The notes under the pieces: model-generated
Databases searched by the model: none
Told to the model about the DNA's origin: nothing
What the model saw: only the letters and a program-made list of their open reading frames with translations
DNA from: Candidatus Magasanikbacteria bacterium RIFOXYD12_FULL_33_17
GTDB taxonomy: Bacteria > Patescibacteriota > Patescibacteriia > Magasanikbacterales > UBA922
Direction of reading: 5' to 3'
Length of the DNA: 33,735 nucleotides
Assembly: GCA_001783255.1 (NCBI GenBank)
Contig: MFRB01000100.1
Location: forward strand, 14,653-48,387
Shown: positions 1-33,735 of the stretch, one piece after another
Layout of the letters: every line of letters begins with the position of its first letter
Numbering within the stretch: the first letter of the stretch is position 1
Made by a program: the position numbers and the translations under genes

Positions 1-275
1 TTTTCAATATCATAAGAATTTGTCAAAATAATTACCTTAGCACTTTTACCATACAAGTTATCTCTACGTAAATTTTTTAAAAGAGCCATACCATCTAATT
101 TTGGTATGTTCAAATCCAATAAAATCACATCTGGTTTTTCACGCAAAGCAGTAGCCAAACCATCTTCCCCATTATTTTCTACCAAAACTTCAAAATCTTC
201 TCTAGTAAATTTTTTTAATAAAGCATCTGATAAAGACTTTTCATCTTCTACTATTAAAATTTTTCCTAAATTCAT
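1..275 (-). CDS. Response regulator, REC (CheY-like receiver) domain. The C-terminal part lies outside the window.
   Basis: It is absent from the ORF track because it runs off the window edge. Hand translation of the reverse strand from the ATG (complement of 273-275) gives MNLGKILIVEDEKSLSDALLKKFTREDFEVLVENNGEDGLATALREKPDVILLDLNIPKLDGMALLKNLRRDNLYGKSAKVIILTNSYDIE. The acidic pair (VEDE), the phospho-acceptor Asp context (ILLDLNIP) and the Thr in IILTN form the REC signature. Only 3 nt separate it from the stop of the upstream gene. Confidence 0.85.
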   Translation of the reverse strand, partial: MNLGKILIVEDEKSLSDALLKKFTREDFEVLVENNGEDGLATALREKPDVILLDLNIPKLDGMALLKNLRRDNLYGKSAKVIILTNSYDIE

Positions 276-278
276 AAA

Positions 279-2309
279 TTAACTATTAACAAGTATCAAC
301 TCTTGTCCAAAAATTTTTAAATCTTGTTGTATTATATTATCAAAGGCAGTCACAACTGGTTTTGATGTAAGATTCTTCTGAGTTGGATTTTCAGATAATA
401 TAGTAACATCAAATTGTACAGCTAAAACATCTACGCTTATAGGCATTTGCTCTATTTTCCAAATTAATTTTTTCTTATCCTTATCATAAGTTATAGTACC
501 AGCAGGTACAACAATATTACTTTCATCTACAGATATATCACCATACAAATCAGCTGTAACCTCAATATTTTTCAAATCATGATAAGTATTTGTCAAAACC
601 CAACTTATCTGATGAACATCATTACCACCAACATCTTGACTTATCTCATCTTGTGTAGCCATTTTTAAATCTGAAGTCAACTTTATATCAACTTGATTAC
701 TACTTATTAATTCTGTTTTATCATTCAAATTGTAAGAAAGTTCACTCTTCACATTTATCCTATAAGCAACATAATCAGACAATCTAATATTATCAGAAGT
801 CTTAATTGGTAAAATAACATTTACCTTAATTTCATCCCCTGGCATAATTTCTTTCAATTCAGATATATACCTTTTATCAAACGTTATAGTACCTCTTCTA
901 ACATCCGAAGAAAGTTGTTGTCCCACAATATCAGAATCAAATTCTCCAGTATCAAGTTTATCCCAAGATAAAATACTTCTACTATCAGAAGAAGGTGCAT
1001 CAATTATCACTTTCAGTTTTGCATCTTTCAAAACAGAGTCACCATTGTTTTTTATACTAACAGTCGCATTAATAGTATCCCCTGGTTGTATATCAAATGA
1101 ACCAGTTGTACCATTTACAACTAAATTATACAGAGTTTCTAAATTACTCAAAGCTACTTCCTTTTGAGTATCAAATAAAATATAACCATTTCCAATTCGT
1201 TCAGGAGAATCCCAATTTTTTACAATTACTTGAAATTTATTAGTATTTTCTTTATCTTCAGAGAAAAAACCAGAAAGATTTATTTCTTTTGAAGCATCCA
1301 ATGATTCAAAATACCATTCACAACTTTTACCATCAGCAGATTTTGGTTCACTAGACTTGAGTGCAAAAGAACCTCCAACACAAGAAACTAAAACATTTTT
1401 TACCGGTACATCACTATTAGGAGAAATAATAATTTTTATAGGTGTATCCAAACCAGCTACTATCTGTTCAGCTGTCTGTATCTCAACTTTTACTAAAGAA
1501 TCTTTGTTAGACAAAGTCAAAGTTGTAATTTTTTGAAAATCAGAACTAAAATTGTCTGGCATATAATTCAAAAATACTCTAAAGGATTGTTCAGAATTTA
1601 TATCACCATAAATATTACCTGTGACATCTATATAACCACTACCTTGTGCTTCTATATCCCCTATTTTCCAACTATCATTATTATCATTTATCGTTTCTTT
1701 GGTACTAGATGTAAACTTAAACCCTTTTGGATAACGTACTTCCAAAACAACATTATGCAACGCCACATCTTGTGAATTTTTGTAACGTATTCTGTAAGTA
1801 CTCTTCTCTCCAGAAATAAAATTATCATTACCAGACATCGTAAGAATAATATTATCTTCAGAAAATTTAACACCTGGCTGTACTACAAAAAAACCAATCC
1901 AAGCAATAGTAGCAAAAAATATCACTGAAAAAATTAATATAAAAAATGCATGTAAAAAACTACTATGTTTACTTTTTTGAAACTGTTGCATGTCTGGCAT
2001 ATCACCATCAGCATCTTCATATATTTCTGTTAACTTCTGCGTAATCTCTTGTTGAGACATAGTCCCATTATTTTTTTCTATTTTTTCTTCTTTTTTAGAG
2101 TCTTCCATGGGTAATTCTTTCTTAACAAAAACATGCACCTCTTTTTTTACAGGTTTTTCTATTTCTTCAGTAATTATTTCAACATTTTTTTGTATTTCAC
2201 TTTCTATTTCTTTTACCTTCAAATTTTGTTCATCAACAACCTGACTAGAAATTTTTTCTTTATGAAATTTTTTGCCTTCTTTTTTTGGCTTCTTATGTTT
2301 AACAGGCAT
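279..2309 (-). CDS. Single-pass membrane protein with a Lys/Glu-rich cytoplasmic N-tail, one TM helix, and tandem beta-sandwich repeats (DUF11/CARDB-like by eye)
   Basis: 676-aa ORF with an ATG start. The N-tail is basic (MPVKHKKPKKEGKKFHKEK...). The TM segment is FLHAFFILIFSVIFFATIAWIGFFVV. Several segments of roughly 100-130 aa follow, with the pattern seen in DUF11/CARDB repeats (GEKSTYRIRYKNSQDVALHNVVLEVRYPKGFKF...WKIGDIEAQGSGYIDVTG; PGDTINATVSIKNNGDSVLKDAKLKVIID). The family assignment was not verified by search. Confidence 0.6.
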   Translation of the reverse strand: MPVKHKKPKKEGKKFHKEKISSQVVDEQNLKVKEIESEIQKNVEIITEEIEKPVKKEVHVFVKKELPMEDSKKEEKIEKNNGTMSQQEITQKLTEIYEDADGDMPDMQQFQKSKHSSFLHAFFILIFSVIFFATIAWIGFFVVQPGVKFSEDNIILTMSGNDNFISGEKSTYRIRYKNSQDVALHNVVLEVRYPKGFKFTSSTKETINDNNDSWKIGDIEAQGSGYIDVTGNIYGDINSEQSFRVFLNYMPDNFSSDFQKITTLTLSNKDSLVKVEIQTAEQIVAGLDTPIKIIISPNSDVPVKNVLVSCVGGSFALKSSEPKSADGKSCEWYFESLDASKEINLSGFFSEDKENTNKFQVIVKNWDSPERIGNGYILFDTQKEVALSNLETLYNLVVNGTTGSFDIQPGDTINATVSIKNNGDSVLKDAKLKVIIDAPSSDSRSILSWDKLDTGEFDSDIVGQQLSSDVRRGTITFDKRYISELKEIMPGDEIKVNVILPIKTSDNIRLSDYVAYRINVKSELSYNLNDKTELISSNQVDIKLTSDLKMATQDEISQDVGGNDVHQISWVLTNTYHDLKNIEVTADLYGDISVDESNIVVPAGTITYDKDKKKLIWKIEQMPISVDVLAVQFDVTILSENPTQKNLTSKPVVTAFDNIIQQDLKIFGQELILVNS

Positions 2310-2347
2310 AAAATTTTAATTAGATAAATTATTATTAAAAATATTTT

Positions 2348-4936
2348 TTATTTCTTCTCCATTACTATACCAAAAATTTTGTCATTATCAAAATTTTCTT
2401 CAATCGAAGCTCCATTACTAGACAATTGTAATTTTTCACTACCCTCTTTCCAAACAGGAGACCAACCATCCGGATAGATAATAGTATTATTTATCGTTGA
2501 TACCGAACCTGATTGTTTTTGCAATAAAACACTATAACGTGATAATACAGAATTAGCAATATCACGATTCAAAAATGAAGTAAATGAAAATTTACGATCT
2601 TCTTCCTCAAACATAGCCACATTATCAAAAACTGAAAATGGTAACTTGTAAACAAAATAAACTCTACTTTCTTCTCCGCTGTAAGTTACTATCCAATTAG
2701 CAAAAGAAGTCTTATCAAATTCACTAGTAATACGTGTCCCCGTTTTTACATGTACTGAAGAATTTTTTTCAATCTTTTTTAGGTCTTCATCCTCTTGATA
2801 CCAACTTGGGGAAATAGAAAAAGAACTTTCTTCTGGATAAACAAAGCCACCAGCATCTAACAATTCAGCACCTTCCGGTACATAAATTCTAAGATAACTT
2901 ATATTAGGACTATTAAAAAATTCAGATTCATATTGCCCCTTATGTTTTCTAGTAATAATAACTGTATCAATAATACTGCCATCCTCTGCCACCACAGCTT
3001 GATGCTCTACATTTTGAGTAATATTAAGGTCACTCTTTTGACCACCAATATTAGCATTAACAACCATTAAATAATCTTGATTCTTTTTTGTTTCCAAGAC
3101 CTCTCCTGTCCAACCATACTCACGCACAATACTTTGGATGTAAGGATCATTAAAATAAAGTTGTATTTCTTTATAAGACAAAGCCTCATGCATTTGACTA
3201 ACCAAACCAATCAATTGACTAGGTTGAAGATTTTGCAAACTACCAAAAATCTGTTCCAAAACAGAAGCTAATACAACCTTTGGCGTATTTTCTTCTTCAT
3301 TATTATAATTTTGAACCTCTGTTTCAAGTTTATCCAAAGCATCTTCTGATTTCAGCAATAAATCATAATCTTCATTTTGCAAAGGTCCAATAACTTTCAA
3401 AAGTCTTTCTAAAACTGTAGAATTAATAGCTATTACACCATCAACAGTTGTTTTTTTACCATGCTCAAAAAACCAAGACATTTTTTTTGCAGATGCTCCA
3501 AAATCAGGAAACCAATTACCATCTTGAAATTCCCATCTTTTGTTTATGAGTTGTATTGGTAAAGGTGGTTTTTCATAAACATCAAGTTGTCCTTGAAAAT
3601 CATAACTTCCGGCACCAGGCACATCTATATTCAAAATCTTACCACTTTGTACATCCATAACAGCATAACTACCTACAAAGCCACCTGTCGGTCTGATTTC
3701 ATAAGTATTTTGAAATAAAACTAAGTATCTTTTGAAACCATCTCCACCCATTATCAACTGAATACTACGTATTACTTGATTGAAATTATTCATATCAGAT
3801 ACAAAACCGGAAAACAATATTTTGAAATCATTAAAAGATTGTTGATACTCTGCTGGTACAGATGTAATTTCTACATTATCTATTTGCTCTAAAGCTGTTT
3901 GATATGCTTGCAAAGCACCTCTTAAATGTTGTTGCAAAATAGTTAATCTATCTATCAAATTACCCTCACTATCTTTTTGAGTAGCCTCGTCAATTCCTTT
4001 AACCAAATAAGTATTACCCAAAGCTAACTGATGACCAGCTAAAAGTAAATCCTGTCTACTTTTTACTTTATCTCCAATAATCGGTAACAACTTAGCAATA
4101 TAAATACTAGCTTTGTATTCTCTATCAATTATTTCTTCAGCACTTCCAAAAGAATTTAAAGCATTATTTAAATCATTCTCAGCTTGATTTATATCATTAT
4201 TAAATGCCGAAACAGTCGAAGATTGTAATGACAAAAAGGCATCATTACTTTTGGAAACTATTTCTGCGGTATCTAATTTTATTTTTTTATAATAACCTAC
4301 AGCAGGAAAAGGTATCGCAATTATAATTGTCAAAATTAAAAAACTCAAAGAAAAACGTTTGAAACTTAATCTTTTTCTAAAAGATACCAAAGAATCAGTA
4401 ATAGAAGAAAAAAAGTTTGAAATATTTTGAAAAATATTTACCAAAAATTCATTAACAAAATTCGCATTTTTTTTCAAAAAATAAAACCTTGGTAATAAAT
4501 TATAATTTCTATCAACCTTGAACTTTGGTAAAATATTTTTATTTTTTGTAGTTTTTTTAAACTTTATTTTTGAATTTTTTATTTGTCTTTTTTGTATAAA
4601 ATTTTCTTGTTTTTGTTTTTCATTAGTAATTTTTATAATATTTGCAAAATTCACAACAACTTTGTTCAATTCTTTTTTTTTGTTTTCATGTTTATACACA
4701 TCTATATTTTCCAAATGGTTTTCTTTTTTATATTCTTTCAACACATCAATAATAAATGGAGACTTCTCTGCATTTTTTACAACTCTAACATTAACAAAAG
4801 AACTACTAATAATCCTCTTAGGGGTAGTTTTTTTTACTTCTTTAACCGTTGGACAAGTACGTGAATTATGCCCAACTTTATTACAAATTACACATTTACG
4901 AGGTGGTTTTTTTGTCTTTTTTTTCTTGAGTGTCAC
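2348..4936 (-). CDS. DUF4012-family membrane protein with an N-terminal cytoplasmic CCHC zinc knuckle and a long basic tail
   Basis: 862-aa ORF starting at GTG (complement of 4934-4936); there is no in-frame ATG anywhere near the N-terminus. Residues 15-28 read CVICNKVGHNSRTC, which is C-x2-C-x4-H-x4-C. A Lys/Asn-rich tail of about 190 aa follows, then the TM helix FSLSFLILTIIIAIPFPAVGYY. The extracytoplasmic body contains YLVLFQNTYEIRPTGGFVGSYAVMDV, which I recognise as the core motif of DUF4012 proteins (from memory, not searched). Confidence 0.7.
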   Translation of the reverse strand: MTLKKKKTKKPPRKCVICNKVGHNSRTCPTVKEVKKTTPKRIISSSFVNVRVVKNAEKSPFIIDVLKEYKKENHLENIDVYKHENKKKELNKVVVNFANIIKITNEKQKQENFIQKRQIKNSKIKFKKTTKNKNILPKFKVDRNYNLLPRFYFLKKNANFVNEFLVNIFQNISNFFSSITDSLVSFRKRLSFKRFSLSFLILTIIIAIPFPAVGYYKKIKLDTAEIVSKSNDAFLSLQSSTVSAFNNDINQAENDLNNALNSFGSAEEIIDREYKASIYIAKLLPIIGDKVKSRQDLLLAGHQLALGNTYLVKGIDEATQKDSEGNLIDRLTILQQHLRGALQAYQTALEQIDNVEITSVPAEYQQSFNDFKILFSGFVSDMNNFNQVIRSIQLIMGGDGFKRYLVLFQNTYEIRPTGGFVGSYAVMDVQSGKILNIDVPGAGSYDFQGQLDVYEKPPLPIQLINKRWEFQDGNWFPDFGASAKKMSWFFEHGKKTTVDGVIAINSTVLERLLKVIGPLQNEDYDLLLKSEDALDKLETEVQNYNNEEENTPKVVLASVLEQIFGSLQNLQPSQLIGLVSQMHEALSYKEIQLYFNDPYIQSIVREYGWTGEVLETKKNQDYLMVVNANIGGQKSDLNITQNVEHQAVVAEDGSIIDTVIITRKHKGQYESEFFNSPNISYLRIYVPEGAELLDAGGFVYPEESSFSISPSWYQEDEDLKKIEKNSSVHVKTGTRITSEFDKTSFANWIVTYSGEESRVYFVYKLPFSVFDNVAMFEEEDRKFSFTSFLNRDIANSVLSRYSVLLQKQSGSVSTINNTIIYPDGWSPVWKEGSEKLQLSSNGASIEENFDNDKIFGIVMEKK

Positions 4937-4964
4937 AAAAAATTATAAACTATTTATCTGCTTA

Positions 4965-4991
4965 ATTATAACACATTTTGCTTTAATTCAA
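4965..4991 (-). promoter_or_regulatory. Candidate extended -10 promoter for the DUF4012 gene
   Basis: The minus strand reads TTGAAT-15 nt-TATAAT, with TGT immediately upstream of TATAAT (TGnTATAAT). It lies about 30 nt upstream of the GTG start. The short 15-nt spacer weakens the -35 call. Confidence 0.35.
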
Positions 4992-5076
4992 AAGTTAATC
5001 ACAACTAAGTCTAAATTAAAAAAATAATCCCTATAATTAGAGATTATTTTGGATAATGTTTAAAAAACAAATATTA

Positions 5077-7887
5077 CTAAGTCAAAGCCTTATTTCCCTC
5101 TTTTTTAACCATACCCTTTAGTGGTATTGTGAAATAAAAAGTAGTACCTTTGTTTTCTATTGATTCAAACCATATTTTACCATCAGCTGACTGTTCGATA
5201 ATAGATTTGACAATATAAAGACCTAAACCAGTACCTGTAGTATCTTTCAGCTTGATATTATCAGCTCTAAACATTTTGGTAAAGATATTATCTTGTTGTT
5301 TTTTTGGTATACCATAACCATTGTCCTTCACACTCACTACTAATTCTTTTTCATTTTTTCGAATTTCAACTTTTATTTGCCCCTTATCAGGTGTATATTT
5401 GACAGCATTAGTAATCAAATTTTGGATAACCATTCTAATTAACTTCTGATCTAAATTCAATTTAGTTATTTCTTTATCATATTTTTTAGTTATTTTCATT
5501 TTTTTCTGTACTATCTGAGGTTCTAATTCTTTGATAACACTATCAAAAACATCTCTAATGTCTGTCTTTTCAGGATCAATAGCAAAAGTACCAAGTTCAA
5601 TACGAGAAACATTCAAAAGAGAATTTACCAAATCTACCATACGTTTATTTCCAACTTCAACCTCTTTCAAATAATCTCTTTGTTCCTTATTCAAAGAACC
5701 AGCATCTTCATCAAGAAGCATCTCTACATACCAATTTATAGTCGAAAGAGGTGTACGAAGCTGATGAGAAGCCAAAGATACAAACTCTGTCTTAGCTTTA
5801 TCAATACCCTGTTCATAAGAAATATCACGAAAAACCACAATACTTCCAATCACTTTTTCCATCCAGATAAAAGGACTAACCATAAATCCTACTGGAAAAA
5901 GGTTACCTTCTGAATTTTTATAATAATAAGTTTTTCCCACCAAAGAAGTCTGTTGTTTACCAGTAGATAAAGCCTGGTTGACGGCTCTTTCACTTTTATT
6001 TATCAAAATACCTTTTTCAGTAAAAGCAGGGACCTCTTCATAAATTTTTTTATTTTTCATTTCTTCTGATTTTTTACCAAGCATCACTTCAGCCGCTTTA
6101 TTTACCAAAATTATATGTCCTTTTTCATTGGTTACGATAATACCACTACTAATACTAGCCAAAAGTGCCTCATATTTAGCTTTTTCTTCAGCCAATTGAA
6201 AATCTTGTTCTTTCAAATCTTTCAGTACTAATTGTAATTTTTCTTCATCCTTTTTACGTTTAGTTATATCTCTCTCAATACCCAAAAAAAACTGTACTTC
6301 TTTTTCACTGCTCAATAATGGAGTAATACTAACTTCAGCAGGATAGACTTCACCATTTTTTCTTTTATTTAATAATTCACCAGCAAATACTTTTTTTTCT
6401 TTTTTAATAGTTTTCCATAATTTTTTATAAAAAGCTTTATCCATTACACCTCCCCACAAAACACCTGCTTTAGTACCTAAAACTTCTTTTTCATTATAAC
6501 CAGTAATTCTATTTACAGCTTTATTCGCAAATAATAACATACCATCAGGATCTGTAATTACAATATGATCAGAGGCATTATCTACAGCAAATTTAAATTT
6601 TTCTAATTCTTTACTCAATCCTTCTGTTTTTTCTTTTTCTTCATTGATGTCTTCCAAAACATTTATCAAAGCTTTTTTCTGTTCTTCTAAAAAAACCTGT
6701 TTTTCTATTATCTTCTGAGTTTGTGTCTGAACTTTTTGTTCTATTTCTTCATGAATTTTTTTGACACTAGCAGACATCATATTAAAAGCCAATATCAACT
6801 CTTGCATTTCAGAAAATTGACTACTATATTCTATAACTGAATTATAATTACCTCGACTAACTTTTAGAGCAGCATCATAAAGAATTTTTACAGGTTTCAA
6901 ATAATTTATTAATAATACTAAGATTATTATACTAGCCATTAATGCTGCTAAAAAAATAATAAGTACAGAATTATTTACAATTTTTAAAATACCAGCAACT
7001 TGCAAATTAGCTGGTTGCTCTATTGAAAAATATAAATTATAATTACCTACTTGTGTATAAAAAATATTTATTTTTTCATTTTTATTTTTATATTCAAAAA
7101 AATTAACATCTGACAAATTCGTGTTCAAATCATCCGCCGGGAAATCCCAAACAGAATCTAATTGTTTTTCTAAAAACCTTTTGTTTACAACAATTTTTTG
7201 TTTGACATCTTCGTTTAAAACACCTAAAGTATTATACAATCTTTCCAACTTATTTGAATAAATAATAACTCCATATTTATCAAGCAACATTACTGAAGAA
7301 TTATTTTCTAAATTTATTGAACTTAATTTTTTTTCAACGACTTCTGGTCTTAATTTCAAAGTAACAACGCCTAAGATATTATTTTTAGCATCTTCAATAC
7401 GTGTAGAAAAATAATAACCCAACTGATTTGTAGTAACACCCAAAACAACATCAAAAGAATAACCATTTTTAAGTGCCTCAGAAAAATAATCTCTAAAAGC
7501 ATAGTTATTGTCTACAAAAGAAGCGTCCGTCGAAACCAAAGTATTACCTTCAATGTCCATTATATATATAGCTGAAAACAAATCAGCAATATTATAACTA
7601 TCTAAGTGTTTTAACACCACTTCATCTTGTGGTTTTTTATCATTTTGCGATAAATAATACTCAACAGCCTCATCATTTTTTACATTTGTTAACAAATAAT
7701 CCACACTATTTAAGACACTCTTTACTTCTTCACTCTTTACAAAAACAAAAGTTTTGAAAGTATCTATCTTTTCTGAAACTAAATTGCTCTTAATATAAGA
7801 ATAAACAAAAACACTTGCCAAAATACCAAAAAATAGTATAGTAATTAGAAACAAAAAAATTAATTTGTAGCGCGAAAAAAAATTCAT
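5077..7887 (-). CDS. Sensor histidine kinase (TM - Cache-like periplasmic domain - TM - HAMP - coiled coil - PAS - PAS - HisKA - HATPase_c)
   Basis: 936-aa ORF. The H-box is FVSLASHQLRTPLSTINWYVEML. The N-box is QNLITNAVKYTP, the G1 box is VKDNGYGIP, and the G2 box is GTGLGLYIVKSII. Two PAS-like cores are present (ASDHIVITDPDGMLLFANKAVNRITGY; SSGIIVTNEKGHIILVNKAAEVMLG). Two TM segments flank an extracytoplasmic domain of about 270 aa. Confidence 0.9.
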   Translation of the reverse strand: MNFFSRYKLIFLFLITILFFGILASVFVYSYIKSNLVSEKIDTFKTFVFVKSEEVKSVLNSVDYLLTNVKNDEAVEYYLSQNDKKPQDEVVLKHLDSYNIADLFSAIYIMDIEGNTLVSTDASFVDNNYAFRDYFSEALKNGYSFDVVLGVTTNQLGYYFSTRIEDAKNNILGVVTLKLRPEVVEKKLSSINLENNSSVMLLDKYGVIIYSNKLERLYNTLGVLNEDVKQKIVVNKRFLEKQLDSVWDFPADDLNTNLSDVNFFEYKNKNEKINIFYTQVGNYNLYFSIEQPANLQVAGILKIVNNSVLIIFLAALMASIIILVLLINYLKPVKILYDAALKVSRGNYNSVIEYSSQFSEMQELILAFNMMSASVKKIHEEIEQKVQTQTQKIIEKQVFLEEQKKALINVLEDINEEKEKTEGLSKELEKFKFAVDNASDHIVITDPDGMLLFANKAVNRITGYNEKEVLGTKAGVLWGGVMDKAFYKKLWKTIKKEKKVFAGELLNKRKNGEVYPAEVSITPLLSSEKEVQFFLGIERDITKRKKDEEKLQLVLKDLKEQDFQLAEEKAKYEALLASISSGIIVTNEKGHIILVNKAAEVMLGKKSEEMKNKKIYEEVPAFTEKGILINKSERAVNQALSTGKQQTSLVGKTYYYKNSEGNLFPVGFMVSPFIWMEKVIGSIVVFRDISYEQGIDKAKTEFVSLASHQLRTPLSTINWYVEMLLDEDAGSLNKEQRDYLKEVEVGNKRMVDLVNSLLNVSRIELGTFAIDPEKTDIRDVFDSVIKELEPQIVQKKMKITKKYDKEITKLNLDQKLIRMVIQNLITNAVKYTPDKGQIKVEIRKNEKELVVSVKDNGYGIPKKQQDNIFTKMFRADNIKLKDTTGTGLGLYIVKSIIEQSADGKIWFESIENKGTTFYFTIPLKGMVKKEGNKALT

Positions 7888-7890
7888 ATA

Positions 7891-9090
7891 CTATATTTTT
7901 TCTTTATTTTCCTTAATCTTTTTTATTTCTTCTTTTAATTCAATCATCTTTAATTCTCTATTGACCATATTGGAGTTAAGTAACTCTAGTTCTTCAACAG
8001 TTTTATTCAATTTTACTTCTGTAATCTTAAATTTTTTTGTTTCTTCAATCATCTCTTTTTTAGTCTCATCTATCTGTAGGTGTAAAAAAATATTTTTTCT
8101 AAAAACAAAATACAAAAACAATAAAAATACTATCAATAAAAAGGCTACAAAATAAAAAAATGTATAACTACCTTGTGTATAATTTACAAAAACATCAGAT
8201 TGTATGTATTTTGCAGGAGTACTTAGCAAAATGCCCCAATAATAATCTGGTAATATTTGACTCTTCGTATAAGAAGTTACATAAGTATCCCCCCTAAACC
8301 CATAGGTTTGAAAACCTGTTTTTCCTAGACGTGCTTTTTGCAAAATATTGAGAGCATCACCAAAACCTACATAAACTTTTTTGACATAATCATCTTCAAT
8401 ATTTTTACCTATCAAATCATTGTCAACTGTCCAAAAGATATCTCCTTTACTGTCTAATACAAAAAATTCTGAACCAAACCACAGACTACTATCTTTCAAA
8501 TGTGTAAAAATGAAAGTATCTAAATCTACTAGCAAAACTAAAGTAGCTTGTTTATTTTTTTTATCATCAAAATAACTTTTGTAAATTTTGAATACATTAA
8601 CATTTTTTATATTGCTAGCCTCAATTTCTAATGAAAAAACTTTTGAAATTAAAAAATTTTGATCTGTTTTAAGAAAAAAATTTTCATCAAACTGTCTCAA
8701 GTTAATAACATCATTTGGAACACTACTTTCACAGACAATATTATTGTTGTTATCTACAAGATACCAACCATAAAATTCTTCGTCATCTAAGACACTTATA
8801 GAATTAGAACAATCAAAATCAGTACTACTAGTACTAAAAGAGACACTCTCAAAAAAATGGTCAACATTATGAAAAACATCTTTAAAATCATTTTTGACCT
8901 CCAGAGAAACCTGATTATCATAATTCAATCCAACCTGACCAAAATATTTGTTGTACTTATCCAAAAAATTATTATTATTTCTTTGAATCAAAAACCAAGA
9001 TAATAACAAAAAAATAATAGTAAAAAAAACAAAAGAACCTATTATAATACTATCAATTATTTTATTGCTAGAATTGTTAGATTCTTTCAT
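7891..9090 (-). CDS. Membrane protein with a Cache-like extracytoplasmic domain and a C-terminal coiled coil, with no recognisable output domain
   Basis: The track ORF starts at TTG (9126). I trimmed it to the first ATG (complement of 9088-9090, MKESNN...) because the TTG sits inside the upstream terminator hairpin. TM1 is IIIGSFVFFTIIFLLLSWFLI. The Cache-like core is VLDSKGDIFWTVDNDLIGKNI...GFQTYGFRGDTYVTSYTKSQILPDYYWGILLSTP. TM2 is FFYFVAFLLIVFLLFLYFVF. The tail is Lys/Glu-rich. Its stop codon lies 3 nt before the histidine kinase start. Confidence 0.7.
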   Translation of the reverse strand: MKESNNSSNKIIDSIIIGSFVFFTIIFLLLSWFLIQRNNNNFLDKYNKYFGQVGLNYDNQVSLEVKNDFKDVFHNVDHFFESVSFSTSSTDFDCSNSISVLDDEEFYGWYLVDNNNNIVCESSVPNDVINLRQFDENFFLKTDQNFLISKVFSLEIEASNIKNVNVFKIYKSYFDDKKNKQATLVLLVDLDTFIFTHLKDSSLWFGSEFFVLDSKGDIFWTVDNDLIGKNIEDDYVKKVYVGFGDALNILQKARLGKTGFQTYGFRGDTYVTSYTKSQILPDYYWGILLSTPAKYIQSDVFVNYTQGSYTFFYFVAFLLIVFLLFLYFVFRKNIFLHLQIDETKKEMIEETKKFKITEVKLNKTVEELELLNSNMVNRELKMIELKEEIKKIKENKEKI

Positions 9091-9124
9091 AAATGTTATT
9101 AGATAATTTTTATATTTGAAACAC

Positions 9125-9150
9125 AAAAAAGCTAGTCAAACTAGCTTTTT
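9125..9150 (-). terminator. Rho-independent terminator after the major pilin gene
   Basis: The minus-strand RNA reads AAAAAGCUAG-UUUGA-CUAGCUUUUUU. This is a perfect 10-bp inverted repeat (aaaaagctag / ctagcttttt) followed by a U-run, 76 nt downstream of the pilin stop. Confidence 0.75.
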
Positions 9151-9225
9151 GCAAAAAATTTTAAATAAAAGACAGGCATATGGCTAATTTGTCTTTATAC
9201 AAAACAACTTATCCTAAGTTTAAAA

Positions 9226-9711
9226 CTATTTAGATATAGATATACTATCACTATTTTCTGATTCACAAGCTGCTACTTTTATGATGCCAGTATCATACTT
9301 TGTGATGGTATAGCCAGTCACACCTACACCCCAAGTTCCAGTACCATTTGGACTAACAGGTACTTCTCCCAGATAACCAGCAGTTACCAAAGCTGTTAAA
9401 TCAACACAATAAGCACTACCACCAACAGCAGTATCACAAGTCAAATTACAACCTTCAGTATCAGTACCAATCATATAGGTACTACCTGCTCCCATACTAT
9501 CAGCTATAGCTGTTGGATAATTACCACCATTATCTACTTGGTAAACTTTGACAGCCGAAATCAAAGCAGAAATATCTGCCCAACGACTTGAATCGCGTGC
9601 ATCTTGAAAACGTTTGAGTGGATCCAATGCCACAAAAACAACAGATGCTAAAATTGCAATGATAGAAATAACTATAAGTAACTCTATCAAAGTAAAACCT
9701 TTCTTAGCCAT
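9226..9711 (-). CDS. pilA: Type IV pilin (prepilin-type N-terminal cleavage/methylation motif); likely the major pilin
   Basis: 161 aa. MAKKG|FTLIELLIVISIIAILASVVFVAL carries the canonical G/FTLIE motif with Glu+5. DPLKRFQDARDSSRWADISALISAVKVY is a typical pilin alpha1-C. Four Cys lie in the C-terminal half. It is the last gene of the operon and is followed by a strong terminator. Confidence 0.85.
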   Translation of the reverse strand: MAKKGFTLIELLIVISIIAILASVVFVALDPLKRFQDARDSSRWADISALISAVKVYQVDNGGNYPTAIADSMGAGSTYMIGTDTEGCNLTCDTAVGGSAYCVDLTALVTAGYLGEVPVSPNGTGTWGVGVTGYTITKYDTGIIKVAACESENSDSISISK

Positions 9712-9740
9712 ATATTTTCTATAAAATTTAAAATTTTTTA

Positions 9741-11492
9741 TTAATTATTTAGATTTAGTTCTTGTTTACTTGAAACTTTCACAACAATATTCAAAATATA
9801 CAAATTACTATCACTTGTCTTTTCTACAGAACTAATACTATATTCTTCAAATAAGTATGCTATACCAGACGTATTCATACTATCAATTTTGTTTTTAGCC
9901 AAAGTTTTAATATCCAAACTAGATAATATCAACCATCGATAATTGAAGTCATCTTTATTATCAATTTTTTCCAAAAAGTATTGATAGATTTCTTCTGAAA
10001 CTGATAATTCTGCGACAGCCCTCTCTTTGGATAAACTAACAATATAATCTTCTGTATCAATCTCAGAAATATTTAATTTTAAAATAACATCATTAAATAT
10101 TCTTCCCCTTATTCTATCTTTAGTATATTCATTTGCGATTGTGGCAACAGGAATTTTTACACTAATATCTTGTAGTTTATATTGTACCACATCTTGAATA
10201 CTTTTACTAATATCTAAATTTCGCTCTCTAACATCTCTACTATAGGCTCTGTAAAAGAAAGCACCAATAAGCAAAATTATAGACACAAACAAAGGTATAA
10301 CAAACCACAAAATACGACTAATCTTGTTACGATCTGGATTATACCTATCAAAATTTACATCTGAAGAAACACTAGCTAAATCAAAATGTTCATCCAAATT
10401 TTTGATATAATTAGTATCCTCTTTTTTCAAAATTTTTAAAGCGCCACTATTTTTAGTAATTTGTTTTTGATTTATAAATGGTTCATCTTCATAATCTTTG
10501 CTACTAAAAGATCTTAGAGCCAAACCAAAAGACTCAGCATATTCGATATCATCATTGGTAAAAGATTTTGAAATATTTAATAATTCAACAGGAAATTCAA
10601 AATGTTTTTGGATATAATCAATCAAACCATTCATTTTACTAGTACCACCCACTAACACTATTTTAGTTATTTGATGTTCTGCATCATCATTCACTTCGAT
10701 AATATTTTTTATGTCTGCAATTAATTTGTCTAAACCACTCTTTATAATATCATTTACATCTTCATCTACTCCATTCAAACCATTTTTAATTTTTTTCTGT
10801 TCAGCTTCTTCTAAACTCAAATTAAGTTTATTAGATATTTCTCTAGTAAAAAAATCACCAGCAATGTGATTGTTGTAACTAAAATAAAATCTAACTTTAT
10901 TTAAAATATTAATAGAAGTAGACTGTGCACCTAAATCAACTAAACAAATTTTTTCATCTTTTTTACCAAAGAAAATTGCACGACGCAAAGCCACTGGCTC
11001 AATATCAAAAAATTTAACCTTTATTCTGTTTTTTTCAAAAAAATCAAACCAATCACTAGCAGCATCCTTTGGTAAAGCTACCAACATACCTTTTACAACA
11101 TCATTATCCTCAGAAAAAACTTGATAACTATACAAAATATTATTGATCTTTTCTGGTATTATACCTTGCAATTCTTTCAAAACTAACTTTTCTCTATCTC
11201 TTTTATTATGTGGTGGCAAATGAAAAATATGTACATAAACCAAAGAATCTGGCAAACTTACAACAACATTTTCAAGCTTTATTTCTTTTGTTTTTGTGAC
11301 CAAAAAAAGTTGCTTAAATATTTCAGACAATTTTTGTGGATTTTTTATTCTCCCCCACTCTATCACACCTGGTTCTATCACTACCCTATTAAAATTTTTT
11401 AAGGTAGGTTTTTTTTCAGAACCAGAAAGCTCTAAAGTTGATATTGTATGATCGGCTATATCTAAACCGACAAAAGTTTCTTTTCCCCTCAT
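9741..11492 (-). CDS. pilM: PilM-like actin-fold pilus assembly protein fused to a TM helix and a C-terminal extracytoplasmic domain of about 170 aa
   Basis: 583 aa. The N-terminus FVGLDIADHTISTLEL and later CLVDLGAQSTSINIL and KIVLVGGTSKMNGL are the actin/HSP70-fold phosphate and adenosine motifs typical of PilM/FtsA. The TM helix ILWFVIPLFVSIILLIGAFFY sits at about residue 395 and occupies the position of PilN. The C-terminal domain is unassigned. Confidence 0.75.
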   Translation of the reverse strand: MRGKETFVGLDIADHTISTLELSGSEKKPTLKNFNRVVIEPGVIEWGRIKNPQKLSEIFKQLFLVTKTKEIKLENVVVSLPDSLVYVHIFHLPPHNKRDREKLVLKELQGIIPEKINNILYSYQVFSEDNDVVKGMLVALPKDAASDWFDFFEKNRIKVKFFDIEPVALRRAIFFGKKDEKICLVDLGAQSTSINILNKVRFYFSYNNHIAGDFFTREISNKLNLSLEEAEQKKIKNGLNGVDEDVNDIIKSGLDKLIADIKNIIEVNDDAEHQITKIVLVGGTSKMNGLIDYIQKHFEFPVELLNISKSFTNDDIEYAESFGLALRSFSSKDYEDEPFINQKQITKNSGALKILKKEDTNYIKNLDEHFDLASVSSDVNFDRYNPDRNKISRILWFVIPLFVSIILLIGAFFYRAYSRDVRERNLDISKSIQDVVQYKLQDISVKIPVATIANEYTKDRIRGRIFNDVILKLNISEIDTEDYIVSLSKERAVAELSVSEEIYQYFLEKIDNKDDFNYRWLILSSLDIKTLAKNKIDSMNTSGIAYLFEEYSISSVEKTSDSNLYILNIVVKVSSKQELNLNN

Positions 11493-11522
11493 GTTAAAAA
11501 AATAAAAAATTTAAAAAATATT

Positions 11523-11915
11523 CTAGATTTCACTACGACTATTCAGAGTAATTACATTGCCATCAAGAGTTACACTCACCTGCAAAGTTTGAGTATAATC
11601 ACCAACAGTTCCAACAATATTCAAAACTCTATCATTACCATTTGCTGATACAGCTATTATACACGATCCAGTACTTAAATTCAAAGTTTCTCCTGTGTAC
11701 GATGTATCCAAACGTAATTTTCTCAAACTTTCTTCCAAACAACCATCAGCAACACTATAAGATTCACCACCTTTTTTATTATCCAAAGTCATTTGAGCAT
11801 CATTTACTACAAGTTTTACAGAACTTAATGCCAAAATCAAAGCAGTGGCACCAATTATTAGAACCATCATAACCGCCATCATTCCTTTTTTATTATTTTT
11901 TAGTTGTCTGAACAT
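11523..11915 (-). CDS. Pilin-like protein lacking Glu+5 (PilX/GspK-like N-terminus)
   Basis: 130 aa. The sequence MFRQLKNNKKG|MMAVMMVLIIGATALILALS has a basic stretch, a Gly, then a hydrophobic helix without Glu at +5. Its small globular domain has two Cys (DGCLEE...TGSCIIAV). It lies between the pilM and minor-pilin genes. Confidence 0.6.
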   Translation of the reverse strand: MFRQLKNNKKGMMAVMMVLIIGATALILALSSVKLVVNDAQMTLDNKKGGESYSVADGCLEESLRKLRLDTSYTGETLNLSTGSCIIAVSANGNDRVLNIVGTVGDYTQTLQVSVTLDGNVITLNSRSEI

Positions 11916-11927
11916 AATTATAAAATT

Positions 11928-12446
11928 TTAATTTCTTATACTGGCCAAATTATTTTCACTTTGTGTAAAAGTAAAATCTTTACTAGCATTATCACCACTA
12001 TTATAATTTATAGTCAAAGAAAATTGTATATTTTTAGTAACAGAACCTATAGAAACATCTGTAAATTGTAAATTACTTACTTTTACCTCATGCGTTGTTA
12101 TATATACAGAATCACTAGTACCTTCTGTTATCTCTAGACGACCATTATCTTGATCAAGAGAAATAATGGTAGGATTCTTACCAACATCTGACATAGCTAA
12201 AGATAAGACACCAGGATCTGTATCAAAAGTAGAACTACCCACATTTATAGCATTGGCTTCCTGAATTTTTTTGGTAATTAAGGTCATAGCATCTCTCATA
12301 TTACTATGCACTTCTTGTACTACATAAGTCTTATTTCTAACCGATGTCATAGACATCGAAAATTTCATAAGACCAGTAGACACCAAAGCTACTATCGCAA
12401 CATAGATAAGTGTTTCAATTAGAGTAAAACCTTTTTTGTTAAACAT
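11928..12446 (-). CDS. Minor pilin with a prepilin-type N-terminal cleavage/methylation motif (PilW/GspJ-like by position and layout)
   Basis: 172 aa. MFNKKG|FTLIETLIYVAIVALVSTGL is a canonical motif with Glu+5. The subtype is an inference only. Confidence 0.75.
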   Translation of the reverse strand: MFNKKGFTLIETLIYVAIVALVSTGLMKFSMSMTSVRNKTYVVQEVHSNMRDAMTLITKKIQEANAINVGSSTFDTDPGVLSLAMSDVGKNPTIISLDQDNGRLEITEGTSDSVYITTHEVKVSNLQFTDVSIGSVTKNIQFSLTINYNSGDNASKDFTFTQSENNLASIRN

Positions 12447-12508
12447 AAAATTTTTCTAAAACAACTATTTATACTTTCTTTAAACATTATTATTTTCTGC
12501 ATGATAGA

Positions 12509-12577
12509 TAAATTGAGATAAAGAGATAAAATAGAGATAATAAAAACAATTTTTTATTTCTACTTTATCTCAATTTA
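12509..12577. repeat. 15-bp perfect inverted repeat (TAAATTGAGATAAAG / CTTTATCTCAATTTA) enclosing direct GAGATAA boxes
   Basis: The left arm is 12509-12523 and the right arm is 12563-12577. Between them are aagagataaaa and aatagagataataa, and gatagataaa sits just upstream. The element lies in the 177-nt gap between the Bro-N gene stop and the next pilin gene start. Confidence 0.8.
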
Positions 12578-12623
12578 CTTCAAGATTAATACAAATCACT
12601 AATTCCTCTATTTATAGTTTATA

Positions 12624-13463
12624 TTATTTCTTTAATTTCTTTGCATTCTTTATTTTCAAAAAATTATTTTTTGATATCACCGATCTACCTATTTTTCTTT
12701 CAATTTGTTTTCTAGCTGTACCTGCAATTTGCCCACCAACTCTAGCATCATCTTTCAGACGTGGCAAACCTTTGGTATCTTTAGTTCGATGTATTTCTGT
12801 CGTGGTTCTTTCACTAAGCATAGTTAAAATTAACTCAAAATCATCCATGTGATCACGCAAATTATGTTGTTTCAATCCTTTGATTTTCTTATATTCTGAA
12901 GGGTTAACACCAAAGGTTGCTTTGGAAATTTCAGCTGTCAAAATTTCATAATCATGTTCATTTTCCACTCCTCGTTTTTGCCACTCATCCGTCAATTCCT
13001 CGCGAATGGCGATACCACGCATTCGTTTTTCAATCCAATCATCAGGATAACCCTTTAATTTGTAAAGTAATCTTGTCCTTTTGGTCGCCAGTTCCGGATT
13101 TTCTATTTCTTGCATTCTTTCATAGCCAACTTTGGCTAACCAGCGTTTTAAGGGCTCGGCTTTGGGTGAAGGAATTGACTGTATTATACGAAACATATTT
13201 TCAGTACTAGCACAGTCGGTTTCACGCATTTTTCCGTCTGGAGCTTTCAATTTCAACCCGTGACAAAATGTCACGACTTCACTACCCTCATCTTTTAATC
13301 TCTGTTTTAGCTTTCTCCAGTAAGCACCGGGATCAGAACTATCGGTAAGTACTCCTACTATATCAATAACAGAAAAATACCACTCTTTATTAAAGATAGT
13401 TTTCCTGATAGTTTTACCTTTGAATAAAACAATTTGATAATTTGGATTTTGTGTATCTACCAT
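12624..13463 (-). CDS. Bro-N domain protein with a DinD-like C-terminal region (phage antirepressor-like family)
   Basis: 279 aa. The N-terminal part (IRKTIFNKEWYFSVIDIVGVLTDSSDPGAYWRKLKQRL...IIQSIPSPKAEPLKRWLAKVGYERMQEIENPE) matches the widespread Bro-N family as I remember it. The C-terminal part (KGLKQHNLRDHMDDFELILTMLSERTTTEI...GGQIAGTARKQIE) resembles E. coli DinD. Its GC content is clearly higher than its neighbours. Confidence 0.8.
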   Translation of the reverse strand: MVDTQNPNYQIVLFKGKTIRKTIFNKEWYFSVIDIVGVLTDSSDPGAYWRKLKQRLKDEGSEVVTFCHGLKLKAPDGKMRETDCASTENMFRIIQSIPSPKAEPLKRWLAKVGYERMQEIENPELATKRTRLLYKLKGYPDDWIEKRMRGIAIREELTDEWQKRGVENEHDYEILTAEISKATFGVNPSEYKKIKGLKQHNLRDHMDDFELILTMLSERTTTEIHRTKDTKGLPRLKDDARVGGQIAGTARKQIERKIGRSVISKNNFLKIKNAKKLKK

Positions 13464-13477
13464 AAGAAATTTTAAAC

Positions 13478-16400
13478 TTACTTATAATTTATCCTCATTT
13501 CTTTGAACACCGGAGTACTAGTACCATCACCCAAAAGTTCCACACGATAACGTACGAAACGACGTCCATTCAAATAATTCGGCACAATACTACCAAAATA
13601 ATCTACAAAGTAAGCATCTGCACCCGTCACGCCATACCAAGGTGTCCAAGTACCAGGAACTCCGCCATTGTCTGGAGCAGTACTTACTTGAATTTTTATA
13701 GAACAATCAGTACAAGCTGTCAGATCTTCATCCCATTCTAAATATTGTGCAGGTGAAACATCACCCATATCAAAAGCTGAAGAAATGAAATAGGTTGAAG
13801 TAGCAAAACCACCACCAGAACCTGCTCCACTTCCACCGGCACCAGCTTGATCACTTCCTGAATCATAAAATATTTTCAAATCATCAAGCTGAACATGTTG
13901 AGTTCCATCACTTGATAATATTGCTTTTACAGAAATCTGACCAGTCGTAGTAGAAAAACTAGCAATATTATTATTAACGATATCAGCCGTATTATAATTT
14001 GTACTTCCTGCAGTAGACCAACTTGTTCCATTCCAATATTTCCAAGTACTACCGTTGTCTGAAAGTTGATAATATATTTGACCTCCATCTTTATTTGCCA
14101 CTTCTTCAAAACTAGTAAAAGCACTAGCTGAATGACTTTTATTTGAAACGGAAGTTACACTAGGGTTAGTCGTGTCATATGATGTACCAGCCGCAAATGG
14201 CACACTAGGTGGTGTAAAATTACTTGTCCATCTTGCAATATTGGAAAATCTAAGTTCATCTATTTCATATTGATTCATAGTATCATTAGCATATCTTGTG
14301 GCCAAAAAATTAAATTTTGAATCATGAATCCCTACGGTAACATTGAAAAGATTTTGTACTGTCATAACTCCATTTTGAAACATTCTCAAATAATGTCCAT
14401 CATAAGTAATTGCTAAATGATTCCAGACATCTAAAGGCATTGACACACTTGACCAAGCATAATATGTAGCTCCATCATTAGGTCTATAAAAATGGAACAT
14501 GGGCCTATCTCCAGCATAACTATCCATACGTAAATTATAATTACCATAACTTCCACTACCCAGAAAAACATAATTAGTATGATAACCACTATCATTATAA
14601 ATACGATGTTCTTTAATCCACATATCTATAGTAAAATTATTTGCCAAATCAGGCGCATCAACATTAGTAGCAACTCCACCTATATTCTGACCAGAATTAA
14701 CTTTGAAAGAATTATCAAATTTACCTATAGAACCAAATACTCCTGGAGGCGTATTTGGAGTCATATTTAAACCACCAACAGAATCAACCAAAGTACCACT
14801 AGTTTCGTCAAAATGCCACAAATTAGTTGTATGTTCATCTTCTGGTTCTGGAGTATATGCTAAAGTAACATCATCTACTTCAACTTGCTTTATACTATCG
14901 GATTTTAGCAAAGCCTTGAAAGTAAATTTTCCTGTTGATGTAGGAAAACTACTAATATGATCATTAACAACATTTATAGAATTATAATCATTTATATCAT
15001 TTATTACTTCCCAAATAGAACCATTCCAATATTGCCAAGTAGCACCATCATCATCAGACAATTGGTAATAAACATCTCCAGGATAAATAGTATTCACATT
15101 AGCAGACAAACCTCGCCAAGAATTAATATTTGGAATATATAAAGATTGTGTAGAAGTAGGATTTATACTTGGAAATTGTATAGAATAACCACTTACAGTA
15201 CGAGTAATAGGTATATCAATATTATCCAAAGCAACTTTTTGAGTACTATCACTAGAAAGAAAGGCTTTTACAGCAATACTATTGGTAGTTGTTGTGAAAC
15301 TACTAATATTTGTATTTACAACAGAAGCCGTATTAGACTCTGTCGAAGTCGTTGCCAAAGACCAAGTAGAACTAACACTATCCCAATAATACCAACTAGT
15401 ACCATTGTTAGACAATTGATAATATATTTCTCCACCATTTTTACTAGCCGTTTCAGTGAAACCATCCCAAGAATCAACACTAGAATCTACCCACAAAGAT
15501 GATTTTACTGATGGTTTTTCTGTAGAATAAGTAGCGACAGTATTTATATTAAATGTTGCTACATAAGTATAACCCATATAATTACTCGATTGGTCAGAAG
15601 CAATAGCAAAAATATTATCTTTTACTTGAACTACGTCTGGTACCAAACCATAATAGCTACCAAATTGATAAGAATCTATAAGAGTTGTGTTTATAATACC
15701 CCCTGGACTAATATGATAGGTATATAATTTACCATAACTATTTATATAATCTCCAGTAATCAAATAAGTATCATTACCAATAGAATAAATACTTGGTGCA
15801 AAAGCTGCCCAACTAGCAAAATAAGCTGATTGTATTTGAGTTAAATTACCGACAGTATCAACTTCAAATGTTTTCAAATAACCATCCCTATAAGCAGTAT
15901 TACTTCCAGAACTACAATATTTGTCAGGGTGAACTAAAGCGAAATGATTATCGGAAATCCTAACCATCCTAGTGTGTCTAGCATAACTATATGTAGTATA
16001 ACAATTATTTCCGTATGTCTTTAAATCAATTTTTGTAGTACTTACGATATTACCTGTATTTTCTATTTTTAAAGTTATAACGCTACCATGATTAACTGAA
16101 GTACTATTATAATTTAGATAATCATAAGCTATCGCATAAATATCCCCCGAAACATGTATCATATACTTATGCATATTATAACCTGGACTTTCTGCATAAT
16201 TAAAATAATCAATATAACTAGTGTTTATAATACCTGTTTCACTTATAGTATAAGTATAAACAACCACAGAAGTAGTACCATAAGTGATAGCATACTTATC
16301 AGTACTACCATCCAATTTTATAATTCCACCACCATATAATACTGAAGTATAAAACCTATAAGAATTTACTTGAGCTATAACACCACTAACACTAACACTA

Positions 16401-19400
16401 TACGTAGTAACATAACTATAAGTCGGAGAATATGTTGTATAAATTACAGCAAAATAACCATCACTTAACTTCACAACATCAAAATCCTCAGAAGAGGTAT
16501 ACTTACTACCAGATGAATAGATTTGCCCTACATTAATATAACTAAGGTCACTTGTACCAATAACTCCAGTATCACTTATACTTCTAGTTTTTAGATGAAA
16601 ATAAGCTCCTCCGCTTCCTGTAGAATAAGAATAAGCAACAAGATATATATTATTACGTATATTGGTTATACTTTGAGAATTTGGTGCATAGTAAGAAGAA
16701 CCAACATATTGATTTTGAATATAAGTTGTTGGTAAATCACCTATTGGATTACCAATATTTTTCAACTTAGCATTACTAGACTCAAATTCTACGAGAGAAT
16801 TATTATAAACATAATTTGTAGAAGTAGTATAATTATAAGTAAAAGTATCTGTAGGCGTATAATAAATCATACTAGCTTTACCACCTGAAACACTTATATA
16901 TAATGGATCATAATAATATTTAGCATAATCATCAAAAGTCCAAACATAATTAAAAGTAGCAAGACCTGTTTTCAGACCAACCTGCCCACCAGAAAATTCA
17001 ATCTTTTCATTATTATAACTATAATCACTACTATTTGTATAACTTTCATCAATTTCCTCTTTACAATTTACACCTATCGAATCTAATGCGATGTTTTGAT
17101 ATCCTTCACCTACCATAAAAGCTTTGAATGACATCAATCTTGTCGAAGTTGGAAATTCTGCAATATGAGTATCAATATCAACAGCCAGATTGTAATCAGT
17201 ACTCAAAGTAGATGTAGCCCATGAAGAACCATTCCAATACAACCAATTATCACCATTATCATTTGATAATTGATAATATATTTCTCCTGTATCACCTTTT
17301 GTGGCAGCTTCTGTAAAATCTTTCAAAACACCAGTCTCAGTAAATTGTAAAGGTTGGGCGGAACTTATGGTTTGAACTTGATCTGTATACAATTGACCAT
17401 AATAAGTATAAGACAAAGAAGCAACAGTAAATTGATAACCACCAGAATAAGTAGTATAAACAAAATTTAAATATTTATTAGTACTAACCAAAGAACCATT
17501 AATAATAGACATACTACTACCACTAAATACAAAAGTATCAAGTATAGCTGATATTGTACCATCTGAAACAATTGTAACTAAATCAAATACTCCTTGTTGA
17601 GTATTATTATCTGCATAAAAAATAGTATAAAAATCTCCACTAGTATGAACTAAACTACTACTATTACTTGAACCATCTAAATAATTCAAACTATTACCTG
17701 TCAAGTTTATATTACCAGCAGAATCAAAAATAAATGTAACTAAATAACCTTTATAGTTATAATCAGAGATACTGGCACTACCAGTATAATTTAAAACATA
17801 AAGATTTTGCCCAATATTTAAAATACTACCAGCATATCCTAAATTACCAGAACTATATTGGTAACTATCTAAAAAATCATTAGAAATATTACCATTATTA
17901 TCAATAGAAAAACTATTCAGATAAGCACCCGCACCAAGATTATTCCAATTAACGTCATAGAGAGTACCTCCCACCAACATCAAATAATTATCACCCGAAA
18001 TATTTGTCACGCTTTGTGGATAAGGATAAGTATAATCAGTTAATGCTGACAAAGTATCAATATTAGAGACACTACCACTATTATCTACTGAGATAGTCTT
18101 AATAATTACAGAGCCATTCTCTCCTCCGGCTACCCCACCAGTATAAGAATAAGCATAAAAAATATTATCATTTTTTTGACTTAAACCATATACATCTGTA
18201 ATACCCACCATTTCTGAAGCATCAAAAGGTTGTGTAATATTTCCTAAACTATCTACATCAATTATTTTAGCATAAGAGGTAGAAATCCAATTTGTAGTAT
18301 TATACTGAGAATAAAAAATCAAATATCTACTGGCACTACGCTGAAATATTTTTTGATTACCAAATGAGTAGCCAGCACCTCCCCCATATTGTAAATATTT
18401 TCCAGTATCAGTAATATTACCACTATTGTCTATATTAAACATTTTCAGATTTGCGTAAGTAAGTCCTGTTCCGGCAGTCAAATCTCCAGTAAAAAATACA
18501 CCAAACAAACCGGGAGACATTTGTTGAACATCATTAAAATAGCTATTAGGTATTTCACCATTATACATAGAAGAACTGATAAGAACAGCATTACCTAAAC
18601 TATCTACACTAAATGTTTCTATAAAACCAACAGAATAATTACTAACTCCAGATCCATTAATATACTGACCGGAATAAAACACAGCATAGACATCCCCATA
18701 AACATGTTTTATTTTTGCATTACTAGGTTGATTTGCCTGAAGATTTAAAATACTAGAAGCTTGTATATTACCTAGTTCATCCATTGAATATATTTTCAAA
18801 CGTCCAGGATAAGGCGAAACATACTCATAATAAGCCACAGCATAAACACTACCAAATAAATTAGTAGGCGTATTATACGTATAACCATTAGTAATATCGC
18901 TAGCTAAAAAAGCATCACCTAAACCATTGATCTCAGCAGTACCAGTTTCTGTCAAATGAGCTGTACCGTCAGCAACTTCTATTTGTGCATTATCATAAAT
19001 GTAATCAGTAGAAGTAGTAAAAGACCAACCAGTATTCATACAAGAAGCTACTTGACCTGCCATTTCCAAAATCTTAACTTCACCAGCCGTACTATAATCA
19101 ATATTTTCATCATCACTATCATAACCAGCAGTATCACTCAAAACACTCTGCCCTGGACCACTACTCCAATCGGTCTGCGTCCATTCTCTTGAATCCCAAT
19201 TGGTCAGATAAAATTCTCTATCCACTGAATTCGTAACACCAGGTCTGACTTCCCAACTAACGGCTACATTGACCTTTTTTGATTGCAAATCATTTATACC
19301 AGTAGCACAATCTTCAATAGCATTAGTATTACTATTACGACAAACATTGGAAAAAGTAACAGTACGCGTATAATCACCTATTGTCTGAATATTAGTACCA

Positions 19401-19657
19401 TCAAAAGTCCAATCATATCCAGCGATAGAAACAGATGAATCAGAATATAAATCATTCCAAGCATTATCTTTTATAGCTCTAATAGACTCTACTGCTTGCT
19501 GTGCCAAAGCTTCTGCACCTGATTGTTTGCTACCTTGTACCAAAGAACCAATATTACCAACAGAAGTACCAGCAATAGCCGAAGCCATCAACGCAAAAAT
19601 AGCCATAGCCAGAATAATCCCTAAAATACTTTGCCCCTTTGTGTTGACAACAAACAT
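13478..19657 (-). CDS. Giant (2059 aa) pilin-headed multi-domain surface protein; candidate pilus-associated adhesin
   Basis: The N-terminus MFVVNTKG|QSILGIILAMAIFALMASAIAG is class-III-signal-like and has no Glu+5. A small pilin-like domain follows (to about nt 19150). The rest comprises two arrays of repeats of about 55-60 aa, four modules of about 85 aa with YYQLS[DN]x(D)GxxW, a LamG/ConA-like domain (NLWHFDETSGTLVDSVGG...DVWNHLAITYDG...YEIDELRFSN), a Gly-rich linker (GAGGSGAGSGGG, about 13808-13867) and a 109-aa C-terminal domain (13481-13807). Confidence 0.85.
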   Translation of the reverse strand: MFVVNTKGQSILGIILAMAIFALMASAIAGTSVGNIGSLVQGSKQSGAEALAQQAVESIRAIKDNAWNDLYSDSSVSIAGYDWTFDGTNIQTIGDYTRTVTFSNVCRNSNTNAIEDCATGINDLQSKKVNVAVSWEVRPGVTNSVDREFYLTNWDSREWTQTDWSSGPGQSVLSDTAGYDSDDENIDYSTAGEVKILEMAGQVASCMNTGWSFTTSTDYIYDNAQIEVADGTAHLTETGTAEINGLGDAFLASDITNGYTYNTPTNLFGSVYAVAYYEYVSPYPGRLKIYSMDELGNIQASSILNLQANQPSNAKIKHVYGDVYAVFYSGQYINGSGVSNYSVGFIETFSVDSLGNAVLISSSMYNGEIPNSYFNDVQQMSPGLFGVFFTGDLTAGTGLTYANLKMFNIDNSGNITDTGKYLQYGGGAGYSFGNQKIFQRSASRYLIFYSQYNTTNWISTSYAKIIDVDSLGNITQPFDASEMVGITDVYGLSQKNDNIFYAYSYTGGVAGGENGSVIIKTISVDNSGSVSNIDTLSALTDYTYPYPQSVTNISGDNYLMLVGGTLYDVNWNNLGAGAYLNSFSIDNNGNISNDFLDSYQYSSGNLGYAGSILNIGQNLYVLNYTGSASISDYNYKGYLVTFIFDSAGNINLTGNSLNYLDGSSNSSSLVHTSGDFYTIFYADNNTQQGVFDLVTIVSDGTISAILDTFVFSGSSMSIINGSLVSTNKYLNFVYTTYSGGYQFTVASLSYTYYGQLYTDQVQTISSAQPLQFTETGVLKDFTEAATKGDTGEIYYQLSNDNGDNWLYWNGSSWATSTLSTDYNLAVDIDTHIAEFPTSTRLMSFKAFMVGEGYQNIALDSIGVNCKEEIDESYTNSSDYSYNNEKIEFSGGQVGLKTGLATFNYVWTFDDYAKYYYDPLYISVSGGKASMIYYTPTDTFTYNYTTSTNYVYNNSLVEFESSNAKLKNIGNPIGDLPTTYIQNQYVGSSYYAPNSQSITNIRNNIYLVAYSYSTGSGGAYFHLKTRSISDTGVIGTSDLSYINVGQIYSSGSKYTSSEDFDVVKLSDGYFAVIYTTYSPTYSYVTTYSVSVSGVIAQVNSYRFYTSVLYGGGIIKLDGSTDKYAITYGTTSVVVYTYTISETGIINTSYIDYFNYAESPGYNMHKYMIHVSGDIYAIAYDYLNYNSTSVNHGSVITLKIENTGNIVSTTKIDLKTYGNNCYTTYSYARHTRMVRISDNHFALVHPDKYCSSGSNTAYRDGYLKTFEVDTVGNLTQIQSAYFASWAAFAPSIYSIGNDTYLITGDYINSYGKLYTYHISPGGIINTTLIDSYQFGSYYGLVPDVVQVKDNIFAIASDQSSNYMGYTYVATFNINTVATYSTEKPSVKSSLWVDSSVDSWDGFTETASKNGGEIYYQLSNNGTSWYYWDSVSSTWSLATTSTESNTASVVNTNISSFTTTTNSIAVKAFLSSDSTQKVALDNIDIPITRTVSGYSIQFPSINPTSTQSLYIPNINSWRGLSANVNTIYPGDVYYQLSDDDGATWQYWNGSIWEVINDINDYNSINVVNDHISSFPTSTGKFTFKALLKSDSIKQVEVDDVTLAYTPEPEDEHTTNLWHFDETSGTLVDSVGGLNMTPNTPPGVFGSIGKFDNSFKVNSGQNIGGVATNVDAPDLANNFTIDMWIKEHRIYNDSGYHTNYVFLGSGSYGNYNLRMDSYAGDRPMFHFYRPNDGATYYAWSSVSMPLDVWNHLAITYDGHYLRMFQNGVMTVQNLFNVTVGIHDSKFNFLATRYANDTMNQYEIDELRFSNIARWTSNFTPPSVPFAAGTSYDTTNPSVTSVSNKSHSASAFTSFEEVANKDGGQIYYQLSDNGSTWKYWNGTSWSTAGSTNYNTADIVNNNIASFSTTTGQISVKAILSSDGTQHVQLDDLKIFYDSGSDQAGAGGSGAGSGGGFATSTYFISSAFDMGDVSPAQYLEWDEDLTACTDCSIKIQVSTAPDNGGVPGTWTPWYGVTGADAYFVDYFGSIVPNYLNGRRFVRYRVELLGDGTSTPVFKEMRINYK

Positions 19658-19672
19658 AAATAAAAAAATTAA

Positions 19673-20161
19673 TTAATTTTTTTCAACCATACCAAAACTA
19701 TTGACACTAATATTTTTTTGACCAGTAATACTATGAGACAAAATTAGTGAACCAGTATTATTTGGCAAACCAAGTCCACCTTTTGTAAAATTAATATCAA
19801 TATTATTATTTGAAAGTGTAAAAGAACTATTGCTAATAGCCAAAACACTTTTCAATTCAGTAGTTTGATCATAATCCTGATTTCTGGCAGTATAAGAATC
19901 GCCTTGATAAAAAATAAAAGAATCAACACCACTATTATTTATTACAAAGTAAACACCATGTGCAGAATCATTATAACCAACAAGAGACTGCCCTCTAGCA
20001 GTCCTCAATATTTGTACAATATCAGCCGAACTATCTAATAATTGTAATTTACCTTGAAAATTACCATAAACAGGAACAGCTGCAGCAACAATAATAGAAG
20101 TAATAGCCAAAACTACAATCAACTCATACAAAGTAAAGCCCTTACTATTTTTGAAAAACAT
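19673..20161 (-). CDS. Minor pilin with a prepilin-type N-terminal motif (GspH/FimT-like)
   Basis: 162 aa. MFFKNSKG|FTLYELIVVLAITSIIVAAAV has Glu+5. The following DSSADIVQILRTARGQSLV resembles the GspH/FimT layout. The subtype is tentative. Confidence 0.75.
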   Translation of the reverse strand: MFFKNSKGFTLYELIVVLAITSIIVAAAVPVYGNFQGKLQLLDSSADIVQILRTARGQSLVGYNDSAHGVYFVINNSGVDSFIFYQGDSYTARNQDYDQTTELKSVLAISNSSFTLSNNNIDINFTKGGLGLPNNTGSLILSHSITGQKNISVNSFGMVEKN

Positions 20162-20177
20162 AATTATATCAAAATTT

Positions 20178-21263
20178 CTAATTGGAGATATTTCCTGTAA
20201 TATTGTAAATAGGTGTAATAATAGATATAGCTAAAAATCCCACAACAACGCCTATAAACAAAAGTAATATTGGCTCCAAAGCTGTAGACAAATTTTTGGT
20301 AGAATTATCCACTTCTTCCTCGTAAAATTCTGAAATATACAAAAGTGTATCTTCAATCTTACCAGCTTCTTCACCCACATAAACCAAACGAGAAACCATC
20401 TTTGGGAAAAGATTCTTATGATTTTTTAAACTTTCAGAAACTTTGACACCTTTTTTGATACGCAAAGATATATCACGAATAGCTTTTTTATAATAATAAT
20501 TTTCCAAAGACTTTTCAGTAACACTCAAAGCTTCATCAATACTAAGTCCACTACGCAATAGACTACCAAAAATACGAGAAAAGCGTGCTAAGTTGGAATT
20601 ACGTACAATATTTTTTATAATAGGAAAATGTAAAAGAATCCAGTGTGTTACAGGATGAGAAATTTTTTGTTTAACCAAAAAGATAACAAAAGTAACCACA
20701 ACGATTATCAACCAAAACAAAATCTGTTGATAATCATTTACAAAATTAGAAAAATCGATAAGCAAACGTGTACTCAAAGGCAAATCCATTTTTAATCCCT
20801 CAAACAAGGGTATTATTTTAGGCAAAATCAAAAAAGACATAGCCATAGCCAAAACAAAAGAAGCTACCAAAACTATGATAGGATAAAACATGGCTCCTTT
20901 AATTTTGTCCAATAATTGTTTTTCTTTTTTGAGTGTTTCTGACAAATTTTCTAAATTTTCTCCTAAAGTACCAGATTTTTCACCAGCATAAATAGAACTA
21001 ATAAAAATACCCGAAAAAACATTTGGATGTCTAGCAAAAGATTCAGCTAAAGTATTACCAGATTTTACAGAAATTAAAATATCTTCCAATATTCTTTTAA
21101 GTCTGCTTTGTGTAGATTCAATCATTATTGATAAAGACTCGACAATATCAATACCAGCTTTTTGCATCACAGCTAGATTTTTTGCCAACAAAGATTTTTG
21201 ATTCAAACTTATAAAACCAATAGAAAAATCTTTTTTAAAAAAATCAGTATTAAATTTTGACAT
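20178..21263 (-). CDS. pilC: Type IV pilus platform protein PilC (GspF family)
   Basis: 361 aa with two GspF-type repeats (LAKNLAVMQKAGIDIVESLS...; LARFSRIFGSLLRSGLSIDEALS...) and three TM segments, including the C-terminal PILLLFIGVVVGFLAISIITPIY. It sits immediately downstream of the ATPase gene. Confidence 0.9.
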   Translation of the reverse strand: MSKFNTDFFKKDFSIGFISLNQKSLLAKNLAVMQKAGIDIVESLSIMIESTQSRLKRILEDILISVKSGNTLAESFARHPNVFSGIFISSIYAGEKSGTLGENLENLSETLKKEKQLLDKIKGAMFYPIIVLVASFVLAMAMSFLILPKIIPLFEGLKMDLPLSTRLLIDFSNFVNDYQQILFWLIIVVVTFVIFLVKQKISHPVTHWILLHFPIIKNIVRNSNLARFSRIFGSLLRSGLSIDEALSVTEKSLENYYYKKAIRDISLRIKKGVKVSESLKNHKNLFPKMVSRLVYVGEEAGKIEDTLLYISEFYEEEVDNSTKNLSTALEPILLLFIGVVVGFLAISIITPIYNITGNISN

Positions 21264-21302
21264 ATATAGATAATTAACAAAACGCTTTAGAAAATAATAA
21301 AC

Positions 21303-23009
21303 TTACAACTGAGTTACTCTCATCACTTCTTGAATAGTTGTTACCCCATTCAAAACTTTTTCAATTCCATCGTAAAGCATAGTTGTCATACCTTCTTCTT
21401 TGGCTTTTTTTAAAATTTCATCACTAGAAGCATGTGTCAAAATTAAATTACGAATACTCTCATTTACTTCTAATATTTCAAAAATACCAAAACGGTCATT
21501 GTAGCCAGTATTATTACAAACTTTACAACCAACACCTTTATAAATTCTAGAAGTACTAAAATCTTTAACATTCAAATCCGCTAAAATATGTTTGAAATCT
21601 GCATTTTCAGACAAAATAGCCATTTCTTCTTTGGTCAATTTGTAAGAAGTACGACAATGATTACAAATTTTACGTACAAGTCTCTGAGCAATTACTAAAT
21701 TGATAGTAGAAGAAACTAAAAAAGGCTGAATACCCATATCCAAAAGACGAGGCAACGCTGTGACAGCATCATTGGTATGCAAAGTAGACAATACAAGATG
21801 ACCTGTCAAGGCAGAGTTGATAGCAATATCAGCTGTCTCAGCATCACGAATTTCACCAACCATCAAAATATCCGGATCTTGACGAACCAAAGCACGCAAA
21901 CCTTTGGCAAATGTAAGATTTGTTTTAGGATTAACTTGAATCTGTGTTACACCTTCAATATCATATTCTACAGGATCTTCAATAGTAGCCATGTTTATTT
22001 CACGTTTATTCAAAAGTTTCAAAATAGAATATAAACTAGTTGTTTTGCCACTACCAGTTGGACCTGTAACCAAAACCATGCCGTGTGGATTTTTGATAGC
22101 TTTCTTTATTTTTTTCAAATTATCATCAGATAAACCCAAATCAATCAAACCTAATTGTTTATTCTTTGGATACAACAAACGCATTACAATATTTTCGCCA
22201 TAAGTGATAGGAACAATAGAAATACGTACATCCAACCAATTGTCATTTATAAGATAGCGCATTTTACCATCTTGCGCAGCAAAATGAATATCTGTAGCCA
22301 TCTTAGATAAGATTTTGATACGAGTCAAAATAAAACTCAAAAAATCTCTAGGCGCCTTATCTTTTTCGACAACAAAAACATCATGCATCACACCATCAAT
22401 ACGGAAACGAAAAGTTATTCTATCTACTTGTGGTGTAATATGGATATCTGAAGCACGATTTTCATAACCATATTTCAAAACCATATCCACAAATTCTACT
22501 ACAATATCATCTTTTTCTTCATTACTTAATCTAGAATTGTTAAGACTTTTTAAAATTTTTGTTACATCAGAATCAATATCAGAACCATAAACAGATAAAG
22601 CTTTTTCCAAATCATCATCATCTATATAATATACTTTTACAACCTGCCCAATTTTTTTCTCAATAAAATTTTTACTTTCTAAGTCTTTTGGATTCTGCAT
22701 ACCAAGTTTCACACCCTCAACATCTGAACTAATAGCAACCACGCCTTTATTACGTGCTACTATTTCTGGTATTAATTTGACAATATTTGGATCTAATTTT
22801 TCATTTGTCAAATTGATATATGGTACAGCAAAATATTCAGCAACAGCTTGTCCAATAATATCTTTACTCAAAACATTTTCCACAAAAAAATACTCCATCA
22901 AACTAGTGTTGTGTGATTTTGCATATTTTTTTGCATTGTTAAAGTCTTTTTCTTCAAGATAACCTTGATCAAGTAAAATTTCTTTTAATTGTTGCTCAGT
23001 AAATTGCAT
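21303..23009 (-). CDS. pilB: Type IV pilus assembly ATPase PilB (GspE family)
   Basis: 568 aa. Walker A is VTGPTGSGKTT. The Asp box and Walker B are RQDPDILMVGEIRD. The His box is GHLVLSTLHTN. The tetra-Cys zinc motif is CNHC...GCKVCNNTGY. An N-terminal GSPII_E_N-like domain is present. Confidence 0.95.
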   Translation of the reverse strand: MQFTEQQLKEILLDQGYLEEKDFNNAKKYAKSHNTSLMEYFFVENVLSKDIIGQAVAEYFAVPYINLTNEKLDPNIVKLIPEIVARNKGVVAISSDVEGVKLGMQNPKDLESKNFIEKKIGQVVKVYYIDDDDLEKALSVYGSDIDSDVTKILKSLNNSRLSNEEKDDIVVEFVDMVLKYGYENRASDIHITPQVDRITFRFRIDGVMHDVFVVEKDKAPRDFLSFILTRIKILSKMATDIHFAAQDGKMRYLINDNWLDVRISIVPITYGENIVMRLLYPKNKQLGLIDLGLSDDNLKKIKKAIKNPHGMVLVTGPTGSGKTTSLYSILKLLNKREINMATIEDPVEYDIEGVTQIQVNPKTNLTFAKGLRALVRQDPDILMVGEIRDAETADIAINSALTGHLVLSTLHTNDAVTALPRLLDMGIQPFLVSSTINLVIAQRLVRKICNHCRTSYKLTKEEMAILSENADFKHILADLNVKDFSTSRIYKGVGCKVCNNTGYNDRFGIFEILEVNESIRNLILTHASSDEILKKAKEEGMTTMLYDGIEKVLNGVTTIQEVMRVTQL

Positions 23010-23017
23010 AAATAATG

Positions 23018-23386
23018 TTAAATTCCTAAAACTTTTTTAATATGGTCCACTACTTCAGCAATAGTGGTGTCTGATTTTACGAAATAATCTTTGGCTCCCA
23101 AACCAAGAGCTTTTTCAATGTCTTCTTTTTGATTAAGATTGGTAGATACGATTACAGGTACTTTTATTTTACTTTCTTTCATATCTGTCAAAACCGAAAA
23201 ACCATCTTTATTAGGCATCATCAAATCTAATAATAATAAATCATATTTATTAGCAACCAACTCCTTTAGAGCGCTTACACCATCAAATACTACTACCGTT
23301 TCAAATCCAGCTTTGTTAAGCTTAATTTCCAAAGCACGAGCCATTGGCTTTTCGTCTTCGGCAATCAAAATTTTCTTTTCAGCCAT
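23018..23386 (-). CDS. Stand-alone REC-domain response regulator (CheY/PilH-like), first gene of the pilus operon
   Basis: 122 aa. Motifs are KILIAEDEKPMA, DLLLLDLMMPNKDG, VIVSTNL and GAKDYFVK. No output domain is present. Confidence 0.9.
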   Translation of the reverse strand: MAEKKILIAEDEKPMARALEIKLNKAGFETVVVFDGVSALKELVANKYDLLLLDLMMPNKDGFSVLTDMKESKIKVPVIVSTNLNQKEDIEKALGLGAKDYFVKSDTTIAEVVDHIKKVLGI

Positions 23387-23416
23387 ATATTTTTATTAGT
23401 TAAAAAATCTGAGCTT

Positions 23417-23445
23417 ATTATACCATTTTTTTAAAAAAACGTGAA
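23417..23445 (-). promoter_or_regulatory. Candidate sigma70-type promoter of the pilus operon (extended -10)
   Basis: The minus strand reads TTCACG-17 nt-TATAAT with TGG immediately upstream of the -10 (TGnTATAAT). The -10 is at 23417-23422 and the -35 is at 23440-23445. It lies about 30 nt upstream of the REC gene ATG. Confidence 0.5.
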
Positions 23446-23597
23446 ATGTTTATCCCCTAGAAATTTATCAACCTAACAATCAATCACTTTAACACTTTAT
23501 TACTTCCTCAGATAATCACTTTTACTACCAACAATAACAACCTAAACCTTAATCAAAATCTATTATAAAATAACCAGTCTAATTTAGACATTTACAC

Positions 23598-23626
23598 AAA
23601 AAAAAACCGATCACGTGATCGGTTTT
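23598..23626 (-). terminator. Rho-independent terminator closing the glycosyltransferase operon
   Basis: A perfect palindrome accgatcac/gtgatcggt (23606-23623) is followed on the minus-strand RNA by a run of 9-10 U. It lies about 30 nt downstream of the GT stop at 23658. Confidence 0.8.
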
Positions 23627-23657
23627 GATTCATTTTTTATCAACTATGAACTAATAT

Positions 23658-24767
23658 TTAAAGATTAAGATAAATATCTTTTGTCTCATTGGCTAATTTC
23701 TCCCAAGAAAACCTCTTCAAATTTTCTCTAGCTTGATATTTCAATTCACTTCTAATATTTTCGTCTGTCAAAATAGTATATAAGACATCTGCCATTTGGG
23801 CTTTATTGTGAGGGTCAAAATACATAGCCCCTTCTCCCAAAACTTCTGGCAAGCAACTAGCCGAAGAAGCCGCGACTGGTAAAGCATAAAGACTAGCCTC
23901 AAGTGGAGGTAACCCAAAACCTTCATAAAGTGAAGGAAAAACAAAAACACTGGCTTTTTTGTAAAGATTCACTAAATCACTATCCTCTACTAAACCTGTA
24001 AAAATTACATTTTTTAAGTCAACAAACTTACTTTTCAAATTTTGATAATAATAATTATCTTTACCCACTAATACTAAATCATAATCATGGCTCTTTTCTT
24101 CATTAAATATTTGCCAACTTGCTAAAAGATTATCTAGATTCTTATGAGGATAAGCTGCCCCAACATACAACACAAACTTTTTATCAATTTTAAATTTTTC
24201 CAAAACATTAGCAATATTTTCTTTTAAATTATTATTTACAAAAGGAGCTTGATAAGTAACCACTACTTTAGTTCTAGCTACTCCCAAAGTTTGGACAATA
24301 TCATCAGCTGTAAATTCACTCGTTGTAATAATGTATTTAGCTTTTTTGACTAAATGCTTTATCAAAGTACGATGAGCCTTGTCCTTTACCCAAAATTTCA
24401 AATGCCCCAAAGTACTAGTCTCTGGTCTAGCATAGTGATACATGGTCAAATCATGAATAGTAACAACAAACTTTCCATCATAAAAATAAGGTACATTCCA
24501 ATGAGGAAAATGCATTAGATCTACTGGATTTTTTTGTAAAATACTCAAAAATTCACTTTGCTCACCCAAAGTATACCAAGGTATATCTGCCAAAACTTTT
24601 TCAAAATTATTATTTTCAATTTCTACCTCATCAAAATTTTCTTGACGCAAAAAAATCAAATATTGATTTTCTTTATCAATCTTTTGCAAATGTAAAACCA
24701 GTTGTTGAACATAACGCCCAATACCAAAATTGGAACTAAGCATTCTAGCGTCTATACCTATTTTCAT
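23658..24767 (-). CDS. Glycosyltransferase, family 4 (GT-B fold)
   Basis: 369 aa. The N-terminus is MKIGIDARML..GIGRY, and the C-terminal half carries FVFPSLYEGFGLPPLEA, the E-x7-E region typical of GT4 enzymes. Confidence 0.85.
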   Translation of the reverse strand: MKIGIDARMLSSNFGIGRYVQQLVLHLQKIDKENQYLIFLRQENFDEVEIENNNFEKVLADIPWYTLGEQSEFLSILQKNPVDLMHFPHWNVPYFYDGKFVVTIHDLTMYHYARPETSTLGHLKFWVKDKAHRTLIKHLVKKAKYIITTSEFTADDIVQTLGVARTKVVVTYQAPFVNNNLKENIANVLEKFKIDKKFVLYVGAAYPHKNLDNLLASWQIFNEEKSHDYDLVLVGKDNYYYQNLKSKFVDLKNVIFTGLVEDSDLVNLYKKASVFVFPSLYEGFGLPPLEASLYALPVAASSASCLPEVLGEGAMYFDPHNKAQMADVLYTILTDENIRSELKYQARENLKRFSWEKLANETKDIYLNL

Positions 24768-24810
24768 ATATTCACTTCATCCTGAATCGGCGGTTAAGCA
24801 GAGAAGGATC

Positions 24811-24830
24811 CCTGCCTGCCGGCAGGCAGG
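24811..24830. repeat. 20-nt perfect GC-rich palindrome (CCTGCCTGCC|GGCAGGCAGG); a REP-like candidate
   Basis: It was read directly from the sequence. It sits in a GC-rich island of about 55 nt (24775-24830), 97 nt downstream of the RAYT-like gene stop, within an otherwise AT-rich spacer. Confidence 0.7.
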
Positions 24831-24926
24831 TTTCTTAAAATAATCTTATTAGAAAATAATTACGTTAATTGATTCCACTTACCATTTTTAAAATAAGTAA
24901 AATCACACTACAATTATACTCCATAA

Positions 24927-25526
24927 TCAATCACCTAGGAATACTTCTTCAACAGGATATTTTATAAAGCACTCGTTTAATCCATCCATTCCAAAACGCT
25001 TAAACCAAGTTGAATTACTGGAATATTTGTAATGAAAAGACTTTTCTAAACTTGTAACTAGGCCATGCTTGAAAGGATTTTTTATTATATAATTGAAATG
25101 CTTCCAAAAGTCAGCTTTGTTTCTGATACAATAATCGAAGTATTGATACCAGATTTTGCGACCAGGAGTGTCATCTTGTTTATTAATTAATAAGCTTGTT
25201 ATAACATGTAGTCTTTTTATAAATTTTACCAACGTACTTTGATATGAAATATTATGATCAGATTTAGGAGTGGTGAACGTAAGTTCGCCCAGTGAACACA
25301 ATATATGATAATGATTATTTAATAAAAACCAACTATAGATTTTTATATTTAATTCTTTTTGTAAATTTTGCAATACTGAAACAAAGATATCCTTCTTTTG
25401 AGATGTACTAAAATATTTTTTACCTTCAAGACAACGCCCTATGATAAAATAATATGCTCCTTCTACATAAATATGATGTGGACGATTTATGTGTTCCTTA
25501 CCATGTTTAATACCATCATTATACAT
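24927..25526 (-). CDS. REP-associated tyrosine transposase-like protein (RAYT / IS200-type Y1 HUH family)
   Basis: I trimmed the track ORF to the ATG at 25524-25526 (MYNDGIKHGKEH...), which is preceded by a GGGGG Shine-Dalgarno-like run 6 nt upstream. The HUH motif is NNHYHIL. The C-terminal motif KIWYQYFDYCIRNKADFWKHFNYIIKNPFKHGLV matches the Y...IR...Y(I/V)..NP.K.GLV signature of RAYT/COG1943 proteins. Confidence 0.8.
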   Translation of the reverse strand: MYNDGIKHGKEHINRPHHIYVEGAYYFIIGRCLEGKKYFSTSQKKDIFVSVLQNLQKELNIKIYSWFLLNNHYHILCSLGELTFTTPKSDHNISYQSTLVKFIKRLHVITSLLINKQDDTPGRKIWYQYFDYCIRNKADFWKHFNYIIKNPFKHGLVTSLEKSFHYKYSSNSTWFKRFGMDGLNECFIKYPVEEVFLGD

Positions 25527-25582
25527 AATTAACCCCCTAATTATAAACTCAGCAAACTTACGTTTGCCACTCCTACAAAATA

Positions 25583-26728
25583 TCACTTCACCAACATCTC
25601 TAAAAATTCTCTAGCTGTTTTATCCCAATTGAATTTATCTTTTTGGGAGAAACAAACATTGTCTTTTTTATTTTTTATAACTTCTAGCAAAGAATTTTTT
25701 AATTCTATAATATTATGTGGATTAACCAACTTCACACCATCATCCACAATTTCTGACAAAGATGAACGGTTACTAGTAATAACAGGCACTTGCGAAATCA
25801 AAGCCTCCAAGACAGGAAAACCAAAACCTTCATACAAACTAGGATAAACAAATAGCTCAGCTAATTTGTAAAGAGCAGGTTTATCTTCAGCATCAACATA
25901 ACCAATATAATTGACTCCCCTAGTATTATCGATACTAGAGATTATTTTGTCATATTTCCAACCACGTGTACCAGCAATTACTAGATGTATCTTTTTATTT
26001 ATCAAATTTGATTTACGATAAGCATCTATAATAGACAAAATATTTTTACGAGGCTCAAGAGTACCTAAGAAAAAGATAAATTTCTCTGGTAAATTGTATT
26101 TACACTTTAATTTTTCTCTATCAATATTTTGTGACAAAAATTGTAAAAATTTTTTACTAATTCCTGGATACAAAACTTTGATAGAATTAGGATTAAGATG
26201 ATAGACATCTACTAAATCATTTTTGGTATTTTGCGATGGCGTAAAAACAAAATGAGCTTTGTGAACCTGTTGTCTAGTCTTGATAAGACTATGCCACAAT
26301 AACATTTTTTTACTAAAACAACTTGGTAAAAATTCAAAACTCAAATCATGCACAGTCAAAACATGTTTCGTATCTTTTGATAAATTGGTAAAATTAAAAT
26401 TTGGTGAAAACCAATAATCTAATCTATCTACTCTTGTGCTTGTTAATTTTTTATTTACCTGACTTTGCAATAATTTATCCAAATTAAAAATTTTTAATAA
26501 CAATAATATATTAAAGATCTTATTTGGAAATTTCGTAGCTACAAAATGAACATTCGCCTGTAGCCAATTTGGCAAACCATCTCTAACATCTTTGAAAGAA
26601 TTATAGAACAAAAAATAATTATTTTCTTTATCCAAAGCAAAAAGACTATCCAAAAGCTCATAAGTATACTCACCTACTCCTGTACGTTTTTTGTCAGTCA
26701 GACTACGGATGTCAATTGCAATATTCAT
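25583..26728 (-). CDS. Glycosyltransferase, family 4
   Basis: The track ORF begins at TTG (26809). I trimmed it to the ATG at 26726-26728 (MNIAIDIRSL..KRTGVGEY), which aligns with the N-terminus of the paralog at 23658-24767. The C-terminal motif is FVYPSLYEGFGFPVLEA. Confidence 0.85.
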   Translation of the reverse strand: MNIAIDIRSLTDKKRTGVGEYTYELLDSLFALDKENNYFLFYNSFKDVRDGLPNWLQANVHFVATKFPNKIFNILLLLKIFNLDKLLQSQVNKKLTSTRVDRLDYWFSPNFNFTNLSKDTKHVLTVHDLSFEFLPSCFSKKMLLWHSLIKTRQQVHKAHFVFTPSQNTKNDLVDVYHLNPNSIKVLYPGISKKFLQFLSQNIDREKLKCKYNLPEKFIFFLGTLEPRKNILSIIDAYRKSNLINKKIHLVIAGTRGWKYDKIISSIDNTRGVNYIGYVDAEDKPALYKLAELFVYPSLYEGFGFPVLEALISQVPVITSNRSSLSEIVDDGVKLVNPHNIIELKNSLLEVIKNKKDNVCFSQKDKFNWDKTAREFLEMLVK

Positions 26729-26905
26729 ACTTAAAAATTCTTTGGTAGGTAAAAAATAAATAAAATGCGATGCTAAATAAAATTTTTTAGCAGTCAGCAG
26801 ACACAGCAAATTCAGCTTATTAATTATCTCAATTTTATCTCTATTGTATTATAATCTCGTTTTCTAGATTTTTACACAAATAAACAAAAAACTTTATAAA
26901 AAATA

Positions 26906-28021
26906 TTAAAGATCACAACGATTCATCTCAGACAAAAAATCAATATAATGTTTTTCCACATAATCCTTAATTCTTTCTTTGAACTTCTTTTCATCAAAAC
27001 GAATAACTTGTTCACGAATTTTGACACTATCCCAAGTATATTTATCAAAATTAATTACAGTATCAAAAAGCGTTTCCCAATCTTGTTTATAAAAAAACAA
27101 ACCACTTATACCAGGAACAACAGTCTCTGTCACACCACCAACACCATAAGCTATAACAGGACGTCCAGAGGCCATAGACTCTATTGGTGTAATACCAAAA
27201 TCTTCTACCTGAGGATGAATAAAAGCCTTAGCTTTACTCAAAATTTCTGATTTTTCTTTATCACTGATACGACCTAAAAATTCTATATTACCCTTGGCTA
27301 CTTTTTTCAAACTTTCCAAACCAGGGCCATCACCAAAAATTTTCAATTTAAAACCAAGACGATTGAAAGCTTGCACTACAAGATCAAAACGTTTGTAATT
27401 AACAATACGTCCACCAGTCACAAAATAATTACCAACTTCTTTACTAATAAAAAACTTATCCAAATCTACAGGAGGATAAATAACATCACTTTTACAACGG
27501 TAATACTTTTTTATTCTTTTCAAAACTGTGTGAGAATTAGCTATGAAATTATCCACTCTATCTACACTATTTTTGTCCCAAATACGCAATTTGTGGATAA
27601 GCCGAGGCAAAAATAATTTAATCAAAAAATTATATTTCAAATCTTGAATATATTCGTGTGTGTCAGACCAAAGATAACGAGTTGGTGTATGACAATAAGA
27701 AATATGTAAGCCATCCTCTTTGGTCAAAATTCCTTTTGCAAAAGCACTAGTTGAAGACAATACTACATCAAATTCACTCAAATCATGTTTTTCAGTAGCA
27801 ATTGGCATAAGTGGCAAATACCACTGATATTTGTTTTTAACAAAAGGTAACTTTGATAAAAATGATTCTCTGATATCAGCATTTACAAAACTATCTATTT
27901 TTTTCTTATCATGAAACAAAACAAAAATTGGCGCTTCAGGCCATATTTCATGAAACGATTGCAAAACTCTTTCAGCTCCCCCATCTTGTGAAAGATAATC
28001 ATGTACTAGTGCTATTTTCAT
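26906..28021 (-). CDS. Glycosyltransferase, family 4
   Basis: 371 aa. Motifs are MKIALVHDYLSQDGGAERV and AFIHPQVEDFGITPIESMASGRPVIA. Confidence 0.85.
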   Translation of the reverse strand: MKIALVHDYLSQDGGAERVLQSFHEIWPEAPIFVLFHDKKKIDSFVNADIRESFLSKLPFVKNKYQWYLPLMPIATEKHDLSEFDVVLSSTSAFAKGILTKEDGLHISYCHTPTRYLWSDTHEYIQDLKYNFLIKLFLPRLIHKLRIWDKNSVDRVDNFIANSHTVLKRIKKYYRCKSDVIYPPVDLDKFFISKEVGNYFVTGGRIVNYKRFDLVVQAFNRLGFKLKIFGDGPGLESLKKVAKGNIEFLGRISDKEKSEILSKAKAFIHPQVEDFGITPIESMASGRPVIAYGVGGVTETVVPGISGLFFYKQDWETLFDTVINFDKYTWDSVKIREQVIRFDEKKFKERIKDYVEKHYIDFLSEMNRCDL

Positions 28022-28034
28022 AATTCAAATTCTT

Positions 28035-28132
28035 GAAATGCTAGAAAGGCTGAAAATGCTTAAAAGGCTTTGTCCAAATTTACTATGTAAGCATTTCCAG
28101 CCTTTCTGGCATTTTAGGCCTTTCAGGCCTTT
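28035..28132. repeat. Inverted array of nine phased 9-nt units (4 left, 5 right) forming a long imperfect hairpin between two polysaccharide genes
   Basis: The left units on the plus strand are gaaatgcta gaaaggctg aaaatgctt aaaaggctt (28035-28070). The spacer is 17 nt. The right units are taagcattt ccagccttt ctggcattt taggccttt caggccttt (28088-28132). Arms 28035-28061 and 28089-28115 pair at 26 of 27 positions, counting G-U pairs, on the plus-strand reading. The last unit touches the stop codon of the sugar transferase gene. Confidence 0.85.
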
Positions 28133-29550
28133 TAAAGTACTTTTCTCTTTCTAAAAATAATAAAAGGAGTCTTGATAAAAATAATAATGTCTAAATACAA
28201 ACTCCATTTTTCTATATAAAAAATATCCAATTTCATTTCTTCTTCAAACGACAAATCACTACGTCCAGAAATCTGTGATAATCCGGTAATACCAGGTTTC
28301 AAGACAAAGACATCAGGATATTTATCAGCATATTTCTCTACTTCTCTTGGTTGATGTGGACGTGGTCCGACAATACTCATTTCACCTTTCAAAACATTGA
28401 AAAATTGTGGCAACTCATCGATACTAACACGACGAATAAATTTACCAAAAGGTGTGACACGTGGATCATTTTCAATTTTGTAAATCGGTCCTTTTTTACT
28501 ATTATTTTTATTAATCAATTCTTTTTCTTTTTTCTCAGCCTCTTCACCAGATTTAACGAATTGACTGCCTGTACAATCTTGTTGATACATCGAACGAAAT
28601 TTCAAAGTAAAAAATTTTCTACCACGAATACCAACACGTTCATTTTTGTAAATAATCGGGCGACCAGTTTCTAGCAAAATAATCAAACTAGTCAAAAGCG
28701 TAATTGGACTAATAATAATCAAAATAATCACACTCATAATAATATCAAAAATTCTTTTGGAAATTCTACCCCAGCCATCAAGAGAGGTCTTTCTCAATTC
28801 CACAATTGGAATACCTGCAAGAGTAAAAACTGTCATATTGGTAGAATAAGTAGAAAAAACATCGGCTGAATATTTGAAAACGATATGATTTCTATCACAA
28901 AAATATTTCAATTGCAATGTTTCTTCTTCATTAGCACGAGGATTTACAAAAATAATTTCATTCAAATTTAAAGACTCTAATTCTTTACTTATTTTTTTGT
29001 CATAATTATCATAAACTTTGATAATCTTATAACCCAATCTTTTGTTATTTTGCAAAGTATCTACAATAATTTTACTAATACTTTCTGAACCAATCACTAC
29101 CACACGACGCAAACCAAAACCTAAACGATATAATATAGACTTCAAACCTCTCACCAAAAATCTACCAAAAATAACATAGACCATCGCAAAAATCCAACTA
29201 GAAACAATCAAAAATCTAGAATCAAACAAAGTACCAGAAAGAACAATATAAAGGGCCACAACAGACAGGCCAACAAAACAAGCTGAAATTACTTTGGCCA
29301 AATCCTTAGCAAAACGACGATTTGGATTGACAGAATAAAGACCAAGCAAAGCAAAAATAAAAATCCAAACAACAGCAAAAATACCAACAACATTCAAAAA
29401 ACCCCAAAGACTTATACCAAAAATAACTGGTTTCAAAGCTATAGCCCAATCACTAAAACGCAATGAATAGGCACTAAAACCAGCTAAAACAAGCATCAAA
29501 AAATCAATTGGTACTTGTAATAACATAAGTAAAATTTCCGAACGTTTCAT
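28132..29550 (-). CDS. Polyprenyl-phosphate sugar phosphotransferase (bacterial sugar transferase, WbaP/WcaJ-like initiating enzyme)
   Basis: 472 aa with four to five N-terminal TM helices. The C-terminal domain contains KRIFDIIMSVIILIIISPITLL, FTLKFRSM, DELPQFFNVLKGEMSIVGPRP and KPGITGLSQISGRSD, which are hallmark motifs of the Bac_transf family. Confidence 0.9.
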   Translation of the reverse strand: MKRSEILLMLLQVPIDFLMLVLAGFSAYSLRFSDWAIALKPVIFGISLWGFLNVVGIFAVVWIFIFALLGLYSVNPNRRFAKDLAKVISACFVGLSVVALYIVLSGTLFDSRFLIVSSWIFAMVYVIFGRFLVRGLKSILYRLGFGLRRVVVIGSESISKIIVDTLQNNKRLGYKIIKVYDNYDKKISKELESLNLNEIIFVNPRANEEETLQLKYFCDRNHIVFKYSADVFSTYSTNMTVFTLAGIPIVELRKTSLDGWGRISKRIFDIIMSVIILIIISPITLLTSLIILLETGRPIIYKNERVGIRGRKFFTLKFRSMYQQDCTGSQFVKSGEEAEKKEKELINKNNSKKGPIYKIENDPRVTPFGKFIRRVSIDELPQFFNVLKGEMSIVGPRPHQPREVEKYADKYPDVFVLKPGITGLSQISGRSDLSFEEEMKLDIFYIEKWSLYLDIIIFIKTPFIIFRKRKVL

Positions 29551-29576
29551 AGTTTATTTAGATAATAATTACTCTT

Positions 29577-29605
29577 ATGATAGCGTAAAAAAATGCTTTA
29601 GTCAA
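29577..29605 (-). promoter_or_regulatory. Candidate sigma70-type promoter of the polysaccharide operon
   Basis: The minus strand reads TTGACT-17 nt-TATCAT. The -35 is at 29600-29605 and the -10 is at 29577-29582. It lies about 27 nt upstream of the sugar transferase ATG and just downstream of the rnpB terminator. Confidence 0.5.
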
Positions 29606-29648
29606 ACAACAATAGACACTATCTTAATTTTAAATTCCTAAATTTTTA

Positions 29649-29679
29649 ACAAAAAACCACCTTGTTTATACAAGCTGGT
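29649..29679 (-). terminator. Rho-independent terminator of rnpB
   Basis: The minus-strand RNA reads ACCAGCUUG-UAUAAA-CAAGGUGGU-UUUUUGUU. The stem has 8 of 9 positions paired. It lies about 10 nt after the 3' strand of P1. Confidence 0.65.
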
Positions 29680-29687
29680 CTTAATTA

Positions 29688-30259
29688 TTCATTCTACATT
29701 TATAAGCCGAATTCTGTACACCTGCGCTAAAGCTTCGGAGTACAAGTAATCTACTAAATAACGTATGATTAACTTGTCAGCTAAAGCTTTAAGTATGCTT
29801 GACTTGTCAGCCAAAGCTTCAGCGTAGGCTGATGATCATTTATCTAGACCTATAATTGCTTATAGGCTCAAACGAGCTAACTTTTCGAAACGATAAATCG
29901 CAACGCTGCTCTTTCTTCAGATAGGGTTTACCACGGCATCTCATCACTAAGAGCCGAAGCTTGTAACCATTTGTCAATTGTGCAAATGATATCAAACTAC
30001 TTTTCACCTTTCCCTCACCCGCCGAAGCTTTAGCGAAGGCTGGGTCCGTGTTTGATACACGTATCCGCCTCCGCCAAGGCTCTGGCGGACGAAGTAGTAT
30101 TGTCTCTGTGGCACTTTCCCGCCCAATATTCTTACGAATAAAGAGGGTGGACGTTATCCACTACCTTTGTCTCCACTCTTCGAGAAGAGTGTTAGGAAGT
30201 TCGGACTTTCCTATTAGTCACAATTAAGTAACCAATCGATCACCAAATGTAAAATGAAT
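29688..30259 (-). ncRNA. rnpB: RNase P RNA (bacterial), unusually long at about 570 nt
   Basis: The minus strand contains AGGAAAGTCCGAAC (complement of 30199-30212, CR-I/P4 5' strand), GGGAAAGTGCCACAGAGAC, GCCGTGGTAAACCC, CTAGATAAATGATC and ACAGAATTCGGCTTATA (complement of 29701-29717, CR-V/P4 3' strand). These appear in the same order as in E. coli M1 RNA. P1 is CATTTTACATTT (30245-30256) paired with AAATGTAGAATG (29690-29701). P2 is GGTGATC (30238-30244) paired with GATCATC (29831-29837). A P8-like hairpin GTGGA-TAACG-TCCAC and a GNRA hairpin TATTC-GTAA-GAATA are present. The region is a GC-rich island with no ORF, and it has its own promoter and terminator. The ends are approximate. Confidence 0.85.
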
Positions 30260-30265
30260 AGGCTA

Positions 30266-30294
30266 AATATAGCAGAAAAAAGCTTTTTTGTCAA
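30266..30294 (-). promoter_or_regulatory. Promoter of rnpB
   Basis: The minus strand reads TTGACA-17 nt-TATATT. The -35 is at 30289-30294 and the -10 is at 30266-30271. This places the predicted start about 7 nt downstream, right at the beginning of the P1 stem. Confidence 0.65.
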
Positions 30295-30305
30295 TGATAA
30301 AATCT

Positions 30306-31472
30306 TTATTCAAAAGAAAAACTGCCATAATGAGAAATAATATCATCATATATTTCTTCTCTAGTTTTTTCAGGATGCCTCAAGTTTACCATATAAGCAA
30401 CATCTTCTTCAATTTCGTGATATTCAGCCTCCACATCACCATAAATGAGACCTTGTATGGAATCTAAAAGACCCAGACTACTAGCTATAATATTATTTTG
30501 ACTACCTTCATAAATATCCAAATATAAAGAATTCAAAATCCAAAAATAAGATTTTTTATCATCTTTCTCTATACCAGTTGCAAAATCATCAAAACCATAC
30601 GACTTAGCAAGACGTACCATCGCTATTTTATCACCATAATTTATAGAAGCACATTGCAAAAGGTTAAAACCATCTTTATAATTATCTTCACGTAAATATC
30701 TCACACCTAAAGCTTCCAGATATTCACCAATTTCATCATAAAATTCTGTTGATCTTATTTTTTCTTCCAAAACATCATTGGATAATTTATTTAAGTTATT
30801 CCTATAATCCAAATTTTTCTGTTTTTCAGAATCAGAGACTTCTTCAAATAGATCATAAATTAAAACTAAAGGTTCTTTTTTACAATAATCATTGTATATC
30901 TCCAAGTTTGAATTTATTTCTTTAGTATATTTATCCAAAATATCTTGTGATACATAAGTATAAATAGACAAACAATCATCAGCTTTAACATTAAAAACAA
31001 AATTTTTCCCTGTATTTTGTTCAATATAAGAATAAATCAAATCTATATTTTGATTCAAAATTTCTTTAGAAAAAGAATCATAACAAGTATCATATACTAA
31101 ATTATTAGTTATGACATCCTTGTCGTCATCATTAAAAACGCCTTCACTAATTATATAATGATATTTTATAGAATTGTCCTCTGCTGTAATGTCAATGGTA
31201 GTAGTAAATTCATCCAAACGAGCAGGTAATTCAAAATCAATTTTCAACTTATCAACTAACCCCGCAATATATTCTTTATTTTCCTTTGAAGATATATTTT
31301 GTACATTACCTTCGTCTTTAGGTTTATTAGCCAAATACCAATAAAAAAAATAAATGCCAATTATAAACAAGAATACCAAAAATATTAAGAACTTAAATTT
31401 TCTTCCCCTTTTCTTTGAAGGTGTCCCCGTTTCTAAAATTTTATCTTCTGTAAGATTATTTTGGTATTCCAT
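30306..31472 (-). CDS. Hypothetical single-pass membrane protein
   Basis: I trimmed the track ORF to the ATG at 31470-31472 (MEYQNNLTEDK...), because the upstream extension reads through the tRNA gene. The TM helix is FKFLIFLVFLFIIGIYFFYWYL. The rest is acidic and Asn/Tyr-rich. A weak Sel1/TPR-like stretch near the C-terminus (GDKIAMVRLAKSYGFDDFATGIEKDDKKSYFW) is only suggestive. Confidence 0.6.
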   Translation of the reverse strand: MEYQNNLTEDKILETGTPSKKRGRKFKFLIFLVFLFIIGIYFFYWYLANKPKDEGNVQNISSKENKEYIAGLVDKLKIDFELPARLDEFTTTIDITAEDNSIKYHYIISEGVFNDDDKDVITNNLVYDTCYDSFSKEILNQNIDLIYSYIEQNTGKNFVFNVKADDCLSIYTYVSQDILDKYTKEINSNLEIYNDYCKKEPLVLIYDLFEEVSDSEKQKNLDYRNNLNKLSNDVLEEKIRSTEFYDEIGEYLEALGVRYLREDNYKDGFNLLQCASINYGDKIAMVRLAKSYGFDDFATGIEKDDKKSYFWILNSLYLDIYEGSQNNIIASSLGLLDSIQGLIYGDVEAEYHEIEEDVAYMVNLRHPEKTREEIYDDIISHYGSFSFE

Positions 31473-31522
31473 AGAACATACTATTAATCTAAAAAGATCC
31501 CAAGCAATCCTTATTTTTATAG

Positions 31523-31604
31523 TGTCGAAGGGGGGACTCGAACCCCCACGCCCTTGCGAGCCTAACACCTCAAGCTAGTGTGTATACCATTCCACCACTC
31601 CGAC
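31523..31604 (-). tRNA. tRNA-Leu (anticodon GAG), class II with a long variable arm and no encoded CCA
   Basis: I folded it by hand. The acceptor stem is GTCGGAG/CTTCGAC with one G-U pair. The D stem is 3 bp with GG in the loop. The anticodon stem is CTAGC/GTTAG with loop TTGAGGT (anticodon GAG, G37). The variable arm is GCTC-GCAA-GGGC. The T arm is GGGGG-TTCGAGT-CCCCC. The discriminator is A. Confidence 0.9.
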
Positions 31605-31730
31605 GTTTAAAAGACACTGATTGCACTGATTTTTTTAGATTACACAGAAAATTTTATCAGTGTAATCTTTTTTAATCCGTGTAACTTGTCCGCCGTAGTT
31701 CTATGAAATAAGAACGAAGGAGGATCAGTG

Positions 31731-32492
31731 TCAAAATTTTCTATCACGACCAACAATCATTTCAATTCTACTTTTTGCAAGTTTTATTTTTACTTTTATT
31801 TCTTTAGAAATATTACCATCTGTTTCTACTACAAAAGGCTTACGACTAGAAACAATAATCTCTTCAAACGGGAAAATACTTGGTTCCTCAAATTGTTCTT
31901 TCTTGAAAACACCTTTTTTGACAATAGGTCGTAAAAAAGCTTCAAGTTTACCATCCTGAGGATGAACTACATATTTTTTTCCACCTTTTGACCAAACAAA
32001 AGGTTTCAAATTACAAACTACTAATTCCATTTTTTTGCCTCTACTAGCTACTTTGAAACTTTCATCATATTCTATCTGAATATCACTTGGTGGTATATGT
32101 AATTGTGAAATAAAATAACGGTTATTGAGCCAGCCAACATCCAAATATAATTTTCTTCTTTTGGCTAAAACATCACAGGCATCTATACCAACAGGTAAAC
32201 CTAAAACTTCCGCAATACTATTTTCTGAACCAACAGGTAAAAAACCATAAATAACCCGACAAGAAGCCGCGCGCGAAAGGACATGACCAAAAGTTACATC
32301 GTTTCCAACTACTACGATTGTCTTAGCACCTTTTCTTATTTCATCTTCAATCAACATTTCACAATTGGTATAACGCTGTAGCCGAATGATTTTGCCAGCG
32401 ATACCATAATCTGTCAATCTGGTTTCCATGGCTTTGATAAGAGAATCGTATCTTTTGTTCTTTAAAAAATTGTCATAGAGATAGACATACAT
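31731..32492 (-). CDS. Diacylglycerol kinase catalytic-domain family protein (YegS/BmrU-like lipid kinase), short form with a degenerate nucleotide motif
   Basis: 253 aa. The layout is typical of DAGK_cat: MYVYLYDNFLKNKRY..., KTIVVVGNDVTFGHVL (in the place of GGDGT), and FLPVGSENSIAEVLGLP (in the place of PxGTGNDfAr). Confidence 0.65.
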   Translation of the reverse strand: MYVYLYDNFLKNKRYDSLIKAMETRLTDYGIAGKIIRLQRYTNCEMLIEDEIRKGAKTIVVVGNDVTFGHVLSRAASCRVIYGFLPVGSENSIAEVLGLPVGIDACDVLAKRRKLYLDVGWLNNRYFISQLHIPPSDIQIEYDESFKVASRGKKMELVVCNLKPFVWSKGGKKYVVHPQDGKLEAFLRPIVKKGVFKKEQFEEPSIFPFEEIIVSSRKPFVVETDGNISKEIKVKIKLAKSRIEMIVGRDRKF

Positions 32493-32567
32493 AAAGAAGA
32501 TCTTCCATTAGTCCGTCCTATATATGACATTAGGTAAGGACGGATTTAAACAAAAAACTAACAACAA

Positions 32568-33053
32568 TTATGCCTCCATCTGAGAATCAATATCTTCTTC
32601 TATAGTCTTTTTAGTACGTTTAACTATTTTTTTTTCATTTTTTGACATATCTTCCAAGCCATCCATACTAACCTTACCTTGTAATAAAGCACCAGCTTCA
32701 ATCACCAAAGTCTCACAACTAATATCACCCAAAAGACGTGCTGAAGCTGTTAGTTCTAATTTTCCATCAACTTTCACATTACCTTGTACTTCTCCAGAAA
32801 TAATAGCATCACCAGCTTTTACATTAGCCAAAATCTTAGCACCTTCTTCTACAGTCAAAAGACGTCCTGTTTTGACATTACCAGATACAGTACCTTTTAC
32901 CAAGATATTACCTTCTGAAACAAAATCACCTTCAACAACAACAGAAGGACCAACAACAGTTTCTACTTGATCTTCTTCATGATGCTGAGCATGATTATTA
33001 TGTGTAGTTGTAGTATTCATATTTTCTGAATTATTTGAAGTTTGTTTAAACAT
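32568..33053 (-). CDS. Bactofilin (polymer-forming cytoskeletal protein, DUF583)
   Basis: 161 aa. The core has the bactofilin beta-helix repeat pattern: VVVEGDFVSEGNILVKGTVSGNVKTGRLLTVEEGAKILANVKAGDAIISGEVQGNVKVDGKLELTASARLLGDISCETLVIEAGALLQGKVSM. The N-tail is His-rich and the C-tail is charged. Confidence 0.85.
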   Translation of the reverse strand: MFKQTSNNSENMNTTTTHNNHAQHHEEDQVETVVGPSVVVEGDFVSEGNILVKGTVSGNVKTGRLLTVEEGAKILANVKAGDAIISGEVQGNVKVDGKLELTASARLLGDISCETLVIEAGALLQGKVSMDGLEDMSKNEKKIVKRTKKTIEEDIDSQMEA

Positions 33054-33087
33054 AAGTATTTAAGATTAATATTTTAAAATATAGGCT

Positions 33088-33117
33088 ATTATAGCACAAA
33101 AACGGTCAGAAAGTCAA
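33088..33117 (-). promoter_or_regulatory. Candidate sigma70-type promoter upstream of the bactofilin gene
   Basis: The minus strand reads TTGACT-18 nt-TATAAT. The -35 is at 33112-33117 and the -10 is at 33088-33093. It lies about 35 nt upstream of the ATG at 33053. Confidence 0.5.
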
Positions 33118-33131
33118 AAGCCCCCTATTCC

Positions 33132-33735
33132 TCACTCTCCTTTCTCCACCACTTTCACACCTGGTATCCAAAAGCCAAATTCACTTCCTTTTCCAAGTCC
33201 TTCACTATGTGCCCAAACATGACCACCATGTTTTTCGATAAATCTCTTACAGACATAGATTCCAAGTCCTGTACCATTTACATTGGTTCCTTGTACGTTT
33301 TTGCCACGATAAAATTTTTGAAAAAAATTGACTTCATCTTCTTTGTTGAATCCAAAACCTTGATCTTTTATCTTCACATTATAACCATTATCTTCTTTTT
33401 CAACAGAAACTTTGATAGTTCCTTTGTCACTATATTTGATAGAATTGTCCAAAAAATTGAAAACTACATGACGAATTTTCTCTTCATCCATAACAATTTT
33501 ATCGATATTTTTTTCAGGTTTCCACACTATCTTCAATTTCTTGACAGAGAACTCAGGTTTCATGGACAATTCTTTGACAACACTAGAAATAAGATCATTA
33601 ATACTTTTGTCTTCAAAAGTGAATTTTGTCCTTCCTTGCTCAATACGAGTAATATCCAAAAATTCTTCTACTAATGTTAAAAGTCTATCATTACTTTCAT
33701 CCATATTTTTTAGAGTTTCCTTCATTTTTTTGTTT
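33132..33735 (-). CDS. Histidine kinase, C-terminal part only (end of HisKA plus HATPase_c); the 5' end lies outside the window
   Basis: The reading frame stays open to the window edge, and the Met at 33725 is internal. The second HisKA helix is DRLLTLVEEFLDITRIEQG. The N-box is FNFLDNSIKYS, G1 is IKDQGFGF, and G2 is GTGLGIYVCKRFIEKHGG. Confidence 0.85.
   Translation of the reverse strand, partial: NKKMKETLKNMDESNDRLLTLVEEFLDITRIEQGRTKFTFEDKSINDLISSVVKELSMKPEFSVKKLKIVWKPEKNIDKIVMDEEKIRHVVFNFLDNSIKYSDKGTIKVSVEKEDNGYNVKIKDQGFGFNKEDEVNFFQKFYRGKNVQGTNVNGTGLGIYVCKRFIEKHGGHVWAHSEGLGKGSEFGFWIPGVKVVEKGE

Follow-up and report, generated by a model that had tools for sequence, protein, structure and literature searches.

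What is a protein of 2059 residues, headed by a pilin-like N-terminus, doing among the minor-pilin genes of a type IV pilus operon? The question is raised by a 33,735-nucleotide stretch of Candidatus Magasanikbacteria DNA, referred to here as the window. Our analysis indicates that the gene product is probably a modular minor pilin belonging to a type IV pilus of the Ca. Magasanikbacteria-like kind, with its head in the tip complex and the rest of the chain serving as a multivalent adhesin.

In transcription order, the giant gene is preceded by genes for a response regulator, PilB, PilC and a 162-aa N_methyl pilin, and followed by a Bro-N gene, a 172-aa N_methyl pilin, a 130-aa pilin-like gene, a PilM fusion and a major-type pilin. 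The pilus genes and the Bro-N gene are located as follows, a slash marking the predicted prepilin cleavage site:

21303-23009, minus strand: PilB assembly ATPase (T2SSE, E 6e-124)
20178-21263, minus strand: PilC platform protein (T2SSF, E 1e-52)
19673..20161, minus strand: m1, canonical minor pilin of 162 aa (G/FTLYE), N_methyl
13478..19657, minus strand: the giant ORF, ATG start, probable modular minor pilin of 2059 aa and ~226 kDa, GAST content 36 %
12624-13463: Bro-N gene, between the giant and m3
11928..12446, minus strand: m3, canonical minor pilin of 172 aa (G/FTLIETLIY), N_methyl
11523..11915, minus strand: m4, pilin-like protein of 130 aa (KKG/MMAVMMVLIIG)
9741-11492, minus strand: PilM-type fusion protein
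9226-9711, minus strand: major-type pilin, 161 aa

The minor-pilin slot proposed by the initial annotation was confirmed by synteny with PilB and PilC. Six homologous loci, each read in detail, show the order PilB-PilC-m1-giant-m3-m4-PilM-major pilin, this order recurred in the 39 species-level loci as far as their contigs could be read, and Patescibacteria homologues always lay in pilus loci wherever their flanks were readable. The gene previously seen to intervene between the giant and two further pilin-like genes is the Bro-N gene; since none of these six loci carries it, it represents an insertion. As for the neighbour described as GspH-like, m1 is indeed a canonical N_methyl minor pilin, and its GspH label corresponds to a sub-threshold match covering only the N-terminal 55 residues. 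Neither a prepilin peptidase gene nor a retraction ATPase gene was found within the window; in L005, by contrast, a prepilin peptidase gene is adjacent.

The N-terminal part of the giant comprises two features:

19571..19657, minus strand: class III (prepilin-type) signal with leader MFVVNTK, Gly at -1, hydrophobic segment and Gly at +5
19058..19657, minus strand: pilin head module, aa 1-200, defined by the AF2 model, alignments A1/A2 and a family of 291 clusters at E<=1e-30

The sequence reads MFVVNTKG/QSILGIILAMAIFALMASAIAG (in short, MFVVNTKG/QSILG...). The leader is short and basic and is followed, after Gly at -1, by ~21 hydrophobic residues, so that the short hydrophilic leader ending in Gly and the stretch of ~20 hydrophobic residues characteristic of type IV pilins are both present, but Glu at +5 is replaced by Gly. 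This Glu5 usually aids the incorporation of pilins into the filament. A class-III-like N-terminus devoid of Glu5, as originally described, was thus verified, and the family to which it belongs is prepilin-type. In a profile scan, the giant's own N-terminus matched neither of the N_methyl models PF07963 and TIGR02532. PF07963 was matched by 10 of 11 family heads (best E 1.1e-6), with precomputed matches on the relatives P0010, P0022 and P0023, and relatives carry G/QSLLE. Across the aligned family, Gly8 never varies. Of the 111 family members whose motif can be recognised, 104 keep Glu5, and Gly5 is confined to the giant's own clade; the loss of Glu5 is a derived trait of this small clade. An ordinary Sec signal or an unrelated anchor was ruled out by the family-wide Glu5, the N_methyl matches and the synteny.

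Structure prediction, which the initial annotation had put forward together with Foldseek as a check, yielded a pilin lollipop fold for the head: the AF2 model (pLDDT 75.5 overall, 85-95 in the core) shows a 53-residue helix (aa 11-63) followed by a beta-sheet (aa 77-152). Cys106/Cys117 and the motif NWDSxEWxQxDWSGGxGQ are conserved. The Foldseek half of the check was negative, the search of this model against the PDB giving nothing significant (best E 0.07, unrelated folds). The model, the N_methyl matches of the family heads and the family-wide Glu5 identify the giant's head as a genuine module of the type IV pilin kind.

Which pilin does this head correspond to? The giant is the second gene of an H-I-J-K-like block of four minor-pilin genes. 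It had been likened to GspK, and a GspK/PilX-type cap would form the topmost subunit, with no need for Glu5, and would hold the adhesin at the very apex. Gly at +5 in the giant and its close relatives fits such a cap, the apex is sterically the easiest place for bulky modules, and hhalign slightly favoured m4 (probability 79 %) over m3 (44 %) as the match to the head profile, mostly over the helix. However, the family at large retains Glu5, and it is m4 that lacks this residue in 7/7 loci read in detail, occupies the final place of the block and has been retained in the giant's clade. Moreover, neither the giant nor any head matched the GspK or PilX_N models, the weak matches of the heads pointing instead to GspI, PilV, XpsI and ComGE, and an alpha-domain insertion of the GspK kind was not seen in the head model. 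With Glu5 loss restricted to one clade, a position other than last and no model match, the giant is not a GspK equivalent; the analogy was abandoned, and a cap at the apex is an improbable reading. The m4 protein, which has two conserved Cys, is a candidate PilX/GspK-type cap; because PilX_N matched only one of seven m4 orthologues in the Pfam scan (E 0.028), we infer this label rather than assign it.

The sub-threshold matches obtained with 11 heads concerned GspI (8/11, best E 0.0031), ComGE (7/11, best E 3.4e-5), PilV (4/11, best E 0.0014) and XpsI (4/11), none of them involving the giant's own head. Like members of the GspI/PilV/XpsI/ComGE class, the giant's family is second of four and keeps Glu5 family-wide. 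On the other hand, GspI is smaller than the ~200-aa head of the family, all matches to the class fall below curated cutoffs, and the giant itself lacks Glu5. As Foldseek gave no significant solved structure for the head, within this class or elsewhere, the assignment is based on gene order and weak matches, which suggest that the head belongs to the GspI/PilV class.

Beyond the head, the chain is divided into the following modules:

17420..18886, minus strand: repeat array 1, aa 258-746, 7-8 blade-like units of ~55 aa, putative beta-propeller (blade HMM)
17048..17380, minus strand: YYQLS beta-sandwich module 1, aa 760-870
15539..16690, minus strand: repeat array 2, aa 990-1373, 7 blade-like units of ~55 aa, putative beta-propeller (blade HMM)
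15188..15520, minus strand: YYQLS module 2, aa 1380-1490
14843..15175, minus strand: YYQLS module 3, aa 1495-1605
14231..14653, minus strand: LamG/ConA-like domain PF13385 (Laminin_G_3), aa 1669-1809 (Pfam E 2e-12)
13853..14155, minus strand: YYQLS module 4, aa 1835-1935, beta-sandwich (AF2 pLDDT about 85-96)
13802..13852, minus strand: Gly-rich flexible linker, aa 1936-1952, recognised in the sequence and disordered in the model (pLDDT <50)
13481..13801, minus strand: conserved C-terminal tail, aa 1953-2059, beta-sandwich with a CxxC motif (AF2 pLDDT about 80-94)

The repeats, lectin-like module and Gly-rich linker announced for this region were therefore all found. The PF13385 match scored 47.9 bits against a cutoff of 27.6. 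The blade-like units were delineated with an HMM trained on the giant protein itself and matched no Pfam family; related blades occur in the relatives P0006-P0014, and the periodicity of the repeats suggests that arrays 1 and 2 are putative beta-propellers. The four YYQLS modules, of ~110 aa each, are mutually related. A Foldseek search with a model of YYQLS module 4 and the tail gave nothing significant, the weak matches being CBM and jelly-roll sandwiches only, and hhalign aligned the tail with a YYQLS module at a probability of 16 %, a hint that the tail might be a diverged YYQLS module. PDB sequence and profile searches with the head, the tail, the YYQLS module, m3, m4 and the full-length protein returned only generic pilin N-terminal helices.

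Comparison of the relatives revealed how variable this arrangement is. The family extends over Magasanik-, Ryan-, Falkow- and Vogelbacteria, Paceibacterota and others, and its proteins range from about 200 to 2414 aa around one common head; a version of 310 aa reduced to head and tail sits in the same operon slot. The tail was detected in 112 of 146 family members and lies at the extreme C-terminus in 109. A homologue search with the tail profile retrieved only short C-terminal fragments on tiny contigs and so gave no evidence of the tail outside the family. Relative to L001, the tail is 94 % identical and PilB 84.5 %. In relatives whose tail is 93-94 % and head about 70 % identical, the propellers and the LamG domain are just 30-42 % identical; relative to P0001, propeller 1 is 99 % identical and the head 71 %. 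Recent recombination as the source of tail conservation was ruled out by a nearly normal synonymous divergence. In this family, whose proteins span ~200 to 2414 aa, a hypervariable mosaic middle lies between a conserved head and a tail that is strongly conserved, an organisation that appears to be undescribed.

The size series also bears on whether the protein reaches a pilus at all. The hydrophobic helix, cleaved or not, could be an anchor only, holding a surface adhesin on the cell or on a very short pseudopilus. Such an anchor would agree with the loss of Glu5 in the giant's clade and with a window devoid of retraction ATPase and peptidase genes, and a protein of ~226 kDa with flexible links could span the envelope alone. 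It would leave unexplained why the gene keeps so strictly its place in a four-gene minor-pilin block between PilC and PilM; furthermore, proteins of 200 to 2414 aa share this one head, which speaks for its functioning like any ordinary minor pilin, and in the Saccharibacteria strain TM7x the effect of PilX2 on host binding was attributed to the thin pilus (PMC11623550). We consider a mere membrane anchor unlikely.

The initial annotation was not aware of a characterised example of this architecture, but modular pilins are described as widespread, act as adhesins and are probably exposed at the tip (Raynaud et al. 2021, PMC8179133). They include listed examples from candidate phyla, one of the 15 commonest architectures was illustrated by a Ca. 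Magasanikbacteria protein, and PF13385/ConA-like lectins are among the modules grafted on pilins (PMC8179133). Modular pilins of S. sanguinis are PilB, with a vWA module, and PilC, whose module is a ConA-like lectin (PMC9934059). With its head, PF13385 domain, repeat arrays and beta-sandwich modules, the giant is a very large member of this described class, and its architecture therefore has precedents. The pilins of the 2021 survey are mostly bimodular, the extreme named case having 860 aa, whereas the giant carries ~10 modules in 2059 aa and its relatives reach 2414 aa; a conserved terminal domain behind a mosaic middle, as in the giant's family, is absent from that description (PMC8179133). 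Because its N-terminus misses the motif model, the giant would escape an IPR012902-based census.

The closest experimental parallel comes from the same superphylum. PilX1 and PilX2 of N. lyticus TM7x are the largest pilins of their loci; PilX1 combines a lollipop head with a C-terminal beta-jelly-roll, and PilX2 a head with a seven-bladed beta-propeller (Grossman et al. 2024, PMC11623550). Efficient host binding depends on PilX2, filament extrusion does not, no PilD-type signal peptide was predicted for either protein, and the signal peptide of PilX2 is non-canonical (PMC11623550). GAST content is about 36 % in these proteins (PMC11623550) and 36 % in the giant, compared with 21 % in PilB of the present locus. 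In a comparison of described architectures only, the TM7x proteins each add one domain to the head, against ten modules in the giant; the PilX2 propeller consists of RCC1 repeats (PMC11623550), unlike the Pfam-unmatched blades of the giant.

Pilin modules followed or interrupted by beta-rich domains, as in the giant, are also found in CofB/TcpB of T4bP and in ComZ of Thermus, for which a tip location with a ligand-binding role has been proposed or shown (PMC8179133); these proteins belong to other pilus classes, share no sequence similarity with the giant and are much smaller. ComZ, itself a large modular pilin (PMC8179133), raises the question of a tip-located DNA receptor for natural transformation in place of a cell adhesin, the more so as DNA uptake is often proposed for Patescibacteria pili and some heads weakly match ComGE. 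The sole recognised domain of the giant is nevertheless of the lectin/glucanase type, glycans or proteins are the typical ligands of propellers and CBM-like sandwiches, a DNA-binding signature was not seen, and a hypervariable middle would be unexpected in a sequence-independent DNA receptor, which makes this reading very improbable. PilY1/PilC of T4aP has the same function as is proposed for the giant, that of a large propeller-bearing adhesin on the minor-pilin tip complex. PilY1 is, however, not a pilin but a polypeptide of its own, which attaches to the minor pilins by docking, while the giant unites anchor and adhesin in one chain; no PilY1/Neisseria_PilC domain was found in the giant with Pfam, and its N-terminus is pilin-type. 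The proposed fusion of a tip-pilin anchor with an adhesin accordingly stands as a pilin module joined to probable binding modules in one polypeptide, stripped of the GspK analogy.

For the modular minor pilin that we favour, the following mechanism can be proposed. The N-terminal hydrophobic helix would insert the protein in the membrane, and a prepilin peptidase would cut after Gly8. The ~200-aa head would then join m1, m3 and m4 in the priming complex from which pilus assembly begins and which finally sits at the tip of the filament, probably in the second, GspI/PilV-like position suggested by gene order, family membership and fold. The following ~1850 residues would be carried outward on the growing pilus, their modules together forming a multivalent adhesin for glycans or proteins of host cells or surfaces. 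This adhesive role is inferred from the domain types and from studied analogues. The strong mosaic variation of the middle, with head and terminal domain kept, fits a changing binding specificity.

More tentatively, the whole family may be a general host-recognition device of Patescibacteria pili, in which head and tail frame a swapped cassette and the loss of Glu5 marks a changed role; we hold this to be possible rather than probable. Propeller, lectin and sandwich modules might be exchanged by recombination, as in phage receptor-binding proteins. In the giant's clade, the loss of Glu5 might reflect an altered position or assembly role in the tip complex.

To our knowledge, host recognition and attachment by ultrasmall episymbiotic bacteria are largely unexplained, and pili are the sole surface structure so far tied experimentally to host binding, in Saccharibacteria only. 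A census of modular pilins that relies on motifs overlooks their largest representatives. The present analysis defines a large family with one fixed pilus-operon slot, whose variable middle is the obvious candidate for setting specificity towards hosts or substrates, and which provides specific targets to be used in binding assays and in host-range prediction from metagenomes. Modular pilins are probably used by ultrasmall symbiotic bacteria to grip other cells.

The open reading frame at 13478-19657 (-), which the initial annotation had described as encoding a 2059-aa pilin-headed protein (here called the giant) and candidate pilus-displayed adhesin, was confirmed together with its ATG start. 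The proposed reading of this protein was partly supported by our analysis: the pilin-type head and the location in a minor-pilin slot stood, whereas the identification with GspK did not. All neighbouring genes lie on the same strand, in the following order of transcription.

Genes of the pilus operon (L- and P-numbers in the text denote homologous loci and homologous proteins)
23018-23386 (-), response regulator, upstream of PilB
PilB (T2SSE, E 6e-124)
PilC (T2SSF, E 1e-52)
19673-20161 (-), m1, 162-aa N_methyl pilin
13478-19657 (-), the giant, 2059 aa
12624-13463 (-), Bro-N gene, 279 aa (PF02498, E 1.6e-10), between the giant and m3
11928-12446 (-), m3, 172-aa N_methyl pilin
11523-11915 (-), m4, 130-aa pilin-like protein (KKG/MMAVMMVLIIG)
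9741-11492 (-), PilM fusion, 583 aa
Major-type pilin, 161 aa

The giant begins with MFVVNTKG/QSILGIILAMAIFALMASAIAG. Its leader, short and basic, has Gly at -1 (slash, end of the leader), and a hydrophobic stretch of ~21 residues comes next. As initially annotated, its sequence lacks Glu at +5 (Glu5), where a Gly is found. The Pfam scan did not recognize this N-terminus, and the sole Pfam domain of the protein is a Laminin_G_3/ConA-like domain (aa 1669-1809, E 2e-12). The other modules were delineated as follows, the two repeat arrays with an HMM trained on the giant's own repeats.

Modules of the giant
First ~200 aa, pilin head
aa 258-746, repeat array 1, 7-8 units of ~55 aa each
aa 990-1373, repeat array 2, 7 units of ~55 aa each
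Four related modules of ~110 aa each, with an [IV]YYQLS motif (YYQLS modules)
aa 1936-1952, Gly-rich linker preceding the C-terminal domain
Window 13481-13801 (-), C-terminal tail domain, 107 aa

The periodicity of about 55 aa is that expected for the blades of beta-propellers, and both arrays are thus regarded as putative propellers. In the AF2 model of aa 1835-2059, two confident beta-sandwich domains (pLDDT ~85-96 for the YYQLS module and ~80-94 for the tail) are separated by a disordered linker. A structure search with the models of YYQLS module 4 and the tail returned no significant match among solved structures, the weak matches of module and tail being mostly carbohydrate-binding and jelly-roll sandwiches. 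The GAST content of the giant reaches 36 %, versus 21 % for PilB, and falls in the range given for exposed pilins of the Saccharibacteria N. lyticus TM7x (PMC11623550).

Comparison with its homologues showed that the head of the giant is of the pilin type. Family members have their first ~175-200 residues in common, and usually the last ~105 as well. More distant members display the canonical N-terminus G/QSLLE(V/I)..., and 10 of eleven family heads matched PF07963 N_methyl (best E 1.1e-6), the one head without a match being that of the window. Run with HMMER in full against 1.84 billion representatives, the head profile retrieved 291 clusters at E<=1e-30, a number rising to 2767 at E<=1e-10; among the matches listed, nearly all members carry the head at their N-terminus. 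The AF2 model of aa 1-205, obtained from a 45-sequence alignment, has the pilin lollipop shape: aa 11-63 form an N-terminal helix of 53 residues, an antiparallel sheet comes after it, and the core pLDDT is 85-95. Foldseek found no significant solved homologue of this model. In P0011, an insertion of more than 300 aa separates the N-terminal helix of the head from its beta-sheet, so that this site, besides the one after the head, is also open to module grafting.

The minor-pilin slot occupied by the giant is conserved. Six homologous loci were read in detail. In five of them, similarity to the giant is limited to the head and tail, or amounts to no more than 41 % identity across two-thirds of it; the product of the sixth is a 310-aa version made up of head and tail. 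The order PilC, m1, large protein, m3, m4, PilM, major pilin was found in all six, with m1 of 142-165 aa (G/FTLxE), m3 of 162-174 aa (G/FTLIETLIY) and m4 of 130-141 aa. Scanning one genome per species yielded 39 loci with the same gene order wherever the contig was long enough, and among these species-level loci no Patescibacteria homologue lay outside a pilus operon. The organisms carrying these loci are Patescibacteria (Magasanik-, Ryan-, Falkow- and Vogelbacteria, Paceibacterota and Parcubacteria), and a fragment with 100 % identity bears the annotation Ca. Magasanikbacteria.

The Bro-N gene, missing from all six homologous loci, is therefore an insertion in the window; its GC content is 0.355 versus 0.30 for the window, and it is followed by a 177-bp AT-rich gap. 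Only the N-terminal ~310 aa of the PilM fusion match PilM; a transmembrane segment follows, then a C-terminal region of ~190 aa matching no family. Downstream of the major pilin lie a dCache protein and a dCache-PAS-HisKA-HATPase kinase (7891-9126 and 5077-7887, both -), and similar kinases and regulators are encoded next to the operon in L001, L004, L006 and L007. These flanking signalling genes suggest a dedicated regulation of the pilus. Enlarged subunits are also found in the m1 slot (~550-620 aa in L021, L022, L024 and L025), the m3 slot (345-537 aa in L012, L015 and L025) and the m4 slot (318-630 aa in L030, L034 and L040), and modular extension therefore reaches beyond the giant's slot.

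The missing Glu5 had led to the proposal that the giant is the equivalent of GspK, a proposal opposed by four lines of evidence. First, Glu5 is ancestral in the family: among the best 146 members, it is present in 104 of the 111 with a recognizable motif, and Gly5 is confined to the small clade of the window. Secondly, m4, the smallest subunit and the final gene of the minor-pilin block, lacks Glu5 (G/(M/V)AA(L/V)xxV...) in 7/7 loci studied in detail; its match to PilX_N is marginal. Thirdly, the order of the m1-giant-m3-m4 block parallels those of the GspH-I-J-K and FimU-PilV-PilW-PilX operons. Fourthly, sub-threshold NCBIfam matches of the eleven heads converged on GspI (8), ComGE (7), PilV (4) and XpsI (4), and GspK was not found among them even at this level. 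Based on these four observations, the head most likely takes the GspI/PilV-class place in a priming and tip complex of four pilins. The Glu5-to-Gly change itself (19643-19645, the fifth codon of the mature protein) is restricted to the clade uniting the window with L009-L011, P0001, P0003-P0005 and P0180. Since this clade retains the Glu5-less m4, the window block contains two Glu5-less subunits.

On this one head, the family forms a size series, from ~200-235 aa for the head only (e.g. P0032, P0036) and ~310 aa for head and tail (P0016, P0018) to 500-2414 aa when modules are inserted as well. Among the best 146 members, the median length is 848 aa, with at least 1500 aa in 11 and at least 2000 aa in three; the tail is present in 112, at the extreme C-terminus in 109, and YYQLS modules in 67. 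The middle of these proteins is a mosaic, as shown by the identity of the giant with P0001 (propeller 1 99 %, head 71 %, propeller 2 77 %, LamG 79 %) and with P0003 and P0004 (tail 93-94 %, head 74 %, propellers and LamG 30-42 %). Between the window and L001, the 107-aa tail is 94 % identical, versus 84.5 % for PilB, and exceeds every other operon protein. Its near-normal synonymous divergence indicates that this conservation comes from purifying selection and not from a recent transfer; the tail is under strong constraint. The ~55-aa blades, for which there is no Pfam entry, also occur in P0014, with an archaeal-type pilin N-terminus (PF07790) and LamG, and in P0013 (2028 aa), combined with beta-helix domains. 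The blade family thus extends beyond Patescibacteria.

Elsewhere in the window, a bacterial class A RNase P RNA was identified at 29687-30255 (-) (127.7 bits); with 569 nt for a 367-position model, it carries large insertions. The tRNA-Leu(GAG) gene at 31522-31604 (-) extends into the 5' end of ORF 30306-31568, a mechanical call with a GTG start and no Pfam match; this ORF probably begins further downstream. Among glycosyltransferase genes, a 219-aa ORF (24927-25586, -) gave a weak match, below cutoff, to IS200-like Y1 transposases (E 3.5e-4).

The initial annotation knew of no characterised example of exactly this architecture, a tip-pilin anchor and a very large adhesin in one polypeptide. 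Modular pilins were defined by Raynaud et al. 2021 (>1200 proteins, 264 architectures), who argued for their exposure at the tip; PF13385 is among the grafted carbohydrate-binding modules, a Ca. Magasanikbacteria protein illustrates one of the 15 commonest architectures, and the multi-domain protein singled out there as most extreme has 860 aa (PMC8179133). Grossman et al. 2024 described two large TM7x pilins, PilX1 with a jelly-roll and PilX2 with a seven-bladed propeller; a PilD signal was predicted for neither, and efficient host binding depends on PilX2, whereas filament extrusion does not (PMC11623550). Fusion of a pilin anchor and an adhesin is therefore already known, Patescibacteria included. 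We found no description in the literature of the head, variable-middle and conserved-tail organisation.

The giant combines a lectin-type domain, repeat arrays, sandwich modules, a flexible linker and a conserved tail. It would be cleaved by the prepilin peptidase and incorporated with m1, m3 and m4 into a priming complex, and one copy would be displayed at the tip of the pilus, where it could bind host or surface glycans or proteins in a multivalent manner, the tail possibly engaging a conserved partner. This proposed mode of action resembles that of PilY1; unlike the PilY1 family, the giant has a pilin N-terminus and no PilY1 domain match in the Pfam scan. Among modular minor pilins, the giant stands out by its exceptional size and its many modules, and its family is widespread in Patescibacteria.

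Follow-up and report, generated by a model that had tools for sequence, protein, structure and literature searches.

The analyzed 33,735-nt stretch of DNA (hereafter, the window) belongs to a Candidatus Magasanikbacteria (Patescibacteria) MAG of 1.02 Mb (134 contigs, 32% G+C, about 90% complete). In it, the 110-nt gap between the genes for a polyprenyl-phosphate sugar transferase and a GT4 glycosyltransferase is filled by two opposed arrays of 9-nt units, which raises the question of whether this is a regulatory signal of the operon or an element of a different origin. The initial annotation described nine such units in two opposed arms, and this is borne out by reading of the sequence: at 28035-28132, four AAAKGCYWR units face five YWRGCMTTT units in a strict 9-nt phase. 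On the plus strand, the AAAKGC cores are located at 28036, 28045, 28054, and 28063, and the GCMTTT cores at 28091, 28100, 28109, 28118, and 28127, with a spacing of exactly 9 nt within each arm. The left units read, from 28035 onward, GAAATGCTA, GAAAGGCTG, AAAATGCTT, and AAAAGGCTT, and are followed by 17 nt; the right units, up to 28132, are (TA)AGCATTT, CCAGCCTTT, CTGGCATTT, TAGGCCTTT, and CAGGCCTTT. The two-unit pattern GCMTTTNNNGCMTTT has 7 matches in the window, all of them within this gap, compared to 0.03 expected from shuffled sequences. Tandem Repeats Finder reports periods of both 9 and 18 in the right arm, which confirms the alternation of GCA and GCC versions and, with it, the 18-nt super-repeat proposed earlier. 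The last array unit shares one base with the TAA stop codon of the sugar transferase (28134-28132), and the GT4 start codon occupies 28021-28019 on the minus strand (Table 1).

The two arms are predicted by RNAfold to form a stable hairpin on either strand, with free energies of -44.5 kcal/mol for the minus (mRNA) strand and -46.0 kcal/mol for the plus strand; the corresponding z-scores are -5.9 and -6.6, and 0 of 200 shuffled sequences folds as well. The best helix takes three units from each arm and leaves the fourth left unit inside the loop, and the two outermost units of the right arm either form a separate 6-bp mini-hairpin or stay single-stranded. Thus, the long helix and the 17 nt between the arms given in the initial annotation both stand, but the loop of the best fold comprises 25 nt (28063-28087), not 17, and the stem consists of 26 bp with one mismatch. 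The search of Rfam with the array returned nothing at the gathering score, the only matches being to generic long hairpins (miRNA precursors) far below the threshold. An intrinsic terminator was considered and discarded: the consensus scan reports none at the array, which has the 25-nt loop and the tail GCAUUUCAAGAAUUUG. A separate promoter-like site for the GT4 gene was not found either. Formation of a G-quadruplex, which takes four tracts of at least three Gs, is impossible for the AAAGGC unit, which contains GG at most and no G-tracts. Finally, AAAGG/CCUUU could be read as a Shine-Dalgarno sequence facing an anti-Shine-Dalgarno sequence, an idea that we abandoned because other families of array units show no such resemblance.

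Table 1 Features of the sugar transferase-GT4 junction (window coordinates)
Feature	Position	Strand	Description
5' arm on the operon mRNA	28088-28132	-	Five tandem 9-nt units (AAAKGCYWR on the minus strand); begins at the sugar transferase stop codon
3' arm on the operon mRNA	28035-28070	-	Four tandem units (YWRGCMTTT on the minus strand); ends 14 nt ahead of the GT4 start codon
Main helix	28036-28114		28036-28062 pairs with 28088-28114; 26 bp, one mismatch (28042/28108); RNAfold on both strands and inverted-repeat search
Optional mini-hairpin, 6 bp	28116-28130	-	Outer pair of 5'-arm units; mRNA sequence GGCCUGAAAGGCC (RNAfold)
Upstream gene, polyprenyl-phosphate sugar transferase (Bac_transf)	28132-29550	-	Pfam PF02397, E 1e-62
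Downstream gene, GT4 glycosyltransferase (Glycos_transf_1)	26906-28021	-	Pfam PF00534, E 9e-25; start codon conserved in relatives (orthologous starts)

The array belongs to a dispersed family. The initial annotation called for a search of the genome for the unit, and the two-unit pattern indeed has 84 matches in the 1.02-Mb genome and none in the reversed control. These matches cluster into about 25 loci, of which about two thirds possess both arms; all loci are intergenic, mostly 0-10 nt from a gene end. The order is always the same, an AAAKGC arm, a center of about 10 to about 400 nt, and a GCMTTT arm, with the AAAKGC arrays sitting after stop codons and the GCMTTT arrays before start codons. 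The window copy, at -1 nt from one gene's stop codon and 14 nt from the other gene's start codon, fits this placement of the family at intergenic junctions. Genome-wide, 190 phased units give the consensus YWR-GC[C>A>T]-TTT. In the genus, the three-unit pattern is present in all 7 genomes, with 3-39 matches each; outside it, there are 8 matches in one other genus of the family and 0-2 in the other 53 relatives, the controls all being 0, so that the AAAKGC family is nearly absent beyond the genus.

An example of a complete element is found at C35:7379-7859 of the genome analyzed here (G000), where AAAGGC arms enclose a 123-aa ORF that matches PF05635 (23S_rRNA_IVP) and TIGR02436 ("four helix bundle protein") with an E-value of 1e-35. 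The full-length element thus consists of two inverted arrays (AAAKGCYWR, four to five units each) that enclose a small PF05635 gene. The PF05635 (four-helix-bundle) cargo encodes no transposase or nuclease. The C35 protein shows a weak match to the DGR protein Avd, its PDB relatives 2GSC and 2RLD have five chains each, and Xcc0516 has been described as a homopentamer (PMC4990558, PMC3936711). A shorter element at C29:5094-5302 has an interior that aligns, at about 85%, with the final ~115 nt of the C35 cassette, in direct continuation of the 5' arm. It is thus a remnant of a C35-type gene left by an internal deletion, which apparently ran across a short TTATAAAT repeat.

Within the genus, the AAAGGC-armed cassette (proteins 89-96% identical) occupies two unrelated sites, A and B, so that gene and arms together constitute a unit present in more than one place. 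At site A, between the pyruvate kinase gene pyk and the PEP-synthase-like gene pps, the cassette is intact in G000 and G001 and reduced to a deletion remnant in G003, G004, G005, and G006; at site B, it is intact in G003 and G005, with remnants in G000 and G004. Full cassettes therefore decay in place by internal deletion, until the arms are separated by a short loop. Wherever the junction is assembled, in six genus genomes, site A is filled, so vertical descent combined with decay could explain much of the pattern. The G002 assembly has a contig break at the cassette site, and several AAAGGC arrays are a few hundred bases or less from the end of a contig (G000 contigs C55, C64, C73, C101, C117, and C122); short-read assemblies of such genomes probably break at these repeats.

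A four-helix-bundle protein with 77% identity is paired, in G001 and G004, with the variant 9-nt unit CAAGGCTTA. At the dnaB-ybaB junction, both arms of the G001 hairpin (L222) consist exclusively of this variant, all units reading CRAGGCTYA, and five congeners, including the genome analyzed here, have AAAGGC units at the same place, which implies either a concerted change of the arms or their replacement. There is also a rough trend in the genus, with 5-39 matches per genome where an intact close copy of the four-helix-bundle gene is present and 3-8 where it is not. For the AAAGGC arm family, we found neither a target-site duplication nor a clean pair of empty and filled sites. Comparison of the empty and filled states of the window junction (TAA-TT-ATG vs TAA-element-GATTATG) reveals no clear duplication, no clean empty state exists for sites A and B, and the flanks of gap 2 in the genome without arrays could not be aligned. 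Furthermore, a simple picture of insertion as a unit explains neither the solo arms, which occur in this genome without a partner, nor the locus C133:21949-22269, where two arms flank a native 235-nt divergent promoter region that lacks arms in the congeners.

Comparison of the sugar transferase-GT4 gap with its orthologs, also proposed in the initial annotation, shows that the occupant is not conserved. In four relatives (L040, L042, L047, and L049), there is no insert, and the stop and start codons overlap or are 2-13 nt apart; the sugar transferase stop codon of the window is at the same position as in these relatives. Overlapping or adjacent stop and start codons represent the ancestral state of the junction. 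AAAGGC arms are present in the window, L038, and L041, TACGAAA arms in L037, L039, and L055, and gene-less TACTAATnn arms in L043. In another Magasanikbacteria MAG (L046, 5424-5932), near-perfect inverted arms built of the same 9-nt TACTAATnn unit enclose, at the orthologous junction, a 133-aa PDDEXK_3 (GxxExxY) gene (Pfam E 6e-18). In the tree of the transferases, the occupant type flips between sisters, namely, L039 and L038 (support 99/100) and the window and L037 (87/86). The ybaB-recR junction is likewise variable: three genomes have a TAGTTC-armed four-helix-bundle cassette there, and a fourth has a different cassette with a four-helix-bundle gene. Two others carry a gene-less hairpin from another family, and one more carries a GC-rich hairpin. 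Many dispersed copies and absence from relatives were observations that the initial annotation had listed as refuting its reading, and both have materialized, with some 25 loci in the genome and four empty junctions.

Given these findings, the array is most likely what an insertion into the operon has left behind rather than a purpose-built regulatory signal, and we consider it likely that it is, specifically, a gene-less copy of a hairpin-armed, IVS-like cassette that carries a four-helix-bundle gene. The hairpin element itself is probably selfish. Such cassettes would lodge in the few bases between neighboring genes, and the window copy would have either decayed in place or been copied as a miniature. 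The insert may persist because a self-folding sequence at a stop/start junction does little harm; the 26-bp stem on the mRNA might be cut by RNase III, which would be a side effect and not the reason for the existence of the element. The conserved unit motif in inverted orientation suggests that the arms are arrays of recognition sites, for which the most plausible putative binder is the family's own pentameric four-helix-bundle protein, the one encoded at C35. More tentatively, and with doubt prevailing, the four to five units of an arm might be recognition sites for a homopentameric Avd-like protein, one unit per subunit. The cassettes would then be an undescribed kind of selfish element, without a known transposase, that installs, maintains, or copies arm pairs at gene junctions, the gene-less ones in trans. 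If this is the case, the same recognition-array logic would also explain the rRNA IVS, the heptamer arrays of Xanthomonas, Nostoc, and Geobacter, and the PDDEXK_3 (GxxExxY) cassettes.

An alternative, raised in essence in the initial annotation, is that the hairpin is a selected intercistronic RNA device, that is, an RNase III site, a stabilizer of the 3' end of the sugar transferase mRNA, or a structure by which translation of one gene is uncoupled from (or re-coupled to) that of the other. Part of this proposal holds: the fold on the mRNA strand is very stable, so that the stem will form there, the genome has an RNase III gene (rnc, C100:13477-13872), and this type of enzyme cleaves the homologous rRNA IVS stems in vitro (PMC4990558). 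At its base, the stem also draws the GT4 start codon (14 nt off) toward the sugar transferase stop codon; ancestrally, the two codons overlapped or were adjacent. Moreover, the window copy is better paired than the family average, with 10 of the 12 variable positions paired, the best value in its family; this probably reflects youth or chance but could, alternatively, mean that pairing is under selection at this locus. In the family at large, the motif is conserved and the pairing is not. In the AAAGGC family, the four variable positions per unit match between the arms in 56% of the cases in the best register, against a null expectation of 0.564 ± 0.02 obtained by shuffling the unit order. For 72 gene-carrying cassettes, the inter-arm match is 0.843 compared to 0.831 for the null (p = 0.07), and mismatches between the arms are of the G·U type on the sense RNA in 94 cases and of the A·C type in 95. 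Because there is no covariation beyond the unit consensus and no bias toward G·U, the helix is a by-product of the inverted motif arrays, and the helix itself was dropped as the candidate selected feature. The same device would have to be missing from the four relatives with an empty junction and replaced by unrelated hairpins in others, with flips between sister genomes; furthermore, the arms at C133, being on both sides of a divergent promoter region, cannot share one transcript, and there are solo arms. A selected regulatory hairpin is therefore unlikely, given that the junction is not conserved, the arms do not covary, and G·U pairs are not favored, and any effect of the hairpin on the RNA is probably incidental.

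The remaining proposals place the activity at the level of DNA. A protein-binding array, one of the options listed in the initial annotation, is compatible with the evidence and, judging from the sequence, would be somewhat favored because conservation is limited to the unit motif and its inverted orientation. A stronger version, in which the arrays are immobile, operator-like sets of cooperative sites for a trans-acting regulator at many operon junctions, is improbable. It is consistent with the conservation of the unit motif alone rather than the pairing, the three to five units per arm, the placement beside start and stop codons, and the five chains in the crystals of PF05635 proteins; in addition, paired arrays of 7-9-mers (classes 1-3) in Geobacter metallireducens have been annotated as putative sites of global regulators (Aklujkar et al. 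2009; PMC2700814). However, a genome of about 1 Mb has more than 10 unit families, each of which would require its own regulator, the occupancy of orthologous junctions is not conserved, and a pairing of arms and cargo that recurs at two unrelated sites, where it decays in place, behaves as a selfish element, not as a regulon. The initial annotation further suggested that the array is a target or product of the nearby HUH transposase, which would mobilize the arms as single-stranded DNA hairpins in the manner of REP/REPIN elements. The RAYT-like ORF in question (24927-25586), about 2.4 kb from the array, overlaps the upstream GT4 gene and scores 76.9 bits against the NCBIfam model REP_Tyr_transpos, below the cut-off of 80; RAYT-like matches are found in all seven genus genomes, and the element shares with REPs and REPINs the character of a dispersed intergenic palindrome, single or in inverted pairs, in a genome with a RAYT-like gene (PMC3116915, PMC3733652). 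Nevertheless, this explanation is very improbable. Neither of the RAYT-like genes of this genome is flanked by a 9-mer array; the one in the window is instead trailed, at 24811-24830, by a perfect GC-rich palindrome, CCTGCCTGCCGGCAGGCAGG, with 23 copies in the genome. The arms are tandem arrays, not a single imperfect GC-rich palindrome of 20-40 nt, and reading of the array sequence shows no GTAG or CGTC tag. G013 has AAAGGC arrays without a RAYT match, the matches in three genus genomes are weak, with open frames of only 81-123 aa in two of these, and across phyla the arms are consistently tied to a different cargo, the four-helix-bundle protein or PDDEXK_3. The CCTGCCTGCCGGCAGGCAGG family itself, with its conserved flanks (GGGATCC...TTTCTTAA), resembles REP elements or, alternatively, a shared terminator, and two of its copies are inserted inside AAAGGC arms (C12:7069 and C29:1426).

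The association of PF05635 genes with inverted arrays, on which the reading of the window copy as a gene-less cassette draws, extends beyond the AAAGGC family. The genome analyzed here carries ten PF05635 genes with mutual identity of only 24-42%. All eight genes for which both flanks could be assessed have on either side inverted arrays, 24 nt or longer, of tandem 7-9-nt units, and the unit differs for each PF05635 lineage; the ninth gene has 28-nt arms, and the tenth is located at a contig end, with one arm visible. A bracketing inverted repeat of at least 26 nt was found for 7 of the 8 genes compared to 6 of 277 control genes of similar size. Under a strict rule that requires an inverted repeat of at least 22 nt and periodicity of both arms, 15 of 29 loci from other Patescibacteria and 31 of 76 loci from many phyla (Bacteroidota, Planctomycetota, Verrucomicrobiota, Nitrospirota, Desulfobacterota, Omnitrophota, and others) qualify, compared to 2 of 276 controls; both samples comprise the best-scoring homologs and thus overstate the generality. 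Among 81 cassettes, the unit period is 7 in 47 and 8 in 33, and period 9 is rare in this sample; it recurs, nevertheless, in other families of the present genome (GAGATAAAn, CCAGATWAT, ATCCGTGTC, and TACTAATnn). An intergenic scan of the genome revealed many gene-less hairpins of other unit families, for example, at least 10 copies of GGATACGAAATACGAAA; more than 10 unit families coexist in about 1 Mb. Of 101 Patescibacteria genomes sampled, 66 have members of the PF05635/TIGR02436 family, and the copy number reaches 12 in a genome of ~1 Mb. A polarity reminiscent of telomere healing, with a G-rich arm at the 5' side and a C-rich arm at the 3' side, was considered as a general rule and rejected: 74 of 85 sampled cassettes fit, but several families of this genome (CCATTGTn, CACGAnT, and AATTTTCA) have C-rich 5' arms.

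Among the known systems, the ORF-bearing IVS of 23S rRNA in Leptospira and Coxiella, with terminal inverted repeats that form a stem of about 28 bp and a decay-prone PF05635 gene in the loop, have the same layout as the C35 cassette. In the Coxiella burnetii IVS, the 28-bp terminal stem is cut by RNase III, the S23p ORF is decaying, and tandem GACAGAT heptamers occur in variable number (Warrier et al. 2016; PMC4990558); these heptamers lie in the 5' region, and their number varies between strains. The 26-bp helix of the window copy is within the range of the IVS stems (at least about 20 bp). In contrast to the IVS, however, the window copy is inserted not in 23S rRNA (helix 25 or 45) but between the protein-coding Bac_transf and GT4 genes, its gene has been lost (reading of the 25-nt loop shows no PF05635 (S23p) ORF), it is one of about 25 loci in a single genome, and its unit is 9 nt long rather than the usual 7 or 8. 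23S_rRNA_IVP genes wedged between cas genes have also been reported (Zhang et al. 2014; PMC3936711).

The gene-less copies resemble, in turn, the arrays described in Xanthomonas, Nostoc, and Geobacter, which also consist of tandem 7-9-nt units, typically three to five per array, are intergenic, and often form convergent pairs with variable spacing. The GGGAATC arrays of Xanthomonas typically contain four units, amount to 70-75 convergent pairs in each genome, and were taken by their authors to be G-quadruplexes (Rehm et al. 2015; PMC4692102); the GGGGAYT repeats of Nostoc are gene-less paired tandem arrays of the same kind (PMC4692102). In all these arrays, a stop codon shortly precedes the purine-rich array and a start codon shortly follows its complement, a rule that holds here as well. 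The papers on these arrays drew no link to a cargo gene, whereas in the genus analyzed here, such a link, to a four-helix-bundle cassette and its decay, is directly observed. MITEs and Rickettsia palindromic elements are comparable, too, in being short, non-autonomous palindromic derivatives of a longer, gene-carrying element that are tolerated at gene boundaries; they differ from the present family, for which we found no transposase-encoding parent and no clear target-site duplication.

Among the papers retrieved by full-text searches, none draws a connection between gene-less arrays and gene-carrying cassettes. The present analysis adds a single arm family in many copies within a genome, the presence of the same cassette at two sites, the series of decay stages at orthologous sites, the turnover at junctions, and the negative outcome of the covariation and G·U tests. 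The genus ties together gene-less arrays, gene-carrying cassettes, and their decay products. The PF05635/TIGR02436 family is very large, and its function has been unknown since the early 1990s. In genome annotation, arrays of this kind can easily be taken for terminators, REP elements, CRISPR fragments, or riboswitch-like hairpins.

The window contains another inverted hairpin of tandem units, at 12506-12576 in the 177-nt spacer of a pilus operon, with the unit GAGATAAAn and a period of 9; it belongs to a different family with the same architecture. A second kind of armed mini-cassette was noticed in G000. At C12:5457-5822, there is a small gene that matches DUF559 (Vsr-like endonuclease fold), and the genes at C9:6418-6789 and C121:21147-21500 share its motifs by eye; each of the three small genes lies between GC-rich inverted repeats resembling CCCCTAATAGGGGGAG.

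Several further features of the window were recorded. Beside a tRNA gene, a 31-nt inverted repeat at 31621-31684 consists of ATCAGTGT/ATCCGTGT-like units, and direct ATCMGYGT arrays similar to these units are located upstream of dnaB in the congeners L221, L222, and L225; the units are possibly related to DnaA boxes. The class A RNase P RNA at 29687-30255 is 569 nt long compared to the 367 positions of the model and includes a 30-nt tandem duplication at 29763-29819. The tRNA gene on the minus strand (31523-31604) overlaps the first 46 nt of the longest, 420-aa version of an ORF without a family match (30306-31568), the true start of which probably lies further downstream.

Follow-up and report, generated by a model that had tools for sequence, protein, structure and literature searches.

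Large extensions of helices have been noted in the RNase P RNAs of CPR bacteria (Lui, Nielsen and Arkin 2021, PMC8172020), and STRR repeats have been located within cyanobacterial rnpB (Vioque 1997, as summarized in a passage of PMC2858038). The rnpB gene analyzed here lies on the minus strand of a 33,735-nt stretch of DNA (the window, to which all coordinates refer) from Candidatus Magasanikbacteria (Patescibacteria/CPR), whose genome (G000) is a 1.02-Mb metagenome bin of 134 contigs. Like the CPR RNAs treated in the same passage of Lui 2021 (PMC8172020), the window gene is derived from class A, has extended helices and obtains a low covariance score; the GGU/UGG of L15, reported there as frequently lost, is represented in the window gene by AGU. 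That treatment is brief, names an extended P15 as its example and, in the passage itself, does not describe the origin of the extension (PMC8172020), whereas here P12 and P19 are extended and both extensions were traced to a dispersed repeat. The STRR-bearing rnpB, as outlined in PMC2858038, and the window gene have in common that a short repeat present genome-wide appears to have entered rnpB and lengthened a peripheral helix in the sole rnpB of the genome. In contrast to the STRRs, which are tandem heptanucleotide arrays, the repeat in the window is a hairpin module of ~33 nt that occurs as inverted pairs and in two helices. No heptamer array was found in the window rnpB, where tandem repetition is limited to a single duplication of 30 nt.

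In this module, designated M, a GC-rich stem of 6-7 bp encloses the loop TTCGCTAAAGCTAC and is followed by CAAG; each of the two extensions (termed rods below) is made of two M copies in inverted orientation. Intervening sequences of 23S rRNA are excised by RNase III; like the rods, they are extended hairpins that replace native helix tips and occur sporadically, but here the host is RNase P RNA and not rRNA, and excision would be hypothetical. Elhai and colleagues reportedly described (2008, Genome Res 18:1484, cited in PMC3116915) very small mobile repeats, the SDR families of the Nostocaceae, that are 21-27 nt long, dispersed and inserting into one another; to our knowledge, no enzyme that moves them is known, and we know of no report of an SDR in RNase P RNA. 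SDRs and M are alike in being dispersed modules far below 100 nt, and M likewise nests in the loops of other M copies (loci L088, L102, and L137), although SDRs were reported from cyanobacteria and, as far as can be told, share no sequence relationship with M. The palindromic elements of Rickettsia, ~100-150 bp long and not known outside that genus, resemble M in their range of locations, which comprises spacers, protein genes (in frame), and a gene for a structural RNA, whereas M is ~33 nt long and letter-perfect across many phyla. R. bellii has 53 copies of these elements within protein genes and a single copy within its tmRNA gene (PMC1458961). M also has the architecture of REP/REPIN sequences, which RAYT transposases mobilize, namely a GC-rich hairpin repeat whose inverted pairs make a long hairpin (PMC3337134, PMC3116915). 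However, REPINs lie outside genes, are abundant, and are passed on vertically, whereas M is low-copy in the window genome, found inside genes and not restricted to one lineage, and, unlike in REP/REPIN-RAYT systems, the RAYT-like gene of this genome is flanked by CCTGCCTGCCGGCAGGCAGG and not by M. The expanded rnpB probably adds one more case to a type already known, that of insertions which the RNA tolerates.

The initial annotation of the window, made from its letters, had proposed an RNase P RNA with a length of some 570 nt, delimited by its P1 stem. A covariance-model search (cmscan) matched the Rfam class-A model RF00010 (RNaseP_bact_a) to 569 nt of the minus strand (Table 1) with 127.7 bits (E 4.9e-39) against a gathering score of 100 bits, which assigns the gene to class A by score; the alignment spans model positions 1-367 and is not truncated. 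The P1 stem was found as a long inverted repeat at the proposed borders, and given its 16 nt the transcript may be about 575 nt long. Across the window, the RNase P RNA and a tRNA were the only matches above the Rfam gathering scores. We concluded that the locus is a genuine class-A RNase P RNA gene of an ultra-small CPR bacterium, and the link to CPR bacteria that the annotation had drawn agrees with the organism of origin.

Table 1. Features of the rnpB locus (window coordinates; strand relative to the window).
Feature	Coordinates	Strand	Description
rnpB, class A	29687..30255	-	569 nt by covariance model; ~575 nt (29686-30260) with the full P1 repeat
P1 5' strand	30245..30260	-	pairs with 29686-29701; inverted repeat of 16 nt, 94%
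Predicted promoter, sigma-70-type	30266..30294	-	TTGACA 30294-30289, 17-nt spacer, TATATT 30271-30266
Predicted intrinsic terminator	29648..29680	-	hairpin with one mismatch, then UUUUUUGUU
CR-I / P4 5' strand	30199..30212	-	AGGAAAGUCCGAAC, covariance-model alignment
CR-V / P4 3' strand	29702..29719	-	GUACAGAAUUCGGCUUAU, covariance-model alignment
J5/7 hairpin (P5.1 position)	30174..30191	-	CACUCUUC-UC-GAAGAGUG; CACUCUU-CUCG-AAGAGUG, between P5 and P7
P12 rod	30013..30095	-	83 nt, ~32 bp; 30020-30094 (75 nt) replaces 12 nt of G004
M-like module, P12	30063..30090	+	reverse relative to RNA; 8/25 mismatches to M consensus
M module, P12	30014..30044	-	forward; CCCAGCC-UUCGCUAAAGCUUC-GGCGGGU; 2/25 mismatches
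P13/P14 region	29934..29999	-	P13 loop 33 nt vs 7 in the model; family-wide
P15, reduced P16/17 hairpin, and P18	29848..29911	-	P16/17 29874-29911; P18 29848-29867
P19 rod	29720..29830	-	111 nt; G004 has a 16-nt hairpin in place of 29719-29830 (112 nt)
M module, P19 5' arm	29803..29833	-	5/25 mismatches
Partial M module, P19	29773..29803	-	created by the 30-nt tandem duplication
M module, P19 3' arm	29716..29746	+	reverse relative to RNA; 4/25 mismatches

The predicted promoter upstream of P1, already pointed out in the annotation, has 11 of 12 consensus matches, with a TG preceding the -10 element, and the stretch that comprises the promoter and the start of the gene (30302-30095) is 98% identical to the closest relative, G004. 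Downstream, the expected terminator was also located: the 53 nt past P1 form a 12-bp hairpin followed by UUUUUUGUU (-15 kcal/mol, z -4.6), which a consensus terminator scan missed because of one stem mismatch. The 575-nt RNA folds with -206.6 kcal/mol (z -8.0), and this fold recovers P1, P2, P3, P8, P9, P12, P13/14, P15, P18, and P19. The promoter, the terminator, and the whole-RNA fold at z -8 fit a complete transcription unit. The 1.02-Mb genome has one rnpB copy only and encodes rnpA (PF00825, 64.2 bits; G000:C34:10109-10465). To judge from these predicted signals, the window rnpB is a single, functional-looking gene with its own promoter and terminator.

The universal core elements listed in the annotation, CR-I, GUGCCACAG, GGUAAAC, CUAGAU...GAU, and CR-V, are all present and collinear in the RF00010 alignment. 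Both strands of P4 were aligned with high posterior probability, CR-I (GGAAAGUCCG) as AGGAAAGUCCGAAC (30212-30199) and CR-V (ACAGAAnnCGGCUUA) as ACAGAAUUCGGCUUAU (29717-29702). The type-A helices P13, P14, and P18 were both aligned to RF00010 and recovered by the thermodynamic fold, P16/17 is reduced to one short hairpin, and the P6 pseudoknot is not scored by the RF00010 model. The GGU of L15, which is typical of bacterial RNase P RNAs rather than universal, pairs with the 3' CCA of tRNA. In the window gene, this CCA-binding motif is replaced by AAGUUAG, compared with the consensus GGGUagg. According to the passage concerned, the L15 motif is missing in about two-thirds of the CPR RNase P RNAs (PMC8172020). 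On the evidence of the alignment and the fold, the catalytic core and all class-A landmarks appear intact. The CACTCTT-CTCG-AAGAGTG hairpin, to which the annotation had ascribed part of the extra length, does sit at the type-B P5.1 position, but it adds nothing to the excess over G004; it is found genus- and family-wide, with the compensatory variant CACCCUUC/GAAGGGUG in G001 and G005.

The RNA of G004, which served as the reference for excess length, measures 410 nt compared with 569 nt in the window, although the cores are 99.6% identical over 238 columns and three shared blocks show 98.1%, 97.9%, and 94.7% identity. The differences in length are confined to P12 (75 vs 12 nt) and P19 (112 vs 16 nt); the excess of 63 nt in P12 and 96 nt in P19 adds up to exactly the 159 nt between the two RNAs. 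Comparison with the orthologs of related genomes thus upheld the proposal that the additional length lies in peripheral helices. P12, as the second large contributor, had escaped the annotation. The borders of the inserts are clean, and synteny with G004 is preserved on both sides. Both rods are long, nearly perfect double-stranded RNA. The P12 rod folds with -51 kcal/mol (z -6.3), and P12 is reportedly also the helix that STRRs lengthen in the cyanobacterial rnpB. In the P19 rod (-41 kcal/mol, z -4.3), an outer stem of 18 bp is followed by an inner stem of 6 bp (ACAAGU/ACUUGU) and by a tip that branches. This rod contains a tandem duplication of 30 nt (the units 29763-29789 and 29793-29819 are 89% identical), which G003 lacks. 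A self-splicing group I or group II intron was considered and rejected: no intron model reached its gathering score, and the inserts of 75 and 112 nt are simple hairpins.

Five M-like copies were detected in the window rnpB, every one of them within the two inserts, and two of the five are weak (8/25 mismatches). The reversed pattern gave no match in the gene, nor did any of 300 shuffled patterns, and the rnpB of G004 contains no copy. A blastn-short search of the window genome found no second full-length copy of either insert, and the possibility that each insert is a copy of a long multi-copy element of this genome was rejected, as the matches were of 12-15 nt only. Scans of other metagenome contigs gave no match to the exact P12 tip, and for the P19 5' junction they gave a match in a single contig, from which G003 derives. 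Plain counts of the AAGCTT motif were uninformative; AAGCUU recurs because it forms the palindromic centre of the M loop.

The same M pairs were found at the same sites in other genomes. P19 of G003 carries the same pair as P19 of the window, with all 24 base pairs kept, one compensatory change, and four one-sided changes; the P19 arms are 83-86% identical between the two genomes, and the cores 85.3%. P12 of G547, a member of another family, carries the same pair as P12 of the window, with all 30 base pairs kept and three compensatory changes; here P12 is 76% identical (arms ~90%), compared with ~51% for the remaining RNA in a crude alignment. The nearest relatives of G003 and G547 lack these M pairs. 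Within the close relatives of the window genome, the rods are likewise sporadic: G004 (core identity 99.6%) and G005 (97.1%) share another P19 hairpin, of the CCCGAC type, and P12 and P19 are short in G004, G005, and G001. Compared with E. coli or B. subtilis, the window RNA is exceptional in size, as the annotation had held. Its own lineage gives a different picture, since 7 of 39 rnpB genes of the order-level sample (about 1 in 6) exceed 500 nt and the longest has 741 nt.

Outside the window gene, a 25-mer of M with up to three mismatches had 21 matches in 12 related genomes, whereas the reversed control had none; at this limit the window genome has three copies. M is present in 74 of 301 sampled Patescibacteria genomes (25%; control 0), and letter-perfect copies occur in at least 120 contigs, including those of non-CPR phyla; the same letters were read in CPR bacteria, Acidobacteriota, Bacteroidota, Planctomycetota, and others. 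One copy lies in an intergenic spacer (C121), and in-frame copies were found in ORFs resembling UDP-glucose dehydrogenase (C35), ValRS (C18), and MnmA (C96). M was also detected in rnpB of two further relatives, at J5/7 in G013 and at P19 in G036. The loop of M is strongly conserved, and equally so in spacers and in protein genes of unrelated phyla.

We consider it probable that the RNA reaches 569-575 nt because P12 and P19 carry rods of paired M copies around an intact core. In the proposed sequence of events, P12 and P19, which are solvent-facing peripheral helices, would have gained M repeat DNA at their tips; the facing M copies would pair along their whole length and merely prolong the host helix, so that the ribozyme would tolerate the rods, and a 30-nt tandem duplication would subsequently have lengthened the P19 rod. 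The rods would then have arisen when repeat DNA was inserted or exchanged at the tips of the helices, and would not be old helices that were lost elsewhere; the mature RNA presumably retains them as expansion segments that are neutral or nearly so. The rods could instead be intervening sequences that RNase III excises without re-ligation, as in 23S rRNA, leaving a ribozyme of two or three fragments joined by P1, P2, P4, and the base of P12. We regard this as rather unlikely. It agrees with the long, near-perfect duplexes of the inserts (~32 bp in P12, 18 + 6 bp in P19), with the sporadic replacement of native helix tips among close relatives, as in rRNA intervening sequences, and with the presence of an RNase III gene (G000:C100:13477-13872) on the window contig. 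Compensatory changes that preserve pairing would also be required of an excision signal, but preserved pairing is equally expected of a recent inverted repeat. We know of no report of a naturally fragmented bacterial RNase P RNA. 23S rRNA was not found in the genome bin. A bolder combination, in which M belongs to a class of tiny hairpin modules that spread across bacterial phyla and repeatedly land, as inverted pairs, in identical helix tips of RNase P RNA (P12, P19, P3, J5/7), and in which RNase III excises their duplexes, so that the ribozyme of these CPR bacteria consists of two or three non-covalently joined pieces, would be distinctly unlikely.

The homologous rods that G003 has in P19 and G547 has in P12, at matching sites, and the arm identity between the window and G003 that matches the identity of their cores, would also be expected if long P12 and P19 were old helices, vertically inherited and repeatedly shortened in relatives. 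We give this little credence, since the CCCGAC-type P19 of G004 and G005 and the short P12 and P19 of G004, G005, and G001 would demand several independent and precise replacements; moreover, P12 of G547 is far closer to the window than the remaining RNA is (in the crude alignment given above), and copies of the repeat that the modules match are scattered over unrelated loci. Recruitment of the rods for a function, as a platform for an additional protein, for a new contact of tertiary or dimer type, or for an interaction between P12 and P19, appears very improbable. Positions 30022-30039 are complementary to 29721-29738 at 17 of 18 positions, but this is a trivial consequence of the opposite orientation of two M copies, and each strand has a better partner within its own rod. 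The occurrence of the same architecture at the same helices in different families and the strong conservation of the M loop would fit such a role, yet neither rod exists in the closest relatives, and in unrelated phyla the loop is just as conserved where M lies in spacers or protein genes. The origin of the genome from a 134-contig metagenome bin and the failure to find the exact P12 tip in other metagenome contigs might raise the suspicion of an assembly or binning artefact, or of a decaying pseudogene, which we find scarcely credible: homologous inserts at the same sites in the independent assemblies of G003 and G547 make an artefact unlikely, the borders are clean with synteny to G004 on both sides, and the core is intact in what is the sole rnpB of the genome.

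The tip exchange that we favor would amount to a wholesale swap with dispersed hairpin DNA and not to slow drift, and a difference of 159 nt despite 99.6% core identity suggests that structural RNAs in reduced genomes may grow in this way. The insert-bearing sites P3, J5/7, P12, P16/17, and P19 provide a natural map of where the ribozyme tolerates insertions. Covariance models under-score such genes or misplace their borders; among the relatives, the covariance-model annotation gave wrong ends for G003 and G006, and G013 and G036 fell under the gathering score. Knowledge of the insert locations can improve rnpB calls in CPR bacteria.

The M module itself may be the more interesting object. We know of no enzyme that moves it; its nested copies suggest GCT^AAAGC as the insertion site. 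The genome encodes a single-copy RAYT-like gene (24927-25586; NF047646, 76.9 bits, E 1.4e-21, just below the cut-off), but a role of RAYT as the mover of M was unsupported, as the palindrome CCTGCCTGCCGGCAGGCAGG that flanks this gene on its 3' side belongs to a different family. By inspection, M does not fit the Ssn/SRM motif (search pattern of Chenal et al. 2025). Literature searches found no account of the M DNA or its three peptide readings, and no description of REP, MITE, or RAYT in CPR bacteria. In the 12-mer recurrence profile, GCTGAAGCTTTGGCTGA was enriched, probably by codon usage (Ala-Glu-Ala-Leu-Ala), and was excluded from the evidence. The stem of M covaries: 79% of the cells pair, compared with 30-45% in slid controls, and cells with double changes number 22, compared with 8.7 +/- 2.5 in shuffles.

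The Rfam covariance model of bacterial class A RNase P RNA (RF00010, gathering score 100) matched the minus strand of the window over 569 nt with 127.7 bits (E 4.9e-39), and the match spans model positions 1-367, whole and not truncated. It is the single rnpB match in the entire genome (G000; 1.02 Mb, 134 contigs, 32% G+C), which also encodes the protein subunit, rnpA. This full-model match with its own promoter and terminator upholds both the ~570-nt RNase P RNA reported in the initial annotation and its unusual length. Given the length of the P1 inverted repeat, the transcript may extend up to ~575 nt. The terminator was overlooked by the consensus scan because of one mismatch in its stem. 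Thermodynamic folding of the 575-nt RNA (-206.6 kcal/mol, z -8.0) yielded P1, P2, P3, the J5/7 hairpin, P8, P9, P12, P13/14, P15, P18, and P19. P16/P17 is shrunk to a single short hairpin, and in L15 the GGU of class A RNAs, the partner of the tRNA 3' CCA, is replaced by AGU. An excerpt of Lui et al. (2021; PMC8172020) describes the CCA-binding motif as frequently missing in RNase P RNAs of the Patescibacteria (CPR). The rnpB of the window is a member of RF00010 that carries the defining features of the family, with deviations typical of CPR. The host was rightly assigned to this group: its PilB is 99% identical to a protein of a "Patescibacteria group bacterium" and 85% identical to Candidatus Magasanikbacteria proteins.

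Features of the rnpB locus and associated elements (window coordinates)
Feature	Position	Strand or orientation	Details
rnpB (RF00010 match)	30255..29687	minus	
P1 inverted repeat	29686-29701 with 30245-30260	minus	16 nt
Promoter	30294..30266	minus	TTGACA-17-TATATT, TG upstream; promoter scan
Terminator	29680-29648	minus	hairpin then UUUUUUGUU; fold of 53 nt past P1, -15 kcal/mol, z -4.6
J5/7 hairpin	30191-30174		
L15 and P16/P17 region	29874-29911		
P12 replaced segment	30094-30020		75 nt in window, 12 nt in G004
P19 replaced segment	29830-29719		112 nt in window, 16 nt in G004
30-nt tandem duplication in P19	29763-29789 and 29793-29819		89% identical
P12b M copy	30014-30044	forward relative to RNA	2/25 mismatches
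P19 3' arm M copy	29716-29746	reverse relative to RNA	4/25 mismatches
P19 5' arm M copy	29803-29833	forward relative to RNA	5/25 mismatches
P19 duplicated partial M copy	29773-29803	forward relative to RNA	8/25 mismatches
P12a M copy	30063-30090	reverse relative to RNA	8/25 mismatches
RAYT-like tyrosine transposase gene	24927-25586	minus	
Palindrome CCTGCCTGCCGGCAGGCAGG	24811-24830		
ORF, ~390 aa	30306-31568	minus	probable start Met codon ~31473 (frame residue 33)
tRNA-Leu(GAG)	31522-31604		

The rnpB matches in 41 genomes of relatives ranged from 355 to 741 nt before end correction. After correction of the ends in two relatives (G003 and G006) and a re-scan of G018, seven of 39 genes exceeded 500 nt: G014 (741 nt), G013 (591), G036 (587), the window (569), G003 (552), G018 (533), and G007 (528). 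The G003 and G006 genes are ~552 and ~488 nt long, not 424 and 379 nt (loci L032 and L026), and both contain an ~85-nt inverted-pair insert in P3. This insert, together with a P19 insert in G003, caused cmsearch to misplace both 5' ends and the 3' end of G003, and automated annotation of these two genes will be wrong. In a phylum-wide sample, 11 of the best-scoring 150 matches were longer than 500 nt (up to 647 nt), and the low-scoring matches are likely longer. The size is far above that of the E. coli and B. subtilis RNAs, as initially annotated, but represents one case of a lineage-wide pattern that had already been noted: CPR RNase P RNAs often show "large extensions of helices" or missing helices, according to the excerpted text of Lui et al. 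(2021; PMC8172020).

The extra length was located by pairwise BLAST against G004, the nearest relative in the species-level genome collection, whose rnpB is 410 nt long. The two genes share three blocks of 98.1%, 97.9%, and 94.7% identity (core identity 99.6% over 238 columns) and differ by exactly two replaced segments, in P12 and P19, that account for the whole difference (63 + 96 = 159 = 569 - 410). The excess had been ascribed to peripheral helices, which holds for P12 and P19; a P5.1-like hairpin was also proposed to contribute. This hairpin exists, in J5/7, with a compensatory variant in the relatives G001 and G005; it is common to the whole genus and thus has no share in the 159-nt excess. 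The enlarged P13 loop is family-wide.

Both inserts fold into rods because each is an inverted pair of copies of one hairpin module, designated M, to which recurring AAGCUU words provided the lead. This module of ~33 nt has a GC-rich stem of 6-7 nt, whose complementary strand follows the loop TTCGCTAAAGCTAC and precedes (C)AAG. Five M-like copies were found in the rnpB of the window, and at an equal threshold no matches were obtained with the reversed pattern, with each of 300 shuffled patterns, or in the rnpB of G004. The P12 rod (83 nt) has ~32 bp (-51 kcal/mol, z -6.3). The P19 rod (-41 kcal/mol, z -4.3) has an outer stem of 18 bp that contains one A·C mismatch; beyond an internal loop follow a stem of 6 bp (ACAAGU/ACUUGU) and a branched tip. 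This rod includes a tandem duplication absent from the homologous insert of G003. The 17/18 complementarity between P12 and the 3' arm of P19 likewise results from their construction from inverted M copies.

M is a dispersed repeat. With up to 3 mismatches allowed, its 25-mer CTTCGCTAAAGCTWCGGCGGGCAAG has 21 matches in 12 related genomes (reversed control, 0). A sample of 301 genomes from across the Patescibacteria yielded it in 74, with up to 18 copies per genome (control, 0). In the species-level collection, at least 120 contigs contain letter-perfect copies. These contigs represent CPR lineages as well as many phyla outside the CPR; the matches listed include Acidobacteriota, Bacteroidota, Planctomycetota, Verrucomicrobiota, Nitrospirota, and Proteobacteria. 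Among these listed matches (loci L086-L165), the genomes have 41-66% G+C and M always forms a ~33-nt island; the cultured Chryseolinea serpens DSM 24574 (Bacteroidota) has several such copies (L102, L105, L108, and L143). When 201 genomes of the order were searched by BLAST with the P12 insert, 59 had matches, nearly all of which fell on its M part (query 53-85). The sequences flanking M are unrelated between copies. The stem covaries across 29 copies: 79% of cells pair versus 30-45% in slid controls, and 22 double-change cells were observed versus 8.7 +/- 2.5 in shuffles, none of 500 shuffles reaching the observed value. Some copies lie nested within the loop of another (L088, L102, L137), and some have repeated half-units.

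The own genome contains one spacer copy (contig C121) and in-frame copies in ORFs resembling UDP-glucose dehydrogenase (C35, ~17015-17039; ...SSAKATAGKQ..., two tandem modules), ValRS (C18, ~170-195; ...SSYAEASDDKQ...), and MnmA (C96, ~9377-9401; ...RRSFGEGGQ...). A SerRS-like gene contains M at the orthologous position in G002 and G001. Further copies lie in rnpB of relatives, in J5/7 of G013 and P19 of G036. Neither the M sequence nor its peptide readings had a match in the literature searched, and inspection showed no fit between M and the Ssn-related motif pattern (Chenal et al. 2025).

Hairpins of a second family, CCCGAC-N3-5-GTCGGG, occur at 71 loci in 12 related genomes (reversed control, 0), including P19 of G005 (C3:98389-98403) and P3 of G013 (C71:16184-16198); hairpins of this type with a 2-nt loop occur in P12 of G001 and G003 and in P19 of G004. 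Since both M and CCCGAC-type hairpins occupy rnpB tips, the tips in this lineage appear to be drawn from the dispersed-hairpin pool of the genomes. The 741-nt rnpB of G014 contains CCUGCCUGCCGGCAGGCG within its P12 insert. As a candidate mover of M we considered a single-copy RAYT-like tyrosine transposase gene inside a glycosyltransferase operon (NF047646, E 1.4e-21, 76.9 bits, below the 80-bit cut-off); the link was not supported, as the palindrome that follows it, which has at least 20 genome copies, typically as AAGAAACCTGCCTGCCGGCAGGCAGGGATCC, differs from M. A third repeat family, found throughout G000, consists of hairpin pairs ~75 nt apart, CCCCTCCTAnTAGGAGGGG ... CTCCCCCTAnTAGGGGGAG (for example C96:153-247, C113:3317-3411, C91:1312-1406, C121:22700-22794, C132:1504-1598). 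In the same genome, palindromes such as CCGCCCAAGGCGGATCC[...]GCCTTGGGCGG are composite and nested, and their loops hold other inserted hairpins (C69, C122, C6, C53).

The inserts recur in relatives. In G003, which belongs to a different subclade of the genus (core identity 85.3%), P19 is a homologous M pair with all 24 pairs kept through 1 compensatory and 4 one-sided changes. In G547, a member of a different family in this order, the rnpB is 564 nt long and P12 is the same inverted pair as in the window (77% identity across the whole 87-nt BLAST query), with all 30 pairs kept and 3 compensatory changes. The two P12 helices share 76% identity, compared with ~51% for the crudely aligned remainder. 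Such homologous inserts in independent assemblies argue strongly against an assembly artefact. At P19, G002 and G006, closest to G003, have short unrelated hairpins; G004 and G005 (core identities to the window 99.6% and 97.1%) share a CCCGAC-type hairpin; and G001, next closest (89.5%), has a different short hairpin, GUCUCGAUUUAUCGAGAU. Ancient inheritance of the inserts would entail many precise losses in relatives and seems very improbable; the simplest reading is that inserts were acquired or exchanged repeatedly at the same permissive tips.

Bacterial RNase P RNAs vary at the P12 and J2/4 (P19) positions or can do without them, and both positions face away from the active site. We infer that the mature RNA probably keeps the rods, as expansion segments that are tolerated, and that the enzyme works like any class A RNase P. 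The main rival, that the rods are RNase III substrates excised like the intervening sequences of 23S rRNA, gains from an RNase III gene on the same contig as rnpB but appears unlikely; the genome bin contains no 23S rRNA in which M might occupy the classical excision sites. The observation made in the initial annotation is confirmed, and its first reading, expanded peripheral helices around an intact core, is supported. The inserts behave like the palindromic elements of Rickettsia, known from protein genes and a tmRNA gene (PMC1458961), like REPIN pairs (PMC3337134), and, as far as the citing excerpts describe them, like the STRRs inserted into rnpB of cyanobacteria (Vioque 1997, cited in PMC2858038) and the nested repeats of very small size in Nostocaceae (Elhai 2008, cited in PMC3116915). 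They depart from each of these classes in defining features, so that the likeness is one of behavior only.

The genes near rnpB include a type IV pilus operon, glycosyltransferases, and a DUF4012 protein, and the flanking sugar-transferase gene has 88.8% DNA identity between the window and G004. Downstream of tRNA-Leu, a ~1.2-kb segment reaching to the rnpB promoter holds an ORF whose ~390-aa product has a single predicted membrane anchor and no match in Pfam, NCBIfam, or PHROG. The whole segment is absent in G004, where the tRNA lies 77 nt upstream of rnpB, and may be a small insertion beside the tRNA gene.
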